From IMG/VR virus record IMGVR_UViG_3300050343_000137, positions 1 through 56,718 of that record: a stretch of 56,718 nucleotides of DNA, one strand, 5' to 3'. Shown piece by piece: positions 1 through 56,718 of the stretch. The position numbers and the translations under genes were made by a program. The stretch is from a virus. Its lineage: Duplodnaviria > Caudoviricetes. Every line of letters begins with the position of its first letter. Position 1 is the first letter of the stretch. The notes beneath the pieces are model-generated. The model had not been told where the DNA came from, searched no databases, and was given only the letters and a program-made list of their open reading frames with translations.

Positions 1-754
1 AAACTACTTTCACAAACAACGCAGCTGAAGCCGCAGAGGCAGCAGCAGTTGGTGAAGCAGCATTAGCATTTACCGAAAAACTGCAACAATCTCAAAACTT
101 GGTGTTAACATCCCAGTTACAGATGAGTTGATGCAAGATGTTTCTGGTCTTAGAGGGATATTTGAACTCAGACTACAAACAATGATGAGATTAAGATTAG
201 ACAGCCAGTTAATAGCTGGTAATGGTACTTCACCAAACCTTGAAGGTATCTTAGATGCAGGAAAATCCAGTGTTGGATCAACTGCTTATGGATCCTACTC
301 AGGTGGTTTGGGAAGAATTGGTGCTATCTATGGAGCGATCACTGACATTAGAGTGAACGCTTTCACAGAGCCAGATGCAATAGTAATCCATCCAAATGAT
401 TGGGCGCAAATCGTCCTTCAATTAGATGATGACTTTGCTGGTGATGCTACAGCAGGATATGCAGCTAAATCACCTGTATTCACCCAAGCAGGTGGATATG
501 TGGTGGCGGTTGCTAACCAACTTTGGGGATTAAATGTTGTTCCATCAACAGCAATCCTGAAGGTACTATCCTTAGTTGGTAAATTCGGTGGCGGTGAAGC
601 AGCTCATGTCGTAATGAGACAAGGTATCGACATCGCAGTAAGTGATAGTCATGGTGATAACTTTACAAAGAATATCATGGTGATCAGAGCTACAATGAGA
701 GTTGGTTTCCCTGTTTACAGACAAGCAGCTTTCCATAAACTAACAAATATGTAA
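1..754 (+). CDS. Major capsid protein, HK97 fold (C-terminal part; starts before the window, indels near the 5' end)
   Basis: LIAGNGTSPNLEGIL, PDAIVIHPNDW, LWGLNVV and FTKNIMVIRATMRVGFPVYRQAAF are typical HK97 capsid motifs; coding sequence continues upstream of the 128 ORF start. Confidence 0.93.
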
Positions 755-774
755 TATCTGTTAGTTGGATATTT

Positions 775-809
775 CAAGAGAGCCGGGTAAAACCGGCTTT
801 CTTGTTTTT
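775..809 (+). terminator. Rho-independent terminator after the capsid gene
   Basis: CAAGAGAGCCGG-gtaaaa-CCGGCTTTCTTG hairpin followed by TTTTT. Confidence 0.85.
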
Positions 810-830
810 ATAAGGTAAAATGATTTCATT

Positions 831-1082
831 ATGTCAGAATATATAAAACCAGAAAAAACAATTTGGAAGATGGCTGATGGTTCTATTTTTGAAGGACCAA
901 TGGCTGAACTACCTAAATCTGGGGCTTCAAAGATTGCAAAAGCAGGCGTGGAAGTTTCTAAAGAATGGTTAAAAGCTCAAGGATGGGCAGACCCTTCAGA
1001 GAAAAAAGCAGCACCTGTTAAAAAATCTGCTCCCAAGAAAAAAGTAGAAACCAAAGCTGTTAAACCATCAGAAGATAAATAA
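831..1082 (+). CDS. Small hypothetical protein after the capsid gene, Lys/Ala/Pro-rich C-terminus
   Basis: 83-aa ORF in the usual post-capsid position. Confidence 0.7.
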   Translation: MSEYIKPEKTIWKMADGSIFEGPMAELPKSGASKIAKAGVEVSKEWLKAQGWADPSEKKAAPVKKSAPKKKVETKAVKPSEDK

Positions 1083-1093
1083 AGGAGTCCTAA

Positions 1094-1738
1094 ATGGCTC
1101 TTTGTAGCGTTAGTGATGTAGAGCAATTTCTTCAAGTTGATTTAAACTCAACTGTTGAATCCTCAGTCACAAATACTTTCATACCTTATGTTGATGCTGC
1201 TATTAAGCGTTATTTAGGTCATGATGTAGAACAAGCTACATACACAGAAACTTTTGACGGTAATGAACAACAAGATTTATTTCTTCGTCATATTCCTATT
1301 GCTTCTATAACATCTGTTACTGAAGATGGAAACACATTAGTTACAGGCAATGAAAAAGATTATGTTCATTACGATAACGGTAGATTAAGAAGAATAGTAG
1401 TTAGATGGTCTGGTATAAAACCTAAAAATATTTCAGTCACTTATGTTGGTGGTTATCAATCTTCTAACATTCCAGAACAAATTAAATTTACTTCTGCTAA
1501 AGCTTCAGCAAGAATGGTTATGACAGCACTTCAAATTTCTGCAAAAGCAGATACTGGAGAAGTAGGCTCTCATTTAGCTGACAATACCTCTAGTTCAAGA
1601 TTTGATGTTCCTATAACTGAAAGAATAGGAGACTATGATGTTGCTTACGGAGATGTGGTAATACAAAGTCTTACTCCCGTTCTAACACAAGCTGATATGG
1701 CTGTATTAAACCCTTTTAAAAGCAGATTCTTTGTATAA
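1094..1738 (+). CDS. Head-tail connector/adaptor (gp6/gp15-like)
   Basis: AGGAG RBS; IKRYLG, TETFDG, LFLRHIPIASITSV, ISVTYVGGY..IPEQIK, ERIGDYDVAY motifs; synteny. Confidence 0.85.
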   Translation: MALCSVSDVEQFLQVDLNSTVESSVTNTFIPYVDAAIKRYLGHDVEQATYTETFDGNEQQDLFLRHIPIASITSVTEDGNTLVTGNEKDYVHYDNGRLRRIVVRWSGIKPKNISVTYVGGYQSSNIPEQIKFTSAKASARMVMTALQISAKADTGEVGSHLADNTSSSRFDVPITERIGDYDVAYGDVVIQSLTPVLTQADMAVLNPFKSRFFV

Positions 1739-1744
1739 TAGAGT

Positions 1745-2399
1745 ATGGTACATAGAAAAGCTCCATCTTTGGAAGAGGCAAGGGAGCTCTTTTTAACAGA
1801 CCCTAACAAAATGCTCCAAGAGTGGGCAGATGAATGGGGAGTTACACATGAAAGAGTTCGTCAATTAAGAATAGAATCTGGTGTACCTCAACGCGGTGCA
1901 TACAATCAAGAAACTGCTGAGGCAATACTAGAAATAATTAAAACTGGTCGTGGTGGCCTTACTACTCCTAGAACCTATGAAGAACAGTCTATTGGTTTAG
2001 AAAGATTTAAAACATGGATGGAAGAAGAAGAAGGATTAGCAGATAAAGTTAATGAAGCACAAAAATTAGCTGCTAAAAGTTTAAAAGACCCCATTGAAAA
2101 AGAATGTAAATATTGTCGTGAATGGAAACCTGTAGAAGAATATAAAAAAAAACCAAAGATATTTAGACGGTCTAACAAGATTTTGTATTGAATGTATAGA
2201 CATACTAAAACAAAAAAAAGAGCAGTTAGGTGATGAGAAAATGAAAATCTGTTTGTCTTGCAAACAAGATAAAAAATCTTCAGAGTTTGCTAAAAATCCT
2301 AATTCACCAGATGGATTTAAATTATTTTGTAAAGATTGTCACAAAACTTCTAAAAGAAAAAAAAGAAAAAAGAATAGGATAATTAACAAAAATGCCTAG
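1745..2399 (+). CDS. HTH plus tandem Cys4 zinc-finger protein (frameshift in poly-A near 2150)
   Basis: GVTHERVRQL resembles a sigma region-4 HTH. Correcting one A gives CKYC..FCIEC and CLSC..FCKDC fingers and a basic tail ending near 2399. Confidence 0.7.
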
Positions 2400-2631
2400 A
2401 TACGATTACAAGTGTTTGAAGTGTGAGAAACTATACGAGATACAACACAAAATTACTGAAGAGCCAGAAATTATTTGTCCTGTGTGCTCTTTTACCTGTT
2501 TTAGACAAATATCAAAAAATGTATTATTTGAAACATCCGGAGATTTAGAATGGTCTGGAGACCCTAGCAAAATGGGTAATGATATTAAAAGAAAATATTC
2601 CAAGCTTAAAAAAAGGAAGTACAAGTGGTAA
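2392..2631 (+). CDS. FmdB-family zinc ribbon protein
   Basis: MPRYDYKCLKC...ICPVC...RQIS signature. Confidence 0.85.
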   Translation: MPRYDYKCLKCEKLYEIQHKITEEPEIICPVCSFTCFRQISKNVLFETSGDLEWSGDPSKMGNDIKRKYSKLKKRKYKW

Positions 2632-3808
2632 AAGATGAAGGTAATCAAGAAGTACTGAGTGGTAAAAATAGATATTTTTTGCACTATAAAAATTATTCAA
2701 TACTACAAGACCCTGTTAAAAAAAATAATTACTTAATAACACTGTATGTGCCAATCAGAGAGTTTGTATATAACAGACCAGGACTAAAACAAAGCTTACC
2801 TATTCATCCAAATTGTAATACTGTAGATATAAACGAAAAAAATAAAAGTAATGTTATTAAAAATATAAAACAAGAATTTGGACAAATAGGAACTTTTCAC
2901 TTAGATTCACAAGGAATAAAAATAATTTGTAAAGATGTTGAAATATCAGACACAGGACAAAGAGTAGCTTTTAATATTACAAATTTAGCAAATGAGGGAA
3001 TTGTTGATGGAGCTAATTTATACTTAGCTATAAATGAACTTACTACTGAAGAGATTTCTAAACACTCTTATATAAAAGTAGAAATACATGTACTAGAAAA
3101 TACAAATATAAGTGACAACATGACAGAATCTCTTGATAGCAAAATTTCTCTAGACAATAAAGTTAATTTAACCAAAAAAGAATTGTATTGGCTTGAAGAA
3201 ATTGTTGAACAAACTGATTACAAAGACAAAATAGATTCAATAGATGTATTATGTTATATAAATCTTTAAGAAATAACTACTATGACGCAGATGTTAGCAA
3301 TCAACCAACAGACTCATATTGGAATAAGCAAAAGGTAAAAGAAGTATACAAAAAAAATCCTTCTAGCTTTGCTCAATTTGGACCTTTAGTTAAAGACATA
3401 CTTTACTTGCATGATTATATTAATTTTAAGACACAAGAATTGTGGCCAAATAAAAGAGGAAGTTTAAATAGTTTAGGTCTTACAACTAAGTATAAACAAA
3501 AAGCTTATAGCTTAGAGATATTAGATAAAAAATTAGATTATAAATTACATGAAGCAGTTTTATGTGTACTACTTAATGGTTTTCGTTCTTTTGTTATATT
3601 TAACCCAGATAGAAGTGCAAGATGGTCTAAAGACTTTGATGAAATTCTTAAAATTTATGATACTGTAATTTTAGAAATTATAACAATAATAAAAGACTAC
3701 AGTACTCAGTTAGGTCACAACCCACACTTATTAGGTAAGAATGCAATGTTATATAGCATTGTGTATAAAGAGTTTATGATGAGTGATTTACTAAACCAAT
3801 TTTTATAA
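2625..3808 (+). CDS. AIPR-like protein, divergent (one gene split by an indel near 3265)
   Basis: PIHPN, TFHLDSQGIKIIC, GIVDGANLY and IKVEI resemble the AIPR core; ORFs 2625 and 3251 overlap and join as YINL/LRNNYY. Confidence 0.65.
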
Positions 3809-3830
3809 ATTTCTGATGTAAAGTTAAGGT

Positions 3831-4166
3831 ATGCCGATACCACATAGATTTTTACCAGAAACAGCAACTATACAAACCGTTTCGGACACCACTGTTGACG
3901 AACGAGGTTTACCTAGTGCTAGCTGGGCAAATACATATACAAATGTTAAATGTAAATTTGAATCTTTAGGTGCAGAAGAAGATAGAGAAGGTAGAAATAC
4001 TACAGTTGAATCTTTTAATGTATTTATAGAAAAAGGTATATCAGTTACTCCAGGAGATAGACTTAAAAGAGGTAGTAACTATCATGAAATTACATTTGTT
4101 CAACCTTTGTTAGATAGGTATGGAGTAGAGTGTTATAAGATGCTTCAAACATTCGTAGCTAAATAA
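3831..4166 (+). CDS. Head closure / head-tail adaptor (SPP1 gp16-like)
   Basis: DERG..SW..TY.NVKC, VTPGDRL..G.NYHEITFVQP; synteny. Confidence 0.8.
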   Translation: MPIPHRFLPETATIQTVSDTTVDERGLPSASWANTYTNVKCKFESLGAEEDREGRNTTVESFNVFIEKGISVTPGDRLKRGSNYHEITFVQPLLDRYGVECYKMLQTFVAK

Positions 4167-6073
4167 TGGGTCAAGTTTATAATTCTAAAAAACGCGAAGA
4201 AAGACTAAAATCCGGTTCAAATGCTCCAGATGTATTTAGAACTGCTTTATATAAATACGGTAAAGCTGCCGGTACCGCACGAGTTGTACCCGGATTAGCC
4301 GGAACAAGATTAGCCCAAGGTTTAGCAAATCAAAGAAATTTAGCATATCCCGTAGCTCGTTGGTTAGGTAACTTAGATGCCTTTTTTAATAAAAATAAAG
4401 ACCCTAATAGAAGTTTAGTAAAGCAACAATTTGGTAGAACTCTTCGTATTGCTTCTGGTTCTCTTTCTGGTAGAGCAATAGATGCTGTTGCAAGACCTTT
4501 TGGAAGTTTTGGATTAGGTTCATCTCTTGGACCATTAGCTTCTCGTGCTATGCGTATTCAATTAGGTAAACAGTTAAGTAAAAGAAACCCTATAGACAAT
4601 GCAATTTCCAAGTTAACTAATAAAACTACTGCTACTGGTAAAGTTGACGGTGCTAAAACAAACTGGGCTATTAGAAAAAATGTTGATGTACAAAAAGAAG
4701 CTCAAAAAATTTTATTAACAGCTTACAGAAATATATTAGCTATGGCTCCAGATGTATCTTCGGGACAGTATTTAATAGGTAAAAGAGGATTTGAAAATAA
4801 ACTTGATACTAAATTAATGAATGATGTAGAAGCTTGGAATAAAATGAGTATAGCTTATAGAAATGATAAAGGGAAAAAAGAATTTAGAGACATATTTGGT
4901 TTTAAGCAACCAGGACTAGCAAGACAGTTTTTATTAAACAGTGTTAATTTACAAAATGTAAGAGCAACTAAAGGTACTAGAGTTGACCATTTTTTCTATG
5001 GAGAAGTTGCAATAGGTGGAGACATGAGAGGATTTCCTTGGATATGGGCAGTTGAATATGGTGGAGATATACCAGTTATGTACCCATCTAAAATGAAAGG
5101 AAAGCATGCCTTAAATAGAGACAAAGATGGAAATCCTATTTATGCACAAAAGTTAAGAGATGTAACAGATGTAGATAAACGAAATAAAATTATGAAAGAA
5201 ACTGGTCAACCTTTAGATAGTTACATTCCACATAATCATTTTATTCAACCAACCTTTTTTGTTCATAGAGCTGCGGAAAAAGCTGCAATGACTGCTAGTA
5301 AAAAAGTTATGGTTCAGCAAGCAATTCTAACAAGCCCAGCGTCAAGATATTATGGGGATTGGTTAAAGGGAGCTAAAAGAAAAACAGCAAAATCTAAAAA
5401 GACAGGTTATGCAGATAAATTTACTAATAAAACTTCTAATCAACAGTTTAGACGAGCTTTACAATTTGATAGAGGACAAGGTGCAAGACAGTTAAGCTTT
5501 ATGGACCAAAAAATACCTGGTCCACGAGTTGAAATGTCTCATGGAGGATTTTATTCTAAAGAACTATCAGATGCAATAGGTGTAAAACAAATACCAGAAG
5601 AATTTGCATTTTCTTTTGGCTTTCGTACAAGACAAGGAGACTCTGCCGCTGTTCTTAAAAAAGCAGCAGATGTTTATGTTAGAAATGGTGGTCTTACCTC
5701 ATCTTTTAATAAAGGAGTAGTAGATAAGATAGAAAAAGCAATAAGAAATGTTCCGGGTAGAAGTAGAGTTAGTGATGAAAGAAATCGTGATGATGCTGAA
5801 CGATATGCTAGATTATTTAAACAATATAATACTTCACAAGGTAATGTTAAGTCATCACATAGACGAGCTGAATACTTAGATAAAGTGTATGACTTCAGTG
5901 TTAAGTTATCTCCAGAAGGAAGAAGTGCAAAGGTTAATCTGCGAAGAAAAAGAGGTACTGTTAAGGCAGATAAACAAAGACGCATAGAGCAGACTAAACA
6001 ACAAAAACTAGCTAAAAATATATTTTCAGATTTAGACATTCAGACACTACTTAAAGAAATAGGTGACTTCTAA
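4166..6073 (+). CDS. Large basic neck protein with an HK97-gp10-like core
   Basis: MAPDVSSG, WAVEYGG and IQPTFFVHRA match the gp10-like pattern; lies between head closure and tail terminator. Confidence 0.6.
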   Translation: MGQVYNSKKREERLKSGSNAPDVFRTALYKYGKAAGTARVVPGLAGTRLAQGLANQRNLAYPVARWLGNLDAFFNKNKDPNRSLVKQQFGRTLRIASGSLSGRAIDAVARPFGSFGLGSSLGPLASRAMRIQLGKQLSKRNPIDNAISKLTNKTTATGKVDGAKTNWAIRKNVDVQKEAQKILLTAYRNILAMAPDVSSGQYLIGKRGFENKLDTKLMNDVEAWNKMSIAYRNDKGKKEFRDIFGFKQPGLARQFLLNSVNLQNVRATKGTRVDHFFYGEVAIGGDMRGFPWIWAVEYGGDIPVMYPSKMKGKHALNRDKDGNPIYAQKLRDVTDVDKRNKIMKETGQPLDSYIPHNHFIQPTFFVHRAAEKAAMTASKKVMVQQAILTSPASRYYGDWLKGAKRKTAKSKKTGYADKFTNKTSNQQFRRALQFDRGQGARQLSFMDQKIPGPRVEMSHGGFYSKELSDAIGVKQIPEEFAFSFGFRTRQGDSAAVLKKAADVYVRNGGLTSSFNKGVVDKIEKAIRNVPGRSRVSDERNRDDAERYARLFKQYNTSQGNVKSSHRRAEYLDKVYDFSVKLSPEGRSAKVNLRRKRGTVKADKQRRIEQTKQQKLAKNIFSDLDIQTLLKEIGDF

Positions 6074-6097
6074 ATTCAATGATATAATACTCTCACA

Positions 6098-6612
6098 ATG
6101 GGTATAAAAGCAGTTGGCGTGCAGCCACACCAAGCAATGTTAAATTTCCGCCAGACGCGGAGATAATTATCTTCGTAGAGAGTGGGCTGTGAACACACCA
6201 GTTATTACAAATGTTTGTGGAACACAAGAATTGCTACGAGACTACCTAGAAACGCTGATTTACCCTTCCTGACATTTCTTCGCTGCCGGGGGAAGTTTAA
6301 TGTTAAGTAACACAAGGTGACGCAGCTATAGCTGAAACATTGTTTTTCAATGTAAATTGCTTTTGCCGGTAGATGGGGTTCTGGTAGTCCGGTTCTCAAC
6401 CAGATTATGCAAACGCTTATGCTTTAGCAAATGCTGTAGCTGAATCTGCTTTTAAAATGAAAAGTACAAGAGTTGTTACTCCTACAACTAACACAGCAGC
6501 AGTTATTTACAGCATGGAGGTACAAGGATTACCTTCTCGCATAGAGGAGACTGACACCGGATTAGGACATTATCAGCTATCATTAATAATGTATTACCGA
6601 GGACTAGATTGA
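6098..6612 (+). CDS. Tail terminator/completion protein (several indels; missing from the ORF track)
   Basis: Fragments FPPDAEII, GTRIATRLPRNADLPFLTF, AYALANAVAESAF, DTGLGHYQLSLIMYYRGLD*; synteny. Confidence 0.7.
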
Positions 6613-6613
6613 T

Positions 6614-6886
6614 ATGAAGAAGATAAAAGTAAAAATTAATCCTTTGTTGCTAGAGAAGACAACTGTTCGAGATACTGTAACAGGAATAGTCTTTAGTCAC
6701 AAGGGATGGGCAGAGATAGACATGGCCGTCTGGGAGCGCCTTAAAGATGCTACTTATAAACAGGGAACACAAAAAATCTCTGTTTTAATAGCTGATGAGG
6801 AAAAACTAGACGACTCTACAGCAGAGGACGACAAGGAATCTGTTGAAGAGGTAGTGGAAGACTTCTTTATTGCTGAAGAAGAATAA
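6614..6886 (+). CDS. Hypothetical protein with acidic C-terminus
   Basis: 90-aa ORF within the tail operon. Confidence 0.65.
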   Translation: MKKIKVKINPLLLEKTTVRDTVTGIVFSHKGWAEIDMAVWERLKDATYKQGTQKISVLIADEEKLDDSTAEDDKESVEEVVEDFFIAEEE

Positions 6887-6968
6887 CCGGCAAAGCTGAA
6901 ATCGACTTGAAAAAGTCGGCTGAGCTCAGCTGATAAGTATAAGTATAAGATATGTTAGGAGATAACAA

Positions 6969-7649
6969 ATGAGCTTCAATACAAGCGGTACTATATCCGA
7001 AGTATTAATAGGTACAGGTGTTCTCTATTACGCAGATAGGACTACAAGTTCTTTAGTATTCCCAGCCGATAACAGCGGCGCATGGGAAAACCCTACAACA
7101 CTATCAGTTCCATTTTCAGAAGTTGGTTATTCTGAAGATGGCTGGACTTTAGAAGTTGATAAAACTTTTGAAGATGTTATGGTTGCCGAAGAAGTAGACC
7201 CTATTAAGACTCTTAAGTCAGCACAAGAAGTAAGACTAACTGGTGAACTATCACAAGCTGGTATTGACAAACTTCAAATCGCAATGGGTGGCGGTGTTAA
7301 AGCAGAAGATACAATTACTGCTACAACAACACAAACCACTGGTAGCGATTTTGATACAGGATATGATTCATATATCCCACCTTTGTCAGATACTTTCACA
7401 GAATATGCGATGGTATTACACACAGATGGTCCAGCTGGTGCAGACAGACAGTTCCACATTCCTAGAGCAGTGAATGTTGGTTCTTTCGCAATGAGTCACC
7501 AAAAGGCTCCAGCAAAAGTTAGTTTGGCAACAGAATTTAAACTTCTTGTTCCAGATTCAACTTTAAATGTTGGTTCTACAAGTGGTGCATACTACTTGTT
7601 CAGAGTCATAGATAACACTAACGATACTGACGAGTTAGATATTAACTAA
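6969..7649 (+). CDS. Major tail tube protein
   Basis: AGGAG RBS; VLIGTGVLY, EVGYSEDGWTL, DVMVAEEVDPI; directly precedes the chaperones and tape measure. Confidence 0.88.
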   Translation: MSFNTSGTISEVLIGTGVLYYADRTTSSLVFPADNSGAWENPTTLSVPFSEVGYSEDGWTLEVDKTFEDVMVAEEVDPIKTLKSAQEVRLTGELSQAGIDKLQIAMGGGVKAEDTITATTTQTTGSDFDTGYDSYIPPLSDTFTEYAMVLHTDGPAGADRQFHIPRAVNVGSFAMSHQKAPAKVSLATEFKLLVPDSTLNVGSTSGAYYLFRVIDNTNDTDELDIN

Positions 7650-7671
7650 AAAATTAGATAGGAGAATATAA

Positions 7672-8025
7672 GTGGAAAAGTTTAAAGACTTTGATGAGGC
7701 TTTAGAAGCCGATAATTTATTAAAATTGCAGATGAAGGTAGCAGGAAAAACATACGATTTACCAGCTACCTTACCTGCAAAAGCAGTCCTTTCGCAAATG
7801 AAGATGGCCGAAGACGGAAACAACCAAGACCTATCAGCAATTGCGGACTGGGTGGAATCAATAGTGGGTAAAGATAATTTCAACTCAATGCTAGATGATG
7901 GTGTGGGCTGGGAGAAGCTTAATGACATACTTGTATGGTTATTAGAAGCTTACGGACTAGCATCACCAGAAGAAGTTGAGGAAGCACAAGAAGCCGCTGC
8001 CGAAGAGGGTGATAGCCCAAAATAA
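7672..8025 (+). CDS. Tail assembly chaperone (G-like)
   Basis: GTG start with AGGAG RBS; GKTYDLPATLP; position between tail tube and tape measure. Confidence 0.85.
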   Translation: MEKFKDFDEALEADNLLKLQMKVAGKTYDLPATLPAKAVLSQMKMAEDGNNQDLSAIADWVESIVGKDNFNSMLDDGVGWEKLNDILVWLLEAYGLASPEEVEEAQEAAAEEGDSPK

Positions 8026-8369
8026 CTTGGTCTCCAGGTGACATTTTAAGTTACTGGGGACAAGTAGAAGCAGACTTTCTTAGGTATTACGGCATTGATA
8101 AACCTCAAGATGTTGAATATCGTAAATTTCTTAGACTATTAAGAAACTTACCCGCAGATGGTTCAGTTTTTTACGGCCGACTTCGTGAAGACCAAATTAC
8201 TATTGACGAAGAAACTGGAAAAGTATTCCGTAAAGAAGAGTATAACAAAGAAAGTAAACAAGCTAGAAGAATGCTTCAAAGACAACACAATCGACATAAC
8301 AAACCTCGAGAGAGAGTTTCTATAGACCAGTTTCTTGGTGGTAAATCTGGAATTACAGGCAAAGGTTAA
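8016..8369 (+). CDS. Tail assembly chaperone GT extension via programmed -1 frameshift at C-CCA-AAA (8016-8022)
   Basis: XXXYYYZ heptamer just before the TAA; the -1 frame is open to 8369 and reads WGQVEADFLRYYGID...FLRLLRNLP, with no own start codon. Confidence 0.85.
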   Translation, partial: PKITWSPGDILSYWGQVEADFLRYYGIDKPQDVEYRKFLRLLRNLPADGSVFYGRLREDQITIDEETGKVFRKEEYNKESKQARRMLQRQHNRHNKPRERVSIDQFLGGKSGITGKG

Positions 8370-8378
8370 TAGATAGCA

Positions 8379-11300
8379 ATGAATCAAGATTTAAGAGTAA
8401 CTTACGAATTAGTACAAACTAAAGTACAAAACAAAGCAGCTAAACAGACTGAAAAGTCTATGAAGAAGTTAACAACTCAAGCTGCACATACAAACGCTAT
8501 GGTTTCTGGTGCTGCTGGTGCAATGGCTGGTGCTCTTGCCGCAGTAGGTGGAGCAATGTTCTTAACAGTAGGTGCTGCTTCTAAATTTGAAGATTCATTT
8601 GCTGGTATTAGAAAAACTGTAGATGCAACCGAAGCACAATTTAGTACACTAGCACTTCAAGTAAGACAACTAGCGCAAGATATACCAGTTGCTGTAACTC
8701 AGTTAAATCAAATTGGTGAACTTGGTGGTCAGTTAGGTGTAGGAGTTGAAAACCTAGAAGAATTTATTGAAGTTATTGCACAGGTAGGTGTTGCAACAAG
8801 ACTGTCAACAGAATCAGCAGCACTATCATTAGCACGACTTGACCAGATATTTGGATTACAAGGTAAAAGTTTCGATCTAACTTAGCTTCTTCATTAGTTG
8901 ATTTAGGTAACAACTTCGCAGCTCTTGAAGATGAAATACTTTCTACATCATTACGATTAGCAGCAGGTGCTAAAGTAGCTGGGGCAACAGTTGCGGATAC
9001 TTTAGCGATTGCTACTGCACTACAAGCAGTTGGTGTTCAATCACAAGCTGGTGGTACAGCTATGGCTCGTGTATTCCAAGCTATTACTCTTGCAACACAA
9101 GGCGGTAATAAAGAATTAAATACATTTGCCTCAGTAACTGGAATGACAGCTGAATCATTTAAAACATTAGCTACAGACGACCCTGCTAAAGCTTTGAATG
9201 TTTTCCTCATTGCATTAAAAGACGCTGGTGATTCCGGTAGAAATGTTATTGAAATTTTAGAAGAGTTGGGTCTCAAACAACAAAGAACTATTAGAGCATT
9301 GTTAGCAGTTTCTGAGGCAGGAGACTTGTTATCTGACACATTGAATACAGCAAACCTTGCTTACGATTTAAATGTAGCGTTACAAGACGAAGCAAACAAA
9401 AGATTCGAGACTGCTAAATCGCAAATCAAATTAATGAAAAACTCTTTTACTGAGCTTAGAATAGAAATGGGACAATTCTTTTTACCAGCACTTAAAAATA
9501 TAGTTGCAGGAATGACTGGACTATCAGAGTCTTTACAAGATAGCGAAAAAGGAACTGGTGGCATGAGTAAGGGTGTCGTAGCACTAGTAGGTACTTTATC
9601 TACTTTATTTGGTGTTATTGCTTTAACTATTGGTGCTTTTATAAATGTTAAAATGAAAGCTCTAGAGGCTGGTGTAGGCTTGGTGAAATATTCTCAAGGA
9701 TTAAACTTTGTAACTTTAACGAGTATGGGAGCTACAAGAGCTCAAGCAGCACTTGCAGTAGCTATGAAAACTGTGCTGGTAAATATGGGACCTATTTTAA
9801 TAGCTCTTGCTGCTCTTACTACTGCATTCTTAGTAAATCAAGGAGCAAATGTTAAAGCAAGAAGAGCAACCGAAGCATATGGTAAAGGATTAGCATCGTT
9901 AGTTCCTATGCAAGATAAAGCAAGAAAATTAGAAGAACGCTTAAATGTACTAAGAGAAGAAGCTGCTAATTCTCCATTTGGCTCAAGAATGTCTGCTGAA
10001 TATAAACTTGTACTTAAAGAACAACAAGCAGTGTTAGAAGCTATGGAAAAAATAGAAAATCAAACAAACAGAGCATTTTTAAATATTCCAAAATTTAAAG
10101 TTGATTTAGGTTTGGATGAATCTGTAGAGTTAGTTGATATTTTTAATAAAGGACTTAAAGATTCTATCGAAATTAGCGAACTTTTACAGAATATAGACCC
10201 CTTTAAAACATTTAGAGGCGGTGTACTTAATGAAAAAGACATAAATCCTGTTGATAGTTTTGCAGAACAATTTGATATTGATGTAGATACTGCTAAAGCA
10301 ATATTAGAAAGTGATTTTGATACACTTACACAATTTTTAGTTAGTCAACTCTCAGGAAATGAAGACGCTATTAGAGACGGAGGAGAAATTCTAAATACTC
10401 TTGCCGACCAATATTTTGCTACATTATTAAGAGTAAATACAGGTGTATTTCAAACTTCTGATGCGAATAAAGCTGCATTAAGAGCTCAAGAACCAACAAT
10501 GAGAGGATTTGAAGAGGTATCACAAAGACTTCTTAATATAAACGCCGAATCAGATATGATAATTCAAGATAGAAAAAACATGCTTGACGAATATAACTCA
10601 ATGGCTGCGGATACAGAGGGACTCCAACCGATTATGGAAACTACTTTTAATACAAATCCAGAGGCTGCACTAATTGTTTTTAAAGCTGTTAATGGTTTAT
10701 TGGACATACAAGAAAATAAATTAGAAAATATTGTAGATAAAGGCGAAGATATTAAAAAAGCTTTTATAGACGCGTTAGACCCATTACAAGATATAAATCA
10801 ATTATTAAGTGAAGTAGAAAGTCCAGAAATAATAGACATAGACGAACTTATTAAAGGAAGTCAAAAAGTAAAAGATTTAAATACTCTTTTATCTACAGGA
10901 GTTTTTCAAATATTAGAGGCAGGTTTCCCAGCATTAGCAATGGATTTAGCAGACGGAGGTTTAGAAGCACAGAATTTAGGAAAAATTGTAACAATATTAA
11001 ATGCTGGTATAGAAAACAATATACCATTACTTCAAGAAATGAATGATAGTTTAATTGACAGTAATGAAGACTACAACTCTCTACTTGGTGATGGCCAAGT
11101 TTCAATGGCAGAAATTTCTAATGAACTTCATATACAATATGGCATACAGAGAAATAAAACTAGCGAAGAAGAACGCTCTGCTGCTATTAATAGAGTTACA
11201 GCTGATATGCAAAAAACAATAAAATTTGAAGGAGCAAACTATTTAGATATATTAAAAGATATTTTAAATGACGAAAGAGCAGTTGCAGATGCTAAAGAAG

Positions 11301-12784
11301 ACATAGCAGATTTAACACAAGAAATATCTGATATGCAAGCAGATTTAGTTTTTGATAATATAACAATTACTAATGCTGCAAAAGACCAGTTGACTATTGC
11401 AGAGGCAAAAGCAGCAGTAGACGAAGCTATTAGTGAATTTGGAAGAAAAGGTGTAGTTACTAAAAAAGAAAATATAAATCTTTTACAAATGGAATTAAAT
11501 GTAGCAAAGATGCAAGACCAAATAGATAATAAAATGGACAAACGCCGTCAAAAATCTTTAAGAGATAAAAAGAAAGAAATTAAATTTTTAGAGCTTGCTT
11601 TAGAACAGGGTGTTATTGAACAATTAGACTTAGATGCTGCTAGAGAAGACTTAGCAGAAATGCAAACACCAATATCTGGAAAACAATTAGATTTACTTAA
11701 ACTACAAAAAGAAATAGCAGAAGCAGAATTTACCGCAGCTAAAGAAAGAGCAAAAGGTTTATCGCCAGAAATAATAAGTGCTATTGAAAATTACAATAGT
11801 GAGTTAGATGTTACAACAGACAGAGCTGATGAAGTTGCTAAAATGCAAGAAGATGTTAATAGAAAAACAGCAGATTTAAATATTACATTAGCAGAAAATG
11901 CTGTGAAATATGATGACATAGCTAAAAAGTTTCCAGACTTTAAAGATAAAGTATCAGAAATAGCTTCCATGATTGGTATACCAGAGGAAATGTTAAGTAC
12001 AGCTTTAGGTTCTATGGAAGAAAGTGTTACAGCTTTTATTGATTATGTTGATTATGCAGAACAATATAAAGATAAAGTTATGAGTGGTTCATCTGCTGGT
12101 TTTGATACTGGAACTGGCAAAGGAGAAAGGCCAATTGTAGATGACAAATATTTACAAGACCAATCTGATGACGAATTTGCACGAGACAAGTTAGCAGCTG
12201 GTGAGTTACATACATATGAACCAGAAACAAAATATGTTCCACCATCAAAGAAAAATCTTCCTTTTACAGGTTTCGGAATGTATCCTGGTATGAAAACTCA
12301 AAGAGAATTACCAGATGTAAGCCTTAGTAGTAACCCATATTCTGGTTTTGGAATGTATCCGGGTATGACTTCTAACATAGATTTTTCAAAATTTAGTTTA
12401 CCTAAATTTGAGGTAAAACCATTTAATATGCCAGAGTCACCTGTTGATACTGATGGCTATAAAGGCATTACAGGTGGATATGAATTTGACCGTTTTAAAA
12501 ACATGTTTAATAATGCTTATGGTGGAAATGTTCCTGTAGGTAGAAGTTCTGTTGTTGGAGAAATGGGACCGGAAGTTATTATGTCAACACCGGGTGGAAC
12601 ATCTGTTTTTTCAAATAAAACAGGAGGTAGCTATGGAGGTGTTACAGTAGAGAATATGAATGTAAATATTACAGGACTTCCCGCTGACCCAATAAGTGCA
12701 AGAAAAGCTGCTATAAATATTAGAAAAGAACTTACTAAGTTAGAAAACGAAGGTAGTGCAGGAACAGGTTTAAGAAATAGATGA
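8379..12784 (+). CDS. Tape measure protein, TP901-like (indel near 8878 splits the ORF)
   Basis: FEDSFAGIRKTVD, GELGGQLG, LGNNFAA..., C-terminal VGEMGPEV; long helical Ala/Leu-rich body. Confidence 0.93.
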
Positions 12785-12903
12785 TTGATAACAAAGAAAA
12801 ACATTATTTAAAAGCTTGTAAATCAGACTGGAATTGCGGCGAGTATTTTTATGGTCCTCAATATAAATATTGCAAAAAATGTAGAGCTAAGGAGATGTGC
12901 TAA
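12781..12903 (+). CDS. 40-aa Cys-rich micro-protein
   Basis: MIDNKEKHYLKACKSDWNCGEYFYGPQYKYCKKCRAKEMC*; ATGA overlap with the tape measure stop and TAATG overlap with the next gene. Confidence 0.6.
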   Translation: MIDNKEKHYLKACKSDWNCGEYFYGPQYKYCKKCRAKEMC

Positions 12904-14165
12904 TGTCTAATGAACATCAAATAACAATAGGTCATCTTAATTTTACCTCACCTAGCTCTTTAAATTTTGCTACAGACCCAACATCAAGAACATTTACTTT
13001 AAGTGGAACAATAGCACACACCAATACTTCTCAATTAGATTTAGCTGAAGTCAAATATATTAGAGATGAACTTTCTTCTATGTCTAATTATGGAATATTT
13101 TATCCTCTAACATACACAGGAGATTCTACACTCAAAGGATACTGTAAGATAAACAGTGCGAGTGTAGACATTACAAGATATGGTGGAGCAGGTATAAAAT
13201 ACAACATTATGGGAAACTGGTTAGGAAATCCAGGTGAGATAAGATTTGAATCACAATTTTCTGGTGCTTTACTAGATAATGACCATAGTGTAACTTCTAC
13301 AACTTCTCAATTTTTTGCTGTACCTTCACAAGCTTTTTCAGTGCATATACCTGCTGTTGGAACTGGTACAACACCGAATGTAGAGCAAAGAATTGCTTCT
13401 TATGGAACAGGAACTACTACGCTTAACTATTTTAGTAGTAGCAACATAAGAGCTGATAATGTAGAATTTGAGTGTAATCCCATAGATTATCTAAAGGGTG
13501 CGGTAAAGATTTCTACTAATGGAAAAGTAAGAAATGGCTTACTAAGTCCTAATGACAATGTTGACCAAACAGTTATAGAAAATGGATTAGTCAAGATGGA
13601 GTTAACCGAAAGTAATACTCAATCAAGATTTACAATTTATGTTTGGGAAAATGATGACTGGAGAAGTGCTAAACAATTTGCGGTATCAAAGGGTACATCT
13701 AAAACAGAGTGGGATGGTTGGAATACAGTAAATATTATTAAAAATTATGCTGAGTGCGGTACAGTAAGATTTACTTCGCAAGCAAATACTGATGGTAGTG
13801 GAAGACTGACATTCGATGTTTCTTTAAGAAGAGGGTCAAGGTACTTTAGCTTGATTATTAATTCTTATGGAAATGCAGACGAAATAAGAATACAGAGAAC
13901 AGCAACAGAAGCATCTAGCTCTGGTACTGGATATATAGTTTCATCAACAAATGACTCAGAAGGTAACTTCTTTATTCTTGGTTCGCCGAACACCTTTAGT
14001 TCAGATTTGACCGAGGGTGGGATTTACCTTACTGCTACACAAATGAAAGCATTTGTTGGGTACTGTTTAGATGGTACATCAGCTGCTGGAGAAAATACTC
14101 CAGACAATATGCGAGATTCTTATTTTGATTATTTGTATGAGCATGTAAGGTCAATCAAGTCATGA
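12903..14165 (+). CDS. Distal/minor tail protein
   Basis: Beta-rich ORF directly after tape measure; start at 12903 preferred because of the TAATG overlap. Confidence 0.75.
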   Translation: MSNEHQITIGHLNFTSPSSLNFATDPTSRTFTLSGTIAHTNTSQLDLAEVKYIRDELSSMSNYGIFYPLTYTGDSTLKGYCKINSASVDITRYGGAGIKYNIMGNWLGNPGEIRFESQFSGALLDNDHSVTSTTSQFFAVPSQAFSVHIPAVGTGTTPNVEQRIASYGTGTTTLNYFSSSNIRADNVEFECNPIDYLKGAVKISTNGKVRNGLLSPNDNVDQTVIENGLVKMELTESNTQSRFTIYVWENDDWRSAKQFAVSKGTSKTEWDGWNTVNIIKNYAECGTVRFTSQANTDGSGRLTFDVSLRRGSRYFSLIINSYGNADEIRIQRTATEASSSGTGYIVSSTNDSEGNFFILGSPNTFSSDLTEGGIYLTATQMKAFVGYCLDGTSAAGENTPDNMRDSYFDYLYEHVRSIKS

Positions 14166-17158
14166 GCGTAAACGAAAAATTAATGACTCCAGGTACATTT
14201 AATGTACTACTTAATCTTGAAACAACTCCTAACTCAGTAGTCAACTCTATAGAGCCTTGGGGTAATATTGTTCTAACTCCTACAAGAATAAACCCAGAAG
14301 AATTTACAGACACGCAAATAAGAAACATGTCTAGGTATGTAGGTATTGTTACTTCACAAGAAATATCTGAAGAAGGTATAGATGTGTCTGGTAAAGGTGT
14401 TCTTGCTTATCTTGGAGATACAGATTCTCGTGGTATGGTCCTTGCTAGAAATGCAGGTGTCGGTGCAGTAAGAAGTTATGTTGACGACACACTAGATGAT
14501 GTTGTTGATAGAAGTACATCAACTCCTTATGGATTACTTAGAGATGAGGATGCACTACAAAGAGCTGTAAGAAAAGGTACTGTTACAGAGGTAACTTACG
14601 ATGATACAGTTTTACTTTTAAATTTTGAAGGAACTAACGGAGATACAACTACTACTGATGGTTCTGCATTTACTCAAAATCAAGTAATCAGTTTTATAGG
14701 AACTTCTGATATATCTACCGACCAAGCTAAGTTTGGAAGCACAAGTCTTAATTTAACTACAGATGGCGTAGTAACAATTGCTGACCGACCAGAGTTTGAC
14801 TTAACATTTAGAGATTTTACAATCGAATGGTGGGAATACAGAAACTCTGGAGGAACTAATCCTACTGTTGCTGCTAGAAATAATGATACATACTCCCCTT
14901 GGATTGCAGGAAAATTATCTGGTGGTAATAATACATTTTTAGCAACACATGATGGAGATGGTTATAACGAAACAGAAGACTTAAACATAAGTATGGGTTC
15001 TATAGATTTAAATCAATGGAATCATTTTACTGTAACAAGACAAGGACAAACATTTAGAACTTTTAAAAATGGTACAAAAATTACAGAGGTAAACAGACCA
15101 GACTTATATATAAGAGTTAATTCAGACGCAATGCAAATAGGTAAAGCACAAGGTGGCAATTTCTTTAATGGATACATAGATGCCTTTAGAATTGTAAAAG
15201 GTACAGCTCTTTATACAGCAGACTTTACACCAGATACATCTGCTCCTGTAGCAACAACAGCAGCTAAAAAATATACTGGTAAACATTATATGGAATCAGC
15301 TTATAAAGCTTTTAAAGATGTAGCTGTAGCAATTGGAGCAGAGTTCAAAATGAATAATAATGGAACAATTGATGTAGGACCTCCAGAAGCTTTATTTACA
15401 GGACACGAGAATAATACTCCACAAGGAATGATTGTAAGAGATATGTCCGGTGCAGACCCTTCTATACAGGGTTATTCCGGTATTGATTTAAGTACAGAGT
15501 TTAATGCAGAAGATTATGTAAGCCGTGTAGAACTAATAGCTTCTAACTACGGTCTAGAAATAAACTTAGGTCAAGCAGATGCCAAAAGTGTACCTTACAA
15601 AGATTTGTTTGGAAATGAACTAGAAAGAATACAGATATTATCTGAAAATGATGTACCAGATTCTTTGCGAGATATCAGAGCAGAGGCATACTTAAATGAA
15701 TACAACAAAATACAAAAAACTTTAAATGTTGGGTTAGAAGATTATGATGTTTCTGGCGATATAGGTGTTGGAGACATTATATTTGTTTGGGACCCGGATG
15801 TTGGATTTGAAGATACAGCAACAGATGCCACATTAGAAAATAGAGATAGACACGAGATAACTTATCAAGGTCAAATATTACATCCTATAAAAATTAGAGT
15901 TATGGGTCTTTCTTTTCCTATTACAGAATCTATGGGTGTTTTTTATAGAGATGGTAATGGAAGCTATACTGACTTAACAGATTATATTGAATTTGAAGTT
16001 GGAGTAACACAGATAGAAGTAGGTTCTACAACTAAAAACATTAATGAAGATTTAAGAGGTTCTGCTTCTATTATTTCTGTAGGTGGAACTAACGAGTTTA
16101 CTGTACCAGATGCTCCAACAGGATTTTCAGCAGCTACAGGAACATATCAAGACGGCACAGGAAGACCCTTTGCCTTTGCTAAATTAAACTGGGTAGAGCC
16201 AACAAACACAGATGGTTCAAGAATTACTGATGGTAATATGTATCGAGTTAGGTACAGACAGGTAACTGATAGCGATGGTAATAATTTAATTGACCAAAAT
16301 GATAATCAAGTTATTGACTACGAATATCTGACTATAGAATTTGGAACTACTGCTGCCGTTATAAAAGGTTTAGGTTCACAAAATACATACGAGTTTGGAG
16401 TTGCAGCAATAGATAACTCTGGATTTTCTGGAGGCTTCTCAGTTCTTACAGCTGTCGCTATGCCTTCTGATGCTACAATACCACCAGAGCCTTTACCTCC
16501 TACAGGTACTTTTGGAACAGTTGCAGCTAACCCCACTCGTGTGCAGATACAACATAACTTAGGTGCTGCTAAAGATGCAAATGGTAACTCAATTAGTTCT
16601 CCAGTTAACTTTTCTTTACCTGTTGATATAGACCATTTAAATGTTTATAGAGGTACAACTTCTAATTTCACAATTAGTTCAAGCAACTTAGTAGGACAGA
16701 TAGAAGCTAAATCAGCTCATGTTACTTTGGGAATACCTGCTATCGGAGATTTTCCCTCTACAACAGAAGGTGTTGCATACTATAAAGTTACAGCAGTTGA
16801 TGTTGCTGGAAATGAATCAACAGCTTCTACAGCTGGACAAGTAACAGAAGAATTAGTTAATACGGCATTTATTTCAAATGCAGCTATTACAGAAGCAAAG
16901 ATTGAAGACTTAGCAGTTACTAGTGCAAAGATAAATAGTTTGGAAGCTGGAAAAATAACAGCAGGAACTATTAGTGGTAAAGAAATTATTATAGATACAG
17001 ATACTACAGATTCTTCAAACCCTGTATTGGGAACAATAAGAAGTAATAACTATGTATCTGGAACTGCTGGTTGGGTTATAAAGTCAGACGGTACAGTAGA
17101 GTTCGAGGGCGGAGAGTTCCGTGGTACACTTAGAGCTGGAGAGATACATCTAGGATAA
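14162..17158 (+). CDS. Tail tip/hub protein with LamG-like and FN3 domains
   Basis: DFTIEWW, NQWNHFTVTR, FNGYIDAFRIVKG (LamG); VPDAPT, YEFGVAAID, YYKVTAVDVAGNES (FN3); AITEAKI..LAVTSAKI. Confidence 0.85.
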   Translation: MSVNEKLMTPGTFNVLLNLETTPNSVVNSIEPWGNIVLTPTRINPEEFTDTQIRNMSRYVGIVTSQEISEEGIDVSGKGVLAYLGDTDSRGMVLARNAGVGAVRSYVDDTLDDVVDRSTSTPYGLLRDEDALQRAVRKGTVTEVTYDDTVLLLNFEGTNGDTTTTDGSAFTQNQVISFIGTSDISTDQAKFGSTSLNLTTDGVVTIADRPEFDLTFRDFTIEWWEYRNSGGTNPTVAARNNDTYSPWIAGKLSGGNNTFLATHDGDGYNETEDLNISMGSIDLNQWNHFTVTRQGQTFRTFKNGTKITEVNRPDLYIRVNSDAMQIGKAQGGNFFNGYIDAFRIVKGTALYTADFTPDTSAPVATTAAKKYTGKHYMESAYKAFKDVAVAIGAEFKMNNNGTIDVGPPEALFTGHENNTPQGMIVRDMSGADPSIQGYSGIDLSTEFNAEDYVSRVELIASNYGLEINLGQADAKSVPYKDLFGNELERIQILSENDVPDSLRDIRAEAYLNEYNKIQKTLNVGLEDYDVSGDIGVGDIIFVWDPDVGFEDTATDATLENRDRHEITYQGQILHPIKIRVMGLSFPITESMGVFYRDGNGSYTDLTDYIEFEVGVTQIEVGSTTKNINEDLRGSASIISVGGTNEFTVPDAPTGFSAATGTYQDGTGRPFAFAKLNWVEPTNTDGSRITDGNMYRVRYRQVTDSDGNNLIDQNDNQVIDYEYLTIEFGTTAAVIKGLGSQNTYEFGVAAIDNSGFSGGFSVLTAVAMPSDATIPPEPLPPTGTFGTVAANPTRVQIQHNLGAAKDANGNSISSPVNFSLPVDIDHLNVYRGTTSNFTISSSNLVGQIEAKSAHVTLGIPAIGDFPSTTEGVAYYKVTAVDVAGNESTASTAGQVTEELVNTAFISNAAITEAKIEDLAVTSAKINSLEAGKITAGTISGKEIIIDTDTTDSSNPVLGTIRSNNYVSGTAGWVIKSDGTVEFEGGEFRGTLRAGEIHLG

Positions 17159-19113
17159 TGGCAGTAGCAGACGGATTTCATGTAGATAGCAACGGAAACC
17201 TTTGGTTAGGTTCCAACCGAGAAACTTTTGACGCAACAACTCGTTCAGAAGCACCTTTTTATGTTTATGCTAACGGTAACATGGTTGCTAATTCTGGTAC
17301 CTTTGCAGGTACACTATCTTCTGGAATTTCTATATCTGCTCCAGTAATAACTGGAGGAAGCATATCCGGTACTAGTGGTAGTTTTACAGGAAGTATATCT
17401 GGAGCTAGTGGTACTTTTACTGGTGATTTATCTGGTTCTGATATAACTGGTGGAACAATAGATATTGGTAGCGGAACATTTACTGTTGATTCCCTTGGAG
17501 CTATGGTTGCAACCTCTGGAACTATTGGTGGTTGGACAATAGGTTCAACAGATTTATCTGCTGGAAATATATCAATAGATTCTGGAGGAACAATATCAGC
17601 TAACTATTCAGCAAATACTGGATGGAAGGTAGAAGCAGATGGAGATGCTTTTTTTAATAAAGTTGATATAAGAATAGGTGGAGCTTCTTCACAAAACCCT
17701 ACTACAGGATTTACTACATTAGATATTGGTAGTGCAAAATTAAGCGAATTTAACGATGATTTGTGGATAAATGCAAAAAGGGTATTGATTTATGACCAAG
17801 ATGCCACTGCTAGTGCAAGTAGCCCTTCTTTGTTTCTTTTTGCGACATATGGTCAGCCGGGTTGGTATGTAGATGATGGACAAATAGGCAGAACAAAATT
17901 ATATTATTCAAATGGTGTAAATAATGTTTTTCATACTGAAAGCGATAATACTTATTTACATTTAGATGGAAGTGGTATTCAAGTAGGTACCGCTACAGGT
18001 GGCAATAGTCAATATATAGGTAAAAATAGCTCTGGTTCATTTGGTTGGCATAATTTACCTTCAACTGGTGGTTCACATGCAGATAGTGACCATACAAGTT
18101 TCGCATCAACAACTTCTTTAAATAATCACACTGGAAGTACTAGTGCTCATAGCTATAGTCCAATATCTATAAATGGATTATCAATGCAACATGGATATGG
18201 GATAGATATTATCGGCACTGGAGATATTTCAGTTTCTGCTTATAATAGTGGAGGTTATAAAGTTGAAATTAATCATGATGATAGTGACCATAGTTTTAGC
18301 TCTAGTAATGTTTCAGTATCAGCAGGCGCAGTAACTTCTAATGCAGGATACTTTCTAAGAACTTTATCAGCTAGTAACAATGTTATTACATACAACAGAA
18401 GTGATTTTGGTTCTGGTTTAAAAATAAATAGCCAAAGACCTTCTTCTAATAACAACAGTTCAGTTGGTATATCAACAATAGAATATAATGAAATGCACTC
18501 AAGAAATGGTAACTTTACATTTGTATATGGTGCTAATTTAGGTTCTTCTTCTCAAGAAATTAAAACAGATATTACTGATTTAGATTTAGGCTTAAATTTT
18601 ATAAATGATTTAACACCAAAAAAATATAAATATGTCGGTCAAGTAAAGGAAAATGATGATAAGTACGGATTCGGATTTATAGCTGAGGATATAGAACAAG
18701 TATTAGTAGATAACAGTGAAACTGATTCTAAATTATTTGTTGAGGGTAAAGATGATTACTCGTCTTATGGTAGATGTGCTCATGAATTAACTTGTACTTG
18801 TGAGGATGAAGATTGCTGTTCATATCCAACAGAAACTTATAATGCCGATACAGGTGAACACACATCAACAGAAGGTTGTATGTTTGATGCTAAATGTGTG
18901 CAACCTTGTTGTACTGATACAGCAGGAGCAACAATAGATGGTGTAAATTATATACATGCTACTGAAGATGAGTGTGAAGAAGAATTTATAGTATCACAAA
19001 AATATCCGTCACTTAAATATGATGAATTAATTGCACCATTAGTAAAAGCAGTACAAGAACTCTCAGCTAAGAATGATGAGCTACAATCAAGAATAGAAGA
19101 ACTGGAGGGATGA
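17158..19113 (+). CDS. Tail fibre/spike with C-terminal peptidase S74 intramolecular chaperone
   Basis: IKTDITDLDLGLNFINDLTPKKY, GFIAEDI, LKYDELIAPLVKAVQELS followed by a coiled coil. Confidence 0.88.
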   Translation: MAVADGFHVDSNGNLWLGSNRETFDATTRSEAPFYVYANGNMVANSGTFAGTLSSGISISAPVITGGSISGTSGSFTGSISGASGTFTGDLSGSDITGGTIDIGSGTFTVDSLGAMVATSGTIGGWTIGSTDLSAGNISIDSGGTISANYSANTGWKVEADGDAFFNKVDIRIGGASSQNPTTGFTTLDIGSAKLSEFNDDLWINAKRVLIYDQDATASASSPSLFLFATYGQPGWYVDDGQIGRTKLYYSNGVNNVFHTESDNTYLHLDGSGIQVGTATGGNSQYIGKNSSGSFGWHNLPSTGGSHADSDHTSFASTTSLNNHTGSTSAHSYSPISINGLSMQHGYGIDIIGTGDISVSAYNSGGYKVEINHDDSDHSFSSSNVSVSAGAVTSNAGYFLRTLSASNNVITYNRSDFGSGLKINSQRPSSNNNSSVGISTIEYNEMHSRNGNFTFVYGANLGSSSQEIKTDITDLDLGLNFINDLTPKKYKYVGQVKENDDKYGFGFIAEDIEQVLVDNSETDSKLFVEGKDDYSSYGRCAHELTCTCEDEDCCSYPTETYNADTGEHTSTEGCMFDAKCVQPCCTDTAGATIDGVNYIHATEDECEEEFIVSQKYPSLKYDELIAPLVKAVQELSAKNDELQSRIEELEG

Positions 19114-19412
19114 TGGCTGAAGAAGTAAAAAAACCAAAGCCTAAAAAACAAGAATTTGAATATAAATTATTAGGTCATGGAGATAAATTAGGTCTGTTAT
19201 TAGAAGCAATGCTTGATTATGAGCAAGCTCTTTTTAATCACAATATAAATATGCTTGATGAAAATCATTCTGAATATAGTGCATGGAAAGAAACAAAAGA
19301 TGAAATACAAAGAGAAATTATGAGATTAAGATTTCTTTATGAAAAACTAGGAGGCAGTTGGGAAAACTTTCAAGATTATCCGGAAGTTGATGAACGCGGC
19401 GAGTTTGAGTAA
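19110..19412 (+). CDS. Hypothetical protein
   Basis: 100-aa ORF with GGAGG RBS, overlapping the upstream stop. Confidence 0.65.
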   Translation: MMAEEVKKPKPKKQEFEYKLLGHGDKLGLLLEAMLDYEQALFNHNINMLDENHSEYSAWKETKDEIQREIMRLRFLYEKLGGSWENFQDYPEVDERGEFE

Positions 19413-20560
19413 TGGCACAAACTAATCATGTTGACACAAGTCTGGAGATGGCGACAAGTTCATCTTATACAAATACATTTCAAGGTTTTCAAGCAAATAA
19501 CTATGTAACTAAAATAGAATCCTTACAAGATATTCTTTATCTTGACGGTAAGTCTATATTTTCCGATGGTGCTTTATCTATTGGTACATCTAACAGTAAC
19601 CCAGTGTACTTAGGTAGCTGATTCTACATGCTTATTTAAAAATTGAAACAGATGGAACAGATAAACTTTGTATCTGGAAAAATGTCTATTGATGGTGATA
19701 CTGGTTCTGTAGGTCAAGTATTATCTACTGATGGTAAGTGGTAATATGTCTTGGCTTACTGTAGATTTTACCCAATACGCCTTTTCTAACATTGCTGTAT
19801 CTGGCGAAGTACAACTATACAAGCTAGCTCTACTAGTGATACTTTAACTTTTGCTGCCGGTAGCTGGTATTAGACTTTGCAACTTCTGGCAGTACAGTAA
19901 CTATCTCGAGTGACAGTTCTGCTCACAATACATTTAAATTTATAGCACCAGTTAGACGGTGCAGGTTCTAGTATCTGGTAATACTATTACAGCCGATAGT
20001 CAAAACGATACATTAAGTTTTGTCGCTGGTTCTGGAATAATCTCTATCTTTTGATGAAAATAACGACAGAATTACATTTGAGGCAAGTGCAAGCAGGCGA
20101 AAGTAACCAGAACGCTATCACTTCTCTTTCTGTGTGATGGTCAGTCTACACTATCTGCTGGTCAAGCTAGTGATGCAACAATTTTTGATTCTGTAACTGA
20201 CAGAAATATTGTAGAGATTACAGTACTGATACCGCTACAAAAAAAGTTAACTTCAAAGCTAAATTACCAAGAACTTTAAGTATGAGTGGTAGAATACCTA
20301 CAAGGTTAAGTGACGGAAACTTATCTGGAATGCCAATAAACAATCACTTTATTAACAGAACTGTATCTGGTGCAGAAGTTAGTGGAGGTGGAACTTCAGT
20401 AGGTTTCAGTACACGAGCTGTTGTTTGTAATGAGGCCAATGGAACTGTTCATAAAATAACAATGCCAGCTTCAACAAATAATAGTCTTTTATTTAATCTT
20501 AGAAAACCCGATAATAGCTTACAAGAATTAGAGATAGATATGGCAGAAAGCAATATATAA
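19412..20560 (+). CDS. Fibre-like virion protein broken by many indels
   Basis: Fragments GQVLSTDG, AFSNIAVSG, DTLTFAAG are shared with the downstream fibre; ORFs 19412 and 20282 are its two ends. Confidence 0.6.
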
Positions 20561-23500
20561 ATGACAGTTAAAAGTCCAATTAGGTATGTATTCGATGCTA
20601 GCGGTAACATAACCGAGTTCTCAGAATTTCAAGCATCAGACTTTATAGCCATAGCAGACGGTGGAACCGGGGCAATAACAGCTTCGGGTGCAAGAACGGC
20701 TTTAGGATTAGAGATAGGCGTAGACATTCAAGCCTACGATGCAGAACTTCAAGCATTATCTGGATTAACACCAACTGATTCTAATTTTATTGTTGGTAAC
20801 GGAACTACTTTTGTTACAGAATCTGGTTCCACAGTTAGAAACTCATTAGGTTTAGGGACAGCTGACTCTGTAGAATTTAATACAATACAAACTGCTAATT
20901 TAACAATAGGTGGTCCTTCTCTTAACATTAGAGGGTGCTACTAATGATTCCTTTGAATCTACTTTAGTAGTCACAGACCCGACTGCCGACAGAACAATAA
21001 CTTTTCAAGACGCGACTGGAATAGTTGCTTTATTATCTGATGTAACAGCACAAGATGTTGATTTTGCAGGTGATACAGGAACTGGTGCAGTAGATTTAGA
21101 CTCACAAACTTTTACAATTCAAGGCACTACTAACGAAATAGAAACTAGTGCTAGTGGTCAGATTTTGACAATTGGTTTGCCAAACGATGTAACTATAGGT
21201 AACGACTTAACTATTACAGGTAACTTAACTGTTCAAGGAACTCAAACAATATTAGAAACAGAAACCTTAACAGTAGATGATAATGTTATAGTCCTAAACT
21301 CTAATGCAACTGGCTCTGCAACTGTCGATGCTGGTATAGAGATAGAAAGAGGAGATGACTCTAATGTAACTCTTGTATGGGACGAAACAAACAACAGATG
21401 GACTGTTGGCTCAGAATCTTTTGTTGCCTCTACCTTTATAGGTAACTTAACTGGTAATGTTACTGGAAATGTAACAGGAAATGTTGCAGGAGATTTAACA
21501 GGTAATATAACCGCGACATCTATACTTGCTGATGGTGTAACAGCTAGTACTCAATCAGTTGGAGATAATTCAACTAAAGTTGCAACTACTGCTTATGTAG
21601 ATGCACAAGTAGCTACTGAAGATACATTAGCAGAAATGAACGATGTAACACTTACAAGTTCACAAAACGGAGATTTCTTAAGATACAACGGGAGCGTATG
21701 GATTAATGACGCAGTTGATTTAGCAACAGATACTGTAGGTGATTTCGTACAAAGCATAACTGCTGGTAATGGTTTAGCAATAGATGTTACTTCTGGCGAA
21801 GCACAAACACCAAGTCTGTCTGTTAATGTTGATGATAGCTCTATAGAGATAGATACTGATACATTACAAGTAAAAGCTCTAGGTATTACAAATGGAATGC
21901 TTGCTGGTTCTATTGACAACACAAAACTTACAAACAGTTCGGTAACTATAAATGCTAATGCTCTATCACTTGGTGGAACATTAACATTAGTTACAGACGA
22001 TATAGCAGAAGATGGTTCACCAACTAATCTTTGGTATACAGACGCAAGGGTCGGAACTTACCTTACAACTAATAGCTACGCTACAGAAACTTATGTTAAT
22101 AACGCAGTAGCAACCGAAAACGAAATAAGCGAAATGAATGATGTTACATTGACATCTTTAGCTACAAACCAAGTATTAAGATACAACGGTTCAGCTTGGG
22201 TTAATGTTACTTTAGACACAGATGATATTGTTGAAGGTTCAACAAACCTTTATTACACAACTACAAGGGCTAATACAGATATAGATGCAAGAGTAGATAA
22301 AGCGTTTGTTGATGCTCTTAATGTAGATGCAGATACCTTAGATGGTATTAACAGCACAGGATTTGCTACAGCTGCTCAAGGAACATTAGCTGATAGTGCT
22401 GTACAACCAAGTGATAATATATCAACTCTTACTAATGACAGTGCATTTATAACTCTTACAAGTTTATCTGGAACATCTGGTGTTACTTATAACAATGCAA
22501 CTGGTGCAATATCTATTGGACAGCCAGTAGCAACTACTGACAATGTTACATTTAATAATATAACTGTAGATGGAGTACTTAATTCAGACGACATAACAGC
22601 TACAACTATGACTGTTTCTAATGATTTAGTTGTAACTGGAGATTTAACAGTACAAGGAACAACTACAACTCTTAATACTGACACAGTATCTACTGAAGAA
22701 AATATGATAAAACTTGCTAGTGGTAATACTGGTAACGGAACAGACATTGGTATATACGGTAAAGTTGTTCAGTCGTCCACAACTAAATATGTAGGTTTAC
22801 ATTGGGACCCAGGTGTAGGTCAAAATAAATTTAAACTGTTTGACAGTCTAACTGTTGAACCAACAGGTACAGTTGATACTGCTGATGCTTCTTATAACAA
22901 AGCAGTATTAGTAGCAGACATAGAGGGTGCTTTAACTGGTAATGCAGATACTGCAACAGCTTTAGCTTCTGGACAAAACTTCTCATTAACTGGAGATGTC
23001 ACTGCTAGTGCAATAAGCTTTGATGGAAGTGGTGCAGTAGCGTTAGCAACAACAGTAACTGAAAGTGCTGTAACTCAGCATCAAGCTGCATTAAGTATTA
23101 CTGAATCACAAATATCTGATTTACAGTCTTACTTAACTGCTGAAACAAATGATTTAACTTCTGCTGTAACTTGGGCAAATGTACCAGATACAAACATAAC
23201 ACAAAGTTCTGTTACACAACATCAAGCAGCTTTATCAATAACAGAATCACAAATTTCTGATTTAGGAAGTTATATAACTGCTACATCTAGTGATACTCTT
23301 ACTGGTAAAACAATAAACTTTGAAAATAATACTGTAATAGTAGAATATGCAGTAACAGTAGCTGGTGGTAAATTCCTCATAGATGGAGAGTCACAAGCAA
23401 CAATATCATTCAACCCAGGTATTACATATAGATTTGACTTATCAAGTAGTTCAACATCTTCACATCCATTTGCTTTATCTACAACAGACAATAACTCTGG

Positions 23501-26197
23501 TAGTTCAGAGTACACAACAGGTAAGACAGAAAATGGAACACAAGGTCAATCTGGTGCTTACATTGAGTACACAGTTAACGGTGCAACTCCAGATATTCTT
23601 TACTACTATTGTGAATCACACTCTGGTATGGGTGGAACTGTTACAGTATTTGGTTCATCTTATGGTGATGCAGATGTTTATTCTTTCTTAGATGAAGGTA
23701 CTGGAATAACAATATCTTCTTCTGGAGAAATTGCTACAACAATTACTCAATACACAGACAGCGATGCACAAGGTGCAATAACTGTTACTGATGCAGGTGG
23801 TGACGGTTCTTTAGCTTACTCTGGTGGAACTTTAACTTACACAGGTCCAAGTGCCTCTGAAGTTAGAGCACATTTTTCTGCTAGCACTGGAATTACTATA
23901 TCTGGTTCTGGAGCAATATCATCAACAATAACTCAATATGCTGATTCAGATGTAGCTTCTTATTTAACAGCTAATAGTTATGCAACACAATCTTATGTAA
24001 CAACACAAGTAAACAATGTTATAGATTCAGCACCAGGCGCTCTTGATACTCTTAACGAACTAGCAGCAGCTTTAGGTGATGATGCTAACTTCTCTACTAC
24101 TGTTACTAACTCTATTGCTACAAAATTAGCCACATCAGATTTCACAAGTACAGCTAATACTTGGATAGCAACAAAAGACACAGATGATTTATCACAAGGA
24201 ACAACTAACAAATATTACGCTACAAGTTTATTTAATACTGATTTAGCTACAAAAGATACAGCTGACTTATCCGAAGGTACAAACTTATACTTCACTAACG
24301 CTAGAGCAGATGCACGAATTGCAGCTGCTAACTTAGAAGACCTATCTAACATAGGCTTCACAGCACCAGGCGCTACAGAAGACCAAAAAGTTGTTACTTG
24401 GGATAACTCTGCCGGTAGCTTTGCTTTATCATCTGTATCGGGATTATCTGGTTCTGGCGAGACAAACACAGCTTCTAACATTGGAACAGCAGGTGTAGGA
24501 ATCTTTGATGCTAAGGTCGGAGAAGACTTACAGTTTAAGAAACTAAATGCAGGTTCTGCAAAGATAACTATTACTGATGATACAAGTAACAATGAAGTAG
24601 ATATTAACTTAGGTACAGTATCAGTCGGAGATTTATCAGATGTAGACATTACAACTTCAGCTCCTTCTGATGGGCAAGCTCTTGTTTGGAATGCTTCTAA
24701 CAGTGAGTTTGAGCCAGGCACAGTAGCTTCCTCAACAAACTACTTCCAAAACATCGCAGTATCTGGACAAACAACTGTAGCTCCAGATAGCACAACTGAC
24801 ACACTTAACTTTGCAGCTGGTTCAAATATAACTATAACAACTGATGCATCAACAGATACAATTACAATTGCTTCTGCTGATACCAACACTCAGCTTACTC
24901 AAGAACAAGTAGAAGACTTCGCAGCTAATGTAGTAGTTGCTGGTGCAAACATAACTAAAACTTATGACGACTCAGCAGGAACTCTTACAATCGCCGCAAC
25001 TGGTGGTGCAGCAAACGCTTTCTCAACATTAGCCGTTGCTGGACAATCAAATGTAGTAGCTGATGCTACAACAGATACATTGACTCTTGCAGCTGGTACA
25101 GGTATGACCCTTACTACAGATGCAGGTTCAGATACAATAACATTTTGCTTCAACTGGTGGTGGTGGTGGTACAATGCCATTTACAGAATTTGATGGAACA
25201 ACAGATAACATAGTCTTTAAGTTATCAACAAATGCTGGTGCTTTACCAGTAACACTTGCAGGTGGTTCATCAGACCCAATAGAATGACTGCTACTCTCAA
25301 CATTAACTTCTTATGCTGATGCTGATGGTGATACAAAAATTGAAGTAGAAAGAACAACTGATAACGATACAGTACATATTAAAGCTGGTGGTACAGATGT
25401 TATAACTGCTACAAGCTCTGGAGTAACAGTAACTAACTTAACTGTTACTGGAACAACTACACAAGCTAACGAATTAAAGATTACAGATACTATTTTGAAT
25501 TAAATGCTGATGGTGGTTCATTAACTACTGATGCAGGAATGATTATAGAAAGAGGCTCTACTGGAAATGCAGATGCTGCATTTATATGGGATGAATCATC
25601 TGATTCTTTCGCAGTAGGACTTGTATCAGCAGATAGTTTTGTTAGCTTTACAAAAGCAAGTGGAACACCACAAGACTTACCAGTATCTAGTAACGAAATA
25701 GTATTTAACCATGCAGATGGTACAGCAGATAATATAGCAATAACATCGGGTAATTTAGATTTACACGCTGGTAACTTCTGACCCTATAGCTTCACAAGCA
25801 TACGGTCCAGAAACTGATATGAACATCAAGATGACAGATGCTACATTAAAAGCTAAGACACAAACTACAGGAGATAATACTATGTTGCTACAACAGCTTT
25901 CGTTCAAGGTACTTAGGCGGAGTTGAATCAGATACTGTTAAAGATGCTGATAACGATACAAAGATTGAAGTAGATGTTTCAGATGCAGATGAAATAGTAA
26001 TTACAACTGCTGGTCAAGAAAGAGCTAAGGTTGACAACAATGTTTCTATGTCAGCTAGAGGTGGTTTCTTTACACATAACTTAGCTATGCACGCATCAGA
26101 AACATTTACAATAGCTGCTACAGAAGGAACTGTTGCTGCTGGACCATTAGATGTACAAGGAACCGTAGATGTTCAAGGAAGTCTGGTAGTATTATAA
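20561..26197 (+). CDS. Giant multi-domain tail fibre / virion structural protein (indels near 20920, 25150 and beyond; may be more than one gene)
   Basis: IADGGTGA..ART.LGL, TDPTADRTITF, NLYYT..RA repeats, APGALDTLNELAAALGDD, cupredoxin-like domain; ends AGPLDVQGTVDVQGSLVVL*. Confidence 0.75.
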
Positions 26198-26207
26198 TGG
26201 GAGAATT

Positions 26208-26811
26208 ATGAGTACAGTACAAGTAGATGCAATCAACGAATCCACCACTAATGCTGGTGTAACTGTTGATGGTGTATTAATAAAAGATAGTACAGTTGAT
26301 GGCACAATAACAGACCTAGTTTCTACAGGAACTATGGCTTTAACTTCTGAGATTACAAGTGGATTAGTATTCGGTACAAACATTTAGATTAACAGCAGGA
26401 ATAGGTGGTAATGCTAGACCTAACATTGCATCTAACTGGGAAGTACCAGATACAGAAAATCAAGGCAATATGGGAAGTGTTGTATCTTCTGGTGTGTTTA
26501 CTTTTTAGAAACAGGATTATAAAGTTAATATTGCACAAGCTCAACTAATAGTAATGGAGCATCTGAAATGTACACTATTGAAGATTTAGAGATGGTTCTA
26601 ATGATAATTCACATATTCACAGGTACTGGTGGAAAGACATTATACACAACATATGAATGATAGTACCTTTGACTGCTTACAATAATTGATGTGACAAATG
26701 TAACTAATGATAACGCAGAGGTTTTATGCTGATGTAGATAGGTCAGATTGTGAACTAAGAGGAAGTACTAACAAAATACTTGTGTGAAATTTATTAATAG
26801 GAGCAACATAA
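26208..26811 (+). CDS. Short fibre-type protein, heavily frameshifted
   Basis: MSTVQVDAINESTTNAGVTVDGVLIKD start after a GGAG RBS; downstream reading is degraded. Confidence 0.45.
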
Positions 26812-27148
26812 TGACAATAGCTGTATCTGATGTTATGACAATACTTTAATCAAGGAAAAATGCAACGGTGGGGTTGGAAGATACTTCTGCTGGTGAATTT
26901 TAATTAATTAAAATGGATATAGATGAACAAGCACCAATGCCTACTGAAGATGTATTTCATTTAATCCAGATAGGTACATTTTCAGGTACAGGAAGATACA
27001 AAAATATGCTTATCCAGCAATTGCAGAACAATTGGATAAACTATTCCACGATATAGATGGTGGACTTTTAGGAGAAGATGCTAAGACAGGTTCTTTGTAT
27101 CTTGCCTTAAAAGAAGTAAAAGACGACAATCCGAAACCGAGTGAATAA
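26811..27148 (+). CDS. Fibre assembly chaperone-like protein, frameshifted
   Basis: C-terminus AYPAIAEQLDKLFHDIDGG..VKDDNPKPSE*, paralogous to 32741-33035. Confidence 0.5.
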
Positions 27149-28050
27149 TGGTAAGTAAAATAAAAGTAGATGAAATAGAATCCAGCCAATCTGGTGGTTC
27201 TATTGCATATAATTCTTCACTAAAGTTAAAACAATATACTACTGCACAGATAGATGCTCTTACTGGTATGACTGAAGGTGAAATGGTATATGATACTGAA
27301 GCCAACAAAATTAAATTTTATATGGGAACTGCTTGGCATGTTGCTGGAGACCCACCAGTCGGCACAGCCGTAGGTGGAACTCAAACAACTTCTGGTGGAT
27401 ATAAGATACATGCTTTTACTTCCTCTACAACATTCGTTGTTTCTGACGCAGCACTTTCTTGCGACTATCTAGTAGTTGCAGGTGGAGGAGCTGGTGGAGC
27501 TAGAATAGGTGGAGGCGGAGGAGCTGGTGGATATTTAGCTGGTTCTGGAGTAACTTTTGGCATTGGAACCTATAATGTTGTTGTTGGTGGAGGAGGAGCA
27601 GGTACTGTTGCTAACAATGACCAAAGAGGTGGTAATGGTGATGATTCATCTATAAGTGGTACAGGTGTAAGCGTTACTGCAACTGGTGGTGGCGGTGGTG
27701 GCTCTGGTGATGATAGTAATAATAACGCTGAAGATGCTGGTGGTGGCGGCGGTTCTGGCGGTGGTGGCTCTTGGACAAATGGTGGTGGAGGAGCTGGTCA
27801 ATCTGGTCAAGGTAATAATGGTGGTAATGGTCACGCAAGACTAGCATCACACGCTGGTGGTGGCGGAGGAGGCAAAGGTTCTTCTGGTAATAATGGTGAA
27901 ACTAATAGCGGTGGTCATGGTGGCACAGGTTTACAAAGTAGTATATCTGGTACAAATACTTATTACGCAGGTGGTGGCGGAGGTGCTGTTATAACAAGTG
28001 GTTACACGAGAGGTTCTGCTGGAAGCGGCGGTGGTGGTATAGGAGCATAA
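27148..28050 (+). CDS. Glycine-rich virion protein (paralog 1)
   Basis: KVDEI/LKQYTT/MVYDT..FY.G.AW N-module, YKIHAFTSS, DYLVVAGGG, Gly-rich body. Confidence 0.8.
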   Translation: MVSKIKVDEIESSQSGGSIAYNSSLKLKQYTTAQIDALTGMTEGEMVYDTEANKIKFYMGTAWHVAGDPPVGTAVGGTQTTSGGYKIHAFTSSTTFVVSDAALSCDYLVVAGGGAGGARIGGGGGAGGYLAGSGVTFGIGTYNVVVGGGGAGTVANNDQRGGNGDDSSISGTGVSVTATGGGGGGSGDDSNNNAEDAGGGGGSGGGGSWTNGGGGAGQSGQGNNGGNGHARLASHAGGGGGGKGSSGNNGETNSGGHGGTGLQSSISGTNTYYAGGGGGAVITSGYTRGSAGSGGGGIGA

Positions 28051-28640
28051 TGGCAACACATAGATTAATACATGTAACAAGAACAGGTAATGATACCGAT
28101 GGTTTAGCAGAGTTTACTAACGCTGATACTGTCTTATTGCCTACACACTCTTCAGACCCTACAGGTACAACTGAAGGGGAGATGATATATAACTCTACAG
28201 ATGACAAAATTAAAATATACGATGGCTCAGCTTGGGTAGTTGTTGGTAATACAACTGAACAAATACAAGACATTATTGGCGGTATGGTCACAGGTAACAC
28301 AGAAACTAATGTAACTGTTACTTATGACGATAGCGATGGAACTTTAGATTTTGTTGTATCAGCAGATAGCACAGCTATTGTTGATGGTGATAGTGATACA
28401 AAAATACAAGTAGATGAAAATGGTTCTGATGAAGATAAGATTAGATATGATGTAGCAGGTACTGAAGTAGCTGTACAAGATGGAAGTGGTATGGCTTTTA
28501 CTACTAACTCTGGAACAGTACGACATAATCAGACACAAGCTGCAACTTATACTATTCCTACAGGAGAAGGTCAATTAATGGCTGGTCCAGTATCAATTAC
28601 TGGAACCATAACAAACAATGGGACATTGGTGATTATATAA
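28050..28640 (+). CDS. Fibre adaptor-like virion protein
   Basis: TEQIQDIIGGMV, VTYDDSDGTLDF, DGDSDTKIQV; ends AGPVSITGTITNNGTLVII. Confidence 0.7.
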   Translation: MATHRLIHVTRTGNDTDGLAEFTNADTVLLPTHSSDPTGTTEGEMIYNSTDDKIKIYDGSAWVVVGNTTEQIQDIIGGMVTGNTETNVTVTYDDSDGTLDFVVSADSTAIVDGDSDTKIQVDENGSDEDKIRYDVAGTEVAVQDGSGMAFTTNSGTVRHNQTQAATYTIPTGEGQLMAGPVSITGTITNNGTLVII

Positions 28641-28831
28641 TGGCTACTTTAAAAGTAAATACAATATCTAAAAGCTCTGGCAATAATGTTTCTATGCAAG
28701 ACCCTCTGAACTTAAAGTCATATACGACTACACAGAGAAACGCATTAACAAGTGCTGCTGGAGATATGATATATAACGAAACAGATAACAAAGTACAATT
28801 TTATAACGGCACAGCGTGGAATGATTTATAA
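28640..28831 (+). CDS. Stand-alone N-module of the glycine-rich paralog family
   Basis: 63 aa closely similar to the N-termini at 28831, 29822 and 30847 but with no Gly domain. Confidence 0.75.
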   Translation: MATLKVNTISKSSGNNVSMQDPLNLKSYTTTQRNALTSAAGDMIYNETDNKVQFYNGTAWNDL

Positions 28832-29822
28832 TGTCCACTCTCGAAACAAACTCTATAGGTAAATACTCTGGTAACAATGTATCAGTTGATGATAGTTTAA
28901 ATTTAAAGTCATATGACACAGCTGGTAGAAATGCACTTACATCACAAGCTGGTGATACGATATACAACTCTGACTACAGGAAAATAGATTTTTACAATGG
29001 TTCAGCTTGGGTAGCAAGTGGTGCTACTTCATGTTACAATAGAATATTTAATTATTGCTGGTGGAGGTAGTGGTGGAGGTTCTAATCAAACTGGCTCTGG
29101 TGGTGGTGGAGCTGGAGGTTATCGCAATTCTTATAACAGTGAAACTTCTGGTGCGAATAGTTCTAGTGAAACTGCTTTGACTGTTACTGATAATACAAAT
29201 CTTACTGTTACAGTTGGTGCTGGTGGACCAGCTAATACTACAAGTCAAGGTTATTCTACAAATGGATTTGATAGTGTATTTTCATCAATAACATCATTAG
29301 GTGGAGGTGCTTCTCATACAAACGCTGCTGCTAAAGCTGGTGGTTCTGGTGGTGGAGCAGGTTATCAATCATCATCTACTGCTCTTGGACAAGCAAATCA
29401 AGGTAGCAATGGTGGTGCAGGTAGAACTGGAAACCCATACGCAGGTGGTGGTGGTGGTGGAGCTGGTGCTGCTGGTTCTAAATGGTGGAAATGGTTTAGC
29501 TTCATCTATAACTAACACATCAGTCACAAGAGGTGGTGGAGGAGCTGCTGGTCATCAAGGCAGTATAACAGCAGGAACTGCTGGTACTGGTGGTGGAGGA
29601 ACACAAGGTGGAGGAAATGGTACTTCTTATACTGGTGGTGGTGGAGGTGGAACAGGTGGTAGTTCGCCGGGTAATGGAGGAAGTGGTGTCGTTATACTTA
29701 GTTATCCAAGTGATAAAACTATTTCGTTTGCTGGTGGAGCATCTAGTTCTGCTGGAGAACAAACAGTTGGTTCAAGAAAATATGTAGAAATACAAACAAG
29801 TGGAACAGTGAGCTTTGCATAA
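28831..29822 (+). CDS. Glycine-rich virion protein (paralog 2; two indels)
   Basis: ORFs 28831, 29018 and 29301 join: N-module, EYLIIAGGG, GGSGVVILSYP. Confidence 0.78.
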
Positions 29823-30841
29823 TGAGTGAATTAAAAACAAATAAGATTTCAACAAATGATACAAACAATGTAGCAATAGATACTGCACTTGGATTAAAGT
29901 CATACGATACAACTGGTAGAGATGCTTTAACATCTGTTGCTGGTGATATGATTTACAATACTACTGACAATAAATTAAATTATTACAATGGTTCATCTTG
30001 GGTAGAAACAAGTTCAACACCAGCTTTTACAATTTCTTATTTAGTAATAGCAGCTGGTGGTGGTTCTCCAGCAAGTCCTAATAGAGGTGGAGCTGGTGCT
30101 GGGGGTTATAGAAATAGTTATGCTTCTGAAACTTCTGGTGCTGGAAGTTCAACAGAAACACCATTATCTTTAGCATTATCTACAAACTATACAGTAACTG
30201 TAGGTGCAGGTGGTACAGGTACTGGGAATGATTCAGTATTTGCAACTATAACATCTGATGGTGGTGGTCAAGGTGGTTCAGCTGGTGGTTCTGGTGGTGG
30301 TGGTTATTACAATAATGGTTCTGGTGGTGCAGGTACAGCTAATCAAGGTAATGCTGGTGGTAATGTATCTGGTAATGGAAATCCTTATGGTACTGGTGGA
30401 GGTGGTGGAGCTGGAGGTGCTGGTGGTACTGGAGGTGGCTCATCTGTTGGTGCTGGTGGAGTTGGTTTAGAATCTTCTATAACAGGAACAGCAACTTATC
30501 GTGCAGGTGGTGGTGGTGGTTCATCTGAAGGTGGAGGTAGAGGTTCTGGTGGTAATGGTGGTGGAGGTATAGGTTCTAACGATAGAACTAGTGGTGGCAA
30601 CAATGGTGCAGGTGGTACTAATACAGGTGGTGGAGCTGGTGGTACTTCAGGTTATCAAGGAAGTAACAATATAGTTGCTAGAAATGGTGGAAGTGGAATA
30701 GTTATTATAAGATTTCCTTTTCAATATGGTATTACCATAGGAGCAGGATTAACTGCGACAGTAGGTGCTATAGGTAATAGCACTGATAAAATAGTAACAT
30801 TTACAGAAGGTACAGGAAATGTTAGTTTTACAGAAATATAA
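29822..30841 (+). CDS. Glycine-rich virion protein (paralog 3, intact)
   Basis: N-module, SYLVIAAGG, GGYRNSY.SETSG, GGSGIVIIRFP. Confidence 0.82.
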   Translation: MSELKTNKISTNDTNNVAIDTALGLKSYDTTGRDALTSVAGDMIYNTTDNKLNYYNGSSWVETSSTPAFTISYLVIAAGGGSPASPNRGGAGAGGYRNSYASETSGAGSSTETPLSLALSTNYTVTVGAGGTGTGNDSVFATITSDGGGQGGSAGGSGGGGYYNNGSGGAGTANQGNAGGNVSGNGNPYGTGGGGGAGGAGGTGGGSSVGAGGVGLESSITGTATYRAGGGGGSSEGGGRGSGGNGGGGIGSNDRTSGGNNGAGGTNTGGGAGGTSGYQGSNNIVARNGGSGIVIIRFPFQYGITIGAGLTATVGAIGNSTDKIVTFTEGTGNVSFTEI

Positions 30842-30846
30842 AAATA

Positions 30847-31930
30847 ATGAGTAGATTAAAAGTAGATAACATAGAAGCAAGAAGTGGTAATAACATTTCA
30901 ATGGATGACCCGTTGGCATTGAAATCTTATACAAACGCTCAAAGAGATGCTTTATCTAATCCTCAAGCTGGAGATACAATACAATTTACAACTCGGATGA
31001 AGGAACTATAGATTATTACAACGGAACAGCTTGGTTTTCGAGTTCTTCAAACACATTCGGTGTTTCAATTTCATATTTAGTTATTGCTGGTGGCGGTGGA
31101 GGTAGAGGTTCTACTGCATCTGGAGGTGGTGGAGGAGCTGGTGGTTACAGAAGCTCTTTTTCTACAGAAACTTCTGGTGGCGGTGGTTCTACTGAAACTC
31201 CTCTAACTGTTCTTTTTAATACAAATTTACTTGTAAAAGTTGGGGCAGGAGGACCTTCTGGCGTTAATGGAATTAATTCAGTATTTTCATCAATAACTTC
31301 TATAGGTGGTGGTGACGGTGGAGGTGTAGGTGCTGACGGTTCTGCACAATCGGCTGGTGACACTGGTGGCTCTGGCGGAGGTGGTCGTACAAATGCTGGC
31401 GCAGGAGGAGCAGGAACACCAGGTCAAGGTTATGATGGTGGTAATGCTAACTAGTACAGGAAACTTGCTAGCTGGTGGTGGTGGTGGCTGCTGGTTCTGT
31501 GGAGAAAGTCCAGCAACAGGTAATAATGATAATGGTGGTAATGGAGGTTCTGGAACAGCTTCTTCTATAACAGGGTCAAGCATTACAAGAGCTGGCGGAG
31601 GTGGTGGTGGTAACAATGCAGTTACTGTCGGCGGTACAGGTCAAGCAGGTGGTGGTAATGGTGCTTATGGAACATCAAGTCCTAATAATATTGGTCACAA
31701 TGCAACTGTTAACACAGGTAGTGGTGGCGGTGGTGGTGGTAACACTGGTACTTCAACTTCTGGTGGAGGTAATGGTGGCTCTGGAGTAGTAATTTTAAAT
31801 GGACTTACTTCTGATGCAACATATAGGAGCAACAAGAACTGGTCTTACAGATGGTGGTGTACAAACATCTGGTTCAGATTATAGTTATATAATCTTTACA
31901 CAAGGTACAGGAACAGTGAGCTTCTCATAA
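30847..31930 (+). CDS. Glycine-rich virion protein (paralog 4; several indels)
   Basis: MSRLKVDNIEARSGNNISMDDPLALKSY start, SYLVIAGGG, GGSGVVIL, ends GTGTVSFS*. Confidence 0.72.
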
Positions 31931-31980
31931 TGACAAATTTTTAAAAACCTCTATTAAGATAAACAAGATAGGAGAATAAT

Positions 31981-32385
31981 ATGGCTCATTACGCCTTTCT
32001 TAACGACAACAATATAGTAACTGAAGTTATTGTAGGTAAAGACGAGTCTGATACCGATACACTTCCAGAAGGCTTTGATAGCTGGGAAGCTTGGTATGCA
32101 GATTTTCGTGGACAAACTTGCAAAAGAACTTCTTACAACACTGTTGGCAATTCTCATACCTTAGATGGAACACCGTTCCGTGGTAATTATGCAGGAATCG
32201 GTTTCACTTATGATGAAGACGAAGATGCATTTTATCCAGCGAAACCATATGCTAGTTGGACACTTAGTGACGACTATGTATGGGAAGCTCCAAATGCTTA
32301 TCCAGATGATGGAGAAGCTTATATTTGGAACGAGAATGCTTATAACGGTGACAATTCTGAAGGTTGGGAATTAGTCAATGAGTAG
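31981..32385 (+). CDS. Partner protein of the Gly-rich fibres (MAHYA-type)
   Basis: MAHYAFLNDNNIVTEVIVG, RTSYN, FRGNYAGIG.TYD...DAFYP; AGGAG RBS. Confidence 0.75.
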   Translation: MAHYAFLNDNNIVTEVIVGKDESDTDTLPEGFDSWEAWYADFRGQTCKRTSYNTVGNSHTLDGTPFRGNYAGIGFTYDEDEDAFYPAKPYASWTLSDDYVWEAPNAYPDDGEAYIWNENAYNGDNSEGWELVNE

Positions 32386-32741
32386 TGAACTAAAAGTAGA
32401 TACAATATCAAACAAGTAGTAAAATATTAGTTTTAATTGCACAAGAATACAATTTTTCAGCATCAAATACTACTTTTATAAAAGCTGGAATTAAAGTTGT
32501 AAGAACTATTGGTGCTACAGCTACTGATATTAAAGAAACTTCTGGATTGACACTTAATTCTGGTTCTGGTAGTGCTGCTCAATTTGGTGGTATTTTACCA
32601 ATAACTATTTTAGATAGCCCATCAACTACATCTTCTGTAACTTATAAAACTCAACAGCATAAAGAAGCTACTGATACTTCAATATCTACTCAATCAGCAA
32701 GTGAAAAAAGTACAATAACATTAATTGAGATAGGTGCATAA
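32378..32741 (+). CDS. Short fibre protein, apparently internally deleted
   Basis: MSSELKVDTIS is joined out of frame to TSSKILVL...LDSPSTTSSVTYK...STITLIEIGA. Confidence 0.55.
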
Positions 32742-33035
32742 TGGCAATAACTAAATTGGAAGCTATAAAAAGTTTTAGAACCTAATGCTGAATTTGTTAT
32801 TTCTGGTGATGTCATAACAGAATGGCATAGTGAAGATATAACTCAACCTACTGATGAAGCTATTACTGCTGAACAAGAAAGATTACAAGGTTTATATGAC
32901 GGTGAAGAGTATAAAAGAAATAGAGCTAACGAGTATCCATCAATAGCAGACCAGCTTGATGACATTTTTCATAATGGACTTGATGCTTGGAAAGCTACAA
33001 TACAAACAACAAAAGATAAATACCCTAAGGAATAA
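32741..33035 (+). CDS. Fibre assembly chaperone-like protein (one indel)
   Basis: EPNAEFVI, QPTDEAI.AE..RL, YKRNRANEYPSIADQLD...KDKYPKE*. Confidence 0.65.
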
Positions 33036-33038
33036 TAA

Positions 33039-33419
33039 ATGAGTACAACATACGGAAATAGACCTATAAGAGTAAGATTTGAGAGTAATAACAGTGATGG
33101 TATTGCAGAGTTTTTTGACGGTTCTGAAACAGGAGCCTCTGGAATACAATTGCCTAAATTTTCTACAACAGAACGAAATGCATACTCTGCTTCTGCTGGT
33201 GAAATAATATACAATGAAACAACAAATAAAATTCAAATTTATAATGGTTCTGCTTGGGGTGATGTAGATACAGACACTGATACTACATTAACATTAATAG
33301 ATGAAGACAATATGAGTTCTGATTCGGCTACCTCTGTACCCTCGCAACAATCAGTAAAAGCGTATGTTGATGCAAATAAAGGTGCATCAATCGGAATAAT
33401 AATCGCATTAGGAGATTAA
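33039..33419 (+). CDS. Fibre adaptor-like virion protein
   Basis: RPIRV..GIAEF N-motif, DEDNMSSDSAT.VPSQQSVKAYVD, ends IIIALGD. Confidence 0.72.
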   Translation: MSTTYGNRPIRVRFESNNSDGIAEFFDGSETGASGIQLPKFSTTERNAYSASAGEIIYNETTNKIQIYNGSAWGDVDTDTDTTLTLIDEDNMSSDSATSVPSQQSVKAYVDANKGASIGIIIALGD

Positions 33420-33420
33420 A

Positions 33421-33750
33421 ATGGCAGAGACATTTCACTCAATCAATGCAGCGTTAGGAAATACAGCAGATGTTGCTGTACACACTAACAATACAAGCAA
33501 TAAACAAATAATCATATTATGTCAAGTAGCTAATGTTCACGGAACAAACTCTGCTGATGTCAATATAGATTATTATGACCAATCAGCTACTTCAGCTAAG
33601 GCATTAACATCTACTGTTGCTGTCCCTGCTGATTCAGCTATTAATCCAATAGGTGGAAAGTTAGTTCTTGAACCTAATGATGAATTTAGAGCTTGGGCTT
33701 CTGCTGCAAATGATTTAGAAATAGTTATAAGTTACATAGAAATATCATAG
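33421..33750 (+). CDS. Small beta-rich virion protein
   Basis: MAETF.., VANVHGTNSADV, KLVLEPND, SYIEIS; this type typically follows IALG-ending genes. Confidence 0.7.
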   Translation: MAETFHSINAALGNTADVAVHTNNTSNKQIIILCQVANVHGTNSADVNIDYYDQSATSAKALTSTVAVPADSAINPIGGKLVLEPNDEFRAWASAANDLEIVISYIEIS

Positions 33751-33756
33751 GTAATT

Positions 33757-34671
33757 ATGGGTAGAAGAAGATTCGGTCATATAGGTACCAAAGTAAAAGA
33801 TATTTCGCAAACTAACGCAAACAACTCTGGTATTTTTGATATTAATGAAGTAGCAATATTAGTAGCAGAAGATAAATGGAGAAAGTTCAACACACAAGAT
33901 ATAGAGTATCTAGTTATATCTGGTGGTGGAGGTTCTTGGAATGGAGGAGGAGCTGGTGGTTATTTTAAAACCAACACAGTATCTTTAACCTCTGGAGACA
34001 CATTTACAGTTACAGTTGGAAATGGTGGAGCTTCTCATTCAAACGGCGGAACATCCAAAATAGAAGATTCTAGTAGCAATGTCGTTGATAGCGGTAATGC
34101 AACTATGGCAGGTGGTGTTCGTGGTGGTTCTCCGGGTGGTGGAGGATTAAGCGGTAATGTAGGTTCTGGAGGTGGCTCTGGACAAGGTGGTGGTACAGGT
34201 TCTTTAGGTGGTAATGGTGGCTCTGGTACAAACTCTTATACAGCAGGTGGTGGAGCTGGTGGTGCTGTAGGTAACGGCAGTAATGGTGGAGGAGCTTGGA
34301 ATACTGGCGGTAATGGTGGTGGCGGAACAGGTGCATTTTCAACTTGGGCTTCTGGAGCTGGTGTAGGTGGTTCTGGTGGTAATTTTTGTGGTGGAGGTGC
34401 TGGAGGTTCTACTTCTGGTAATCATTCTAATGGAGGCTCTGGTGGTGGAGGTATGGGTAGACCCGATAACTCTGGTCACAACGGAGGAACAAACACAGGT
34501 GGTGGCGGTGGTGGAGAAGTTAATCTTGGGAACCAAGGAGGTTCTGGAATGGTATATGTTAGAATACCAAGTGATAAAACATTATCTGCTACAACTGGAA
34601 GCCCAACAGTAGGAACTGATTCCAACTATAGATATTATGGTTGGACTGGAAGTGGGAGTTTTACAGTATAA
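33757..34671 (+). CDS. Glycine-rich virion protein (different N-terminus)
   Basis: SGIFDINE, IEYLVISGGG, GGSGMVYVR, GSPT, YRYYGWTGSGSFTV. Confidence 0.8.
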   Translation: MGRRRFGHIGTKVKDISQTNANNSGIFDINEVAILVAEDKWRKFNTQDIEYLVISGGGGSWNGGGAGGYFKTNTVSLTSGDTFTVTVGNGGASHSNGGTSKIEDSSSNVVDSGNATMAGGVRGGSPGGGGLSGNVGSGGGSGQGGGTGSLGGNGGSGTNSYTAGGGAGGAVGNGSNGGGAWNTGGNGGGGTGAFSTWASGAGVGGSGGNFCGGGAGGSTSGNHSNGGSGGGGMGRPDNSGHNGGTNTGGGGGGEVNLGNQGGSGMVYVRIPSDKTLSATTGSPTVGTDSNYRYYGWTGSGSFTV

Positions 34672-35045
34672 TGGCACATTTTGCAGAATTAAATGAAGAA
34701 AATGTTGTTCTTAGAGTAACCGTCATTCATAACAATGAAATGTTAGATGAGGATGGTAATGAACAAGAATCAAATGGTGTTGAGTTTTTACAATCTTTGT
34801 ATGGAGAAGATACTATTTGGAAAAAATGCTCTTATAACACTTATGGTAACAAGTATTGGGTAATGGAAATGCAAGAAGATAATTTTGAAAAGAAAGTAGA
34901 AGGCGACCAATCTAAAGTTTTTAGAGGTAACTATCCAGCAGAAGATTATATTTACGATTCAGAAAATGATGTATTTGTAGCACCAGAACCCGATGAAGAT
35001 TATACATTAAACGAAACTACTTGGTTGTGGGAACAAGATGAATAA
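34671..35045 (+). CDS. Partner protein (MAHFAEL-type)
   Basis: MAHFAELNEENVVLRV, WKKCSYNT, FRGNYP; paralog of 31981. Confidence 0.75.
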   Translation: MAHFAELNEENVVLRVTVIHNNEMLDEDGNEQESNGVEFLQSLYGEDTIWKKCSYNTYGNKYWVMEMQEDNFEKKVEGDQSKVFRGNYPAEDYIYDSENDVFVAPEPDEDYTLNETTWLWEQDE

Positions 35046-35164
35046 AAACCCTAAATTACAATACGCTGTGTTAATATAGTTAAAACTCTATAAGAAGTAA
35101 AAACATCAACATTTGACGTGGTATAATCATAGTAACAATCTAATACAAGATGGAGAAACAATAA

Positions 35165-36664
35165 ATGGCGAATAGACCAATTCATGTTGTGGAATCTGGC
35201 GGAGACTCTACAGGATTAAAAGAATTTGCAGATGGTGCTGACTCTGGTGTTCAATTACCTACTGGTACTACTGCACAAAGAGACTCATCAGCTTCAGCTG
35301 GTGAAATAAGATTTAATACTGAAAATAAAAAAATAGAATATTATGATGGTGCCAATTGGCAATCAAGTTCTTTTATAAATGTAGACGATGCTGAGTATGA
35401 TGGAGCTTTTACAGTTGAAGGTACAGATTATTCTAATCAAACTGCTGGAGAAAGCAGTGGTGCTCAAAGACCGGGTAACAACGGTACTTGGTTAGACTTT
35501 AGTACAACTTCTCAAATTGGTAGCAGTGCTACTTGGTCATTTCAAAATCTAGTCGGTAATGTTAATTACTCTAAATTTTTACCAGCTGGTCACGACAGAG
35601 CACACGCTGGACTTACAGGAGATGAAGCAAGATTTGGACCTGCTGGTTCTAATACAACTGAAGCAGAAATAACTTCTAGGTATACACCTATTATGGAAAT
35701 AGCAACAAATGCTGAACAAACTGCAATGGGTAACTCTTACAAAAACAAACAAAAAGCAGGAGCTCTTGCTTTTACTACTAGAACAAATGATTATATTTAT
35801 TCTGGTTTTTCACAAAAATTTGGTGGTAATAAAGCATTTGTTAGTGGTGTTACTAACTATATGTTTGGTAACTCTATGGGTTATTATCAAAATACACAAG
35901 GCGTAAATAACTTACTAACATTCTGGAACTCTAACGATAGAGGTGGTCCGATACCTTGGCTTTCTGTTGGTAGAGCATATTATGATGTTAGAGAAAATCA
36001 AATATCTTTCTTTACTGGTGGTACTTTCCAAAAAAGCAACCCCGGTATGAAAGTATCTATTCCACAAACTAGACCTATCGATGGACCTCTAAAAGTAAGT
36101 TCAAAATTTCTGTTAGACTTTCATCCTTCTGGTCATACAATTACGGACAACAACAAAGCTGGTCAAATAGGCTATTTAGATGATGGTTCATCTAACGCAA
36201 TTGTTTATTTTGCAGGAGCTCACGCAAATTCAAGAATTTTACCAATAGATGTACAATCTATCGATAATAAAGAGTTACAGAGAATATTATTCTATGATTT
36301 TAGTAACCAAGAGAACAAAATAAGAGATTACAAGGTTGTATTTTACAATAGCAATAACAGCGGTAATAAAACTCTTGTTATTAATCCAACTAACCTTAAA
36401 GTTGTAGGTGCTTCTGCTAACTTTACTGTTGAAACAAATAGCAGTTCATTAGCAGGTAAGCACGAATCTGTTAAAACATATGCAGAAGCTGCTGCTTTAA
36501 CAACTACATCAACGCAATTTTTTGACTCTACTTTTCCATCAGCTGGTTCACAAACCTCATATACAGTTACATCAAAAGGTATAGTAACAATGAATGTCAT
36601 TCGACACGGTAGTGGTTCACAAATGCACGTTCTTTTTGAAAATCTAAACACACAAGGATTATAA
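35165..36664 (+). CDS. Putative receptor-binding fibre protein
   Basis: RPIHV..GLKEF, LPTGTTAQR, GEIRFNTE...EYYDG N-module followed by a unique beta-rich body. Confidence 0.7.
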   Translation: MANRPIHVVESGGDSTGLKEFADGADSGVQLPTGTTAQRDSSASAGEIRFNTENKKIEYYDGANWQSSSFINVDDAEYDGAFTVEGTDYSNQTAGESSGAQRPGNNGTWLDFSTTSQIGSSATWSFQNLVGNVNYSKFLPAGHDRAHAGLTGDEARFGPAGSNTTEAEITSRYTPIMEIATNAEQTAMGNSYKNKQKAGALAFTTRTNDYIYSGFSQKFGGNKAFVSGVTNYMFGNSMGYYQNTQGVNNLLTFWNSNDRGGPIPWLSVGRAYYDVRENQISFFTGGTFQKSNPGMKVSIPQTRPIDGPLKVSSKFLLDFHPSGHTITDNNKAGQIGYLDDGSSNAIVYFAGAHANSRILPIDVQSIDNKELQRILFYDFSNQENKIRDYKVVFYNSNNSGNKTLVINPTNLKVVGASANFTVETNSSSLAGKHESVKTYAEAAALTTTSTQFFDSTFPSAGSQTSYTVTSKGIVTMNVIRHGSGSQMHVLFENLNTQGL

Positions 36665-36665
36665 A

Positions 36666-36827
36666 ATGAATATTGACGGGTTTATAGACAGAGAGGGATG
36701 GACCAAATGGGAAGACAATTTTGACTTTCTTGGTGAAACTCTTGAAGATATAGCTAATGCATTAGTTGAATGTAATCATTCAGAATTAGTTGCAAAAGCT
36801 CAATATGTGCTTGATAACGTAGTATAA
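36666..36827 (+). CDS. 53-aa hypothetical protein
   Basis: MNIDGFIDREGWTKWEDNF... fills the gap between two genes. Confidence 0.5.
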   Translation: MNIDGFIDREGWTKWEDNFDFLGETLEDIANALVECNHSELVAKAQYVLDNVV

Positions 36828-36848
36828 TTAAAATAAATTCTGGGAGGA

Positions 36849-37670
36849 ATGGTGGACAAAAATATATTTCATTTAGTGGGTATGCCACGTGCTGGTAACA
36901 CAGTATTAGGTGGTATTATCAATCAAAATCCAGACTTACAAGTTAGTCCTTTAAGTCCTTTAAGTAGAACTGTAAGTACTTTACATCAATCTTTTGAAGG
37001 AGAAGCTTGGGAAAACTTTGACTGGTCTGCTGAACAAGATACCTTAGCAAGAAAAGTTGCACAAGCTTGGTATTCAGAATCTAAAGCAAATAATATTATA
37101 GACAGAGGTAATTGGTTTCCAGAAGTAGTTAAAAGATTATCTGATAATCCAAAAGTAATTATTTTACAAAGAGATGTGTTTGAAGTATTTGCTAGTTTTA
37201 TAAAATGGGCAAATGAAAATATAGAAAACTTTATATATACAAATGTAATGTCAAGAAAACCAGAAGATGTTATGTCTTATTTGTCTGAATACGGTAATGT
37301 ACAAACATCAGCAAGAATGATTTATACATATCAAAAATATTTAGAAGAAAATGATGATATTGATGTTATGTATTTAGACTATGAAGATTTAACTGGTGAT
37401 ACAGAAAATTCTATAAACAAACTGTACGAATTTTTAGAAGTGGAAACGTTTGAACACAATTATCAAAATATAGGTCAATTTACATTTGAAGGTGAAAAAT
37501 ATAACGATTCAAGAGTAGGTGCAAATTTACACAAACTTAAAGAAGGTAAAATACAAACTTCTTCACACGATATTGAATGGTTATTTCCAAGAGAACTATA
37601 TGCTAGATGGGTAAATATGAATGAACTTATATATACCCCAGAACAATTAGAGGAGAAATATAACAAATGA
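36849..37670 (+). CDS. Sulfotransferase family protein
   Basis: 5'-PSB loop GMPRAGNTVL..I.NQNP, 3'-PB KVIILQRD..EV.AS, YEDL. Confidence 0.88.
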   Translation: MVDKNIFHLVGMPRAGNTVLGGIINQNPDLQVSPLSPLSRTVSTLHQSFEGEAWENFDWSAEQDTLARKVAQAWYSESKANNIIDRGNWFPEVVKRLSDNPKVIILQRDVFEVFASFIKWANENIENFIYTNVMSRKPEDVMSYLSEYGNVQTSARMIYTYQKYLEENDDIDVMYLDYEDLTGDTENSINKLYEFLEVETFEHNYQNIGQFTFEGEKYNDSRVGANLHKLKEGKIQTSSHDIEWLFPRELYARWVNMNELIYTPEQLEEKYNK

Positions 37671-38101
37671 ATATATTAATTTACGGTCTACCTACAAGTG
37701 GTAAAACTACTTTTGCAGAGAAGTTAGTAGAAAAAGTTGGTACTAACATAATAAGACATATTAATGCTGACAAAGTTAGAGAAGCATTTGGTGATTGGGA
37801 GTTTACTCCACAAGCTAGACAAAGACAAGCTTTAAGAATGTCTGCTCTTGCAAAAATAAATGATGTCGATGGATTTAGTTCAATTGTAGATTTTGTATGT
37901 CCATTTAATGCTTATAGAGAGATGCCTTTATGGGATATGACTATATGGGTAAATACTATATGTGAATCCCCATATGAAGATACAAATAAAGCTTTTGAAG
38001 AACCAAAAAAAGAACCTACTTATACAATTTTTAATTGGGAAGAAGTAGATGATATTGTTGAAGAAGTAGCTTACAAGTTACTCAACCAAGAGGAAGAATA
38101 A
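37667..38101 (+). CDS. cysC: Adenylylsulfate (APS) kinase-like protein
   Basis: GLPTSGKTT P-loop, NADKVR...DWEFT..AR.RQ, VDFVCP, FEEP. Confidence 0.82.
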   Translation: MNILIYGLPTSGKTTFAEKLVEKVGTNIIRHINADKVREAFGDWEFTPQARQRQALRMSALAKINDVDGFSSIVDFVCPFNAYREMPLWDMTIWVNTICESPYEDTNKAFEEPKKEPTYTIFNWEEVDDIVEEVAYKLLNQEEE

Positions 38102-38499
38102 TGTTTGACCCTAAAAAACCTACAGTACAAATGCTTGGTAGATGGCAACCATTTCACGATGGTCACTTAGCTCTATTTAAAGAAGCTTTAAAGAAGACAG
38201 GTCAAGTATGTATTATGGTCAGAGACACTGGTGGCACTGACGATAGTAATCCATTTGACTTTGATTTCGTAAAAGAAAAGATTGAAGAAGCACTTATTCC
38301 AGAGTATGAAGGTAAGTTTGTAGTACAGCTAGTACCTAACATTACCAACATAAGTTATGGTCGTGGTGTAGGTTATGCAATAGAAGAGATTGTACTACCA
38401 GATGAAATACAAAAGATATCAGCCACAGGTATTCGTGCTAAAATGAAAGAGATAGGTAAAGATATTCTCGCTTCGCACGAAAATATAATAGAGCCTTAA
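38101..38499 (+). CDS. HIGH-motif nucleotidyltransferase (cytidylyltransferase-like)
   Basis: LGRWQPFHDGH, NPF, YGRGVGY, ISATGIR. Confidence 0.85.
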   Translation: MFDPKKPTVQMLGRWQPFHDGHLALFKEALKKTGQVCIMVRDTGGTDDSNPFDFDFVKEKIEEALIPEYEGKFVVQLVPNITNISYGRGVGYAIEEIVLPDEIQKISATGIRAKMKEIGKDILASHENIIEP

Positions 38500-38524
38500 A
38501 GTTTAACCTAATCACCATTAGGTA

Positions 38525-38563
38525 GAAAGCGGGACTTCACCACAGTCTCGCTTTCGCATTTTT
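38525..38563 (+). terminator. Terminator-like hairpin after the sulfation trio
   Basis: GAAAGCGGGACT...AGTCTCGCTTTC followed by gcaTTTTT. Confidence 0.7.
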
Positions 38564-38598
38564 GTCTTAAAAAAACTATTTTGCGAAAACTCTAAAAA

Positions 38599-38620
38599 CG
38601 TCATATTACATTGCTATACT
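38599..38620 (+). promoter_or_regulatory. Extended -10 promoter with PafBC/RecA-NDp-like -26 element
   Basis: CGTCAT-N10-TATACT with TG extension. Confidence 0.5.
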
Positions 38621-38653
38621 GAAAGTGTATAAAAAAATATATGAGGAGAGTAT

Positions 38654-38902
38654 ATGGCTGAAGAACCAAAAATTGATATACAAGAAGTTGCAAATCGTTA
38701 TAACAATCTTCTTGGGGAATATAACAAACAACGTAAGATGATTGATAAGATGGCTATTAAAATAGCTCAACATACAGTCGAAATTACGGAAAGAGATGTT
38801 GTTATTGATACATTAAAAACAATGATTCCTACTGATAAACTACCATCAGCAGAAGCAGCTGTTGAAGCAGCAGTATCTGAAACAGTTCTAGAAGAAGAGT
38901 AA
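38654..38902 (+). CDS. Hypothetical coiled-coil protein
   Basis: GAGGAG RBS, 82 aa. Confidence 0.7.
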   Translation: MAEEPKIDIQEVANRYNNLLGEYNKQRKMIDKMAIKIAQHTVEITERDVVIDTLKTMIPTDKLPSAEAAVEAAVSETVLEEE

Positions 38903-38906
38903 TATA

Positions 38907-39167
38907 ATGTCTAAAAATATAGACTTTTACTCTGCTGTGCAAGAACTTCAAGATGAACGCAAGAGACGCAATTTAAAACTAGATGTTGAAATAGATAAAC
39001 TTAAGTCTCAAGGATTTGACCAGACAGTTACTACACTGGTTCAAGCCTTAGGAGACCCTTCTATAACCAACAATGTCATTTCAACACATTTGAAGACAAT
39101 AGAAGTAATTGTTTCTGAAAGCGCAATTCGTAGATGGAGAATAGACAATGGCATCCTCAGAGGATAA
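38907..39167 (+). CDS. Small protein with possible C-terminal HTH
   Basis: NNVISTHL...VSESAIRRWR; precedes the phosphoesterase. Confidence 0.6.
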   Translation: MSKNIDFYSAVQELQDERKRRNLKLDVEIDKLKSQGFDQTVTTLVQALGDPSITNNVISTHLKTIEVIVSESAIRRWRIDNGILRG

Positions 39168-40398
39168 AGATAAAGCAAATAAATTTAGAGATGCTCTAAA
39201 TTTTAAAAAAGCAGAACAAGCAGTACCAGATGAAGTTAAAAAACTAGGTTCCTTTAAAGAAGTAGACAAAGCTACAGGTTTAACTAAATTTTCTGATTTT
39301 ATTGAATCTGAAGATGTAGTTGAAAACTTTGATGATATACTTAGACATTTCAATAGAGACCCTAAAAAATATTATGTTGTAGGGAGCAGTGTAAAGTTTA
39401 GACAATGGACAGCAGCAGATGGTTCTACTGCTAATCATATTATGTGCGATATAGCATCTAAAGACCCTAATGTTAATGATGAGATATTAAAATCTTCGAA
39501 AGATGCATTAAAGAACTGGAAACCAGTACGTTTCAATGCAAAAGCCAAGGGCGATTCAAGCTTCGTAGTAATCTTAAGTGACTGGCAACTCGGTAAAAAC
39601 GAGAGAGGTGGTACTGAACAGTTAATAAAAAGAATAGAGATTGGTCTTGCTGAAACAATTTGGAGATTTAAAAATCTTTCAAAATTTACTAATTTTGATG
39701 AAATTATAGTGGCATCCTTAGGTGATATCGTCGAAGGGTGTGATGGATTCTACGCACAGCAAACTTATTCTGTCGAATATTCAGACGCTCATCAGCTACA
39801 GCTTGCTGTAACTTTGATGCAAACGGTATTGTTAGAACTAACTAAGTTGGGATTGCCAATAACATTTATCGCAGTTCCCGGGAATCATGGTGAGAATCGA
39901 AAAAATGGTAAAAGCTATACAGACTTTATGGACAATAAAGACATAGCTTTAGCTTGGTATGTTGAAAATGCTTTTAGATTTGATAAAAAAATATATAAAC
40001 AATTTAAATTTATATACCCTAACAATCTTGATGATGACATTACATTAACTTATAGCACACATGGGAATCTCTTAGGATTTGCCCATGGACACCAATTTCG
40101 TTCGGGCGGAGGGTCTTTAGCTCTGGGTAAAGCACAAGCTTGGCAAAAAAATCAAAAATATGGTGATTGGGAAGTAGGATTTGCAAACATATTGAACTAT
40201 GGTCACTTTCATCACTTTTCAGTATTAGAAGACCCACAACTTATCATTGGGGCACCAGCGCTAGACGGTGGCTCAAAATGGATTGAACAAACTCATGGAA
40301 AAAGAACTCATGCTGGTATCTTGTCTTATACAGTAGATAAAGGTGGCGCTAATAATATATATATTGCTAAGAAAAAATCACACAAAGACTTTGGCTAA
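39148..40398 (+). CDS. Calcineurin-like metallophosphoesterase (Mre11/SbcD-like)
   Basis: SDWQLG, GDIVEG, GNHG, AHGH and GHFH motifs. Confidence 0.88.
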   Translation: MASSEDKDKANKFRDALNFKKAEQAVPDEVKKLGSFKEVDKATGLTKFSDFIESEDVVENFDDILRHFNRDPKKYYVVGSSVKFRQWTAADGSTANHIMCDIASKDPNVNDEILKSSKDALKNWKPVRFNAKAKGDSSFVVILSDWQLGKNERGGTEQLIKRIEIGLAETIWRFKNLSKFTNFDEIIVASLGDIVEGCDGFYAQQTYSVEYSDAHQLQLAVTLMQTVLLELTKLGLPITFIAVPGNHGENRKNGKSYTDFMDNKDIALAWYVENAFRFDKKIYKQFKFIYPNNLDDDITLTYSTHGNLLGFAHGHQFRSGGGSLALGKAQAWQKNQKYGDWEVGFANILNYGHFHHFSVLEDPQLIIGAPALDGGSKWIEQTHGKRTHAGILSYTVDKGGANNIYIAKKKSHKDFG

Positions 40399-40466
40399 AA
40401 AATATACAAGCATGTAATTGTATTTTATAATATATATCGTATACTCTAAGTAAATAAGGAGTATAA

Positions 40467-41267
40467 ATGGGTTATCATTTAATAGAAAATGAAAATCCTA
40501 ATGCTCGACTTAGGGATAACGGAAAAAAAGGAAATTATTATCCTAAGAGGTCGAGGGCTATACAGGGCATTGTAGTTCACACTGCAGAAGGTGGGAAAAA
40601 CGCATTAGGTGTTGCTAAGTATTTAGCAAGCACCGACAGAACGGCATCAGCACACGTAGTAATTGACGATGAAAACATTGTTGATTTACTTCCAGATGAC
40701 TATACAGCATTTCATGTTAGAGGTCATAATTCTAAATCTCTTGGATTAGAGATGGCGTATTATGCATCTGAATGGGGTACTGACAAAGAATACGAAGATT
40801 CTGTAATCAAGTTATCAGCTAAATGGTGTGCAGAGAAATCAAACCTTTACGACATCCCTATGAGGAGAATCAGTCTAGATGATTGGTTTAAAGGAGTTAA
40901 AGGTTTTATATCACACGCTGAATTAGACCCAGACAGAAGAACAGACCCGGGAATAAACTTTCCTTGGGAGCAGTTCTTTACTGTTATGAAGGGTAAAGCA
41001 TACAGAAAAGCACAAAGGCAAGCACCTAAATGGTATGGTAGAATATTTATAGTGCAGTCTCCATATGTTAAAGGTGATGATGTTGCTCAGTGGCAAGATG
41101 CTGCTGGAGGATTATCTGCTGATGGAATTTATGGAAAAAATTCAGCTTTAAGATGTAAAGAAGTACAAAAAATTTCTGGTTTAGTTCCAGATGGCATAGT
41201 GGGTCCACAAACTTGGTATGCAACATTTGGTATGCCAGAAGATGTTAAAAACGGAGTAATTATATGA
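40467..41267 (+). CDS. Endolysin: N-acetylmuramoyl-L-alanine amidase with peptidoglycan-binding domain
   Basis: IVVHTAE, ASAH, SLGLEM, SHAEL...DPG..FPW; DGIYG..., DGIVGPQTW. Confidence 0.92.
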   Translation: MGYHLIENENPNARLRDNGKKGNYYPKRSRAIQGIVVHTAEGGKNALGVAKYLASTDRTASAHVVIDDENIVDLLPDDYTAFHVRGHNSKSLGLEMAYYASEWGTDKEYEDSVIKLSAKWCAEKSNLYDIPMRRISLDDWFKGVKGFISHAELDPDRRTDPGINFPWEQFFTVMKGKAYRKAQRQAPKWYGRIFIVQSPYVKGDDVAQWQDAAGGLSADGIYGKNSALRCKEVQKISGLVPDGIVGPQTWYATFGMPEDVKNGVII

Positions 41268-41842
41268 AATTAGAAGTAATAAGATACAGCTCCCAAAACG
41301 ATTCGACTTTGGGACTACTGTTTGATGTAACACACGGTAAACGACAATTCCTTTGTTACACCATTGAAGATGAATACAGAAGTGTAAAAAAGATGCATGA
41401 GACTCGCATCCCAGAAGGAAGTTATAAATTAAGCCTTAGAAAAGAGGGTGGTTTTCACTCACGTTACCTTAAGAAGTATGGTGCGAATTTTCACAAAGGT
41501 ATGATTTATGTAAACAAAGTTCCTAATTTCGAGTACGTGCTTTGGCATGTGGGGAATTACGAAACTAACACATCGGGCTGTCTCCTGCTAGGAAATTCTT
41601 CAAGCGAAAATATATCTGATAAAAAAGGATATATCGGGGCATCCGTAGCTGCGTACAAACGTGTCTACCCACTTGTAAGAGATGCAATACTAAAAGGTGA
41701 AGAAGTCACTGTCACATATGTTGACTTTGACTACGTGATGGGAAAGCCAACAGTAAAAGTAAAACCACTTAAGCCTAAAAAGCCTTACAACAAGGCTAAT
41801 GCAAAACGCATTATGGGTCGTATTGGTGGAAAATTAAAATAG
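41264..41842 (+). CDS. DUF5675-like (L,D-transpeptidase-fold) lysis-module protein
   Basis: STLG.L, CYTIED, TRIPEGSY, VPNFEYVLWHVGN...TSGCLLLG. Confidence 0.8.
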   Translation: MKLEVIRYSSQNDSTLGLLFDVTHGKRQFLCYTIEDEYRSVKKMHETRIPEGSYKLSLRKEGGFHSRYLKKYGANFHKGMIYVNKVPNFEYVLWHVGNYETNTSGCLLLGNSSSENISDKKGYIGASVAAYKRVYPLVRDAILKGEEVTVTYVDFDYVMGKPTVKVKPLKPKKPYNKANAKRIMGRIGGKLK

Positions 41843-41850
41843 GAGATAAA

Positions 41851-42063
41851 ATGCCAGATTATTGGAGAACAGCCTTAATAAGAGCGGGACGTACATTTGC
41901 ACAAACATTTGTTGCAGTTCTTATGGCTAACCAAGCAGGAATGTTTGAAGCAGATACAGTTATGGCTGCAACCATAGCCGGTGCTTCAGCAGCAGTTTCT
42001 GCAATTCAAAATGCGTTGGAAGACGCACCATTTCCATTTATGTCAAAAATTCCTAAGGGATAA
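41851..42063 (+). CDS. Holin (r1t-like)
   Basis: WRTALIRAGRTFAQT, two hydrophobic segments, directly after the lysins. Confidence 0.85.
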   Translation: MPDYWRTALIRAGRTFAQTFVAVLMANQAGMFEADTVMAATIAGASAAVSAIQNALEDAPFPFMSKIPKG

Positions 42064-42088
42064 TTTTTCGACTATAATAGATTAAGAT

Positions 42089-42112
42089 GGGGACGTTTTA
42101 TACGTCCCTTTC
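42089..42112 (+). terminator. Hairpin/terminator after the holin
   Basis: GGGACGT-tttat-ACGTCCC followed by TTTCTT. Confidence 0.55.
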
Positions 42113-42114
42113 TT

Positions 42115-44481
42115 ATGCGTAAAGGGGCAAATATTTTAAATAAAATCAATACATTTTTTCGTTTACTTATAGTAGGTTTACTTATTTACCCTATGCCTAT
42201 TGCTATGGGTGCAGAAGTAACAGTCAGTGAAAATTTTAATGATTTAAATTATCAAGCAGGTTTAACTGTTAGTGGTGGTAATCAAGCTGCATATATTTAT
42301 GCAGGCGAACAAGATAGGTATGGAACGACAGGTAGTTCATTGGGAATTACAAGTGGCACTTATTCTTTTGAATTTTCTAGTGACATTGATGTATATGAAG
42401 TAGGTTTTGTTGTAGGTGCAGTAAATTATGCTTGGTCTATCAAGTGGTATTACGCTGATGGAACAGATGAAACTGTAAGTAAGAACGCACAAAACAACCA
42501 AAACTTAGATAATATGTATGAAACTATCTACAAGTCATACACTGATTACAATGCTGTAGCAGAAAACACAGATAAATTTATCACAAAGTTTGAAGTTATA
42601 TTATCTGATTTATCAGTATTAGATACTTTATATTGGCAATATGATGACTCAACTTCTACTGGTAGCTTTGCTACTACAACTACTACAACAACAACTGTAT
42701 TGACAAGTGGTATCGGAGACCCAGCTAATCTAACTGTTTCTGCTAATTTACATAACGGTAGTATATCTATTGACTGGGATGCAGCAACAGGATATCAAAC
42801 TAATGCCGAAAGATACGCAGTAGCTTTTAGTAATGACAACTTCCAAAGTATGAACTATGCAGTGGCAACAGGTAATGTCGGAAGTGCTAATGCTTTAAAT
42901 ACAGAATATACATTTACTAAAACATATTTAGATTCAGAGTTTGATGCAGGCGATACTATTTACTTTAAGGTAAGAGCAGACAATGATACAAACTCTCAAT
43001 ACTCTAACTGGACTTCTATAGCTAGTTATACAATACAAGATGTAGCTAGTGGTGTTACAAATGTAGCAATTACAAATAATGAATACCAAGGCTTAAAGCT
43101 TGGTTGGACACAACCTAATACAGGCTGGTCAACTGTAGAGTCGTATAGAATTGAATATAAACTTTCTAGCGAAGATACTTATACAGGTATAGACATTGCA
43201 GATGTATCAACTGTTTCATACTTAATAGAAGATATATCAGCAGGAACCTATGACTTTGTTGTTTACTCTTGTACAGACAATGGTAGCTATTGTCACGGAG
43301 GACAAGCAGGTCCAGTAACTAATTATGAAGTGTTATCTACTACTGCTGTTACTACTACAACTACTACTACAATTTATGTAGCACCTCCTCCACCTCCTCC
43401 ACCTCCTCCTCCAGCTCCAGAAGAGATTATTGTTGATGTAAAAGTAGAAGGTGTTGATAAGACGTATACACAAGCAGATGTTAATGATGGAACTATTGAG
43501 CGTGACCAAGAGCGTATAGATAATGAAAAAGAGTTTGGTTGCTTTATGACTAATGTTGCTTTAGAGCGCGGCGATTGTGAAGGATATAATATTGCTTTGT
43601 ACAACTCTACTACGACCACTACTATCCCCGAAATTATAGAAGAAGAGGTTGTTGAAGAAGAGATTCTTGATGATACAATTACAGAAAAGGATGATATTTT
43701 AGATGATAAAGATACTAAAAAAGATGAAATTACAGATAAAGAGTTATTACCGGATGATGAAATTCCAATCCTTGATGACGAAATCTTTATTGAAGAAGAA
43801 ATATTTGATGATTCTGAAGAGGTTATTACCGACGGAGAGTTGGTTGAAGATAATGTTGAAGAGCCAATTAAAGAAGAAACCCTAGAAGATTTACCTATTG
43901 TAGAAGAGATAATAGAGGATATACCCTCAGTTGAAGAAACTATAATAGAAGTTATGGAAGTTATAGAAATTCCAGAACAAGACAATACAGAAACTGCACC
44001 AAAAATTAATGTTAGTACATTGACTGAAGTGCAAAAAGAGGTTGTTCAAGAACAGGTAACTAAAGTTACTAAAGCTGAAGATGTCCAGAATATGTCTCAA
44101 GAAGAGAAAACTGTTGCAGCTGCAGCTCTTGGTGTTCAAGAAGAAGAGCTAGAAATTGTTGCTGAATTGTCTGAAAATGATGAGAGTGTATCACAAGCGG
44201 TTGAAGAGTTCGTTGAAAGAGCTTCTGAAGTTCCAGAAGGTAACGAATATACTTTAGCTGATGCGATTACCGAGGTACAAGTAGAAGCTTTCCTTGAGAA
44301 TCCTTTACAAGAGTTAACCGACATAAGTATCGAAGAATTTGCAGAAAATTTAGCAAATGTTAGTGAAATAGGTAACGATATGACTAATGACCAAAAAGAA
44401 AAAGCTCAAGAAGTTGTAGTCCCAGTTATAATTGCTTCACAAATTATTGCTCAAGCAGGTTCGTTAATGAGGAGATTTTAA
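42115..44481 (+). CDS. Exported/membrane-anchored protein with FN3 domains, Thr runs, Pro run and acidic stalk
   Basis: Signal-like N-terminus, YFKVRADN...SNW and YRIEYK FN3 motifs, poly-Thr, poly-Pro, E/D/I-rich region, hydrophobic C-terminus. Confidence 0.75.
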   Translation: MRKGANILNKINTFFRLLIVGLLIYPMPIAMGAEVTVSENFNDLNYQAGLTVSGGNQAAYIYAGEQDRYGTTGSSLGITSGTYSFEFSSDIDVYEVGFVVGAVNYAWSIKWYYADGTDETVSKNAQNNQNLDNMYETIYKSYTDYNAVAENTDKFITKFEVILSDLSVLDTLYWQYDDSTSTGSFATTTTTTTTVLTSGIGDPANLTVSANLHNGSISIDWDAATGYQTNAERYAVAFSNDNFQSMNYAVATGNVGSANALNTEYTFTKTYLDSEFDAGDTIYFKVRADNDTNSQYSNWTSIASYTIQDVASGVTNVAITNNEYQGLKLGWTQPNTGWSTVESYRIEYKLSSEDTYTGIDIADVSTVSYLIEDISAGTYDFVVYSCTDNGSYCHGGQAGPVTNYEVLSTTAVTTTTTTTIYVAPPPPPPPPPPAPEEIIVDVKVEGVDKTYTQADVNDGTIERDQERIDNEKEFGCFMTNVALERGDCEGYNIALYNSTTTTTIPEIIEEEVVEEEILDDTITEKDDILDDKDTKKDEITDKELLPDDEIPILDDEIFIEEEIFDDSEEVITDGELVEDNVEEPIKEETLEDLPIVEEIIEDIPSVEETIIEVMEVIEIPEQDNTETAPKINVSTLTEVQKEVVQEQVTKVTKAEDVQNMSQEEKTVAAAALGVQEEELEIVAELSENDESVSQAVEEFVERASEVPEGNEYTLADAITEVQVEAFLENPLQELTDISIEEFAENLANVSEIGNDMTNDQKEKAQEVVVPVIIASQIIAQAGSLMRRF

Positions 44482-44673
44482 GTGAGTAAAATTATAAATA
44501 AAGTATATACAAAGATAAAAGCAATTATGAAAGAATCTGTATCTCAGATTTTTACATTGCTAGGTTTTTTTATTGCTTGGTTAACACTTACAGGCAGTGC
44601 GAAAGATGTTGTAGGAATAGCTATATTATTTTCTATTACAGTTTGGTTGCTAACAATAAACTGGAGAGATTAA
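44482..44673 (+). CDS. Small two-TM membrane protein
   Basis: FTLLGFFIAWLTLTGSAKDVVG; abuts the FN3 gene. Confidence 0.7.
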   Translation: MSKIINKVYTKIKAIMKESVSQIFTLLGFFIAWLTLTGSAKDVVGIAILFSITVWLLTINWRD

Positions 44674-44674
44674 T

Positions 44675-44935
44675 ATGAAATCGTCAATGACAGTATTTCA
44701 AAAATTAAAAATAATCTTAGCAAGAATGATTGCTGTATTTGTAGCAAATGGATTAGCAGTTATCGGGGCAGGTAGTCTTATAGGTGTTGATATAATTAGT
44801 TCAATACTTTTAGCTGGTTCATTAGGAGTAATCAAAGTTGCTGAATCATTAGCAAGAGCTTATATCGACGATGGCAAGATAACTCTAGAAGAAATCAACG
44901 AAAGTTTCGCTATAATGGAGAAGAAGAAGAAATAA
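44675..44935 (+). CDS. Small two-TM membrane protein (holin-like)
   Basis: Two hydrophobic helices followed by DDGKITLEEIN. Confidence 0.65.
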   Translation: MKSSMTVFQKLKIILARMIAVFVANGLAVIGAGSLIGVDIISSILLAGSLGVIKVAESLARAYIDDGKITLEEINESFAIMEKKKK

Positions 44936-44937
44936 TT

Positions 44938-45027
44938 ATGTGTAAAATTTACAAAAAATCTGACCAGAGCTATATTCAAATTTGCAACTGCAAATATGGC
45001 TCAGAAAACTGTGAGGTAAAAAACTAA
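44938..45027 (+). CDS. 29-aa Cys-rich micro-ORF
   Basis: MCKIYKKSDQSYIQICNCKYGSENCEVKN*; TAATG overlap with the next gene. Confidence 0.45.
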   Translation: MCKIYKKSDQSYIQICNCKYGSENCEVKN

Positions 45028-45227
45028 TGTCTGAACATAAGCATATAAGTAACAACGGTTTAACTCAGAAAGAAATGTTATTAATGGTTTTAGAAGGTCA
45101 AGAAAAAATTAACGAACGCATTGACTCGCTTCACGAAAAGGTCAATACAAAAATGTCAAGACAGGAATTTACAGGACTATTTGTGGGCTTTGCAGCCTTA
45201 GCAGCAGTAGTCAATCAATTAATGTAG
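45027..45227 (+). CDS. Small coiled-coil plus TM protein
   Basis: GAGG RBS; hydrophobic C-terminus. Confidence 0.65.
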   Translation: MSEHKHISNNGLTQKEMLLMVLEGQEKINERIDSLHEKVNTKMSRQEFTGLFVGFAALAAVVNQLM

Positions 45228-45250
45228 TCAACAACCCAAGGGGGTTTTAA

Positions 45251-45388
45251 ATGACCGAAATCATATTAGTACTTACAGTCTCACTCACATCTATTGGTGT
45301 ATTAGTTTGGCTAGCAGTGCTTTCTACAAGATTAATAAAAGAATTTATACCAATAGTACAGGAGATTTTAGATGAGAAAAAGAATTAA
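45251..45388 (+). CDS. 45-aa single-TM protein
   Basis: MTEIILVLTVSLTSIGVLVWLAVL... Confidence 0.5.
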   Translation: MTEIILVLTVSLTSIGVLVWLAVLSTRLIKEFIPIVQEILDEKKN

Positions 45389-45512
45389 TAGATGTGATGA
45401 GTGTAAAGAACCACTCAAGAACATACAAAATAATCAGTGGATGTGCGACCAAAGTCCTAAAAAGTGTAATGCTTCAGCAAAAGTTATATTTATACACGAA
45501 GAAGAAGAATGA
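45372..45512 (+). CDS. 46-aa zinc-ribbon micro-protein
   Basis: GGAG RBS; CDEC..WMC..KC; ATGA overlap with the next gene. Confidence 0.55.
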   Translation: MRKRINRCDECKEPLKNIQNNQWMCDQSPKKCNASAKVIFIHEEEE

Positions 45513-45781
45513 AAGATAAATGGCGTTTTGCTGCGTTAATAGTTTATCTAGTTATATGTGTGTACGACTTTATGCTAGTTCCTATATATTACGGAATAGC
45601 AAGAATGGATTTAGATTTAGCTGACTATATGCAGTATCTAACTCTTATAGAAGACCCATTAGTACAAATGGAATATCTAAAGAAACTTGTATCACAACAC
45701 GAACCATTCACTCTTCAAGGTGGCGGATTGTTTCACTTATCATTCGGTGCAATACTTACAGCTAGTACACTTAAGACATGA
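45509..45781 (+). CDS. Membrane protein (holin-like)
   Basis: KWR.AA..VYL.IC.YDF..VP, PFTLQGGGLFHLSFGAIL. Confidence 0.65.
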   Translation: MKDKWRFAALIVYLVICVYDFMLVPIYYGIARMDLDLADYMQYLTLIEDPLVQMEYLKKLVSQHEPFTLQGGGLFHLSFGAILTASTLKT

Positions 45782-45863
45782 GCGAATGGGTTATTATTCT
45801 ATTTTGTACTGGGTTACTGTATGTAGCCTCATATATTGGTTCTGGAAAGAAATTCAAAAATAA

Positions 45864-46037
45864 ATGAATGTGCCATCTCAAGCAAATTTTCATATAAAAT
45901 ACCCATCAACACAACCAGACTGTCCCATTTGTAATACCAGTCTATTAGAGATACATGCAGGTTTGTATTGTGATAACTCAAAATGTATGGGGTATAAGCA
46001 AAAAGTAGTAGCTTGTTGTGAAGGTGGTGCTTGTTAA
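45864..46037 (+). CDS. 57-aa Cys-rich zinc-ribbon micro-protein
   Basis: CPIC..YC...KC...CCEGGAC*. Confidence 0.55.
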   Translation: MNVPSQANFHIKYPSTQPDCPICNTSLLEIHAGLYCDNSKCMGYKQKVVACCEGGAC

Positions 46038-46039
46038 TT

Positions 46040-46071
46040 AGAAAAGCCTCCTACACAGTGGAGACTTTTCT
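46040..46071. terminator. Bidirectional terminator-like hairpin
   Basis: AGAAAAGCCTCC-8 nt-GGAGACTTTTCT. Confidence 0.6.
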
Positions 46072-46214
46072 GTAAGTATTTGCTTTGAATAAGCTTCTAA
46101 TCATGAATTAGCATCTTACTATGGCATATACCGTAGACGAATATATAAAAATATAATACTCTTGTTCTATATATATGTAGGAAAATAAAAAACTTTTCCC
46201 CTATTTAGTATATT

Positions 46215-46382
46215 ATGAACAAAAAATGTATTTTATGTGGCAAAAGACCACAATTAAATGAAAGATATAATTACTGTAACTCTTGTTTACATATTGAGTG
46301 CCGTATATGTGGAAAATGTTCTTTAGGAATGTTGGAGATATTAGATGGTAGAATATGTAATATATGTATTACTACAAAATAG
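46215..46382 (+). CDS. 55-aa double zinc-ribbon micro-protein
   Basis: CILC, CNSC, CRIC, CNIC. Confidence 0.5.
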   Translation: MNKKCILCGKRPQLNERYNYCNSCLHIECRICGKCSLGMLEILDGRICNICITTK

Positions 46383-46705
46383 AAATTTTAAGAGTAGTAG
46401 ATGGGGACACAGTAGATGTTAGAATTGATTTGGGTTTTAATGTGTGGCACAAATGTCGTGTTCGACTCATGGGCATTAATGCTCCAGAATCACGAACAAG
46501 AGATTTGGAAGAGAAAGCAAGAGGGCTGGCTGCAAAAGATTGGCTTATAAAAGAGTTAGAAAGTTCAGAAGTCCAAATGCAATCACACGGAACTGGAAAA
46601 TACGGTAGAGTTCTAGGAACTCTAATAATAGATGATGTAGATATCAACCAAAAGATGGTAGATAAAGGACACGCTATTTGGTATGACGGCGGTTCACGCT
46701 CATAA
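46364..46705 (+). CDS. Thermonuclease (SNase-like) family protein
   Basis: RVVDGDT...IDLGF, VRLMGINAPE, GKYGRVLG, INQKMV..GHA..YDG. Confidence 0.92.
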   Translation: MYYYKIEILRVVDGDTVDVRIDLGFNVWHKCRVRLMGINAPESRTRDLEEKARGLAAKDWLIKELESSEVQMQSHGTGKYGRVLGTLIIDDVDINQKMVDKGHAIWYDGGSRS

Positions 46706-46709
46706 AACT

Positions 46710-46950
46710 GGGGTGGTCTCACATTGAGAAGCTGCTTCAGTCTTTCGACACTCTAATCTTTTCGATTAGAAAGCTGATTATTTTTGCCCACTCATACCGT
46801 TATGAACGGGAATACCTACCGAATTTAATTAGCAGGTTTACTATCATCCCTTGCTCCCTAGCGATAGTCATGCTAGTTCACTTACTTTTTTAAAGCACAG
46901 TAGAGCTACTGAAAATAATCTTGGCTATCTCCGAAAGGAGGGACCACCCC
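46710..46950 (-). ncRNA. Candidate highly structured ncRNA (about 240 nt)
   Basis: Terminal helix GGGGUGGUC/GACCACCCC, long-range helix GAUUAUUUU/AAAAUAAUC, several internal hairpins; most G-U pairs favour the minus strand. Confidence 0.65.
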
Positions 46951-46956
46951 TAATAA

Positions 46957-47358
46957 TTAAAAGAGGTTATCTTCTTTCTCTTGAAGCATAATTTGTGCCA
47001 TAGTTATCCTTCTACTACCAAGTTTAGCAATTTCTTTTACCATCTCTATAAAAGCATTAAGCTGACCTGTTCTAAATTTATATAAAGGGTGCTTAGTTTT
47101 ACCTATATCTATACCACTTTCAAACTTCTTACAATACATTTCTATTTCTTTTGCTCTTGCATAGTATGCAACTGCTATTTCGTATAGAGAAGACACACCA
47201 GCTTCTACTGGTGATTTTGTTCTACCAAATAAAGTGTCTGTATATCCTTCTATTTCGTTTTCAAAGTTACGAATAGTTTCCATTGCATTGCCATGATGCT
47301 CAATGTCTTCAAACTTAACATGTAGCAAAGAGTTTTTTTTAGCTAAATTTTCACCCAT
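46957..47358 (-). CDS. Hypothetical protein (helical)
   Basis: 133 aa; YYARAKEIE, YKFRTGQL, LGSRRIT. Confidence 0.75.
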   Translation of the reverse strand: MGENLAKKNSLLHVKFEDIEHHGNAMETIRNFENEIEGYTDTLFGRTKSPVEAGVSSLYEIAVAYYARAKEIEMYCKKFESGIDIGKTKHPLYKFRTGQLNAFIEMVKEIAKLGSRRITMAQIMLQEKEDNLF

Positions 47359-47500
47359 TTACTTCTGCTTCTTTCATCATATGAGCATTTCCACAATCGT
47401 AACATATTTTATGAAGCTCATTTAAAACTCCAAGCCATATTCCGTCTGTCCCGGAATGTACTATATTTTCTTTAGTACCGCAACGTCCGCATTCATTCAT
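47351..47500 (-). CDS. 49-aa zinc-finger micro-protein
   Basis: AAGGAG RBS; MNECGRC...ICYDC. Confidence 0.6.
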   Translation of the reverse strand: MNECGRCGTKENIVHSGTDGIWLGVLNELHKICYDCGNAHMMKEAEVNG

Positions 47501-47628
47501 TGTTCTCCTTTTCTTGTAGCAAATCTATAAAATAATTTATATATTGCCTTTTATTTTCTTTCGGTAACCAACACAAAATTATTGCAGCAGCATATTCTAA
47601 ATTTCTTTTAGCTTTTTTTTCTGCCGCT

Positions 47629-47868
47629 TTAGAGTTCATCTTGTTTCCAATCATTATAAAAAGTTTCTAATCTAGTAAGCATAAGTTTATGACTTTGTAT
47701 ATTGTACTCAATCATCTTAAGCGTATTTCTATATATTTCTTTTAAGTCTTTACTTTCTGGTTCACCCATAAAAGCTAACTCTTTTTTAAACTCTTTAGCT
47801 TCAAGAATTGTATTTTGACAATCTTCTAAAGCATCAAGTACATCGAATAGTGAATCATATTTTTCCAT
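47629..47868 (-). CDS. Hypothetical helical protein
   Basis: Start MEKY at 47868 after an AAGGA RBS. Confidence 0.7.
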   Translation of the reverse strand: MEKYDSLFDVLDALEDCQNTILEAKEFKKELAFMGEPESKDLKEIYRNTLKMIEYNIQSHKLMLTRLETFYNDWKQDEL

Positions 47869-47887
47869 AATTTCCTTCCGTAAAAAA

Positions 47888-47994
47888 TGTAAAGGGTGTT
47901 CAACGATAGGCAAGAACAGCAACCTAATTATAAAAATTAGAGTGGTTACTAAAAACCTAGTATGGAGCTCTCTTCCATCTCTAGTCCCTTTACA
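47888..47994 (-). ncRNA. Candidate four-way-junction RNA / structured leader
   Basis: UGUAAAGGG/CCCUUUACA closes three hairpins. Confidence 0.5.
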
Positions 47995-48102
47995 AAACTA
48001 ATTTTAGCAGACATTTAACTGTATGCTTCACAAATGGAGTTTGAGACAGGTGTTGCATCAACAAAGGGGCTTGTTACAGCTAGTAGCTTTACTACCATTA
48101 GC

Positions 48103-49668
48103 TTATACATCCACACTGTCTCTACCCTCCAATTCGTAATCTTTAATAACTAAACCGTTTTCTATTTTACCAACAGTCGATGGTTTTCTGTACATACTTT
48201 TAACGTACTTACCTAAAAACAATCCATTACCGTTTATACCATAATGAGCCCAATGACCCCTTCTAGTGTGTTGTGCTAATTCACTGGTTCTAAGCGGTCT
48301 TTCTGTACCGTCAGATTCTACAACATAAAGAGATGGCTTAACTTTTAAAGTTTTAATTGTTACAGTAGGTTCATCACTTTCTGTGTTTAAACCCATCTTG
48401 GAACGCTTAATTCTTTTACGCTCTTGCCTAGGTACTGATATATTTTCTCTGACAAAGATACCATCTTTTTCACCATTCAACCATTGTGTGACTCTAAACA
48501 ATCCACCTATGACTGCGTGTGTAATAATTGAGTTAGACAAATAGAAGCGAACAGACTCTGCTTTAGCATTCTGGTGTTGACTTCTAAGCCTTTTAGTAAA
48601 CTCATCATCTGAATCTTTTTGACTGTCTAAAATACCTCCATACAAATCAAGAACACCGTGTGCGTGAGTAGAGCTAGTACTTTGTTGGTTCAAATAATTA
48701 TAAGCGTCACTGTACATACTTCTTTCTTTATCAGACATTCTGTTGTCATGAAACGAAGTAAAAGTATAAGGTCTTCCATAATTGTCTAAGTTGATTTGAA
48801 TATTATTAATCCAAGTAATTTTACCATTAGCACTACAAGTAGCATCGTCGCAACAAAATCTTCTTCCATATATGTCAACAAATTGAGTATATTGTGGACG
48901 AACATCTTCTGCTATATATGGCATAGATGGCATTTCTAAAACCCAATCTCTGTAATTTTTATGTATAGAAATTTCACCTTTTTCTACAAACTTTCCCATA
49001 TTCGGGTGGTCTAAAAATTCTCTAGGTGTTAAGTGTGCTAAGTCTTCATTAAGAGCAAGAGGGTCTTTAACAACCCATTCTCTATGTTGTACATTCTCTA
49101 TTGGTTTGTCTAAGTCAAACTGACGGACAACAACAGATATGTCTTTAAATCTAGGTATATCAACTTCTGAAAGTGATTCATCATCAATAAAATAATTAAC
49201 TAGCTCATCTATTTTGTTGTTTGAATCTAGCATATAAAAGTTATCTTCATATGGCTGTGTCAAAAATACATTGTCTTCATTAAATAAATTAGACAAACTT
49301 TCTAAAGCATCAAAACATAAATCATTTTTTGTATTGTTATCTTTTACTTTAGTAATTAATGAGTCAATCTCCATTTCAAATACTTCACTAGCATTAAACA
49401 TATATGGAACTTTTCCAATTTCTACATTTTTATTTACTTCTTCTGATATGTAATGAATAGACCTTTCAACATTAGTACAAATGTTAGAGACTTTTTGTAA
49501 AAACTCTTTTGGGTTTACATTTTCTTCCTCAAGAGTTTTTAAGAACTCTGGGTTTGATTTCATTTCCTGTAAGTAATCTACTAGATTGTCGTGTATTGCA
49601 GGAAAGTAAAGATTAGGGAACGAAGTGTTAGCTAAGTCTCTGCCTAAAATTTCTGATAGTTGTAACAT
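48103..49668 (-). CDS. Large hypothetical protein with C-terminal HxRRGHW motif
   Basis: AAGGAG RBS before MLQL at 49668; QHTRRGHWAHY...KPSTVG. Confidence 0.75.
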   Translation of the reverse strand: MLQLSEILGRDLANTSFPNLYFPAIHDNLVDYLQEMKSNPEFLKTLEEENVNPKEFLQKVSNICTNVERSIHYISEEVNKNVEIGKVPYMFNASEVFEMEIDSLITKVKDNNTKNDLCFDALESLSNLFNEDNVFLTQPYEDNFYMLDSNNKIDELVNYFIDDESLSEVDIPRFKDISVVVRQFDLDKPIENVQHREWVVKDPLALNEDLAHLTPREFLDHPNMGKFVEKGEISIHKNYRDWVLEMPSMPYIAEDVRPQYTQFVDIYGRRFCCDDATCSANGKITWINNIQINLDNYGRPYTFTSFHDNRMSDKERSMYSDAYNYLNQQSTSSTHAHGVLDLYGGILDSQKDSDDEFTKRLRSQHQNAKAESVRFYLSNSIITHAVIGGLFRVTQWLNGEKDGIFVRENISVPRQERKRIKRSKMGLNTESDEPTVTIKTLKVKPSLYVVESDGTERPLRTSELAQHTRRGHWAHYGINGNGLFLGKYVKSMYRKPSTVGKIENGLVIKDYELEGRDSVDV

Positions 49669-49696
49669 AATATTCTCCTTGTTTTTCTGTACTACC

Positions 49697-49725
49697 ATTA
49701 TATCATATAATTAAAAAAAAAGCAA
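49697..49725 (-). promoter_or_regulatory. Housekeeping-sigma promoter
   Basis: TTGCTT-17 bp-(TGa)TATAAT. Confidence 0.75.
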
Positions 49726-49738
49726 GTATTAAAAAAAC

Positions 49739-49760
49739 TGTCGTACCCTGTTGGTAGGAT
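49739..49760 (+). promoter_or_regulatory. PafBC/RecA-NDp-like promoter
   Basis: TGTCGT-N10-TAGGAT upstream of ORF 49794. Confidence 0.55.
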
Positions 49761-49793
49761 GAAATCTGTAATAGTAAAAATAGGAGAGACTAT

Positions 49794-50177
49794 ATGTATA
49801 TAAATAAATTAGAAAGAAGAGAAGCCAAGAGAAATTTTAATGGCTTACCAGATATAGATGGAGAGTTTGACACAGTTCAAATAGAAATAGAAGTACCACT
49901 TCATTCCATACAAGTTAAAGACTTTTATGAGTTTATGAAGAAGTATCCTAAGACAGAAGCTAATCCATACTCTAATGATGATATGCCTACACATATGGGC
50001 GACTGTATTTCTGACTACCTAAAAACACTGGTAGACGAAGGAAGCTTAAAGTCGTTCTTTGGTGGTGACTTTATGTCAACAGATTATTTAAGTTTGCATC
50101 CTTGGACTTTTCATTTAAAAGAATCAAAATTTAATTTTGAAGCTAAGTACAAAGTAGAGAGCGAAGCACCTTTCTAA
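49794..50177 (+). CDS. Hypothetical protein
   Basis: AGGAG RBS, 127 aa. Confidence 0.7.
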   Translation: MYINKLERREAKRNFNGLPDIDGEFDTVQIEIEVPLHSIQVKDFYEFMKKYPKTEANPYSNDDMPTHMGDCISDYLKTLVDEGSLKSFFGGDFMSTDYLSLHPWTFHLKESKFNFEAKYKVESEAPF

Positions 50178-50182
50178 AATAA

Positions 50183-51076
50183 TTAATTAATACTTTGCTT
50201 CGGTGGTCTAACAGATTGCTGAGCAAAGTATTCTTTTCTTCTAACTACTGGGAAGCCATCCCATTCACCTTTTTCCCAAACTCTTAAGTATGTAGATGTT
50301 GGGTAATCTATTCCAGCTTTTTTAACTATGGTGTGCATAATATCAAAAGACATTTTACCCAATGCTTGTATGTCTTGATGCGTATGAACCCTTGTCCCCA
50401 TACAAGTTTGTGCAAATCTTCTATGTCCAAGAGAAGCACCATTGTGTATGTCAATCAAATGTGATACTTCAACACCATAACCAGTAGGATATTCTAAAGC
50501 TTCTAATACCTCTCTTCTCCCTGCATACTCACCAGATAAAGGCTGATAAAACTCTTGTATCTTAGGATAGAACATTGCCAACATAGGACGAGCAACAAGT
50601 TCTGTAACTCTACCCATATTACCTCGGTCATAATATGCTTTTACATAATCAACTTCTGGGTTCATAATTAGTGGTCCAACAAGTCCACGAACAAATCTGT
50701 CATCAAAATTTTTAATGTCTCCATCAAGGTAAACTACAATATCTGAGTTAGTTACAAATAATCCTTTCCAAAGATTTTCTCCTTTACCTCCTATAACCTT
50801 TCCTAAGTCTGGTCTAATGTCTTCGGCTAAATAAAAATCTACACCCATAGACGAAACAATTTCTTGTGTGTCATCTGTTGAGCCACTGTCTACTACTACA
50901 AGCTCATCAACCCATTCGGGTATAGCTTTTAAGATTTTAGAAATGTTTTCACCCTCGTTTAAAGTTGGTATAATGACAGCTATAGAGTTATTTTTTTTGT
51001 GACTTAGAATGTATCTTTCGCTAAAGAAACTTTCGTCATATGTGAATGGTTGATACCAAGTGTCAATTCTTTCCAT
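50183..51076 (-). CDS. gpgS: Glucosyl-3-phosphoglycerate synthase-like glycosyltransferase (GT-A fold)
   Basis: VIIPTLNE, VVDSGSTD, GKGENLW, YLDGD, GRVTELVARP, QPLSGEYAGRRE, GYGVE, RVHTHQ. Confidence 0.85.
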   Translation of the reverse strand: MERIDTWYQPFTYDESFFSERYILSHKKNNSIAVIIPTLNEGENISKILKAIPEWVDELVVVDSGSTDDTQEIVSSMGVDFYLAEDIRPDLGKVIGGKGENLWKGLFVTNSDIVVYLDGDIKNFDDRFVRGLVGPLIMNPEVDYVKAYYDRGNMGRVTELVARPMLAMFYPKIQEFYQPLSGEYAGRREVLEALEYPTGYGVEVSHLIDIHNGASLGHRRFAQTCMGTRVHTHQDIQALGKMSFDIMHTIVKKAGIDYPTSTYLRVWEKGEWDGFPVVRRKEYFAQQSVRPPKQSIN

Positions 51077-51106
51077 AAGAAATAATAACACAATTAAATA
51101 GTTCTA

Positions 51107-51245
51107 TAGGTATAGTTAATAGGTTTAGTTATTAGGTATAGTTCCAGTTCATCTGACGTACTACTGTAGTTCATTTAACGAACCCCGGCAGTTCGCCTCT
51201 CGAACCCCTGTAGTTCATCTGACGATATACGGTGTTCATCTCTCA
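51107..51245. repeat. Iteron-like array plus three AT-rich 13-bp-period repeats (putative replication origin)
   Basis: GTTCATCTGACG-like units at 51147, 51169, 51191, 51213, 51234; TAGGTWTAGTT at 51107, 51120, 51133. Confidence 0.75.
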
Positions 51246-51247
51246 TA

Positions 51248-51291
51248 CCACTACATATAGTGGGTAGTAAAAAACATACCACATATGGTAT
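51248..51291. promoter_or_regulatory. Two NrdR-box-like palindromes
   Basis: CCACTACATATAGTGG (51248) and ATACCACATATGGTAT (51276) versus consensus acaCwAtATaTwGtgt. Confidence 0.65.
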
Positions 51292-51486
51292 GCACTAAAA
51301 ATCAAGTATGATATAATAAAGTATAAGGATATATAAGTGTTTCCTTCACTAATCTCCTTTTTCTGTCGGTATATGTACCCTTTAGCTGTCAAAAGCTTTA
51401 GGGTCCCCAAAAAAACTCGCAGCCGGAACGGTATAAACCCCATATCTAACCCCTTATACCAGAGGTCAAAAATTTTTATTTTTCAC

Positions 51487-51632
51487 TTGCTTCATTCCCC
51501 ACTCTGTGGTATACTTATATAGAGGCATAAAAGCCGGTAAAGGAAGCACATTCGTTACTGAAAGCTTACTTACTAGCATAGATGGGGTAAAACATATTTC
51601 CTATAAGGGTTGGGTGTCGCTCGCCCTTTTTT
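51487..51632 (+). ncRNA. Promoter-to-terminator unit without ORF (candidate sRNA, about 110 nt)
   Basis: TTGCTT-17-(TGg)TATACT at 51487-51515; GC-rich hairpin plus T6 at 51605-51632. Confidence 0.5.
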
Positions 51633-51723
51633 AATCTAAACTAAAACTCTAGATTTATTCTTGTCATATGACATTACACTGAAATAGCATTAGGCGGCGC
51701 GGAAACACAAAGATACGTTCTTT

Positions 51724-52143
51724 TTACTTATCCCCAGAATATTTAATCTGAATAGTAACAGGTTCATCATCAGCTCCACCCATCTCAATCTTCTGTGGTT
51801 TAGACCATTTATCGAAGCTTCTCTCTAGCCACCAAGCAGCAGCTTGCCATTGTCCTCTACTAGCTGCAGTCTTAATGCTATTAAGGAAAATACCTTCTGC
51901 TTCTGCTCTTGCTTTCTCCATAGAGTTCAGAAAGTCACTATGTAAAGTCTGTAAACCTGCATCTCTATCATCTCTGCCTTTAGACAGCCAACTGTACAGA
52001 GTACCCTTGCTGATGCCAGCCATCCTAGCTGCGTCTTCAACGAAATAGCCCATTCTAAGCCAGTTTTGTACATTGATGATAAGTTCTGCACTTAGCTTAC
52101 TTGGTCGACCTAATTTATTATCTTTTTTCTTTTCAATACTCAT
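51724..52143 (-). CDS. Terminase small subunit-like HTH protein
   Basis: GRPSKL, AARMAGISKGTLYSW, FL..MEKARAEAE, WQAAAWWLER. Confidence 0.75.
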   Translation of the reverse strand: MSIEKKKDNKLGRPSKLSAELIINVQNWLRMGYFVEDAARMAGISKGTLYSWLSKGRDDRDAGLQTLHSDFLNSMEKARAEAEGIFLNSIKTAASRGQWQAAAWWLERSFDKWSKPQKIEMGGADDEPVTIQIKYSGDK

Positions 52144-52221
52144 TACATATATATTCTAGCATGGTATTTATTGACTCGATTGAAATATTAGATTACGTAA
52201 GGGTATGTGTTATAATACTGT

Positions 52222-52492
52222 ATGGACTACATTCAAAAGATAGAAGAGCTCAAAAGTAAGCTCGAACAACTAGCCATCATGCGTGGTGACGATGCTCTTT
52301 TAGATTATGTACAAGACATAGATATGACACGTATAGACCCTGTAGTCGCTGTGTTGTACATAGGTACACTCACTTTCATACTTTGAAAACCTAGAACTCT
52401 TCAGCGAAGAGGAGAGAATAGAATTAGGTCTATGTAGAGAATGGGTACATCCAAGTGCTTGGAGAACAATCAAAATGGAGTGGGCAGAATAA
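52222..52492 (+). CDS. Hypothetical protein, probably leaderless (one indel near 52375)
   Basis: TGtTATAAT 5 nt before the ATG; MDYIQKIEEL... continues as YFENLELF...MEWAE* after correcting one base. Confidence 0.55.
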
Positions 52493-52656
52493 TTTAAAAA
52501 AATTTTTTCGCCTTTACTATACGCTTACGTTTTCAAACCTACACAGATTAGTACCCCCACCATATACACTATACATTCGAGAAATTAGGATTTATGCGCT
52601 CTGACGTCCGGACCCTATTATATCGCTTGGTTAGCGATTTCACATGAACCCCCAGC

Positions 52657-52674
52657 TTGTGAAATTTTTCACAA
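52657..52674. promoter_or_regulatory. Perfect Rex-operator-like palindrome inside a longer hairpin
   Basis: TTGTGAA-ATTT-TTCACAA. Confidence 0.5.
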
Positions 52675-52697
52675 TCTAGGGGTGCTTGTGTATTCTG

Positions 52698-53036
52698 TTA
52701 TCCTTCCCCTTGAATCACCATTTCTTTATATGTTGCCTTACCGATTCTTTTAGCTTCGGCATATTTACCCCCTAAGCCTTCATTAGAAGGCTCTGTGATA
52801 GGGGTGTAAACGATTGTAGGGTATTTAGAACCTGCATTTTGTAGAGTCTTTGTATACCCTTCACGGTTACCACTGTTTAAGAAATCTTTAACAGTATATT
52901 TTCCAGCATTATTAGGAATGCTTCTAGCACCTAATGGCATCGGTGTTGTACCTTTTTGAGTTGGTATAACGTAACCCTTAAACGCGTTATTGTCGTCGAA
53001 TGTTTTTCCTAATTTACTCATTGTATTTTTATTCAT
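52698..53036 (-). CDS. Hypothetical basic early protein
   Basis: Start MNKN at 53036 after an AAAGGA RBS. Confidence 0.65.
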   Translation of the reverse strand: MNKNTMSKLGKTFDDNNAFKGYVIPTQKGTTPMPLGARSIPNNAGKYTVKDFLNSGNREGYTKTLQNAGSKYPTIVYTPITEPSNEGLGGKYAEAKRIGKATYKEMVIQGEG

Positions 53037-53388
53037 TTTATTTTTTCCTTTTTGAGAATCTAGAGTTTTACTTGAGATTTTCAAGTGGTCTAAATTCTCG
53101 GTTTTTCTTAATGTCATACTATAAATTTACCATGAACCATAGATTTAGACTGTAGTATTTCACAAAAAAATTTATATTTCCATAAACATATATAGAGGTA
53201 AAAAAGTCAATTGCTATAAGGGTTTTTCATGGTCACCCCTATACCCCCCTATATTTTTTTTTAGATTTCCAAAAATAATTCGTCAATTTTACCTCGAAAA
53301 GTGCTCAAGACTTTTTATTTTAGGTGATAGCTTAGAATCTTTTCTAACCTAAATAAATACCGTGTAACTGGTTACACTCTAAACATAT

Positions 53389-53531
53389 TTCAGATTCAGA
53401 ATTTCAGATTCAGAAATTCAGATTCAGATTCAGATTCAGATTCAAAATTTTAATTTCATATATAGGATTTTGATTTCCATATATGTAGGATTTCAATTTC
53501 ATATATATAGGATTCTATTTTCATATATTGG
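53389..53531. repeat. TTCAGA hexamer run followed by four 20-23 bp AT-rich repeats
   Basis: Eight TTCAGA plus TTCAAA (53389-53446); ATTTTAATTTCATATATAGG-like x4 (53447-53531). Confidence 0.85.
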
Positions 53532-53602
53532 TAATATTTACCATTTTAAAATCTAAGTTATTTGACGTAAAAAATCTATATAAATTTACTTAGATTTCAT
53601 AT

Positions 53603-53633
53603 ACACTACATATGGTATAGAACATATGTTCGA
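53603..53633. promoter_or_regulatory. Abutting NrdR-like box and LexA (SOS) box
   Basis: ACACTACATATGGTAT (53603-53618) and TAGAACATATGTTCGA (53618-53633; GAAC-N4-GTTC). Confidence 0.65.
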
Positions 53634-53729
53634 TTTTGCTCCAGTTACTAATTCTGGTCTGGACTTTTTTTTATTATGAGCTCCATTAGTGAGCCCTAAA
53701 TACTCCGGAGGATTTACCATGGAACTGGG

Positions 53730-53891
53730 TTATTTATATAATCCCCAGTTAACCATGTCCCTCACGAATGAGGCGGCACTCTCGAAGTGCTCGTTCCACC
53801 CTGCGGCTTCCTCGCAAGCGTAGAGCGAACAGTATTCACCGCAACCTTCGTCCATTGCGTCTAATACCATTGTGAATTCTTTAATTTTCAT
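53730..53891 (-). CDS. 53-aa acidic early protein
   Basis: AAGGAG RBS, own promoter; MKIKEFTMVLDAMDEGCGEYC... Confidence 0.7.
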   Translation of the reverse strand: MKIKEFTMVLDAMDEGCGEYCSLYACEEAAGWNEHFESAASFVRDMVNWGLYK

Positions 53892-53919
53892 TGTGTCTCC
53901 TTGTTTGTCTTATACTATA

Positions 53920-53948
53920 AGTATATCATATAATCTAAATTAATGCAA
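53920..53948 (-). promoter_or_regulatory. Early promoter (repeated family)
   Basis: TTGCAT-17-(TGa)TATACT. Confidence 0.85.
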
Positions 53949-53965
53949 ATCAAATAGAAGATTTT

Positions 53966-54265
53966 TTAAACTTTTTTTATGTTCTGGAAATCTTCTAAAG
54001 TGTTGGTAAAAGTCCATTCAGATTTTACAATTTTAGCCATAATAGAATCTTCACCTAATTGCCACGCTATAAAATTAATATAATCTTTAATGGCTTCTGC
54101 TTGTTCTGCTGTGTCTGTTACCGTTGTAAACTCAATAGACTCTTCAGCAATACCTAACCATGAACCGTTACATTCTTTAGTCGTCCAACCGCTAACCATC
54201 TTATTAATACCATCGTTAGCATCTTTAATAACTGCTGGTACTGTTCTTAATGTTAATTCGTACAT
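53966..54265 (-). CDS. Small alpha/beta protein, possible SAM lyase / DUF3574-like
   Basis: Start MYEL with GGAAGGA RBS; GWT...NGSWLG..EES...LGEDSIM pattern. Confidence 0.45.
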   Translation of the reverse strand: MYELTLRTVPAVIKDANDGINKMVSGWTTKECNGSWLGIAEESIEFTTVTDTAEQAEAIKDYINFIAWQLGEDSIMAKIVKSEWTFTNTLEDFQNIKKV

Positions 54266-54317
54266 TTTTTGTCCTTCCGTTTTTTTGGTGGGGGTAAATA
54301 CCCCCCCCGTTATTTTG

Positions 54318-54482
54318 TTACGCGTTGGTAACAAATGTAATCATAATGAACGTAAGAGACAGCATGTCCAAAATAAATTGGCTGTAGTCTCTTCTTAGTC
54401 CAAGTCCATAACCCTTGGTATCTGTAAAATACCAGTTGCCACGGTCAGTCTTTTTGTATCCTGTAATTGTTTGTTTTTTCAT
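54318..54482 (-). CDS. 54-aa early protein with hydrophobic C-terminus
   Basis: MKKQTITGYKKTDRGNWYF...; starts 9 nt after a -10 element. Confidence 0.5.
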   Translation of the reverse strand: MKKQTITGYKKTDRGNWYFTDTKGYGLGLRRDYSQFILDMLSLTFIMITFVTNA

Positions 54483-54491
54483 TATGTATAT

Positions 54492-54520
54492 ACTATATCA
54501 CTAAATGTTATTTATGTCAA
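54492..54520 (-). promoter_or_regulatory. Early promoter
   Basis: TTGACA-17-(TGa)TATAGT. Confidence 0.85.
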
Positions 54521-54597
54521 ATCCTAAAAGCCTGTAAACACTGGGGTTATAAAATTATTTTATTTTTTTTTCTAAAATCAGTAAATTTTTTTAAAAC

Positions 54598-54852
54598 TTG
54601 TCACTAGTAACTTATGTAATGAAAAATACTATAAAAATCTTAGTCACCGATATAAAGGAACTAAGTAGCCTACACAAGCAAGCGTTGACTATCTTTCACG
54701 ATAATTATGATAGATACGATTTTATTATGACAGCTCTTTCATTTGTATTAATTGCAAGTGGATTTGTTTTAATAGGTCTTAACTTTCAAATTACAGGAAG
54801 GCTCGTTCTCGGTCTTGCTCTATACCTATTCTTTTGGTGGTCTTGTTACTAG
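54598..54852 (+). CDS. Small two-TM membrane protein (start uncertain)
   Basis: Two hydrophobic segments in the C-terminal half. Confidence 0.5.
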   Translation: MSLVTYVMKNTIKILVTDIKELSSLHKQALTIFHDNYDRYDFIMTALSFVLIASGFVLIGLNFQITGRLVLGLALYLFFWWSCY

Positions 54853-54872
54853 ACCATCAAAGGAAATAGCAA

Positions 54873-54918
54873 ACCCAACATATTGTGGTACTACATATAG
54901 TGGTACTACATATGGGAT
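54873..54918. promoter_or_regulatory. Three tandem NrdR-box-like sites at 15-bp period
   Basis: ACCCAACATATTGTGG, GTACTACATATAGTGG, GTACTACATATGGGAT. Confidence 0.6.
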
Positions 54919-55009
54919 GCCCGTCTAGGTCTGGAGACCCAATGGAATTTTCTTGATTCCCTCCGGAGAAACATTACAAACTCGTATATGCTCCGGAGGA
55001 TTTTCACAA

Positions 55010-55093
55010 GGTTTCAAGATTGTGAAAGTCGGGTACTTCAGAGCCTCTGTGCGAGGGCTATTTCCCAGTCTGTCTTCACAACCTTAACCTTAT
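55010..55093 (-). ncRNA. Candidate early small RNA (rod-like)
   Basis: Follows the promoter at 55100-55128; AAGGUUGUGAAG/UUUCACAAUCUU outer stem, inner AGCCCUC/GAGGCU. Confidence 0.55.
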
Positions 55094-55099
55094 ATTATA

Positions 55100-55128
55100 A
55101 GTATATCATACCTTTACAAATAATGCAA
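55100..55128 (-). promoter_or_regulatory. Early promoter (repeated family)
   Basis: TTGCAT-17-(TGa)TATACT. Confidence 0.85.
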
Positions 55129-55158
55129 ATCATTTATAAAGTTTTTTTTGAAGCTGGG

Positions 55159-56092
55159 TTATATTTCAAACCCAGTTTCAATGTCGTCTAAGATTCTATT
55201 TGCAGTCTTTTGAATTCTGCTTAGAGATTCTTTAACTAATTTCTTAGTGTCTTCTTTGCCCCAGCTTGCGATATAACCGAAGCTGTAAAGCGTCTTCGTC
55301 GCTATGGATGCCTAGCGCTTCAGCCACTATGAAGGCGACGCCTTCGGCTTCTGTCTCATACCTAGCACGGTTTTGGCGATAGTCTTTAATATCTGCGTGC
55401 ATAATCATATGAGCCACTTCGTGAATTAAAGTTTTAACTTTATATCCGAAGTCTGCGTTTTCATCTATAACAATCTGCTTCTCTTCGTGTGAGCAATAAC
55501 CGTCTGCGCCTCGTGCGTTACCCATCACAACTTTGAAGCCATGAACGTCTGCTAATCTAATGAAGTCTGCAAATACATTAAAGTCTGCGTTCGCCACTAC
55601 ATCTTTGACCATTGAAAATGTTGTTGTTAATTCATCACCTTCTGTTTGATTAATTCCAAACACTGGCACCGACATGAACCCCATCATTTTTTTAGCTATT
55701 CTATGTGAAGAGTTAACCCCACAAAAATTTGTTCTAGTGAATTTATTCCATATAGTCTTACGACCAAAAGAAGTACATCCTTTTTGTATGCATACAAAGC
55801 CCATTCTAGGAGCTAATATCCACATAGCCTTTTCACCAGCTTTAATTGTTCTGCCGACTTTTTCCCACTGCTTAGCACCACGTACAGAAGATGGAAGATT
55901 GTCCCAGCCTCTTAATATAGATTCAAGCCAAATCAACTGGGTATTATTCCAGCTGTATGCCTTTTCACCTTTAACAAAGTGTAAGTAGCTTTTCCAGTCG
56001 TTAGATTCAATCAATGCATCAATAGAGTTTTCTAGAGATGCCGATATATTCTCAACAATTTCTTGATTGCTAAGTTTATTTTTAGTAGTCAT
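55159..56092 (-). CDS. ArdC-like anti-restriction protein: ssDNA-binding domain plus zincin (HEXXH) domain; indel near the 3' end
   Basis: YSWNNTQLI, V.G.KQW.K.GR.IK.GEKAMWILAP, LIHEVAH, ETEAEGVAFIV; corrected end YSFGYIASW...RIQKTANRIL. Confidence 0.8.
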
Positions 56093-56122
56093 TTTTAACC
56101 TTTCGTGTTGTCTTATAATATA

Positions 56123-56151
56123 AGTATATCATATATAGCAAATTAATGCAA
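56123..56151 (-). promoter_or_regulatory. Early promoter (repeated family)
   Basis: TTGCAT-17-(TGa)TATACT. Confidence 0.85.
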
Positions 56152-56173
56152 ATCAGATATAGGATTTTTTTAC

Positions 56174-56200
56174 AAAAAAAAGCTGGTACTAAGACCAGCC
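56174..56200 (-). terminator. Rho-independent terminator
   Basis: Minus strand GCTGGT-cttagt-ACCAGC followed by a T run. Confidence 0.8.
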
Positions 56201-56208
56201 TTTTAATT

Positions 56209-56457
56209 TTAATCTTCAGAATCTAAAAGGTCTTTTAACCTTTCTTGTTCTGCATAATTTTGGTCGGCTAATTCTTCCATTGTTATGATGGAATAGCCGT
56301 CAAAATAATTATCTTCACCGAAAAATTCTGCAATTTCTTCGTCAAAGTCTGACATTATGCAACCTTGTTCAGTTTCGTACACTTCTTTGAAGCGTAATTC
56401 TGACATATCAGTATTCACTGTATACCTACTTTCTATTAGTTTTTTTCTCTTATTCAT
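56209..56457 (-). CDS. Hypothetical acidic early protein
   Basis: 82-aa ORF followed by a terminator. Confidence 0.6.
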   Translation of the reverse strand: MNKRKKLIESRYTVNTDMSELRFKEVYETEQGCIMSDFDEEIAEFFGEDNYFDGYSIITMEELADQNYAEQERLKDLLDSED

Positions 56458-56477
56458 TTAACTAATAGAGACGAATC

Positions 56478-56669
56478 TTATCGCCTTTTAATTACTTGCT
56501 TAGGTAGTACAAATATAATCATGTACATAAAGCCAAGCCACAAGGGTAGCAAAGCTAAATCTAAGCCGTTGAAAATTCCATCACCAGTCAAATCAAAACT
56601 GTTAATGAGATAGTCATTGCAATATTGTTCTTTCAAACTAACTCCTCCATTTTGAAATAGTATCTTCAT
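56478..56669 (-). CDS. Hypothetical membrane protein (start uncertain)
   Basis: Hydrophobic C-terminal helix followed by KRR. Confidence 0.5.
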   Translation of the reverse strand: MKILFQNGGVSLKEQYCNDYLINSFDLTGDGIFNGLDLALLPLWLGFMYMIIFVLPKQVIKRR

Positions 56670-56718
56670 TTAATAACATTGTTAAGGCACTTAGATAACC
56701 TTCGTCATAGTAAATATC

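Follow-up and report, generated by a model that had tools for sequence, protein, structure and literature searches.

Three coupled genes of a marine phage, which lie together in a 56,718-nucleotide window (the whole stretch of viral DNA analyzed here), most likely make PAPS and sulfate a target. The first encodes a putative sulfotransferase (ST), the second a shortened APS kinase (KIN), and the third and smallest a HIGH-motif nucleotidyltransferase (NT) that looks like a previously unrecognized kind of sulfate-activating enzyme and is close to universal in the marine bacterium SAR11, where it occurs in 122 of 151 sampled genomes. The first-pass annotation had read the locus as a sulfotransferase, an APS kinase, and a minimal HIGH-motif candidate ATP sulfurylase, and this reading is supported, as the family assignments hold and both the co-occurrence and the fusion analyses were positive. 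We consider it probable that NT is a non-orthologous ATP sulfurylase and that the cassette runs from sulfate to APS, PAPS, and a sulfated product. In this pathway, NT would transfer AMP from ATP onto sulfate to yield APS and PPi, KIN, which is assigned by family, would phosphorylate the 3'-OH of APS to yield PAPS, and ST would move the sulfo group of PAPS onto an acceptor; our best guess for the latter is a glycan of a surface or of the virion. The translational coupling of KIN and NT, and their fusion in many relatives, would help to pull the unfavorable sulfurylase equilibrium forward, as in bifunctional PAPS synthases.

The three coupled reading frames and their overlaps, as originally described, are borne out by the ORF list and by reading of the sequence (Table 1). 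ST and KIN overlap in an ATGA, where the TGA at 37668-37670 shares bases with the ATG at 37667-37669, and KIN and NT overlap in a TAATG, where the ATG at 38101-38103 shares a base with the TAA at 38099-38101. Purine-rich, RBS-like stretches lie ahead of both KIN (GAGGAG, 37650-37655) and NT (AGAGGAAG, ~38089-38096). Ahead of ST, a GGGAGG at 36842-36847 is just 1 nt 5' of the ATG, so translation perhaps starts at a GTG (36852) one codon downstream; the ST relatives are 272 aa long. The closing terminator is real, with a stem of 12 pairs (6 GC), a 7-nt loop, and the T-rich tail GCATTTTTGT; the folding energy of 38497-38580 is -25.5 kcal/mol (z = -6.66, equaled by 0 of 200 shuffles), and a scan of the region found 2 terminator-like sites versus 0.6 +/- 0.8 in shuffles. 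The cassette had also been placed right after the last fiber gene, and an ORF with a fiber-type N-terminus does lie upstream, but a 53-aa ORF intervenes before ST. This small ORF matched no PHROG family at E <= 0.01, and Pfam gave only a chance-level Pectinesterase match (E 0.12).

Table 1. Features of the cassette and its upstream flank (positions in the window)
Feature	Position	Strand	Remarks
499-aa ORF, fiber-type N-terminus	35165-36664		phrog_30742 tail fiber 1.9e-5, phrog_1325 1.2e-11
53-aa ORF	36666..36827	+	between last fiber gene and ST
ST	36849..37670	+	273 aa; ORF list
KIN	37667..38101	+	144 aa; ORF list
NT	38101..38499	+	132 aa; ORF list
Intrinsic terminator	38525..38565	+	hairpin 38525-38555 plus T tract; closes cassette

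The assignment of the first gene as a sulfotransferase is carried by two Pfam models, Sulfotransfer_1 (PF00685; 3.3e-12, 46.8 bits, cut-off 22) and Sulfotransfer_3 (PF13469; 4.4e-11, 43.9 bits, cut-off 27), both matched above their cut-offs, and by phrog_27463 (2.4e-35). Solved sulfotransferases match ST remotely only (7v1o_A, E 5e-4). Two segments read from the translation, G11-M-P-R-A-G-N-T18 and K102-V-I-I-L-Q-R108-D-V-F-E-V-F-A-S116, contain stretches (G11 to T18 and R108 to S116) that we take to be the 5'-PSB and 3'-PB PAPS-binding motifs. By family, ST is thus a PAPS-type sulfotransferase with putative activity.

The second gene had been called an APS kinase, and both family and fold agree. 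KIN exceeds the cut-off of Pfam APS_kinase (PF01583; 1.4e-6, 28.8 bits versus 21.1), with its residues 3-86 aligned only to positions 5-91 of the 152 in the model, and it falls below the NCBIfam equivalog cut-offs (TIGR00455, 26 bits versus 138.7; NF004041, 37 versus 127). All Foldseek matches listed for its AF2 model (pLDDT 94.9) contain an APS kinase, alone or as one part of a bifunctional sulfurylase-kinase chain, at TMq 0.71-0.82, the best being 2ofw_A (E 1.3e-7, TMq 0.79). Residues G7, G12, K13, D35, R38, F46, R51, F76, P79, and R84 are invariant over 29 relatives; in three NT relatives with canonical kinase domains (P0227, P0264, and P0193), they line up with the LDGDxxR, GF, DR, and ISP positions. 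We assume these to be P-loop and APS-site residues (D..R, an aromatic, R, and F-x-x-P). The lid is shortened, with a 'GRFEDTNKxFxxP' type of sequence where canonical enzymes have 'RDxKGLYxKxRxGEIxxFTGIxDxYExP'. KIN is, by family and predicted fold, a shortened APS (adenylyl-sulfate) kinase with putative kinase activity. A complex prediction of KIN with NT scored 0.00 in two runs without controls, which says nothing on binding either way.

For the third gene, the motif GRWQPFHDGH (residues 13-22) had been described as NMNAT-like, and this character is confirmed. Its HIGH motif is of the two-His form (H19-D-G-H22), with H22 invariant and H19 conserved to at least 90% in 45 relatives; according to one paper (PMC11697783), H425 and H428 of the HNGH motif in human PAPSS1 are both essential. 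NT is above the cut-off of Pfam CTP_transf_like (1e-4, 22.9 bits versus 21) and under that of the ATP sulfurylase model PF01747 (13.9 bits, E 0.036, versus 24.3). Against the PDB, the NT family profile retrieved the MJ0541 NMNAT (1f9a) at 7.7e-13 and no ATP sulfurylase chain at E <= 10. The profile alignment spans MJ0541 chain residues 5-75 and 110-140, with 76-109 unmatched; NT has ~9 residues where MJ0541 has ~34 and is about 35-50 residues shorter than NMNATs, so much of the NMNAT middle part is missing from it. In MJ0541, this middle segment, which lies between strand 3 and the C-terminal motif, is presumably the NMN binder. NT is also far under the NCBIfam NMNAT cut-offs (NF003786, 30.2 bits versus 397, 2.6e-7; NF002243, 25.1 versus 127; TIGR01527, 21.2 versus 181.2). 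The family is large, with 7,941 cluster representatives at 90% identity (E <= 0.001) and 1,391 at 50% identity, and spans about 115-132 residues, with most relatives at ~115 aa.

In the structural comparison with Sat and NadM, the NadM type was closer and Sat was also a fold neighbor. In VIA-align, the AF2 model of NT (pLDDT 89.6) matched 1f9a with a Z of 10.6 (rmsd 3.3, 116 aligned) and the ATP sulfurylase 1v47_B with a Z of 8.8 (rmsd 3.8), the 122 residues aligned with the latter being the longest alignment among the top ten; other sulfurylases (1r6x, 2gks, 1x6v, 1j70, and 4maf) followed at Z 6.3-6.7. This likeness to the Sat domain permits sulfurylase activity in NT but does not prove it, because the fold is common to the whole superfamily. 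The sulfate-binding signatures of Sat are a QxRN motif and a GRD loop. An hhalign comparison of the NT family with one genomic Sat aligned the HIGH motif alone (PHKGH; E 0.023, probability 2%), which is too weak for mapping sulfate-binding residues; in this weak alignment, R14 of NT stands opposite the Arg of TRN, an Arg that NMNATs also have. The G87-R88 loop is invariant in the NT relatives, as are R14, R41, N50-P51, and N80, and may resemble the sulfurylase GRD loop. By sequence and predicted fold, NT is a pared-down NMN adenylyltransferase of the archaeal/NadM type and not an ATP sulfurylase of the Sat type. It counts against the sulfurylase reading that NT falls outside PF01747 and that its closest relatives are NMN adenylyltransferases and PPAT. 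Compared with the NadM-type enzymes themselves (MJ0541, 1f9a; Francisella NadM, 2qjt), NT has a near-identical motif (GRWQPFHDGH versus GRFQPFHKGH), the same fold core, and a C-terminal ISxTxIR-like motif in common; it differs in its shorter chain and in its partners, which are APS kinase, sulfotransferases, and APS reductase rather than NAD genes.

These partners were found by comparing loci. The arrangement of the cassette is far from chance, and its gene order is repeated in many diverged phage contigs. KIN adjoins or is fused to NT in 73 of 80 phage contigs; among the 75 phage loci that include 450 nt or more of upstream DNA, it is beside or fused to NT in 70 and absent in 5, and it accompanies 13 of 14 NT clusters (at least 85% identity). 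ST of the window type is present in 48 of the 64 phage loci that include 1300 nt or more of upstream DNA and in 8 of the 14 clusters. The three genes thus do co-occur elsewhere, a point on which the first-pass annotation had staked its reading. As a point against the main reading, 16 of the 64 loci lack a window-type ST, and a search with the ST-cluster profile was empty there at E <= 1; Pfam at E <= 1e-3 found no sulfotransferase in the 269-300-aa unknown ORFs of three loci (L016, L017, and L060). Two of the 16 (L059 and L083) carry a Sulfotransfer_2 gene upstream of KIN-NT, and the phage NT neighbors accordingly include sulfotransferases from two Pfam families. Among isolated phages, the window-type ST is rare (9 of 50,697 records), and a nucleotide search with the cassette returned no match.

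The proposed fusion analysis was likewise positive. The PHROG family phrog_10255 is itself a KIN+NT fusion, and an APS_kinase domain is present in 16 of the 28 long NT relatives scanned. Three relatives join NT to a full-length canonical APS kinase, and such fusions exist in both domain orders (P0193, NT then APS kinase, 211.9 bits; P0227, APS kinase then NT, 163.2; P0264, 193.2). It counts against the main reading that, in isolated Sanovirus-type phages and in Stenotrophomonas phage DLP_6, a KIN-NT fusion occurs with no sulfotransferase annotated nearby, its neighbors being NADAR-domain, MazG, and DNA methyltransferase genes.

The alternative that survives best, although we regard it as unlikely, is that the cassette makes a different adenylate. 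NT would then act on another phospho-acceptor, be it the phosphopantetheine used by PPAT/CoaD, a sugar phosphate like those used by HldE/TagD, or some other metabolite, and KIN would act on the 3'-OH of the product like a dephospho-CoA kinase, to give a cofactor other than PAPS. PPAT followed by dephospho-CoA kinase is formally the same pair of steps, the best fold matches of NT include PPAT chains (4nah, Z 10.2), a PPAT model matches NT weakly (NF001985, 0.0023), and one database source names a relative (P0090) 'phosphopantetheine adenylyltransferase'. Sugar chemistry has its own hints in the NDP-sugar pyrophosphorylase-like genes adjoining the KIN relative of phiRSL1 and in the abundance of sugar-modifying genes in several phage loci. 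However, canonical CoaD and CoaE were both over their cut-offs in all five NT-bearing genomes tested, both family and fold place KIN, along with the canonical kinases fused to NT relatives, among the APS kinases, and the links to two sulfotransferase families and to APS reductase are sulfur-specific.

The link to APS reductase comes from bacteria, and the kinase-NT pair is common to marine phages and marine bacteria. KIN is beside or fused to NT in 69 of 80 bacterial loci, and a window-type ST was found within 8 kb of NT in 0 of the 80, a further point against the main reading. The KIN-NT fusion of a Sphingomicrobium MAG has a divergently oriented TPR-Sulfotransfer_3 gene next to it. Across 151 Pelagibacterales genomes, NT is present in 122 and aprA in 124 (both in 118, NT only in 4, aprA only in 6, neither in 23). 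These counts are without phylogenetic correction, so the co-distribution may mirror one clade-level loss. NT lies less than 2 kb from aprA in 23 SAR11 genomes, and gene order was confirmed in two loci: in one (L176), NT, aprM, aprB, and aprA follow each other on one strand with KIN absent beside NT, and in the other (L175), KIN-NT is tail-to-tail with aprM-aprB-aprA. NT is therefore tied to APS by comparative genomics independently of the sulfotransferases as well.

Sat, by contrast, is found in only 7 of the 151 SAR11 genomes. Published work reports that SAR11 retains aprAB, under strong purifying selection, as well as cysC and cysQ but has no sat or cysDNHIJ, and calls the sulfate and APS pathways incomplete (PMC5069961; PMC3448164; bioRxiv 10.1101/2024.12.23.630198). 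Thirteen genomes among 301 Alphaproteobacteria bear aprA; 11 of them have Sat without NT, one (SAR11) has NT without Sat, and one has neither, so NT and Sat are mutually exclusive in this sample. In at least 6 of the 11 Sat-bearing genomes, sat lies ~5 kb or less from aprA. The sat-aprMBA arrangement is the usual operon form in sulfur oxidizers. The SAR11 locus with NT ahead of aprM-aprB-aprA on the same strand resembles these sulfite-oxidation loci, with the differences that SAR11 has the sequence-unrelated NT in place of Sat and that KIN is often attached too. In SAR11, NT would probably act after the APS reductase AprBA and in the opposite direction (APS + PPi to ATP + sulfate), replacing the missing sat.

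SAR86 offers a setting with sulfotransferases and no aprA match. The complete SAR86 chromosome (G002) encodes two strong sulfotransferases (160.8 and 148.6 bits), gave no match to Sat, PF01507 (CysD/CysH), the CysD model, or aprA, and has KIN as its sole APS-kinase-like gene. Among 20 other NT-bearing genomes, Sat was found in 1 and CysD in 2, although gene absences in MAGs are weak evidence. In three genomes (G002, G004, and G005), KIN-NT and sulfotransferases are present with no aprA, Sat, or CysD match, which leaves NT as the only candidate APS source.

These bacterial loci also bear on a second alternative, in which NT acts on APS or PAPS and does not form APS in the phage. The host would supply APS, by AprBA from sulfite or by Sat/CysDN, and NT would have some other APS-linked role, such as the editing or removal of APS (APS + PPi to ATP + sulfate) or control of the kinase. 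The operon position beside aprMBA in SAR11 does imply the APS-consuming direction, NT stands in the apr operon of L176 with no adjoining KIN, and the presence of aprA together with NT in most SAR11 genomes means that APS could arise without NT. Since AprBA alone could make APS from sulfite, NT would not be strictly needed for PAPS in aprA-bearing hosts, which also counts against the preferred reading. On the other side, the reaction is the same and reversible, which makes this a question of direction and not of enzyme identity; the three genomes just named also gave no match to aprA, Sat, or CysD, and an APS-destroying phage gene would oppose the adjacent kinase and sulfotransferase. We judge this alternative to be quite improbable.

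Very improbable is NadR-like NAD salvage, in which genuine NMN adenylyltransferase activity of NT and nicotinamide riboside kinase activity of KIN would together rebuild NAD+ in infection, for example against NAD-depleting defenses, with ST an unrelated neighbor using host PAPS: the best NT matches are NadM/archaeal NMNATs (NF003786 and 1f9a, above), NadR, another pairing of an NMNAT with a P-loop kinase, is among the NT fold matches (8x7f, Z 8.6; 6gye, Z 8.3), and Sanovirus phage Bhz60 has a NADAR domain in the gene preceding its KIN-NT fusion, but KIN matches APS kinase and not nicotinamide riboside kinase, NT relatives are fused with full-length canonical APS kinases, the NMNAT middle part is largely missing, 3 of the 5 NT-bearing genomes examined for NadD have it above the cut-off, and salvage does not account for NT in aprMBA operons or for NT tracking aprA.

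Under the preferred sulfate-activating reading, the closest known parallel is the bifunctional PAPS synthase (human PAPSS1, Aquifex, and the fungal Sat-CysC fusions), for which the chemistry, sulfate to APS to PAPS, is the same as that proposed here. Both systems pair an APS kinase fold with a HIGH/Rossmann-like nucleotidyltransferase bearing a two-His motif, and in both the two activities are fused in either order. They differ in that the adenylyltransferase of the phage family is not a PF01747 Sat domain and appears from its sequence to be of NMNAT-type descent, in that the lid of KIN is shortened, and in that KIN and NT of the window are separate genes. We lean, if only slightly, toward a broader reading, in which the NT family would have evolved independently, from an NMN adenylyltransferase that lost its middle segment, into a sulfate adenylyltransferase class of its own, the third after Sat and CysDN. 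NT would then supply the 'missing sat' in both SAR11 and SAR86 and complete their reportedly incomplete APS pathway, and several marine phage lineages would have captured it with the kinase to make PAPS in hosts unable to activate sulfate and to sulfate a surface or virion component. Our search of openly accessible article text found the NT family nowhere described as a sulfurylase. If the assignment is true, a textbook reaction gains a new enzyme family, whose size of ~115 aa in most members makes it a useful minimal model and tool, and a gap in SAR11 sulfur metabolism is filled.

Phage sulfotransferases would also gain a mechanistic frame, with the entire donor-synthesis route carried along with the transferase. 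Homologs of the window ST, with 23-26% identity, are encoded by other marine phages (Synechococcus phages S-SRM01, S-SKS1, and S-SCSM1, and OM43 phages), and one paper describes the role of such sulfotransferases in phages as unclear (PMC10580990). In S-SRM01 and S-SKS1, the neighbors of the sulfotransferase are glycosyltransferase, epimerase, or hypothetical genes, and none of the 23 phage records matching NT is a Synechococcus phage. In the window phage and its relatives, by contrast, the kinase and NT come with the sulfotransferase.

As for what is sulfated, 2OG-Fe(II) oxygenase genes follow the cassette in the largest phage lineage, where three neighbor clusters occur in 35-46 of 80 loci, and glycosyltransferases, epimerases, and an HldE-like gene lie near it in other lineages. 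No 2OG-Fe(II) oxygenase, glycosyltransferase, epimerase, or HldE-like gene adjoins the cassette of the window, and for this reason no target can be assigned; the fibers, glycans, and host surface suggested in the first-pass annotation find no support as targets. With respect to the host, NT and KIN of the window are closest to Pelagibacteraceae genes (70-76% identity), and the nearest counterparts of its exonuclease and of a minor tail protein are from actinobacteriophages, which led us to drop the view of the window as a plain pelagiphage.

The three genes described in the first-pass annotation, which encode a sulfotransferase (ST), a shortened APS kinase (KIN), and a HIGH-motif adenylyltransferase (NT), are present at the positions it gave, as are the ST/KIN overlap (ATGA, 37667-37670), the KIN/NT overlap (TAATG, 38099-38103), both read from the sequence, and the terminator, which has a fold energy of -25.5 kcal/mol (z -6.66). 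The window amounts to about half of a tailed-phage genome (CheckV completeness of the IMG/VR record, 49%) and includes a long structural module and numerous glycine-rich fibre paralogues.

The ST-KIN-NT cassette and its surroundings in the window
Feature	Position	Strand	Description
Fibre-type gene	35165-36664		499 aa; 5' of the cassette
53-aa ORF	between fibre-type gene and ST		no known family
ST	36849-37670	+	273-aa ORF
KIN	37667-38101	+	144-aa ORF
NT	38101-38499	+	132-aa ORF
Terminator closing the cassette	38525-38555		12-pair hairpin, then T tract

ST scores above curated Pfam cut-offs for two families of sulfotransferases, and its translation contains motifs that agree with PAPS-binding signatures; judged by its sequence, it is a sulfotransferase by family. 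KIN is an APS kinase by family: it exceeds the APS_kinase Pfam cut-off, with a match confined to the initial two thirds of the Pfam model, the top PDB matches of its AlphaFold model (pLDDT 94.9) in Foldseek are APS kinases only, and its P-loop, like the residues that align with the APS site of canonical kinases, does not vary across 29 relatives; it has a shortened lid. The score of NT only just clears a generic cytidylyltransferase-like model. Its profile, built with 45 relatives, matches the archaeal NMNAT MJ0541 in the PDB (7.7e-13), and its AlphaFold model (pLDDT 89.6) is closest to the NMNAT, NadM, and PPAT folds (Z about 10), with the catalytic domain of Sat, the canonical ATP sulfurylase, in fifth place (1v47_B, Z 8.8, 122 residues aligned). 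Because the profile and fold matches lie on the NMNAT side, and because NT, which is shorter than MJ0541, lacks a counterpart of residues 76-109 of that protein, NT is a trimmed NMNAT by descent and not a Sat. Descent from Sat was rejected, as NT fails the ATP-sulfurylase model and its profile finds no sulfurylase in the PDB at E <= 10.

NT is probably a sulfate adenylyltransferase, as suggested by its fusions, its place in operons, its co-distribution, and its complementarity with sat, and as its fold permits. NT would adenylylate sulfate, KIN would then make PAPS, and ST would use this PAPS. Such a combination of PAPS synthesis with a sulfotransferase is a known kind of system, in which NT would be a new enzyme family; no paper attributing sulfurylase activity to this family was found in a literature search covering openly accessible main texts. 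The sulfation-cassette reading put forward in the first-pass annotation, with NT as a putative ATP sulfurylase, is supported by independent comparative evidence.

The co-occurrence and fusion analysis proposed there as a check supports this reading. IMG/VR holds 376 stretches encoding NT relatives, and among the best 80 of these loci, KIN adjoins or is fused to NT in 73. KIN is present in 70 of the 75 phage loci with at least 450 nt upstream of NT, and window-type ST in 48 of the 64 whose upstream DNA extends 1300 nt or more, most of the loci that carry this ST keeping the ST-KIN-NT order. When the 80 loci are grouped into NT clusters at >=85% identity, 13 of the 14 clusters have KIN and 8 have ST. 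NT matches number 1,391 among 50%-identity cluster representatives; 16 of the 28 long relatives scanned from these contain an APS kinase domain, and in three NT fusions this domain is full-length and canonical (163-212 bits), with NT before or after the kinase. PHROG 10255 is itself a KIN-NT fusion, found in Sanovirus-type phages of Xylella, Xanthomonas, and Stenotrophomonas. Counting against the cassette reading, no sulfotransferase was seen near the KIN-NT fusion of the isolated phages. Window-type ST is also absent from 16 of the 64 phage contigs with enough upstream DNA, two of which have a gene of another sulfotransferase family, Sulfotransfer_2, just 5' instead. An alternative that we consider quite unlikely is that NT carries out the same APS-linked reaction but in a different role in the phage.

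In other phage lineages, the neighbours of the cassette include 2OG-Fe(II) oxygenase or glycan-modifying genes, and 2OG-Fe(II) oxygenase neighbour clusters occur in 35-46 of the 80 phage loci. These neighbours hint at a hydroxylated or glycan acceptor for ST, a matter that the window itself does not decide. The largest of the phage lineages has two or three of these oxygenase genes 3' of ST-KIN-NT (L045:5406-6780, L078:4915-5589, and relatives), and hydroxylation followed by O-sulfation of one common substrate is possible there. The window phage has a second gene of the surface-modification type, a GtrB-like glycosyltransferase (50183-51091, - strand; phrog_841, 2.2e-9). In SAR11, sulfotransferases are reported to be a typical feature of the hypervariable region for surface polysaccharides (bioRxiv 10.64898/2026.04.03.716430), and what they do in phages is said to be a question that 'remains unclear' (PMC10580990).

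NT is not restricted to phages. When one genome per species was scanned, 369 bacterial relatives were obtained. The best 80 come chiefly from Pelagibacteraceae (70-76% identity), with SAR86 and further Alpha- and Gammaproteobacteria next; in this set, 69 have KIN adjacent to NT or fused with it, and none has window-type ST nearby. Among 151 sampled Pelagibacterales genomes, NT occurs in 122, aprA in 124, and Sat in 7, with both NT and aprA in 118, NT only in 4, aprA only in 6, and neither in 23 (counts that include an unpublished genome, G087, positive for both). In 23 Pelagibacterales genomes, at most 2 kb separate NT from aprA, and a family scan confirmed two SAR11 arrangements: KIN-NT tail-to-tail with aprM-aprB-aprA, and NT-aprM-aprB-aprA on a single strand. 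Across 301 sampled Alphaproteobacteria, aprA is found in 13, of which 11 have Sat without NT, often with sat within a few kb of aprA, the SAR11 genome has NT without Sat, and one has neither. Such a distribution has the form of a non-orthologous displacement, with NT taking the place of sat. SAR11 is reported to be without cysDNCHIJ and sat, with cysC, cysQ, and aprA listed in Table 3 (PMC5069961); sat is attributed to strain HTCC9565 only (PMC3448164); and aprAB is described as under strong purifying selection, with sulfate pathways termed incomplete (bioRxiv 10.1101/2024.12.23.630198). The NT family, a large one, is near-core in SAR11 and, if it is a sulfurylase, would close the gap described in these papers.

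The complete SAR86 chromosome G002 encodes two strong sulfotransferases and KIN-NT, with no match to Sat, PAPS_reduct (CysD/CysH), CysD, or AprA. In 20 further NT-bearing genomes, Sat was detected in one and CysD in two, although many of these are MAGs, so that absence is weak evidence. Five alphaproteobacterial MAGs with KIN-NT fusions (G004, G160, G161, G166, and G168; 3.8-5.4 Mb) gave no match to PAPS_reduct, which was detected in 14/14 control genomes, and all five have sulfite/nitrite reductase-type genes. A role for KIN-NT in NAD synthesis is disfavoured, as NadD exceeds the cut-off in three of the five NT-bearing genomes tested and already fills that role. The corresponding CoA role is already filled in all five, where both CoaD and CoaE exceed the cut-off.

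The window KIN and NT have their nearest relatives in Pelagibacteraceae, whereas the backbone genes look actinophage-like, leaving the host of this low-GC phage (about 35%) uncertain; from these sequence affinities, the cassette looks horizontally acquired. For the exonuclease (39148-40398) and a minor tail protein (14162-17158), the greatest similarity is to proteins from phages of Streptomyces, Mycobacterium, and Propionibacterium. The tape measure protein is apparently split into ORFs at 8379-8885 (168 aa) and 9062-12784 (1240 aa), separated by 176 nt and matching consecutive parts of phrog_13339 (positions 34-186 and 249-474), which could reflect a frameshift, an intervening element, or an assembly error. 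Two phrog_7759 paralogues (31981-32385 and 34641-35045; 1.8e-39 and 1.3e-26), each directly 3' of a glycine-rich fibre gene, may function in fibre assembly or as chaperones.

Several relatives have unusual contexts. In phage contig L079, a sodium:solute symporter family gene (3095-4525, + strand; 7.2e-12), possibly an anion or substrate transporter, is directly upstream of KIN-NT. In database proteins P0126, P0127, and P0134, an NT N-terminus ~70% identical to that of the window is joined to chorismate synthase, dehydroquinate synthase, or ubiquitin hydrolase fragments, and the exact window NT protein is recorded on a 140 Mb contig (P0001); the probable explanation is mis-assembly, or else DNA of phage or bacterial origin within eukaryote assemblies. 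Both SAR11 loci examined have, directly 3' of aprA, a conserved ORF of 116 aa that lacks an NCBIfam match (L175:7022-7369, - strand; L176:9200-9547, + strand). Finally, SAR11 genome G001 also encodes, in a sugar-nucleotide gene cluster (contig 2; L170:5959-7050, - strand), a protein of 364 aa in which a full canonical APS kinase domain (117.9 bits) precedes ~215 residues without a Pfam match.

Follow-up and report, generated by a model that had tools for sequence, protein, structure and literature searches.

The window analysed here is the whole of a 56,718-nt (56.7 kb) Caudoviricetes virus record in IMG/VR (IMGVR_UViG_3300050343_000137; completeness rating 49%). As far as 46.7 kb its open reading frames (ORFs) point rightward, beyond 46.9 kb they point leftward, and the cumulative GC skew peaks and turns at 47 kb. 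At this turning point lies a structured RNA element, which takes up 241 of the 251 nt between two convergent genes. The features of the locus are as follows, where P1 is the helix that closes the RNA:

46364..46705 (+): gene of an SNase-type nuclease, 113 aa, convergent with the RNA (Pfam SNase, E = 1.8e-14; phrog_452)
46704..46707 (-): U-run UUUU, 2 nt past P1, partly overlapping the complement of the nuclease stop codon
46710..46950 (-): the whole structured RNA, 241 nt, 13 conserved helices, matched here by covariance models R1 and R2
46957..47358 (-): 133-aa ORF, directly upstream of the RNA on the same strand, with no Pfam or PHROG family

The RNA begins 6 nt past the stop codon of the 133-aa ORF. 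The start of that ORF is overlapped by the end of a 49-aa ORF (47351-47500, minus strand) that has two CxxC pairs and is zinc-ribbon-like. Elsewhere in the window, positions 27000-35000 combine raised G+C (0.41-0.44) with very high GC skew (0.29-0.39) and include ORFs matching phrog_2295 and tail-fibre families. Shine-Dalgarno (SD)-like motifs were seen at 20 of 39 rightward ORFs and at 2 of 7 leftward ones. These are small numbers, and the imbalance may reflect different translation signals in the two transcription blocks.

The element, its relatives and its neighbours

An earlier sequence-only reading of the window had described the region 46710-46950 as a multi-branched RNA that fills nearly the whole intergenic gap, is far more elaborate than a terminator and cannot be assigned to tRNA, tmRNA, RNase P or an intron. 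These points are supported. Both covariance models place their match at exactly those coordinates, on the minus strand, and the 13 conserved helices go far beyond a terminator. On either strand the sequence folds better than every one of 200 dinucleotide shuffles (z = -4.1 for minus, -4.7 for plus). A search of the whole window against Rfam 15 at gathering scores gave no match, in a test that took in RNase P RNA, group I and II introns, self-cleaving ribozymes, riboswitches, OLE, GOLLD, ROOL, phi29 pRNA, Y RNA, 6S and SRP. Relaxing the search to E up to 10 over positions 46500-47200 yielded only two chance-level matches, one scoring 14.7 bits (cut-off 39) and the other 5.2 bits (cut-off 55), and ARAGORN found no tRNA or tmRNA gene in the window. 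The element is a real structured RNA that matches no described RNA family.

A literature search found no description of the RNA. Fremin et al. (2023; PMC10690425) predicted 10,006 structured RNA motifs in IMG/VR viruses, which is the same data source and the same type of object, namely intergenic motifs with covariation in uncultured phages. The element may already be listed among them. With that qualification, I class it as a new family among the large orphan RNAs of phages.

Relatives were sought by searching viral contigs with both flanking proteins, after which the same element became visible beside the 133-aa gene. An alignment of the 133-aa family, used to scan metagenomes, then gave 80 loci. 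R1, the first covariance model, finds the RNA in each of the 52 marine loci whose sequence extends past the 133-aa gene, always on the strand of the gene and directly behind it. Three of the 80 loci end at a contig edge. The other 25, distant loci about 40% identical and with 57-68% G+C, have no match to the RNA, and their next ORF follows immediately; they look like those of soil actinophages. In all, 52 RNA matches, with 48 distinct sequences, come from marine viral and metagenome contigs. The stretch itself, whole or in part, occurs in 20 sequencing runs from 19 studies, and six of these runs are metatranscriptomes.

Further searches were made for relatives. The DNA pattern CYTCAGTCTNNCGACAC is present in 72 viral stretches, where the model's matches are confined to stretches whose link to the 133-aa gene was already established and one more (L149); the rest, considered as relatives of the RNA, are chance occurrences that the model rejects. 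An exact 19-mer of the window has no match in viral contigs, and the 133-aa family has none among 185,579 species genomes. A two-anchor RNA pattern gave a single match, again due to chance and rejected by the model. Neither a prophage copy nor a host emerged from the species-genome search and the two-anchor pattern.

The 133-aa protein is predicted to form three long helices (pLDDT 76). Its family comprises 57 clusters, none of them named. Foldseek returned nothing at E <= 1e-3, and VIA-align returned only generic three-helix bundles (Z <= 9.7), a result that is uninformative for long helices. A protein language model gave a weak lead to the small terminase (score 0.92, with Terminase_4 on 10% of one cluster). 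Pfam at E up to 10 matched none of 21 family members, to Terminase_4 or anything else, PF05119 has no match in three genomes, and in a complete relative the large terminase lies about 10 kb away. Judged by these sequence comparisons, a small-terminase identity is not supported. The relatives of the protein at about 40% identity come from the high-GC soil-like contigs (L217-L241) and from Gordonia and Brevibacterium phages (H4-H19), where they are annotated as hypothetical; the absence of the RNA pertains to the contigs, on which, rather than on the phage records, the RNA models were run.

The nuclease gene lies convergently downstream in 50 of the 51 RNA loci examined, and in the exception only 52 nt of sequence are left. 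Approached from the side of the nuclease, the RNA is present in only 6 of the 80 nuclease loci from the viral-contig search (L011, L019, L021-L023 and L044). The nuclease loci that have no RNA also have no 133-aa gene downstream, and it is therefore the 133-aa gene that the RNA tracks, not the nuclease. The linkage of the element to the 133-aa ORF is tight, and within the clade RNA, 133-aa gene and nuclease travel together. In many relatives (L012-L029) the nuclease is followed by a gene on its own strand whose start resembles a signal peptide and whose body varies strongly. Many of the contigs concerned break off within a few hundred bases, which suggests that the gene is hypervariable and breaks assemblies.

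A fold maintained through compensatory changes

The fold was derived by inspection and by duplex searches sequence by sequence, and was checked on an Infernal alignment of one subfamily. Several helices are wrongly placed in the MAFFT alignments (A1 and A4), and for this reason model R2, a hand-checked structure of 67 pairs, was built from that subfamily alignment. All members (52 matches, 48 distinct) were then realigned to R2. The result, alignment A6, is fitted to the model, and this inflates the percentage of paired positions. In the fold (features listed below, double changes being pairs changed on both sides), P1 joins the ends of the RNA, and P2, P3, PXb and PX stack towards a junction that bears P4, P5 and P6/P7. 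A side domain, P10, bears P8, with an A-rich loop, and P9, with a GNRA loop.

46942..46950 (-): P1, 5' strand, GGGGUGGUC; helix 99.1% paired, double changes in 8 of 9 pairs, 22 distinct strand pairs
46933..46941 (-): J1/2, CCUCCUUUC; unpaired in the consensus, UCCUUUC columns invariant
46924..46931 (-): P2, 5' strand, GAGA..GC, from the duplex search; double changes in 6 of 6 pairs, 33 distinct strand pairs
46912..46920 (-): P3, 5' strand, GAUUAUUUU; 100% paired, double changes in 5 of 6 pairs
46898..46906 (-): PXb and PX, 5' strands, GCUC, UA and CUG; helices 4 and 5
46884..46896 (-): P4 hairpin, GCUUU-AAA-AAAGU; helix 6, double changes in 4 of 5 pairs
46853..46881 (-): P5, with an invariant G-C plus U.G at its base, an internal loop and distal CUAGC/GCUAG; helices 7 and 8, double changes in 7 of 7 distal pairs
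46808..46850 (-): P6 (GGGA/UCCC) around the P7 hairpin (CCUGCU/GGUAGG); helices 9 and 10, double changes in 6 of 6 P7 pairs
46790..46799 (-): PX and PXb, 3' strands, CGG, UAU and GAGU, from pair counts
46776..46784 (-): P3, 3' strand, AAAAUAAUC, from the duplex search and pair counts
46734..46774 (-): P10 (GCUU/AAGC) around P8 (UCUAAUC-GAAAA-GAUUAGA) and P9 (GUC-GAAA-GAC); helices 11-13, double changes in 8 of 8 P8 pairs and 2 of 3 P9 pairs
46726..46732 (-): P2, 3' strand, GC.UCUC, from the duplex search and pair counts
46710..46718 (-): P1, 3' strand, GACCACCCC, from pair counts on A6

The covariation is strong. In A6, bearing in mind its fit to the model, 98.5% of the paired positions hold standard pairs, compared with 76.6% in shuffled alignments and 37-43% when the partners are slid by one to three columns. 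Double compensatory changes are found at 54 of the 67 pairs, against 38.9 after shuffling, and the covariation score of 0.559 (0.172 shuffled) was reached by none of 500 shuffles. Single columns tell the same story: one PXb/PX pair (columns 50/229) is CG in 17 sequences, GC in 14, AU in 13 and UA in 4, another (54/223) goes from CG to AU in two sequences, and the fourth pair of P6 is AU in 20, GC in 14 and CG in 6. Because A6 is fitted to the model, a control free of any alignment was also run, in which each strand of a helix was paired either with its cognate or with the corresponding strand of a relative. The cognate duplexes are the stronger ones in P1 (-17.4 vs -11.1 kcal/mol), P2 (-8.2 vs -4.4), P3 (-7.2 vs -3.2) and P10 (-5.7 vs -2.7). 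The 13-helix fold has been maintained through compensatory changes.

How much of this could be read from one sequence? Ten pairings had been put forward from the window alone, and six of them are conserved and covary. These are the closing helix, now P1, the long-range helix, now P3, and the pairings that have become P7, P8, P9 and the distal part of P5. Three other hairpins are alternatives peculiar to the window, because their bases belong to the covarying helices P2, PXb/PX and P6. Thus the GGAG of a supposed CUCC/GGAG hairpin lies in the 5' strand of P2; in place of CAGUA/UACUG, CUG pairs with CGG and GCUN with NAGU (PXb/PX); and in place of CCCGUUCAUA/UAUGAGUGGG, CCC pairs with the GGG of GCAAGGG (P6). 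The tenth pairing, ACUAUCG/UGAUAGU, would have made an H-type pseudoknot. It reaches -7.1 kcal/mol only in a sequence of the window's own type (L162), and in the closest relatives the value is -1.2 to -1.8 kcal/mol. Among the other long-range pairings examined in the relatives, none is supported by covariation or conserved as a pseudoknot.

A natural variant, 181 nt long (L211:1870-2050), has unrelated hairpins in place of the apical domain (PX and P4-P7) and retains P1, the UCCUUUC loop, P2, P3 and the P10/P8/P9 domain. Two possible non-canonical motifs can be read off the alignment: tandem G.A/A.G pairs in the internal loop of P5 (46853-46881) and an AGUA/GAA-like loop between P3 and PXb (46901-46910 with 46785-46789).

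The strand, guessed earlier to be minus with some reservation, is indeed minus. Paired cells of the alignment hold 286 G.U and only 6 A.C, and an excess of G.U argues for the minus strand, since each such pair becomes a mismatch when the plus strand is folded. The duplex is better on minus than on plus in 40 of 47 sequences for P2, 46 of 47 for PXb plus PX, and 47 of 47 for P10. P3, which is rich in A-U, is neutral in this respect or slightly better on plus. Finally, the loop of P9 is GAAA, GCAA, GUAA or GAGA across the relatives, and these are GNRA loops on the minus strand only.

Transcription and the 3' end

Contigs cover the element in all four metatranscriptome runs examined. Such contigs give neither the strand nor the true ends of a transcript, DNA carry-over is possible, and stretches without coverage or differences of depth between bins are not interpretable. 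Two contigs from two studies, at 46708-47166 and 46708-47103, join the 133-aa ORF to the element, each ending 2 nt past P1. Two more, at 46585-46941 and 46662-46940, join the end of the nuclease gene to the element. The first pair amounts to no more than a weak hint, and its common stop at 46708 may be a branch point of the assembly, since a variant diverges just before 46703. In that variant (contig X15, record 2, corresponding to window positions 46703-46895) the copy of the element differs by 15 substitutions and 3 indels, and the flank before 46703 is different. It therefore represents a second strain of the RNA family in the same sample.

Past P1 there is a run of at least four U's within 12 nt in 33 of the 48 distinct RNAs, and a run of three in 11 more. 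Three distinct sequences, of the L208/L127/L209 type, have no U-run. The P1 duplexes are GC-rich, 9-11 bp long, with energies of -14 to -20.6 kcal/mol. Most members thus show the GC-rich stem and U-tract of an intrinsic terminator, with U4-5 starting within 2 nt of the helix. What differs is the loop, which is 3-8 nt in an intrinsic terminator and about 220 nt here. A scan for a sigma-70-like promoter and a hairpin terminator around the element found neither; P1 would be missed by such a consensus scan because of the size of its loop.

I propose, tentatively and with a little less than even confidence, that the element is a transcribed minus-strand RNA of about 230-255 nt, the 3'-terminal domain of the leftward operon, which shares the operon's terminator and acts beyond termination. 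The RNA would be transcribed together with the 133-aa ORF. The GC-rich P1 and the U-run would end the transcript, with the entire folded domain serving as the "loop" of the terminator. The stable 3' domain might then act, after termination, as a protein-binding scaffold or a decoy, presenting single-stranded UCCUUUC (usually CCUCCUUUC) between P1 and P2. Further invariant unpaired bases lie in the junctions. I consider this explanation the most likely because of the U-run past P1 and the contigs that join ORF and element. There is evidence against it: a terminator loop of about 220 nt is unusual, some types have no U-run, and the U-run is in part the complement of the nuclease stop codon.

Bacterial sRNAs derived from 3' UTRs and sharing the terminator of their mRNA, such as CpxQ and SroC, are short and end in simple hairpin terminators. 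The element resembles them in its place directly after the last ORF of an operon, in its end at a GC-rich helix and U-run and in the RNA contigs that join it to the ORF. It differs in that the terminator helix encloses a 220-nt fold of 12 helices.

Possible roles of the RNA

The sequence UCCUUUC, unpaired in the internal loop between P1 and P2, is invariant. Its extended form is usually CCUCCUUUC, which equals the 3' tail of 16S rRNA, the anti-Shine-Dalgarno sequence, in agreement with the published literature. Six of the 48 distinct sequences deviate from it, five with CGUCC and one with ACUCC. SD-like motifs were found at 22 of 46 phage ORFs, or about half, and therefore the host probably uses SD-led initiation. 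The complement, GAAAGGAGG, has four matches in the window where 9.5 are expected, so it is not enriched, and a search for a bS21 gene in the window and four related contigs, records that may be incomplete, found none.

A conserved stretch of the CCUCCU type, identical to the 16S 3' tail, also characterizes OLE RNA, where it mimics the tail and binds ribosomal protein bS21 (PMC12054373). The likeness is broader, since both are large multi-helix noncoding RNAs with many invariant bases. OLE is an orphan structured RNA of Bacillota, about 600 nt in length, whereas the present RNA is about 240 nt, marine and encoded by a phage. The mimic in OLE pairs with an SD-like strand, and here, in the covarying model, the mimic is unpaired in an internal loop; the element matches neither OLE nor any other Rfam family in sequence or structure. 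By analogy the RNA might be a mimic of the 16S 3' tail, a folded decoy that captures either a host factor recognizing the tail (bS21, S1 or an enzyme that processes or cleaves 16S rRNA) or SD-led mRNAs, and so reprograms host translation. I regard this as improbable in that specific form. A simple sponge is disfavoured because of the six sequences that deviate in the CCUCC core, the lack of enrichment of the complement and the lack of a phage bS21 gene.

What else might account for a large RNA at this site? It could be a purely cis-acting 3' end, one that terminates the transcript, protects the mRNA from 3' exonucleases and keeps the converging early and late units apart, with no function in trans. 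The site suits such a role, lying exactly where the two transcription blocks converge and the GC skew switches at 47 kb, and the U-run past P1 and the contigs joining ORF and element are as expected of it. It is nonetheless unlikely, if well worth keeping in mind: 13 helices, invariant unpaired bases and a conserved GNRA loop exceed what termination or protection needs, and the remoter relatives of the 133-aa gene manage without any such element in soil-like contigs and, it seems, in actinophages. The terminator might also be a regulated one. A ligand, or a protein acting as a switch, would control P1 and hence antisense read-on into the nuclease and late genes, and P1 does close a large aptamer-like fold directly before the U-run. 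UCCUU could also pair with the invariant AAGGG, in competition with P6; both stretches are invariant, so that covariation gives no signal here. Set against this are the location of the element, 3' of the last ORF of the operon with the next gene convergent and no gene downstream on its own strand, which is not the position of a riboswitch, the want of a match to any riboswitch family and of an alternative structure with covariation support. I consider a regulated terminator quite improbable. A ribozyme, for example one that excises itself from the operon transcript just past the ORF, would fit the start of the element 6 nt after a stop codon, and catalytic RNAs are similar in size and conservation. 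It is very unlikely, given that no self-cleaving class, RNase P RNA or intron matched even at E up to 10, that no conserved pseudoknot was found and that RNA contigs run unbroken across the border of ORF and element. Nor is the arrangement that of an intron, as the 133-aa ORF stops 6 nt before P1 and the far side is the end of the convergent nuclease gene.

The two remaining explanations have, in my view, the slimmest of chances. Folds that are specific to one strand, contain G.T pairs and have stable GNA/GNRA-like loops are also met in single-strand origins of replication, and the element might by this precedent be a folded signal in single-stranded DNA, either for the priming of replication or as a packaging site. 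The peak of cumulative GC skew at the site would fit, as would the weak small-terminase lead for the 133-aa protein. The region is, however, present in metatranscriptome assemblies, a U-run follows P1, the terminase lead went unsupported (no Terminase_4 in 21 members or three genomes), and the large terminase of the complete relative is some 10 kb distant. The other explanation, that the RNA is the partner of the adjacent nuclease, came from the sequence-only reading, and the nearly constant presence of the nuclease downstream of the RNA speaks for it. The converse does not hold: the RNA is present at 6 of 80 nuclease loci, but behind the 133-aa gene at all 52 marine loci with sequence there. 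Furthermore, the nuclease of one locus without the RNA (L012) is 88% identical to that of the window, and the nuclease can be separated from the RNA by about 400 nt (L130) or 85 nt (L199 and L200).

RNAs that are large, intricately folded and rich in invariant bases are rare, and past cases proved to be ribozymes or protein-RNA machines. The present one packs 13 helices into about 240 nt, has an unusual wealth of covariation behind it and occurs commonly in marine viromes. Two of its traits are unusual, a closing helix that seemingly doubles as the terminator of an operon and an exposed copy of the anti-Shine-Dalgarno tail. A decoy of this kind that presents the tail would be the first for a virus, and should the mimic prove functional, it would become possible to test directly whether a phage controls host translation through an RNA decoy. 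Whatever its function, structure determination and the discovery of RNA-protein partnerships in uncultured ocean phages gain a clean new target in this RNA.

Follow-up and report, generated by a model that had tools for sequence, protein, structure and literature searches.

The window analysed here, the 56,718 nucleotides of IMG/VR record IMGVR_UViG_3300050343_000137, is on the best reading from a marine siphovirus. A mostly non-coding stretch of it, read as the regulatory part of the leftward early arm, carries what by sequence are conserved look-alikes of three types of host operator, those of NrdR, LexA and Rex. The stretch holds six NrdR-type boxes in three clusters, one LexA-type box fused to an NrdR-type box and one perfect Rex-type box (Table 1). 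Homologues of NrdR, LexA and Rex were found in none of five phage records (the window, G001, G002, G003 and G005), one of which is rated 100% complete. Because the sites are conserved and resemble those of three host repressors that the phage itself does not encode, the phage probably reads the physiological state of its host through them, and it may also disturb that state. The chances seem about even that these are host-repressor operators and couple the activity of phage promoters to the dNTP, SOS and redox state of the host; in this model the host, the phage promoters, their transcripts and any binding are inferred.

Table 1. Positions of operator-like sites and neighbouring elements in the window.
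Feature	Position	Strand	Remark
TAGTT-repeat block	51094-51144		adjoins start of leftward glycosyltransferase gene
About five 22-bp direct repeats (iterons, CAGTTCATCTGACG type), family D2	51145-51247		just upstream of box pair A
NrdR-type box A1 CCACTACATATAGTGG	51248-51263		six key positions present; orthologous place kept in relatives
NrdR-type box A2 ATACCACATATGGTAT	51276-51291		28 bp after A1
Putative non-coding RNA 1 promoter, extended -10 TGaTATAAT	51309-51317	+	read from sequence
Conserved structured non-coding stretch 1	51324-51485 (approximate ends)	+	10-sequence alignment
Second small transcription unit (putative)	51487-51632	+	TTGCTT-17-TGgTATACT (51487-51515) and intrinsic terminator
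HTH protein, small-terminase-like family phrog_4102	51724-52143	-	PHROG E = 9.8e-36; weak Pfam HTH matches
Rex-type operator TTGTGAAATTTTTCACAA	52657-52674		sole 0-mismatch match; between convergent genes
LacI-like palindrome GTGTAACTGGTTACAC	53362-53377		present in window
CAGATT-type short repeats	53389-53440		among repeat families D3-D5, D15; upstream of box B
Four 22-bp repeats	53447-53531		among repeat families D3-D5, D15; upstream of box B
Composite operator (box B and LexA-type box)	53603-53632		from sequence; kept in G005
NrdR-type box B ACACTACATATGGTAT	53603-53618		abuts LexA-type box
Extended -10-like TGgTATAGA	53613-53621		inside composite operator
LexA/SOS-type box AGAACATATGTTCG	53619-53632 (core 53620-53631)		directly abuts box B
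NrdR-type boxes C1-C3	54873-54888, 54888-54903, 54903-54918		15-bp period
Strongly structured conserved non-coding stretch with paired CTCCGGAG elements	54919-55092		between boxes C and leftward promoter
Leftward early-type promoter (A-tract, TTGCAT, 17 bp, TGaTATACT), repeat family D1	55093-55147	-	one of four copies
Other copies of leftward early-type promoter	49682-49744, 53905-53967, 56108-56170		repeat family D1

The operators of bacterial RNR operons are described in PMC13584703 and PMC12051234 as paired, partly palindromic 16-bp sites that overlap promoter elements and have an AT-rich centre, and six of their positions, C4, A6, A8, T9, T11 and G13, are given as highly conserved (PMC13584703). 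The window's boxes resemble them in length, partial palindromy, arrangement in pairs, overlap with putative promoter elements and an AT-rich centre, with an AT content of 0.63-0.88 from C4 to G13 (criteria as set out in PMC13584703), and all six of the 16-mers singled out in an earlier note on this DNA carry the six conserved positions. Unlike these operators, they have C at position 7 in 6/6 cases, and no nrd gene accompanies them in the window or in five relatives. The earlier note was right on this point for the window, which lacks an RNR large subunit; ATP-cone and RNR homologues were likewise absent from the five relatives (G001-G005). The six boxes also share one sense (centre CATA), a uniformity that a symmetric dimer site would not require.

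The geometry is off compared with that of tested NrdRs and speaks against host NrdR as the ligand on the preferred reading. Strongly bound sites have spacers of 14-17 or 24-27 bp, bacterial nrd operators have spacers of 15-16 bp, and the tested NrdRs need two boxes, as far as PMC12051234 describes them. In contrast, the window's pairs lie 27-30 bp apart from start to start, with spacers of 11-14 bp (14 bp between C1 and C3), boxes C form a 15-bp triplet and box B is single, a spacing predicted to be poor for tight binding.

Enrichment of the boxes over background depends on the motif that is used. The pattern NNNCNANATNTNGNNN occurs six times in 51001-55200, a region picked post hoc for this count, against 1.30 +/- 1.10 expected, with at least six in 0/1000 first-order Markov simulations; across the whole window it occurs 28 times against 17.2 +/- 4.4. 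The family's own motif ACWACATATRGTRK gives six matches at no more than one mismatch, against 0.81 expected and with six reached in 0/100 shuffles; five of these matches, all on the + strand, lie within 51250-54918. The textbook NrdR consensus is ACACWATATATWGTGT, and with up to three mismatches it yields five matches against 2.45 expected, a weak enrichment, since 10/100 shuffles reach five.

The GAAC-N4-GTTC box does abut an NrdR-like box, as had been noted earlier, and AGAACATATGTTCG agrees with the Gram-positive SOS consensus CGAACATATGTTCG, as given in PMC8270828, at 13/14 places. Taken alone, one GAAC-N4-GTTC in the window is at chance level (0.56 expected). The 30-bp composite is almost identical in G005 although the flanks diverge, and a 14-mer from it, ACTACATATGGTAT, recurs as the nrdR-start box in candidate-host genome G151. 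One RNA-library contig, which is without strand assignment, has an end (start or stop) at 53629. Among known systems, Bacillus phage SPbeta carries several host-LexA operators with consensus CGAACATATGTTCG, some of which overlap phage promoters, and host LexA binds some of these SOS boxes in vitro (PMC8270828). Like SPbeta and other LexA-controlled phages, the window carries a Gram-positive SOS-type box, here a predicted one. Unlike in SPbeta, this box occurs together with two further types of host-repressor site, LexA-type boxes are fused to NrdR- or Rex-type boxes, non-coding DNA surrounds the window's box, with putative small non-coding units close by, and a search of five records yielded no tyrosine integrase.

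The perfect TTGTGAA-N4-TTCACAA reported earlier at 52657 is the only exact match in the window and has 14/14 of the specified bases of TTGTGAAnnnnTTCACAA, the consensus as quoted in PMC4162614, with a composition-based expectation of 6.5e-4 per window. A site in G151 has the same sequence throughout, the centre too. While it resembles the Gram-positive Rex operators (ROP sites) in this exact match, it differs from them in being phage-borne and in lying between convergent genes or, in relatives, adjoining a LexA-type box. A literature search turned up no description of phage-borne Rex boxes. The LacI-like palindrome, also listed in the earlier note, is present in the window but is not conserved, being absent from the closest syntenic relative, G005, and found with at most two mismatches in 1/12 other related sequences. 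It is probably not part of the system.

Some of these palindromes could also fold. Because the Rex-type box sits within a longer imperfect hairpin between convergent genes, a terminator role is possible there, and box A2, on the - strand, is additionally rated a terminator-like hairpin with T6 after it. Moreover, the region has an excess of terminator-like sites (14 vs 3.7), and the variable box positions 5 and 12 remain pairable on the + strand (T-A, C-G, T-G). It is nevertheless very unlikely that the palindromes are nucleic-acid structures, such as terminators, processing sites or single-strand hairpins, instead of protein operators. The stems are merely 4-7 bp, T-runs are missing after most boxes, one box in G005 is inverted, and the arms are kept across relatives by sequence, not by compensatory change, while the centres vary.

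Conservation was assessed in 13 related sequences, window included, the relatives having been found through the phrog_4102 HTH gene (30 related loci), and sites of all three types recur in these marine phage contigs. The perfect Rex box is present in 4/13 (window, G001, G002 and L006; expectation 7e-5 to 8e-4 per sequence), with a one-mismatch copy in L016. Perfect CGAACATATGTTCG occurs in 3/13 (G002, G005 and L006; expectation at most 0.025 each), and GAAC-N4-GTTC occurs 17 times across the 13 sequences against about 3.4 expected in total. NrdR-type boxes cluster within the early arm of every longer relative; at the place of boxes C, G005 has two boxes, one of inverted sense. The relatives' Rex copies (G001, G002, L006 and L016) are at non-orthologous places, and such positions contradict recent common descent alone. 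NrdR- and LexA-type boxes adjoin in the window and G005, Rex- and LexA-type boxes lie 2 bp apart in G001, G002 and L016, and all three are together in G001, so the three site types appear to recombine like modules, in new combinations among relatives.

These data make chance resemblance in AT-rich DNA without function highly improbable. The counts for the LexA-type box and the textbook NrdR scan are not significant in the window alone, and the motifs were selected for their likeness to known ones. Against this stand the local NrdR-box enrichment, the low expectation of the perfect Rex box and, above all, the retention of sites in relatives with diverged flanks. The earlier note chose its motifs in that way, which brings a look-elsewhere effect.

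The host is likely a streamlined, low-GC marine actinobacterium of the class Acidimicrobiia, fitting Candidatus Actinomarinales. The class was reached through MAGs titled Acidimicrobiales, and the low-GC, 0.6-1.1 Mb genomes of the candidate order fit the GC and genome size stated in PMC7771536. One genome of the order, G275, includes two phage contigs that share several genes with the window and are without Rex or LexA boxes; the link of the phage to the order comes from this single assembly, which is of unspecified type. In addition, the phage exonuclease is closest to actinophage exonucleases, and distant relatives of the endolysin occur in Actinomycetota MAGs. NrdR, LexA and Rex are all encoded in 5/5 small candidate-host genomes, and boxes near-identical to those of the phage occur at nrdR, nrd and lexA and near rex. 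The nrdR start is covered by ATACCATATATGGTAT or ATACTACATATGGTAT, and box A2 is 15/16 identical to ATACCATATATGGTAT at this place in three genomes. Where a match was found, the nrd operon carries a pair of boxes at a distance of 31 bp, and one host nrdR region has a 27 bp box spacing. Similarly, AGAACATATGTGCT or CGAACATTTGTTCT precedes lexA in 5/5 genomes, with AGAACATATGTGCT, the counterpart of AGAACATATGTTCG, in four of the five. Perfect Rex boxes are present in 65/65 candidate-host genomes at 1-5 each, while NrdR and LexA operators are very few in the loci examined.

The earlier note placed most sites away from promoters. This view is not well upheld by a reading by eye, in which the sites adjoin + strand promoter-like elements opposite leftward genes. 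The consensus promoter scan is neutral and lends no support to these assignments, because its 31 promoter-like sites compare with 29.8 expected, that is, no excess; it lists three of the four copies of the leftward early-type promoter and missed the element at 51309-51317 because of a weak -35. In our reading, box A2 would overlap the -35 position of a + strand promoter-like element at 51289-51317. The same alignment place in relatives has a -10-like TATAAT, TATACT or TAGAAT, which in some is abutted by an NrdR-type box, an arrangement much as in the host nrdR promoter. For the second unit, with a promoter read from sequence and a terminator (stem 51612-51626 and T-run) from the terminator scan, the corresponding promoter place is occupied by TTGACA-17-TATAAT or TATAGT in relatives L012-L014.

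In stretch 1, the 5' hairpin varies, the core, which includes the anti-Shine-Dalgarno-like CCUCC(U)UUUCUGUCGGU, is invariant, and a further hairpin is conserved. Its 10-sequence consensus fold is -9.55 kcal/mol on the + strand (9 pairs, 5 with compensatory changes, and G-U pairs) against -3.19 kcal/mol on the - strand (4 pairs); the single-sequence fold z-score is just -1.89, and no Rfam family matched. The stretch at 54919-55092 is visibly better kept in G005 than neighbouring aligned sequence, with one hairpin that keeps its stem and changes its loop, and has fold z-scores of -4.04 (+ strand) and -3.05 (- strand). Neither stretch 1 nor the structured DNA beside boxes C is spanned by an RNA-library contig; these contigs are without strand assignment and may include DNA carry-over. 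The repeats at 53389-53531 are poorly conserved in G005. The TAGTT block is 76-90% identical in distant relatives although the flanks no longer align, and at the iteron place relatives have repeats of equal period and different sequence. The block is part of a 186-bp cassette with two inverted copies in G001.

It seems unlikely that the palindromes are instead operators of phage-encoded regulators that only resemble host sites or, beside the iterons, recognition sites for packaging or replication; candidates for such a regulator are the HTH protein and unrecognised small proteins. In every relative the HTH gene and box pair A are about 450 bp apart, a co-occurrence biased by the use of this gene to find the relatives. 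The early-arm proteins are mostly without known family in profile searches, and the 27-30 bp spacing and uniform sense are atypical of NrdR sites. Box pair A lies in the iteron cassette, whose inverted duplicate in G001 has one copy at the contig end, reminiscent of a packaging site or origin. However, three palindrome types would each have to mimic another host consensus (Rex at 14/14, and perfect SOS boxes in relatives), the HTH protein is the sole recognisable DNA-binding protein nearby, and the positions of the Rex and LexA boxes show no link to its gene.

On the preferred reading, sensing of host state, the operators would lie on or beside promoter-like elements for small structured + strand transcripts antisense to early genes. 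These phage promoters would be repressed by NrdR loaded with dATP and ATP, by intact LexA, and by Rex at a low NADH/NAD+ ratio, so that phage regulation would track the host dNTP pool, DNA damage and redox state.

The earlier note had favoured a decoy array and named sensing as its alternative. Its sites are real, conserved and match, by published sequence determinants, repressors that the phage lacks and the likely host has, but the decoy role stays hypothetical, and sensing fits the anatomy better than titration. Extra operator copies can lower the free level of a low-abundance DNA-binding protein, as with DnaA and datA or operators on multicopy plasmids. Unlike in those cases, the effect of the window is a calculation from site numbers, by which titration is plausible: the ~1 Mb candidate-host genomes have so few operators, for NrdR and LexA in the loci examined, that they would be outnumbered by some tens of phage copies, each with 6 + 1 + 1 sites. 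RNR genes are also absent from the phage family, several clusters exceed the box need of one promoter (e.g. the triplet at 54873-54918), and sites shift position among relatives yet remain perfect. We know of no phage-borne array for three host repressors, and a literature search found none. It remains improbable that the sites exist chiefly to titrate the three repressors during phage DNA multiplication, which would switch on host dNTP synthesis, repair and respiration genes to the advantage of a phage without such genes. The NrdR spacing differs from the high-affinity geometry and one box is single, each window has just one Rex and one LexA box, the two G275 phage contigs have neither, and the LacI-like palindrome is not conserved. 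The position of the sites, next to promoter-like elements and to non-coding stretches that are conserved and structured, also suggests local control. A possibly relevant side effect is that host repressors would be sequestered by phage DNA as it replicates, since the candidate host has only a handful of such operators.

The six 16-mers resembling NrdR boxes described in the earlier note all lie at the positions it gave. C4, A6, A8, T9, T11 and G13 are present in every one of them, the flanking a3 and t14 are mostly retained, and the AT fraction between C4 and G13 ranges from 0.63 to 0.88. The NrdR box is defined as a 16-bp, partly palindromic sequence with these same six bases and at least 63% AT between C4 and G13 (PMC13584703). 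In 51001-55200 there are 6 instances of the six-position pattern where 1.30 would be expected, a count reached in 0 of 1000 simulations; the whole window has 28 where 17.2 would be expected. The family's own 14-mer motif has six matches against 0.81 expected; five of them are + strand sites within 51250-54918, and the sixth lies outside that range. Against the textbook NrdR consensus, the excess at up to 3 mismatches is weak (5 versus 2.45). Enrichment over background, which the earlier note had proposed to check, is evident for the local pattern and the family motif but weak for the textbook consensus. Related phages have NrdR-type boxes at the orthologous position, some 450 bp past the gene for a helix-turn-helix (HTH) protein, mostly in groups of two or three at intervals of 27-30 bp; start to start, the spacings in relatives are 27-30, 43 and 15 bp. 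The closest syntenic relative, G005, retains the boxes of 54888-54918, one of them inverted.

Positions of the operator-like sites, genes, promoters and RNA-library contigs in the window
Feature	Position	Direction	Remarks
Structural and lysis genes	1-47,000	rightward	capsid fragment, tape measure, tail proteins, Mre11-like exonuclease, amidase endolysin
Family-2 glycosyltransferase	50183-51091		near boxes
NrdR-type pair A	51248-51263 (A1), 51276-51291 (A2)
Second small unit	terminator 51612-51632		promoter TTGCTT-17-TGgTATACT, read from sequence, then terminator
HTH protein	51724-52143		small-terminase-like family phrog_4102
Rex-type box	52657-52674
LacI-like palindrome	53362-53377
NrdR-type box B	53603-53618
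LexA-type box	53619-53632		abuts box B
NrdR-type triplet C (C1-C3)	54873-54918
ArdC-like protein	55244-56092		M78 peptidase domain
Leftward promoter module, 63 bp, four copies	49682-49744, 53905-53967, 55085-55147, 56108-56170	leftward	A-tract, TTGCAT, 17 bp, TGaTATACT
RNA-library contig cover	51000-51070; parts of HTH gene		first inside glycosyltransferase ORF
RNA-library contig cover	53459-53674, 53629-53983, 53903-54148, 54301-54451		53629-53983 includes 53-aa gene

The perfect Rex-type palindrome noted at 52657 is indeed present, matching 14 of 14 bases of the Rex operator inverted repeat TTGTGAAnnnnTTCACAA (expectation 6.5e-4), and it is kept in relatives, with perfect boxes in G001, G002 and L006 and a one-mismatch copy in L016. 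In the window it lies between convergent genes within a longer imperfect hairpin, and the promoter-like matches nearby are weak only. The LexA-type box, likewise seen earlier, has the GAAC-N4-GTTC core and 13 of the 14 bases of the Gram-positive SOS consensus CGAACATATGTTCG, as given in PMC8270828, but in the window alone it is at chance level. Perfect copies of CGAACATATGTTCG occur in G002, G005 and L006, and over 13 sequences GAAC-N4-GTTC has 17 sites versus about 3.4 expected. The 30-bp composite of box B and the LexA-type box is almost unchanged in G005, where its flanks have diverged. The site types are shuffled among relatives: three of these have Rex and LexA boxes separated by 2 bp, and in G001 boxes of the NrdR, Rex and LexA types follow one another. 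The LacI-like palindrome is present but not conserved. Taken together, the sequence-conserved arms, variable centres and modular rearrangement argue for protein-binding sites rather than hairpins or chance.

The phages appear to carry the sites and not the proteins. NrdR, the LexA DNA-binding domain and the Rex N-terminal domain were found in 0 of 5 phage records, the window included, and an ATP-cone or ribonucleotide reductase (RNR) in 0 of 5 relatives. The window has no RNR large subunit, which bears out the remark that it holds no nrd gene. In a search for an NrdR-like zinc ribbon, none of the small Cys-rich ORFs was NrdR-like by eye or matched the NrdR model. The window, an entire IMG/VR virus record of 56,718 bases, is rated about 49% complete, with a GC content of 28-44% in 1-kb windows; most genes from about 47,000 onward run leftward, and the few recognisable proteins near the box region are the glycosyltransferase, the HTH protein and the ArdC-like protein. 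A tRNA scan and Rfam at gathering thresholds returned nothing in the window. In G001, about 7250-7340 resembles a tRNA gene T-arm on the other strand, adjoining a LexA-type box. Thirty related viral loci were gathered via the HTH protein, and the full sequences of five longer relatives were added, including a 71.8-kb record with a completeness rating of 100%. A megablast of the box region against cultured phages gave no match, there is no close cultured relative, and the exonuclease has weak matches, mostly to actinophages; the actinophage marker WhiB and a tyrosine integrase were each found in 0 of 5 phage records. Many metagenome runs, marine and viral, contain the stretch with little change (at least 87% of its sampled words in 14 runs), and relatives of the endolysin carry Tara Oceans labels.

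The endolysin, an amidase with a peptidoglycan-binding domain, had no relative in species genomes when used as a host probe. A distant relative of it led to bacterial genomes in records titled Acidimicrobiales or Acidimicrobiia MAGs. NrdR is encoded in 347 of 401 sampled genomes of this class, a tally that includes four flagged unpublished, on which nothing else rests. One order of the class has genomes of 0.6-1.1 Mb (65 sampled) and 27-38% GC in the loci read. We infer that it fits Candidatus Actinomarinales, described as having genomes of about 1.1 Mb and 32.5% GC and phages of 33.6-36.5% GC (PMC7771536). NrdR, LexA and Rex are present in all five examined genomes of this order, the putative host. 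One of its genomes, G275, gave strong matches to a 20-kb DNA query from the window (E down to 3.6e-45) on two contigs of 34% GC, which share several genes with the window at 41-78% amino-acid identity. Contig C30 (58,316 bases) has a 14,457-bp terminal direct repeat, which implies a 43.9-kb circular or concatemeric phage; C30 and a second phage-like contig, C36, both carry a DUF5675 protein and two other window genes. Through G275, a single-cell or binned assembly, phages with shared modules are apparently tied to the candidate order. Neither Rex nor LexA boxes were found on these two contigs, so the array is a trait of the window's phage family, not of all phages of the candidate host. An archaeal host, considered as the only cultured relatives of the HTH protein are archaeal viruses, was dropped in view of the sigma-70-type promoters, the Shine-Dalgarno sites and an endolysin that combines an amidase with a peptidoglycan-binding domain.

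Each site type has a counterpart in the candidate order. In three genomes (L197-L199), the start codon of nrdR is inside a box, ATACCATATATGGTAT, directly after TATAAT, which suggests that this nrdR is leaderless and autoregulated; lexA stands a few hundred bases from it on the other strand. The nrdR of a fourth genome has two boxes 27 bp apart, the proximal one being ATACTACATATGGTAT, and the phage boxes ATACCACATATGGTAT and ACACTACATATGGTAT are one base off host nrdR boxes. Two boxes 31 bp apart lie upstream of the nrd reductase gene in the four genomes with a match. The candidate-host lexA has AGAACATATGTGCT upstream of it in four genomes; in the fifth the sequence is CGAACATTTGTTCT. Both are operators of the same type as the phage LexA-type box. 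All five genomes also have a perfect Rex box at a distance of about 1.45 kb from rex, in one case identical to the phage site, centre included. Across the order, all 65 genomes have between one and five perfect Rex boxes; the reversed control pattern has none in 64 of the 65.

Based on these comparisons, the simplest account of the three palindrome types would be that host proteins bind them. This is favoured because the palindromes are conserved and reshuffled, each equals the consensus of a different host repressor, the phage has no such repressors, and each site type matches the operators that the candidate host has at the corresponding genes. NrdRs bind heterologous boxes (PMC13584703), so the NrdR part is testable in vitro without culture of the host.

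The surroundings of the boxes bear on what such binding would do. Promoters here are our own reading of the sequence; a generic scan gave promoter-like sites without excess. Before pair A come a conserved block of TAGTT repeats and five 22-bp iterons; after it comes TGaTATAAT (51309-51317), whose -35 position is covered by box A2. Several relatives have a box directly next to the -10, with promoters assigned by eye. Downstream is a conserved stretch, 51324-51485, with an invariant core that includes CCUCC(U)UUUCUGUCGGU and a hairpin in which compensatory and G-U changes preserve the pairing, though only on the + strand (-9.55 versus -3.19 kcal/mol). The core contains an anti-Shine-Dalgarno-like CCUCC(U)UUUCU, which we take to resemble the 3' end of 16S rRNA. 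Its opposite strand reads as a strong ribosome-binding site with a start codon behind it in all 10 relatives, and the short frames that follow are not conserved among these 10. Searched as a loose DNA pattern, the core returned at least 119 loci and no true relative after filtering; a tighter pattern returned only 9 known contigs. A 10-base identity, CCTTTCTGTC, between the core and nrdR codons 3-6 in two candidate-host genomes is absent in two others and was thus treated as coincidence. Box B together with the LexA-type box shares bases with TGgTATAGA, read by eye as an extended -10-like element of the + strand, and an RNA-library contig begins or ends at 53629. Triplet C adjoins a 174-nt stretch (54919-55092) that is visibly better conserved versus G005 than its surroundings, has a strongly structured fold (z of -4.0 for one strand and -3.1 for the other), and ends at one of the four strong leftward promoter copies. 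Three of these copies precede genes; the one at 55085-55147 precedes only this non-coding stretch. The RNA-library contigs come from four runs at a depth of 2-4, without strand information and with possible DNA carry-over; the non-coding stretches 51324-51632 and 54919-55092 fall outside them. The contig at 53459-53674 came from an oligo-dT library.

Where the sites lie suggests that they serve to repress phage promoters driving small non-coding transcripts. Host repressors on the phage sites would repress promoters for small transcripts antisense to early genes, and the phage would thereby sense dNTP pool, DNA damage and redox state via host NrdR, LexA and Rex. The earlier note had preferred a decoy, in which phage DNA titrates these repressors, as could be pictured in an ultra-small marine actinobacterium with few operators per regulon. 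The candidate host probably has few repressor molecules per cell, and because its operators are so few and the phage has no RNR, titration is a plausible corollary of the array; this assessment is an argument from stoichiometry only. The sites, however, adjoin promoter-like elements, and the window has only a single Rex and a single LexA box. Strong NrdR binding needs two boxes with a spacer of 14-17 or 24-27 bp (PMC12051234). As a set, the window boxes depart from the two-box arrangement with a 15-16 bp spacer, even with 14-17 or 24-27 bp tolerated: the spacer is 12 bp in pair A, box B is single with only a half-box 30 bp upstream, and the 14 bp of C1-C3 is the sole case within the tolerated range. 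Phage box pairs have spacers of 11-14 bp; the host's own nrd operator has 15 bp. With this spacing, the single box and the one Rex and one LexA site, the weight of evidence is against a decoy as the main purpose. It seems unlikely that the array is an auxiliary function made of DNA, in which replicating phage genomes soak up NrdR, LexA and Rex and turn on host dNTP, repair and respiratory genes while the same sites time phage small RNAs.

NrdR boxes are described at nrd operons and Rex boxes at redox genes. None of the phage NrdR-type boxes is at the promoter of an RNR operon or of nrdR. To our knowledge, a conserved modular operator set for three host global repressors has not been described on a phage, and a limited search of the open-access literature found no report of Rex boxes on phages or of phage operator arrays that act as decoys. 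For LexA, the presence of host boxes on phages is established: LexA-controlled phages such as SPbeta carry host LexA operators, several in SPbeta, some of them bound in vitro (PMC8270828). The array would belong to a known kind, host-repressor operators on a phage, and titration as a DNA-encoded auxiliary function is the open and more novel reading. Between them, the three repressors signal the supply of dNTPs, damage to DNA and the redox state; the sites lie in non-coding DNA, and the cognate genes are absent from the phage. If the sites bind host proteins, sequence alone would tell much about a marine phage-host pair that is abundant yet uncultured: from the boxes one could predict the type of host and the host signals to which the phage listens. 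They would also offer an easy way to test if a streamlined cell can be reprogrammed by site copy number and nothing else.

The boxes may instead be bound by a phage-encoded protein, for example the neighbouring HTH protein. The cassette of pair A with its iterons resembles an origin or packaging region, and it occurs twice, inverted, in G001, with one copy at a contig end. The cassette of TAGTT block, iterons and first box pair (51094-51247 in the window) occupies 16085-16269 and 71621-71806 in G001, as a 186-bp inverted repeat with 99.5% identity, one copy of which runs into the contig end. The early arm has the opposite orientation relative to the late genes in G001 versus the window. Possible causes are an early segment that inverts, long inverted terminal repeats or an artefact of assembly. 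A T5-like injection-stop region, also considered, had no support from anything tested.

Other repeats include CAGATT-type short repeats followed by four 22-bp repeats at 53389-53531, and a 23-nt inverted-repeat pair of the AATCTAAACTAAAACTCTAGATT type at 51633-51655 and 53057-53079, which in distant relatives lies just beyond the HTH gene. At 52222-52493, two short rightward frames of 54 and about 35 aa have a stop and a change of frame by one base between them near 52384, and may represent two genes, a frameshift or an error. Three adjacent genes at 36849-38499, with Pfam matches to a sulfotransferase, an APS-kinase-like P-loop and a cytidylyltransferase-like protein, may form a surface- or DNA-modification module.
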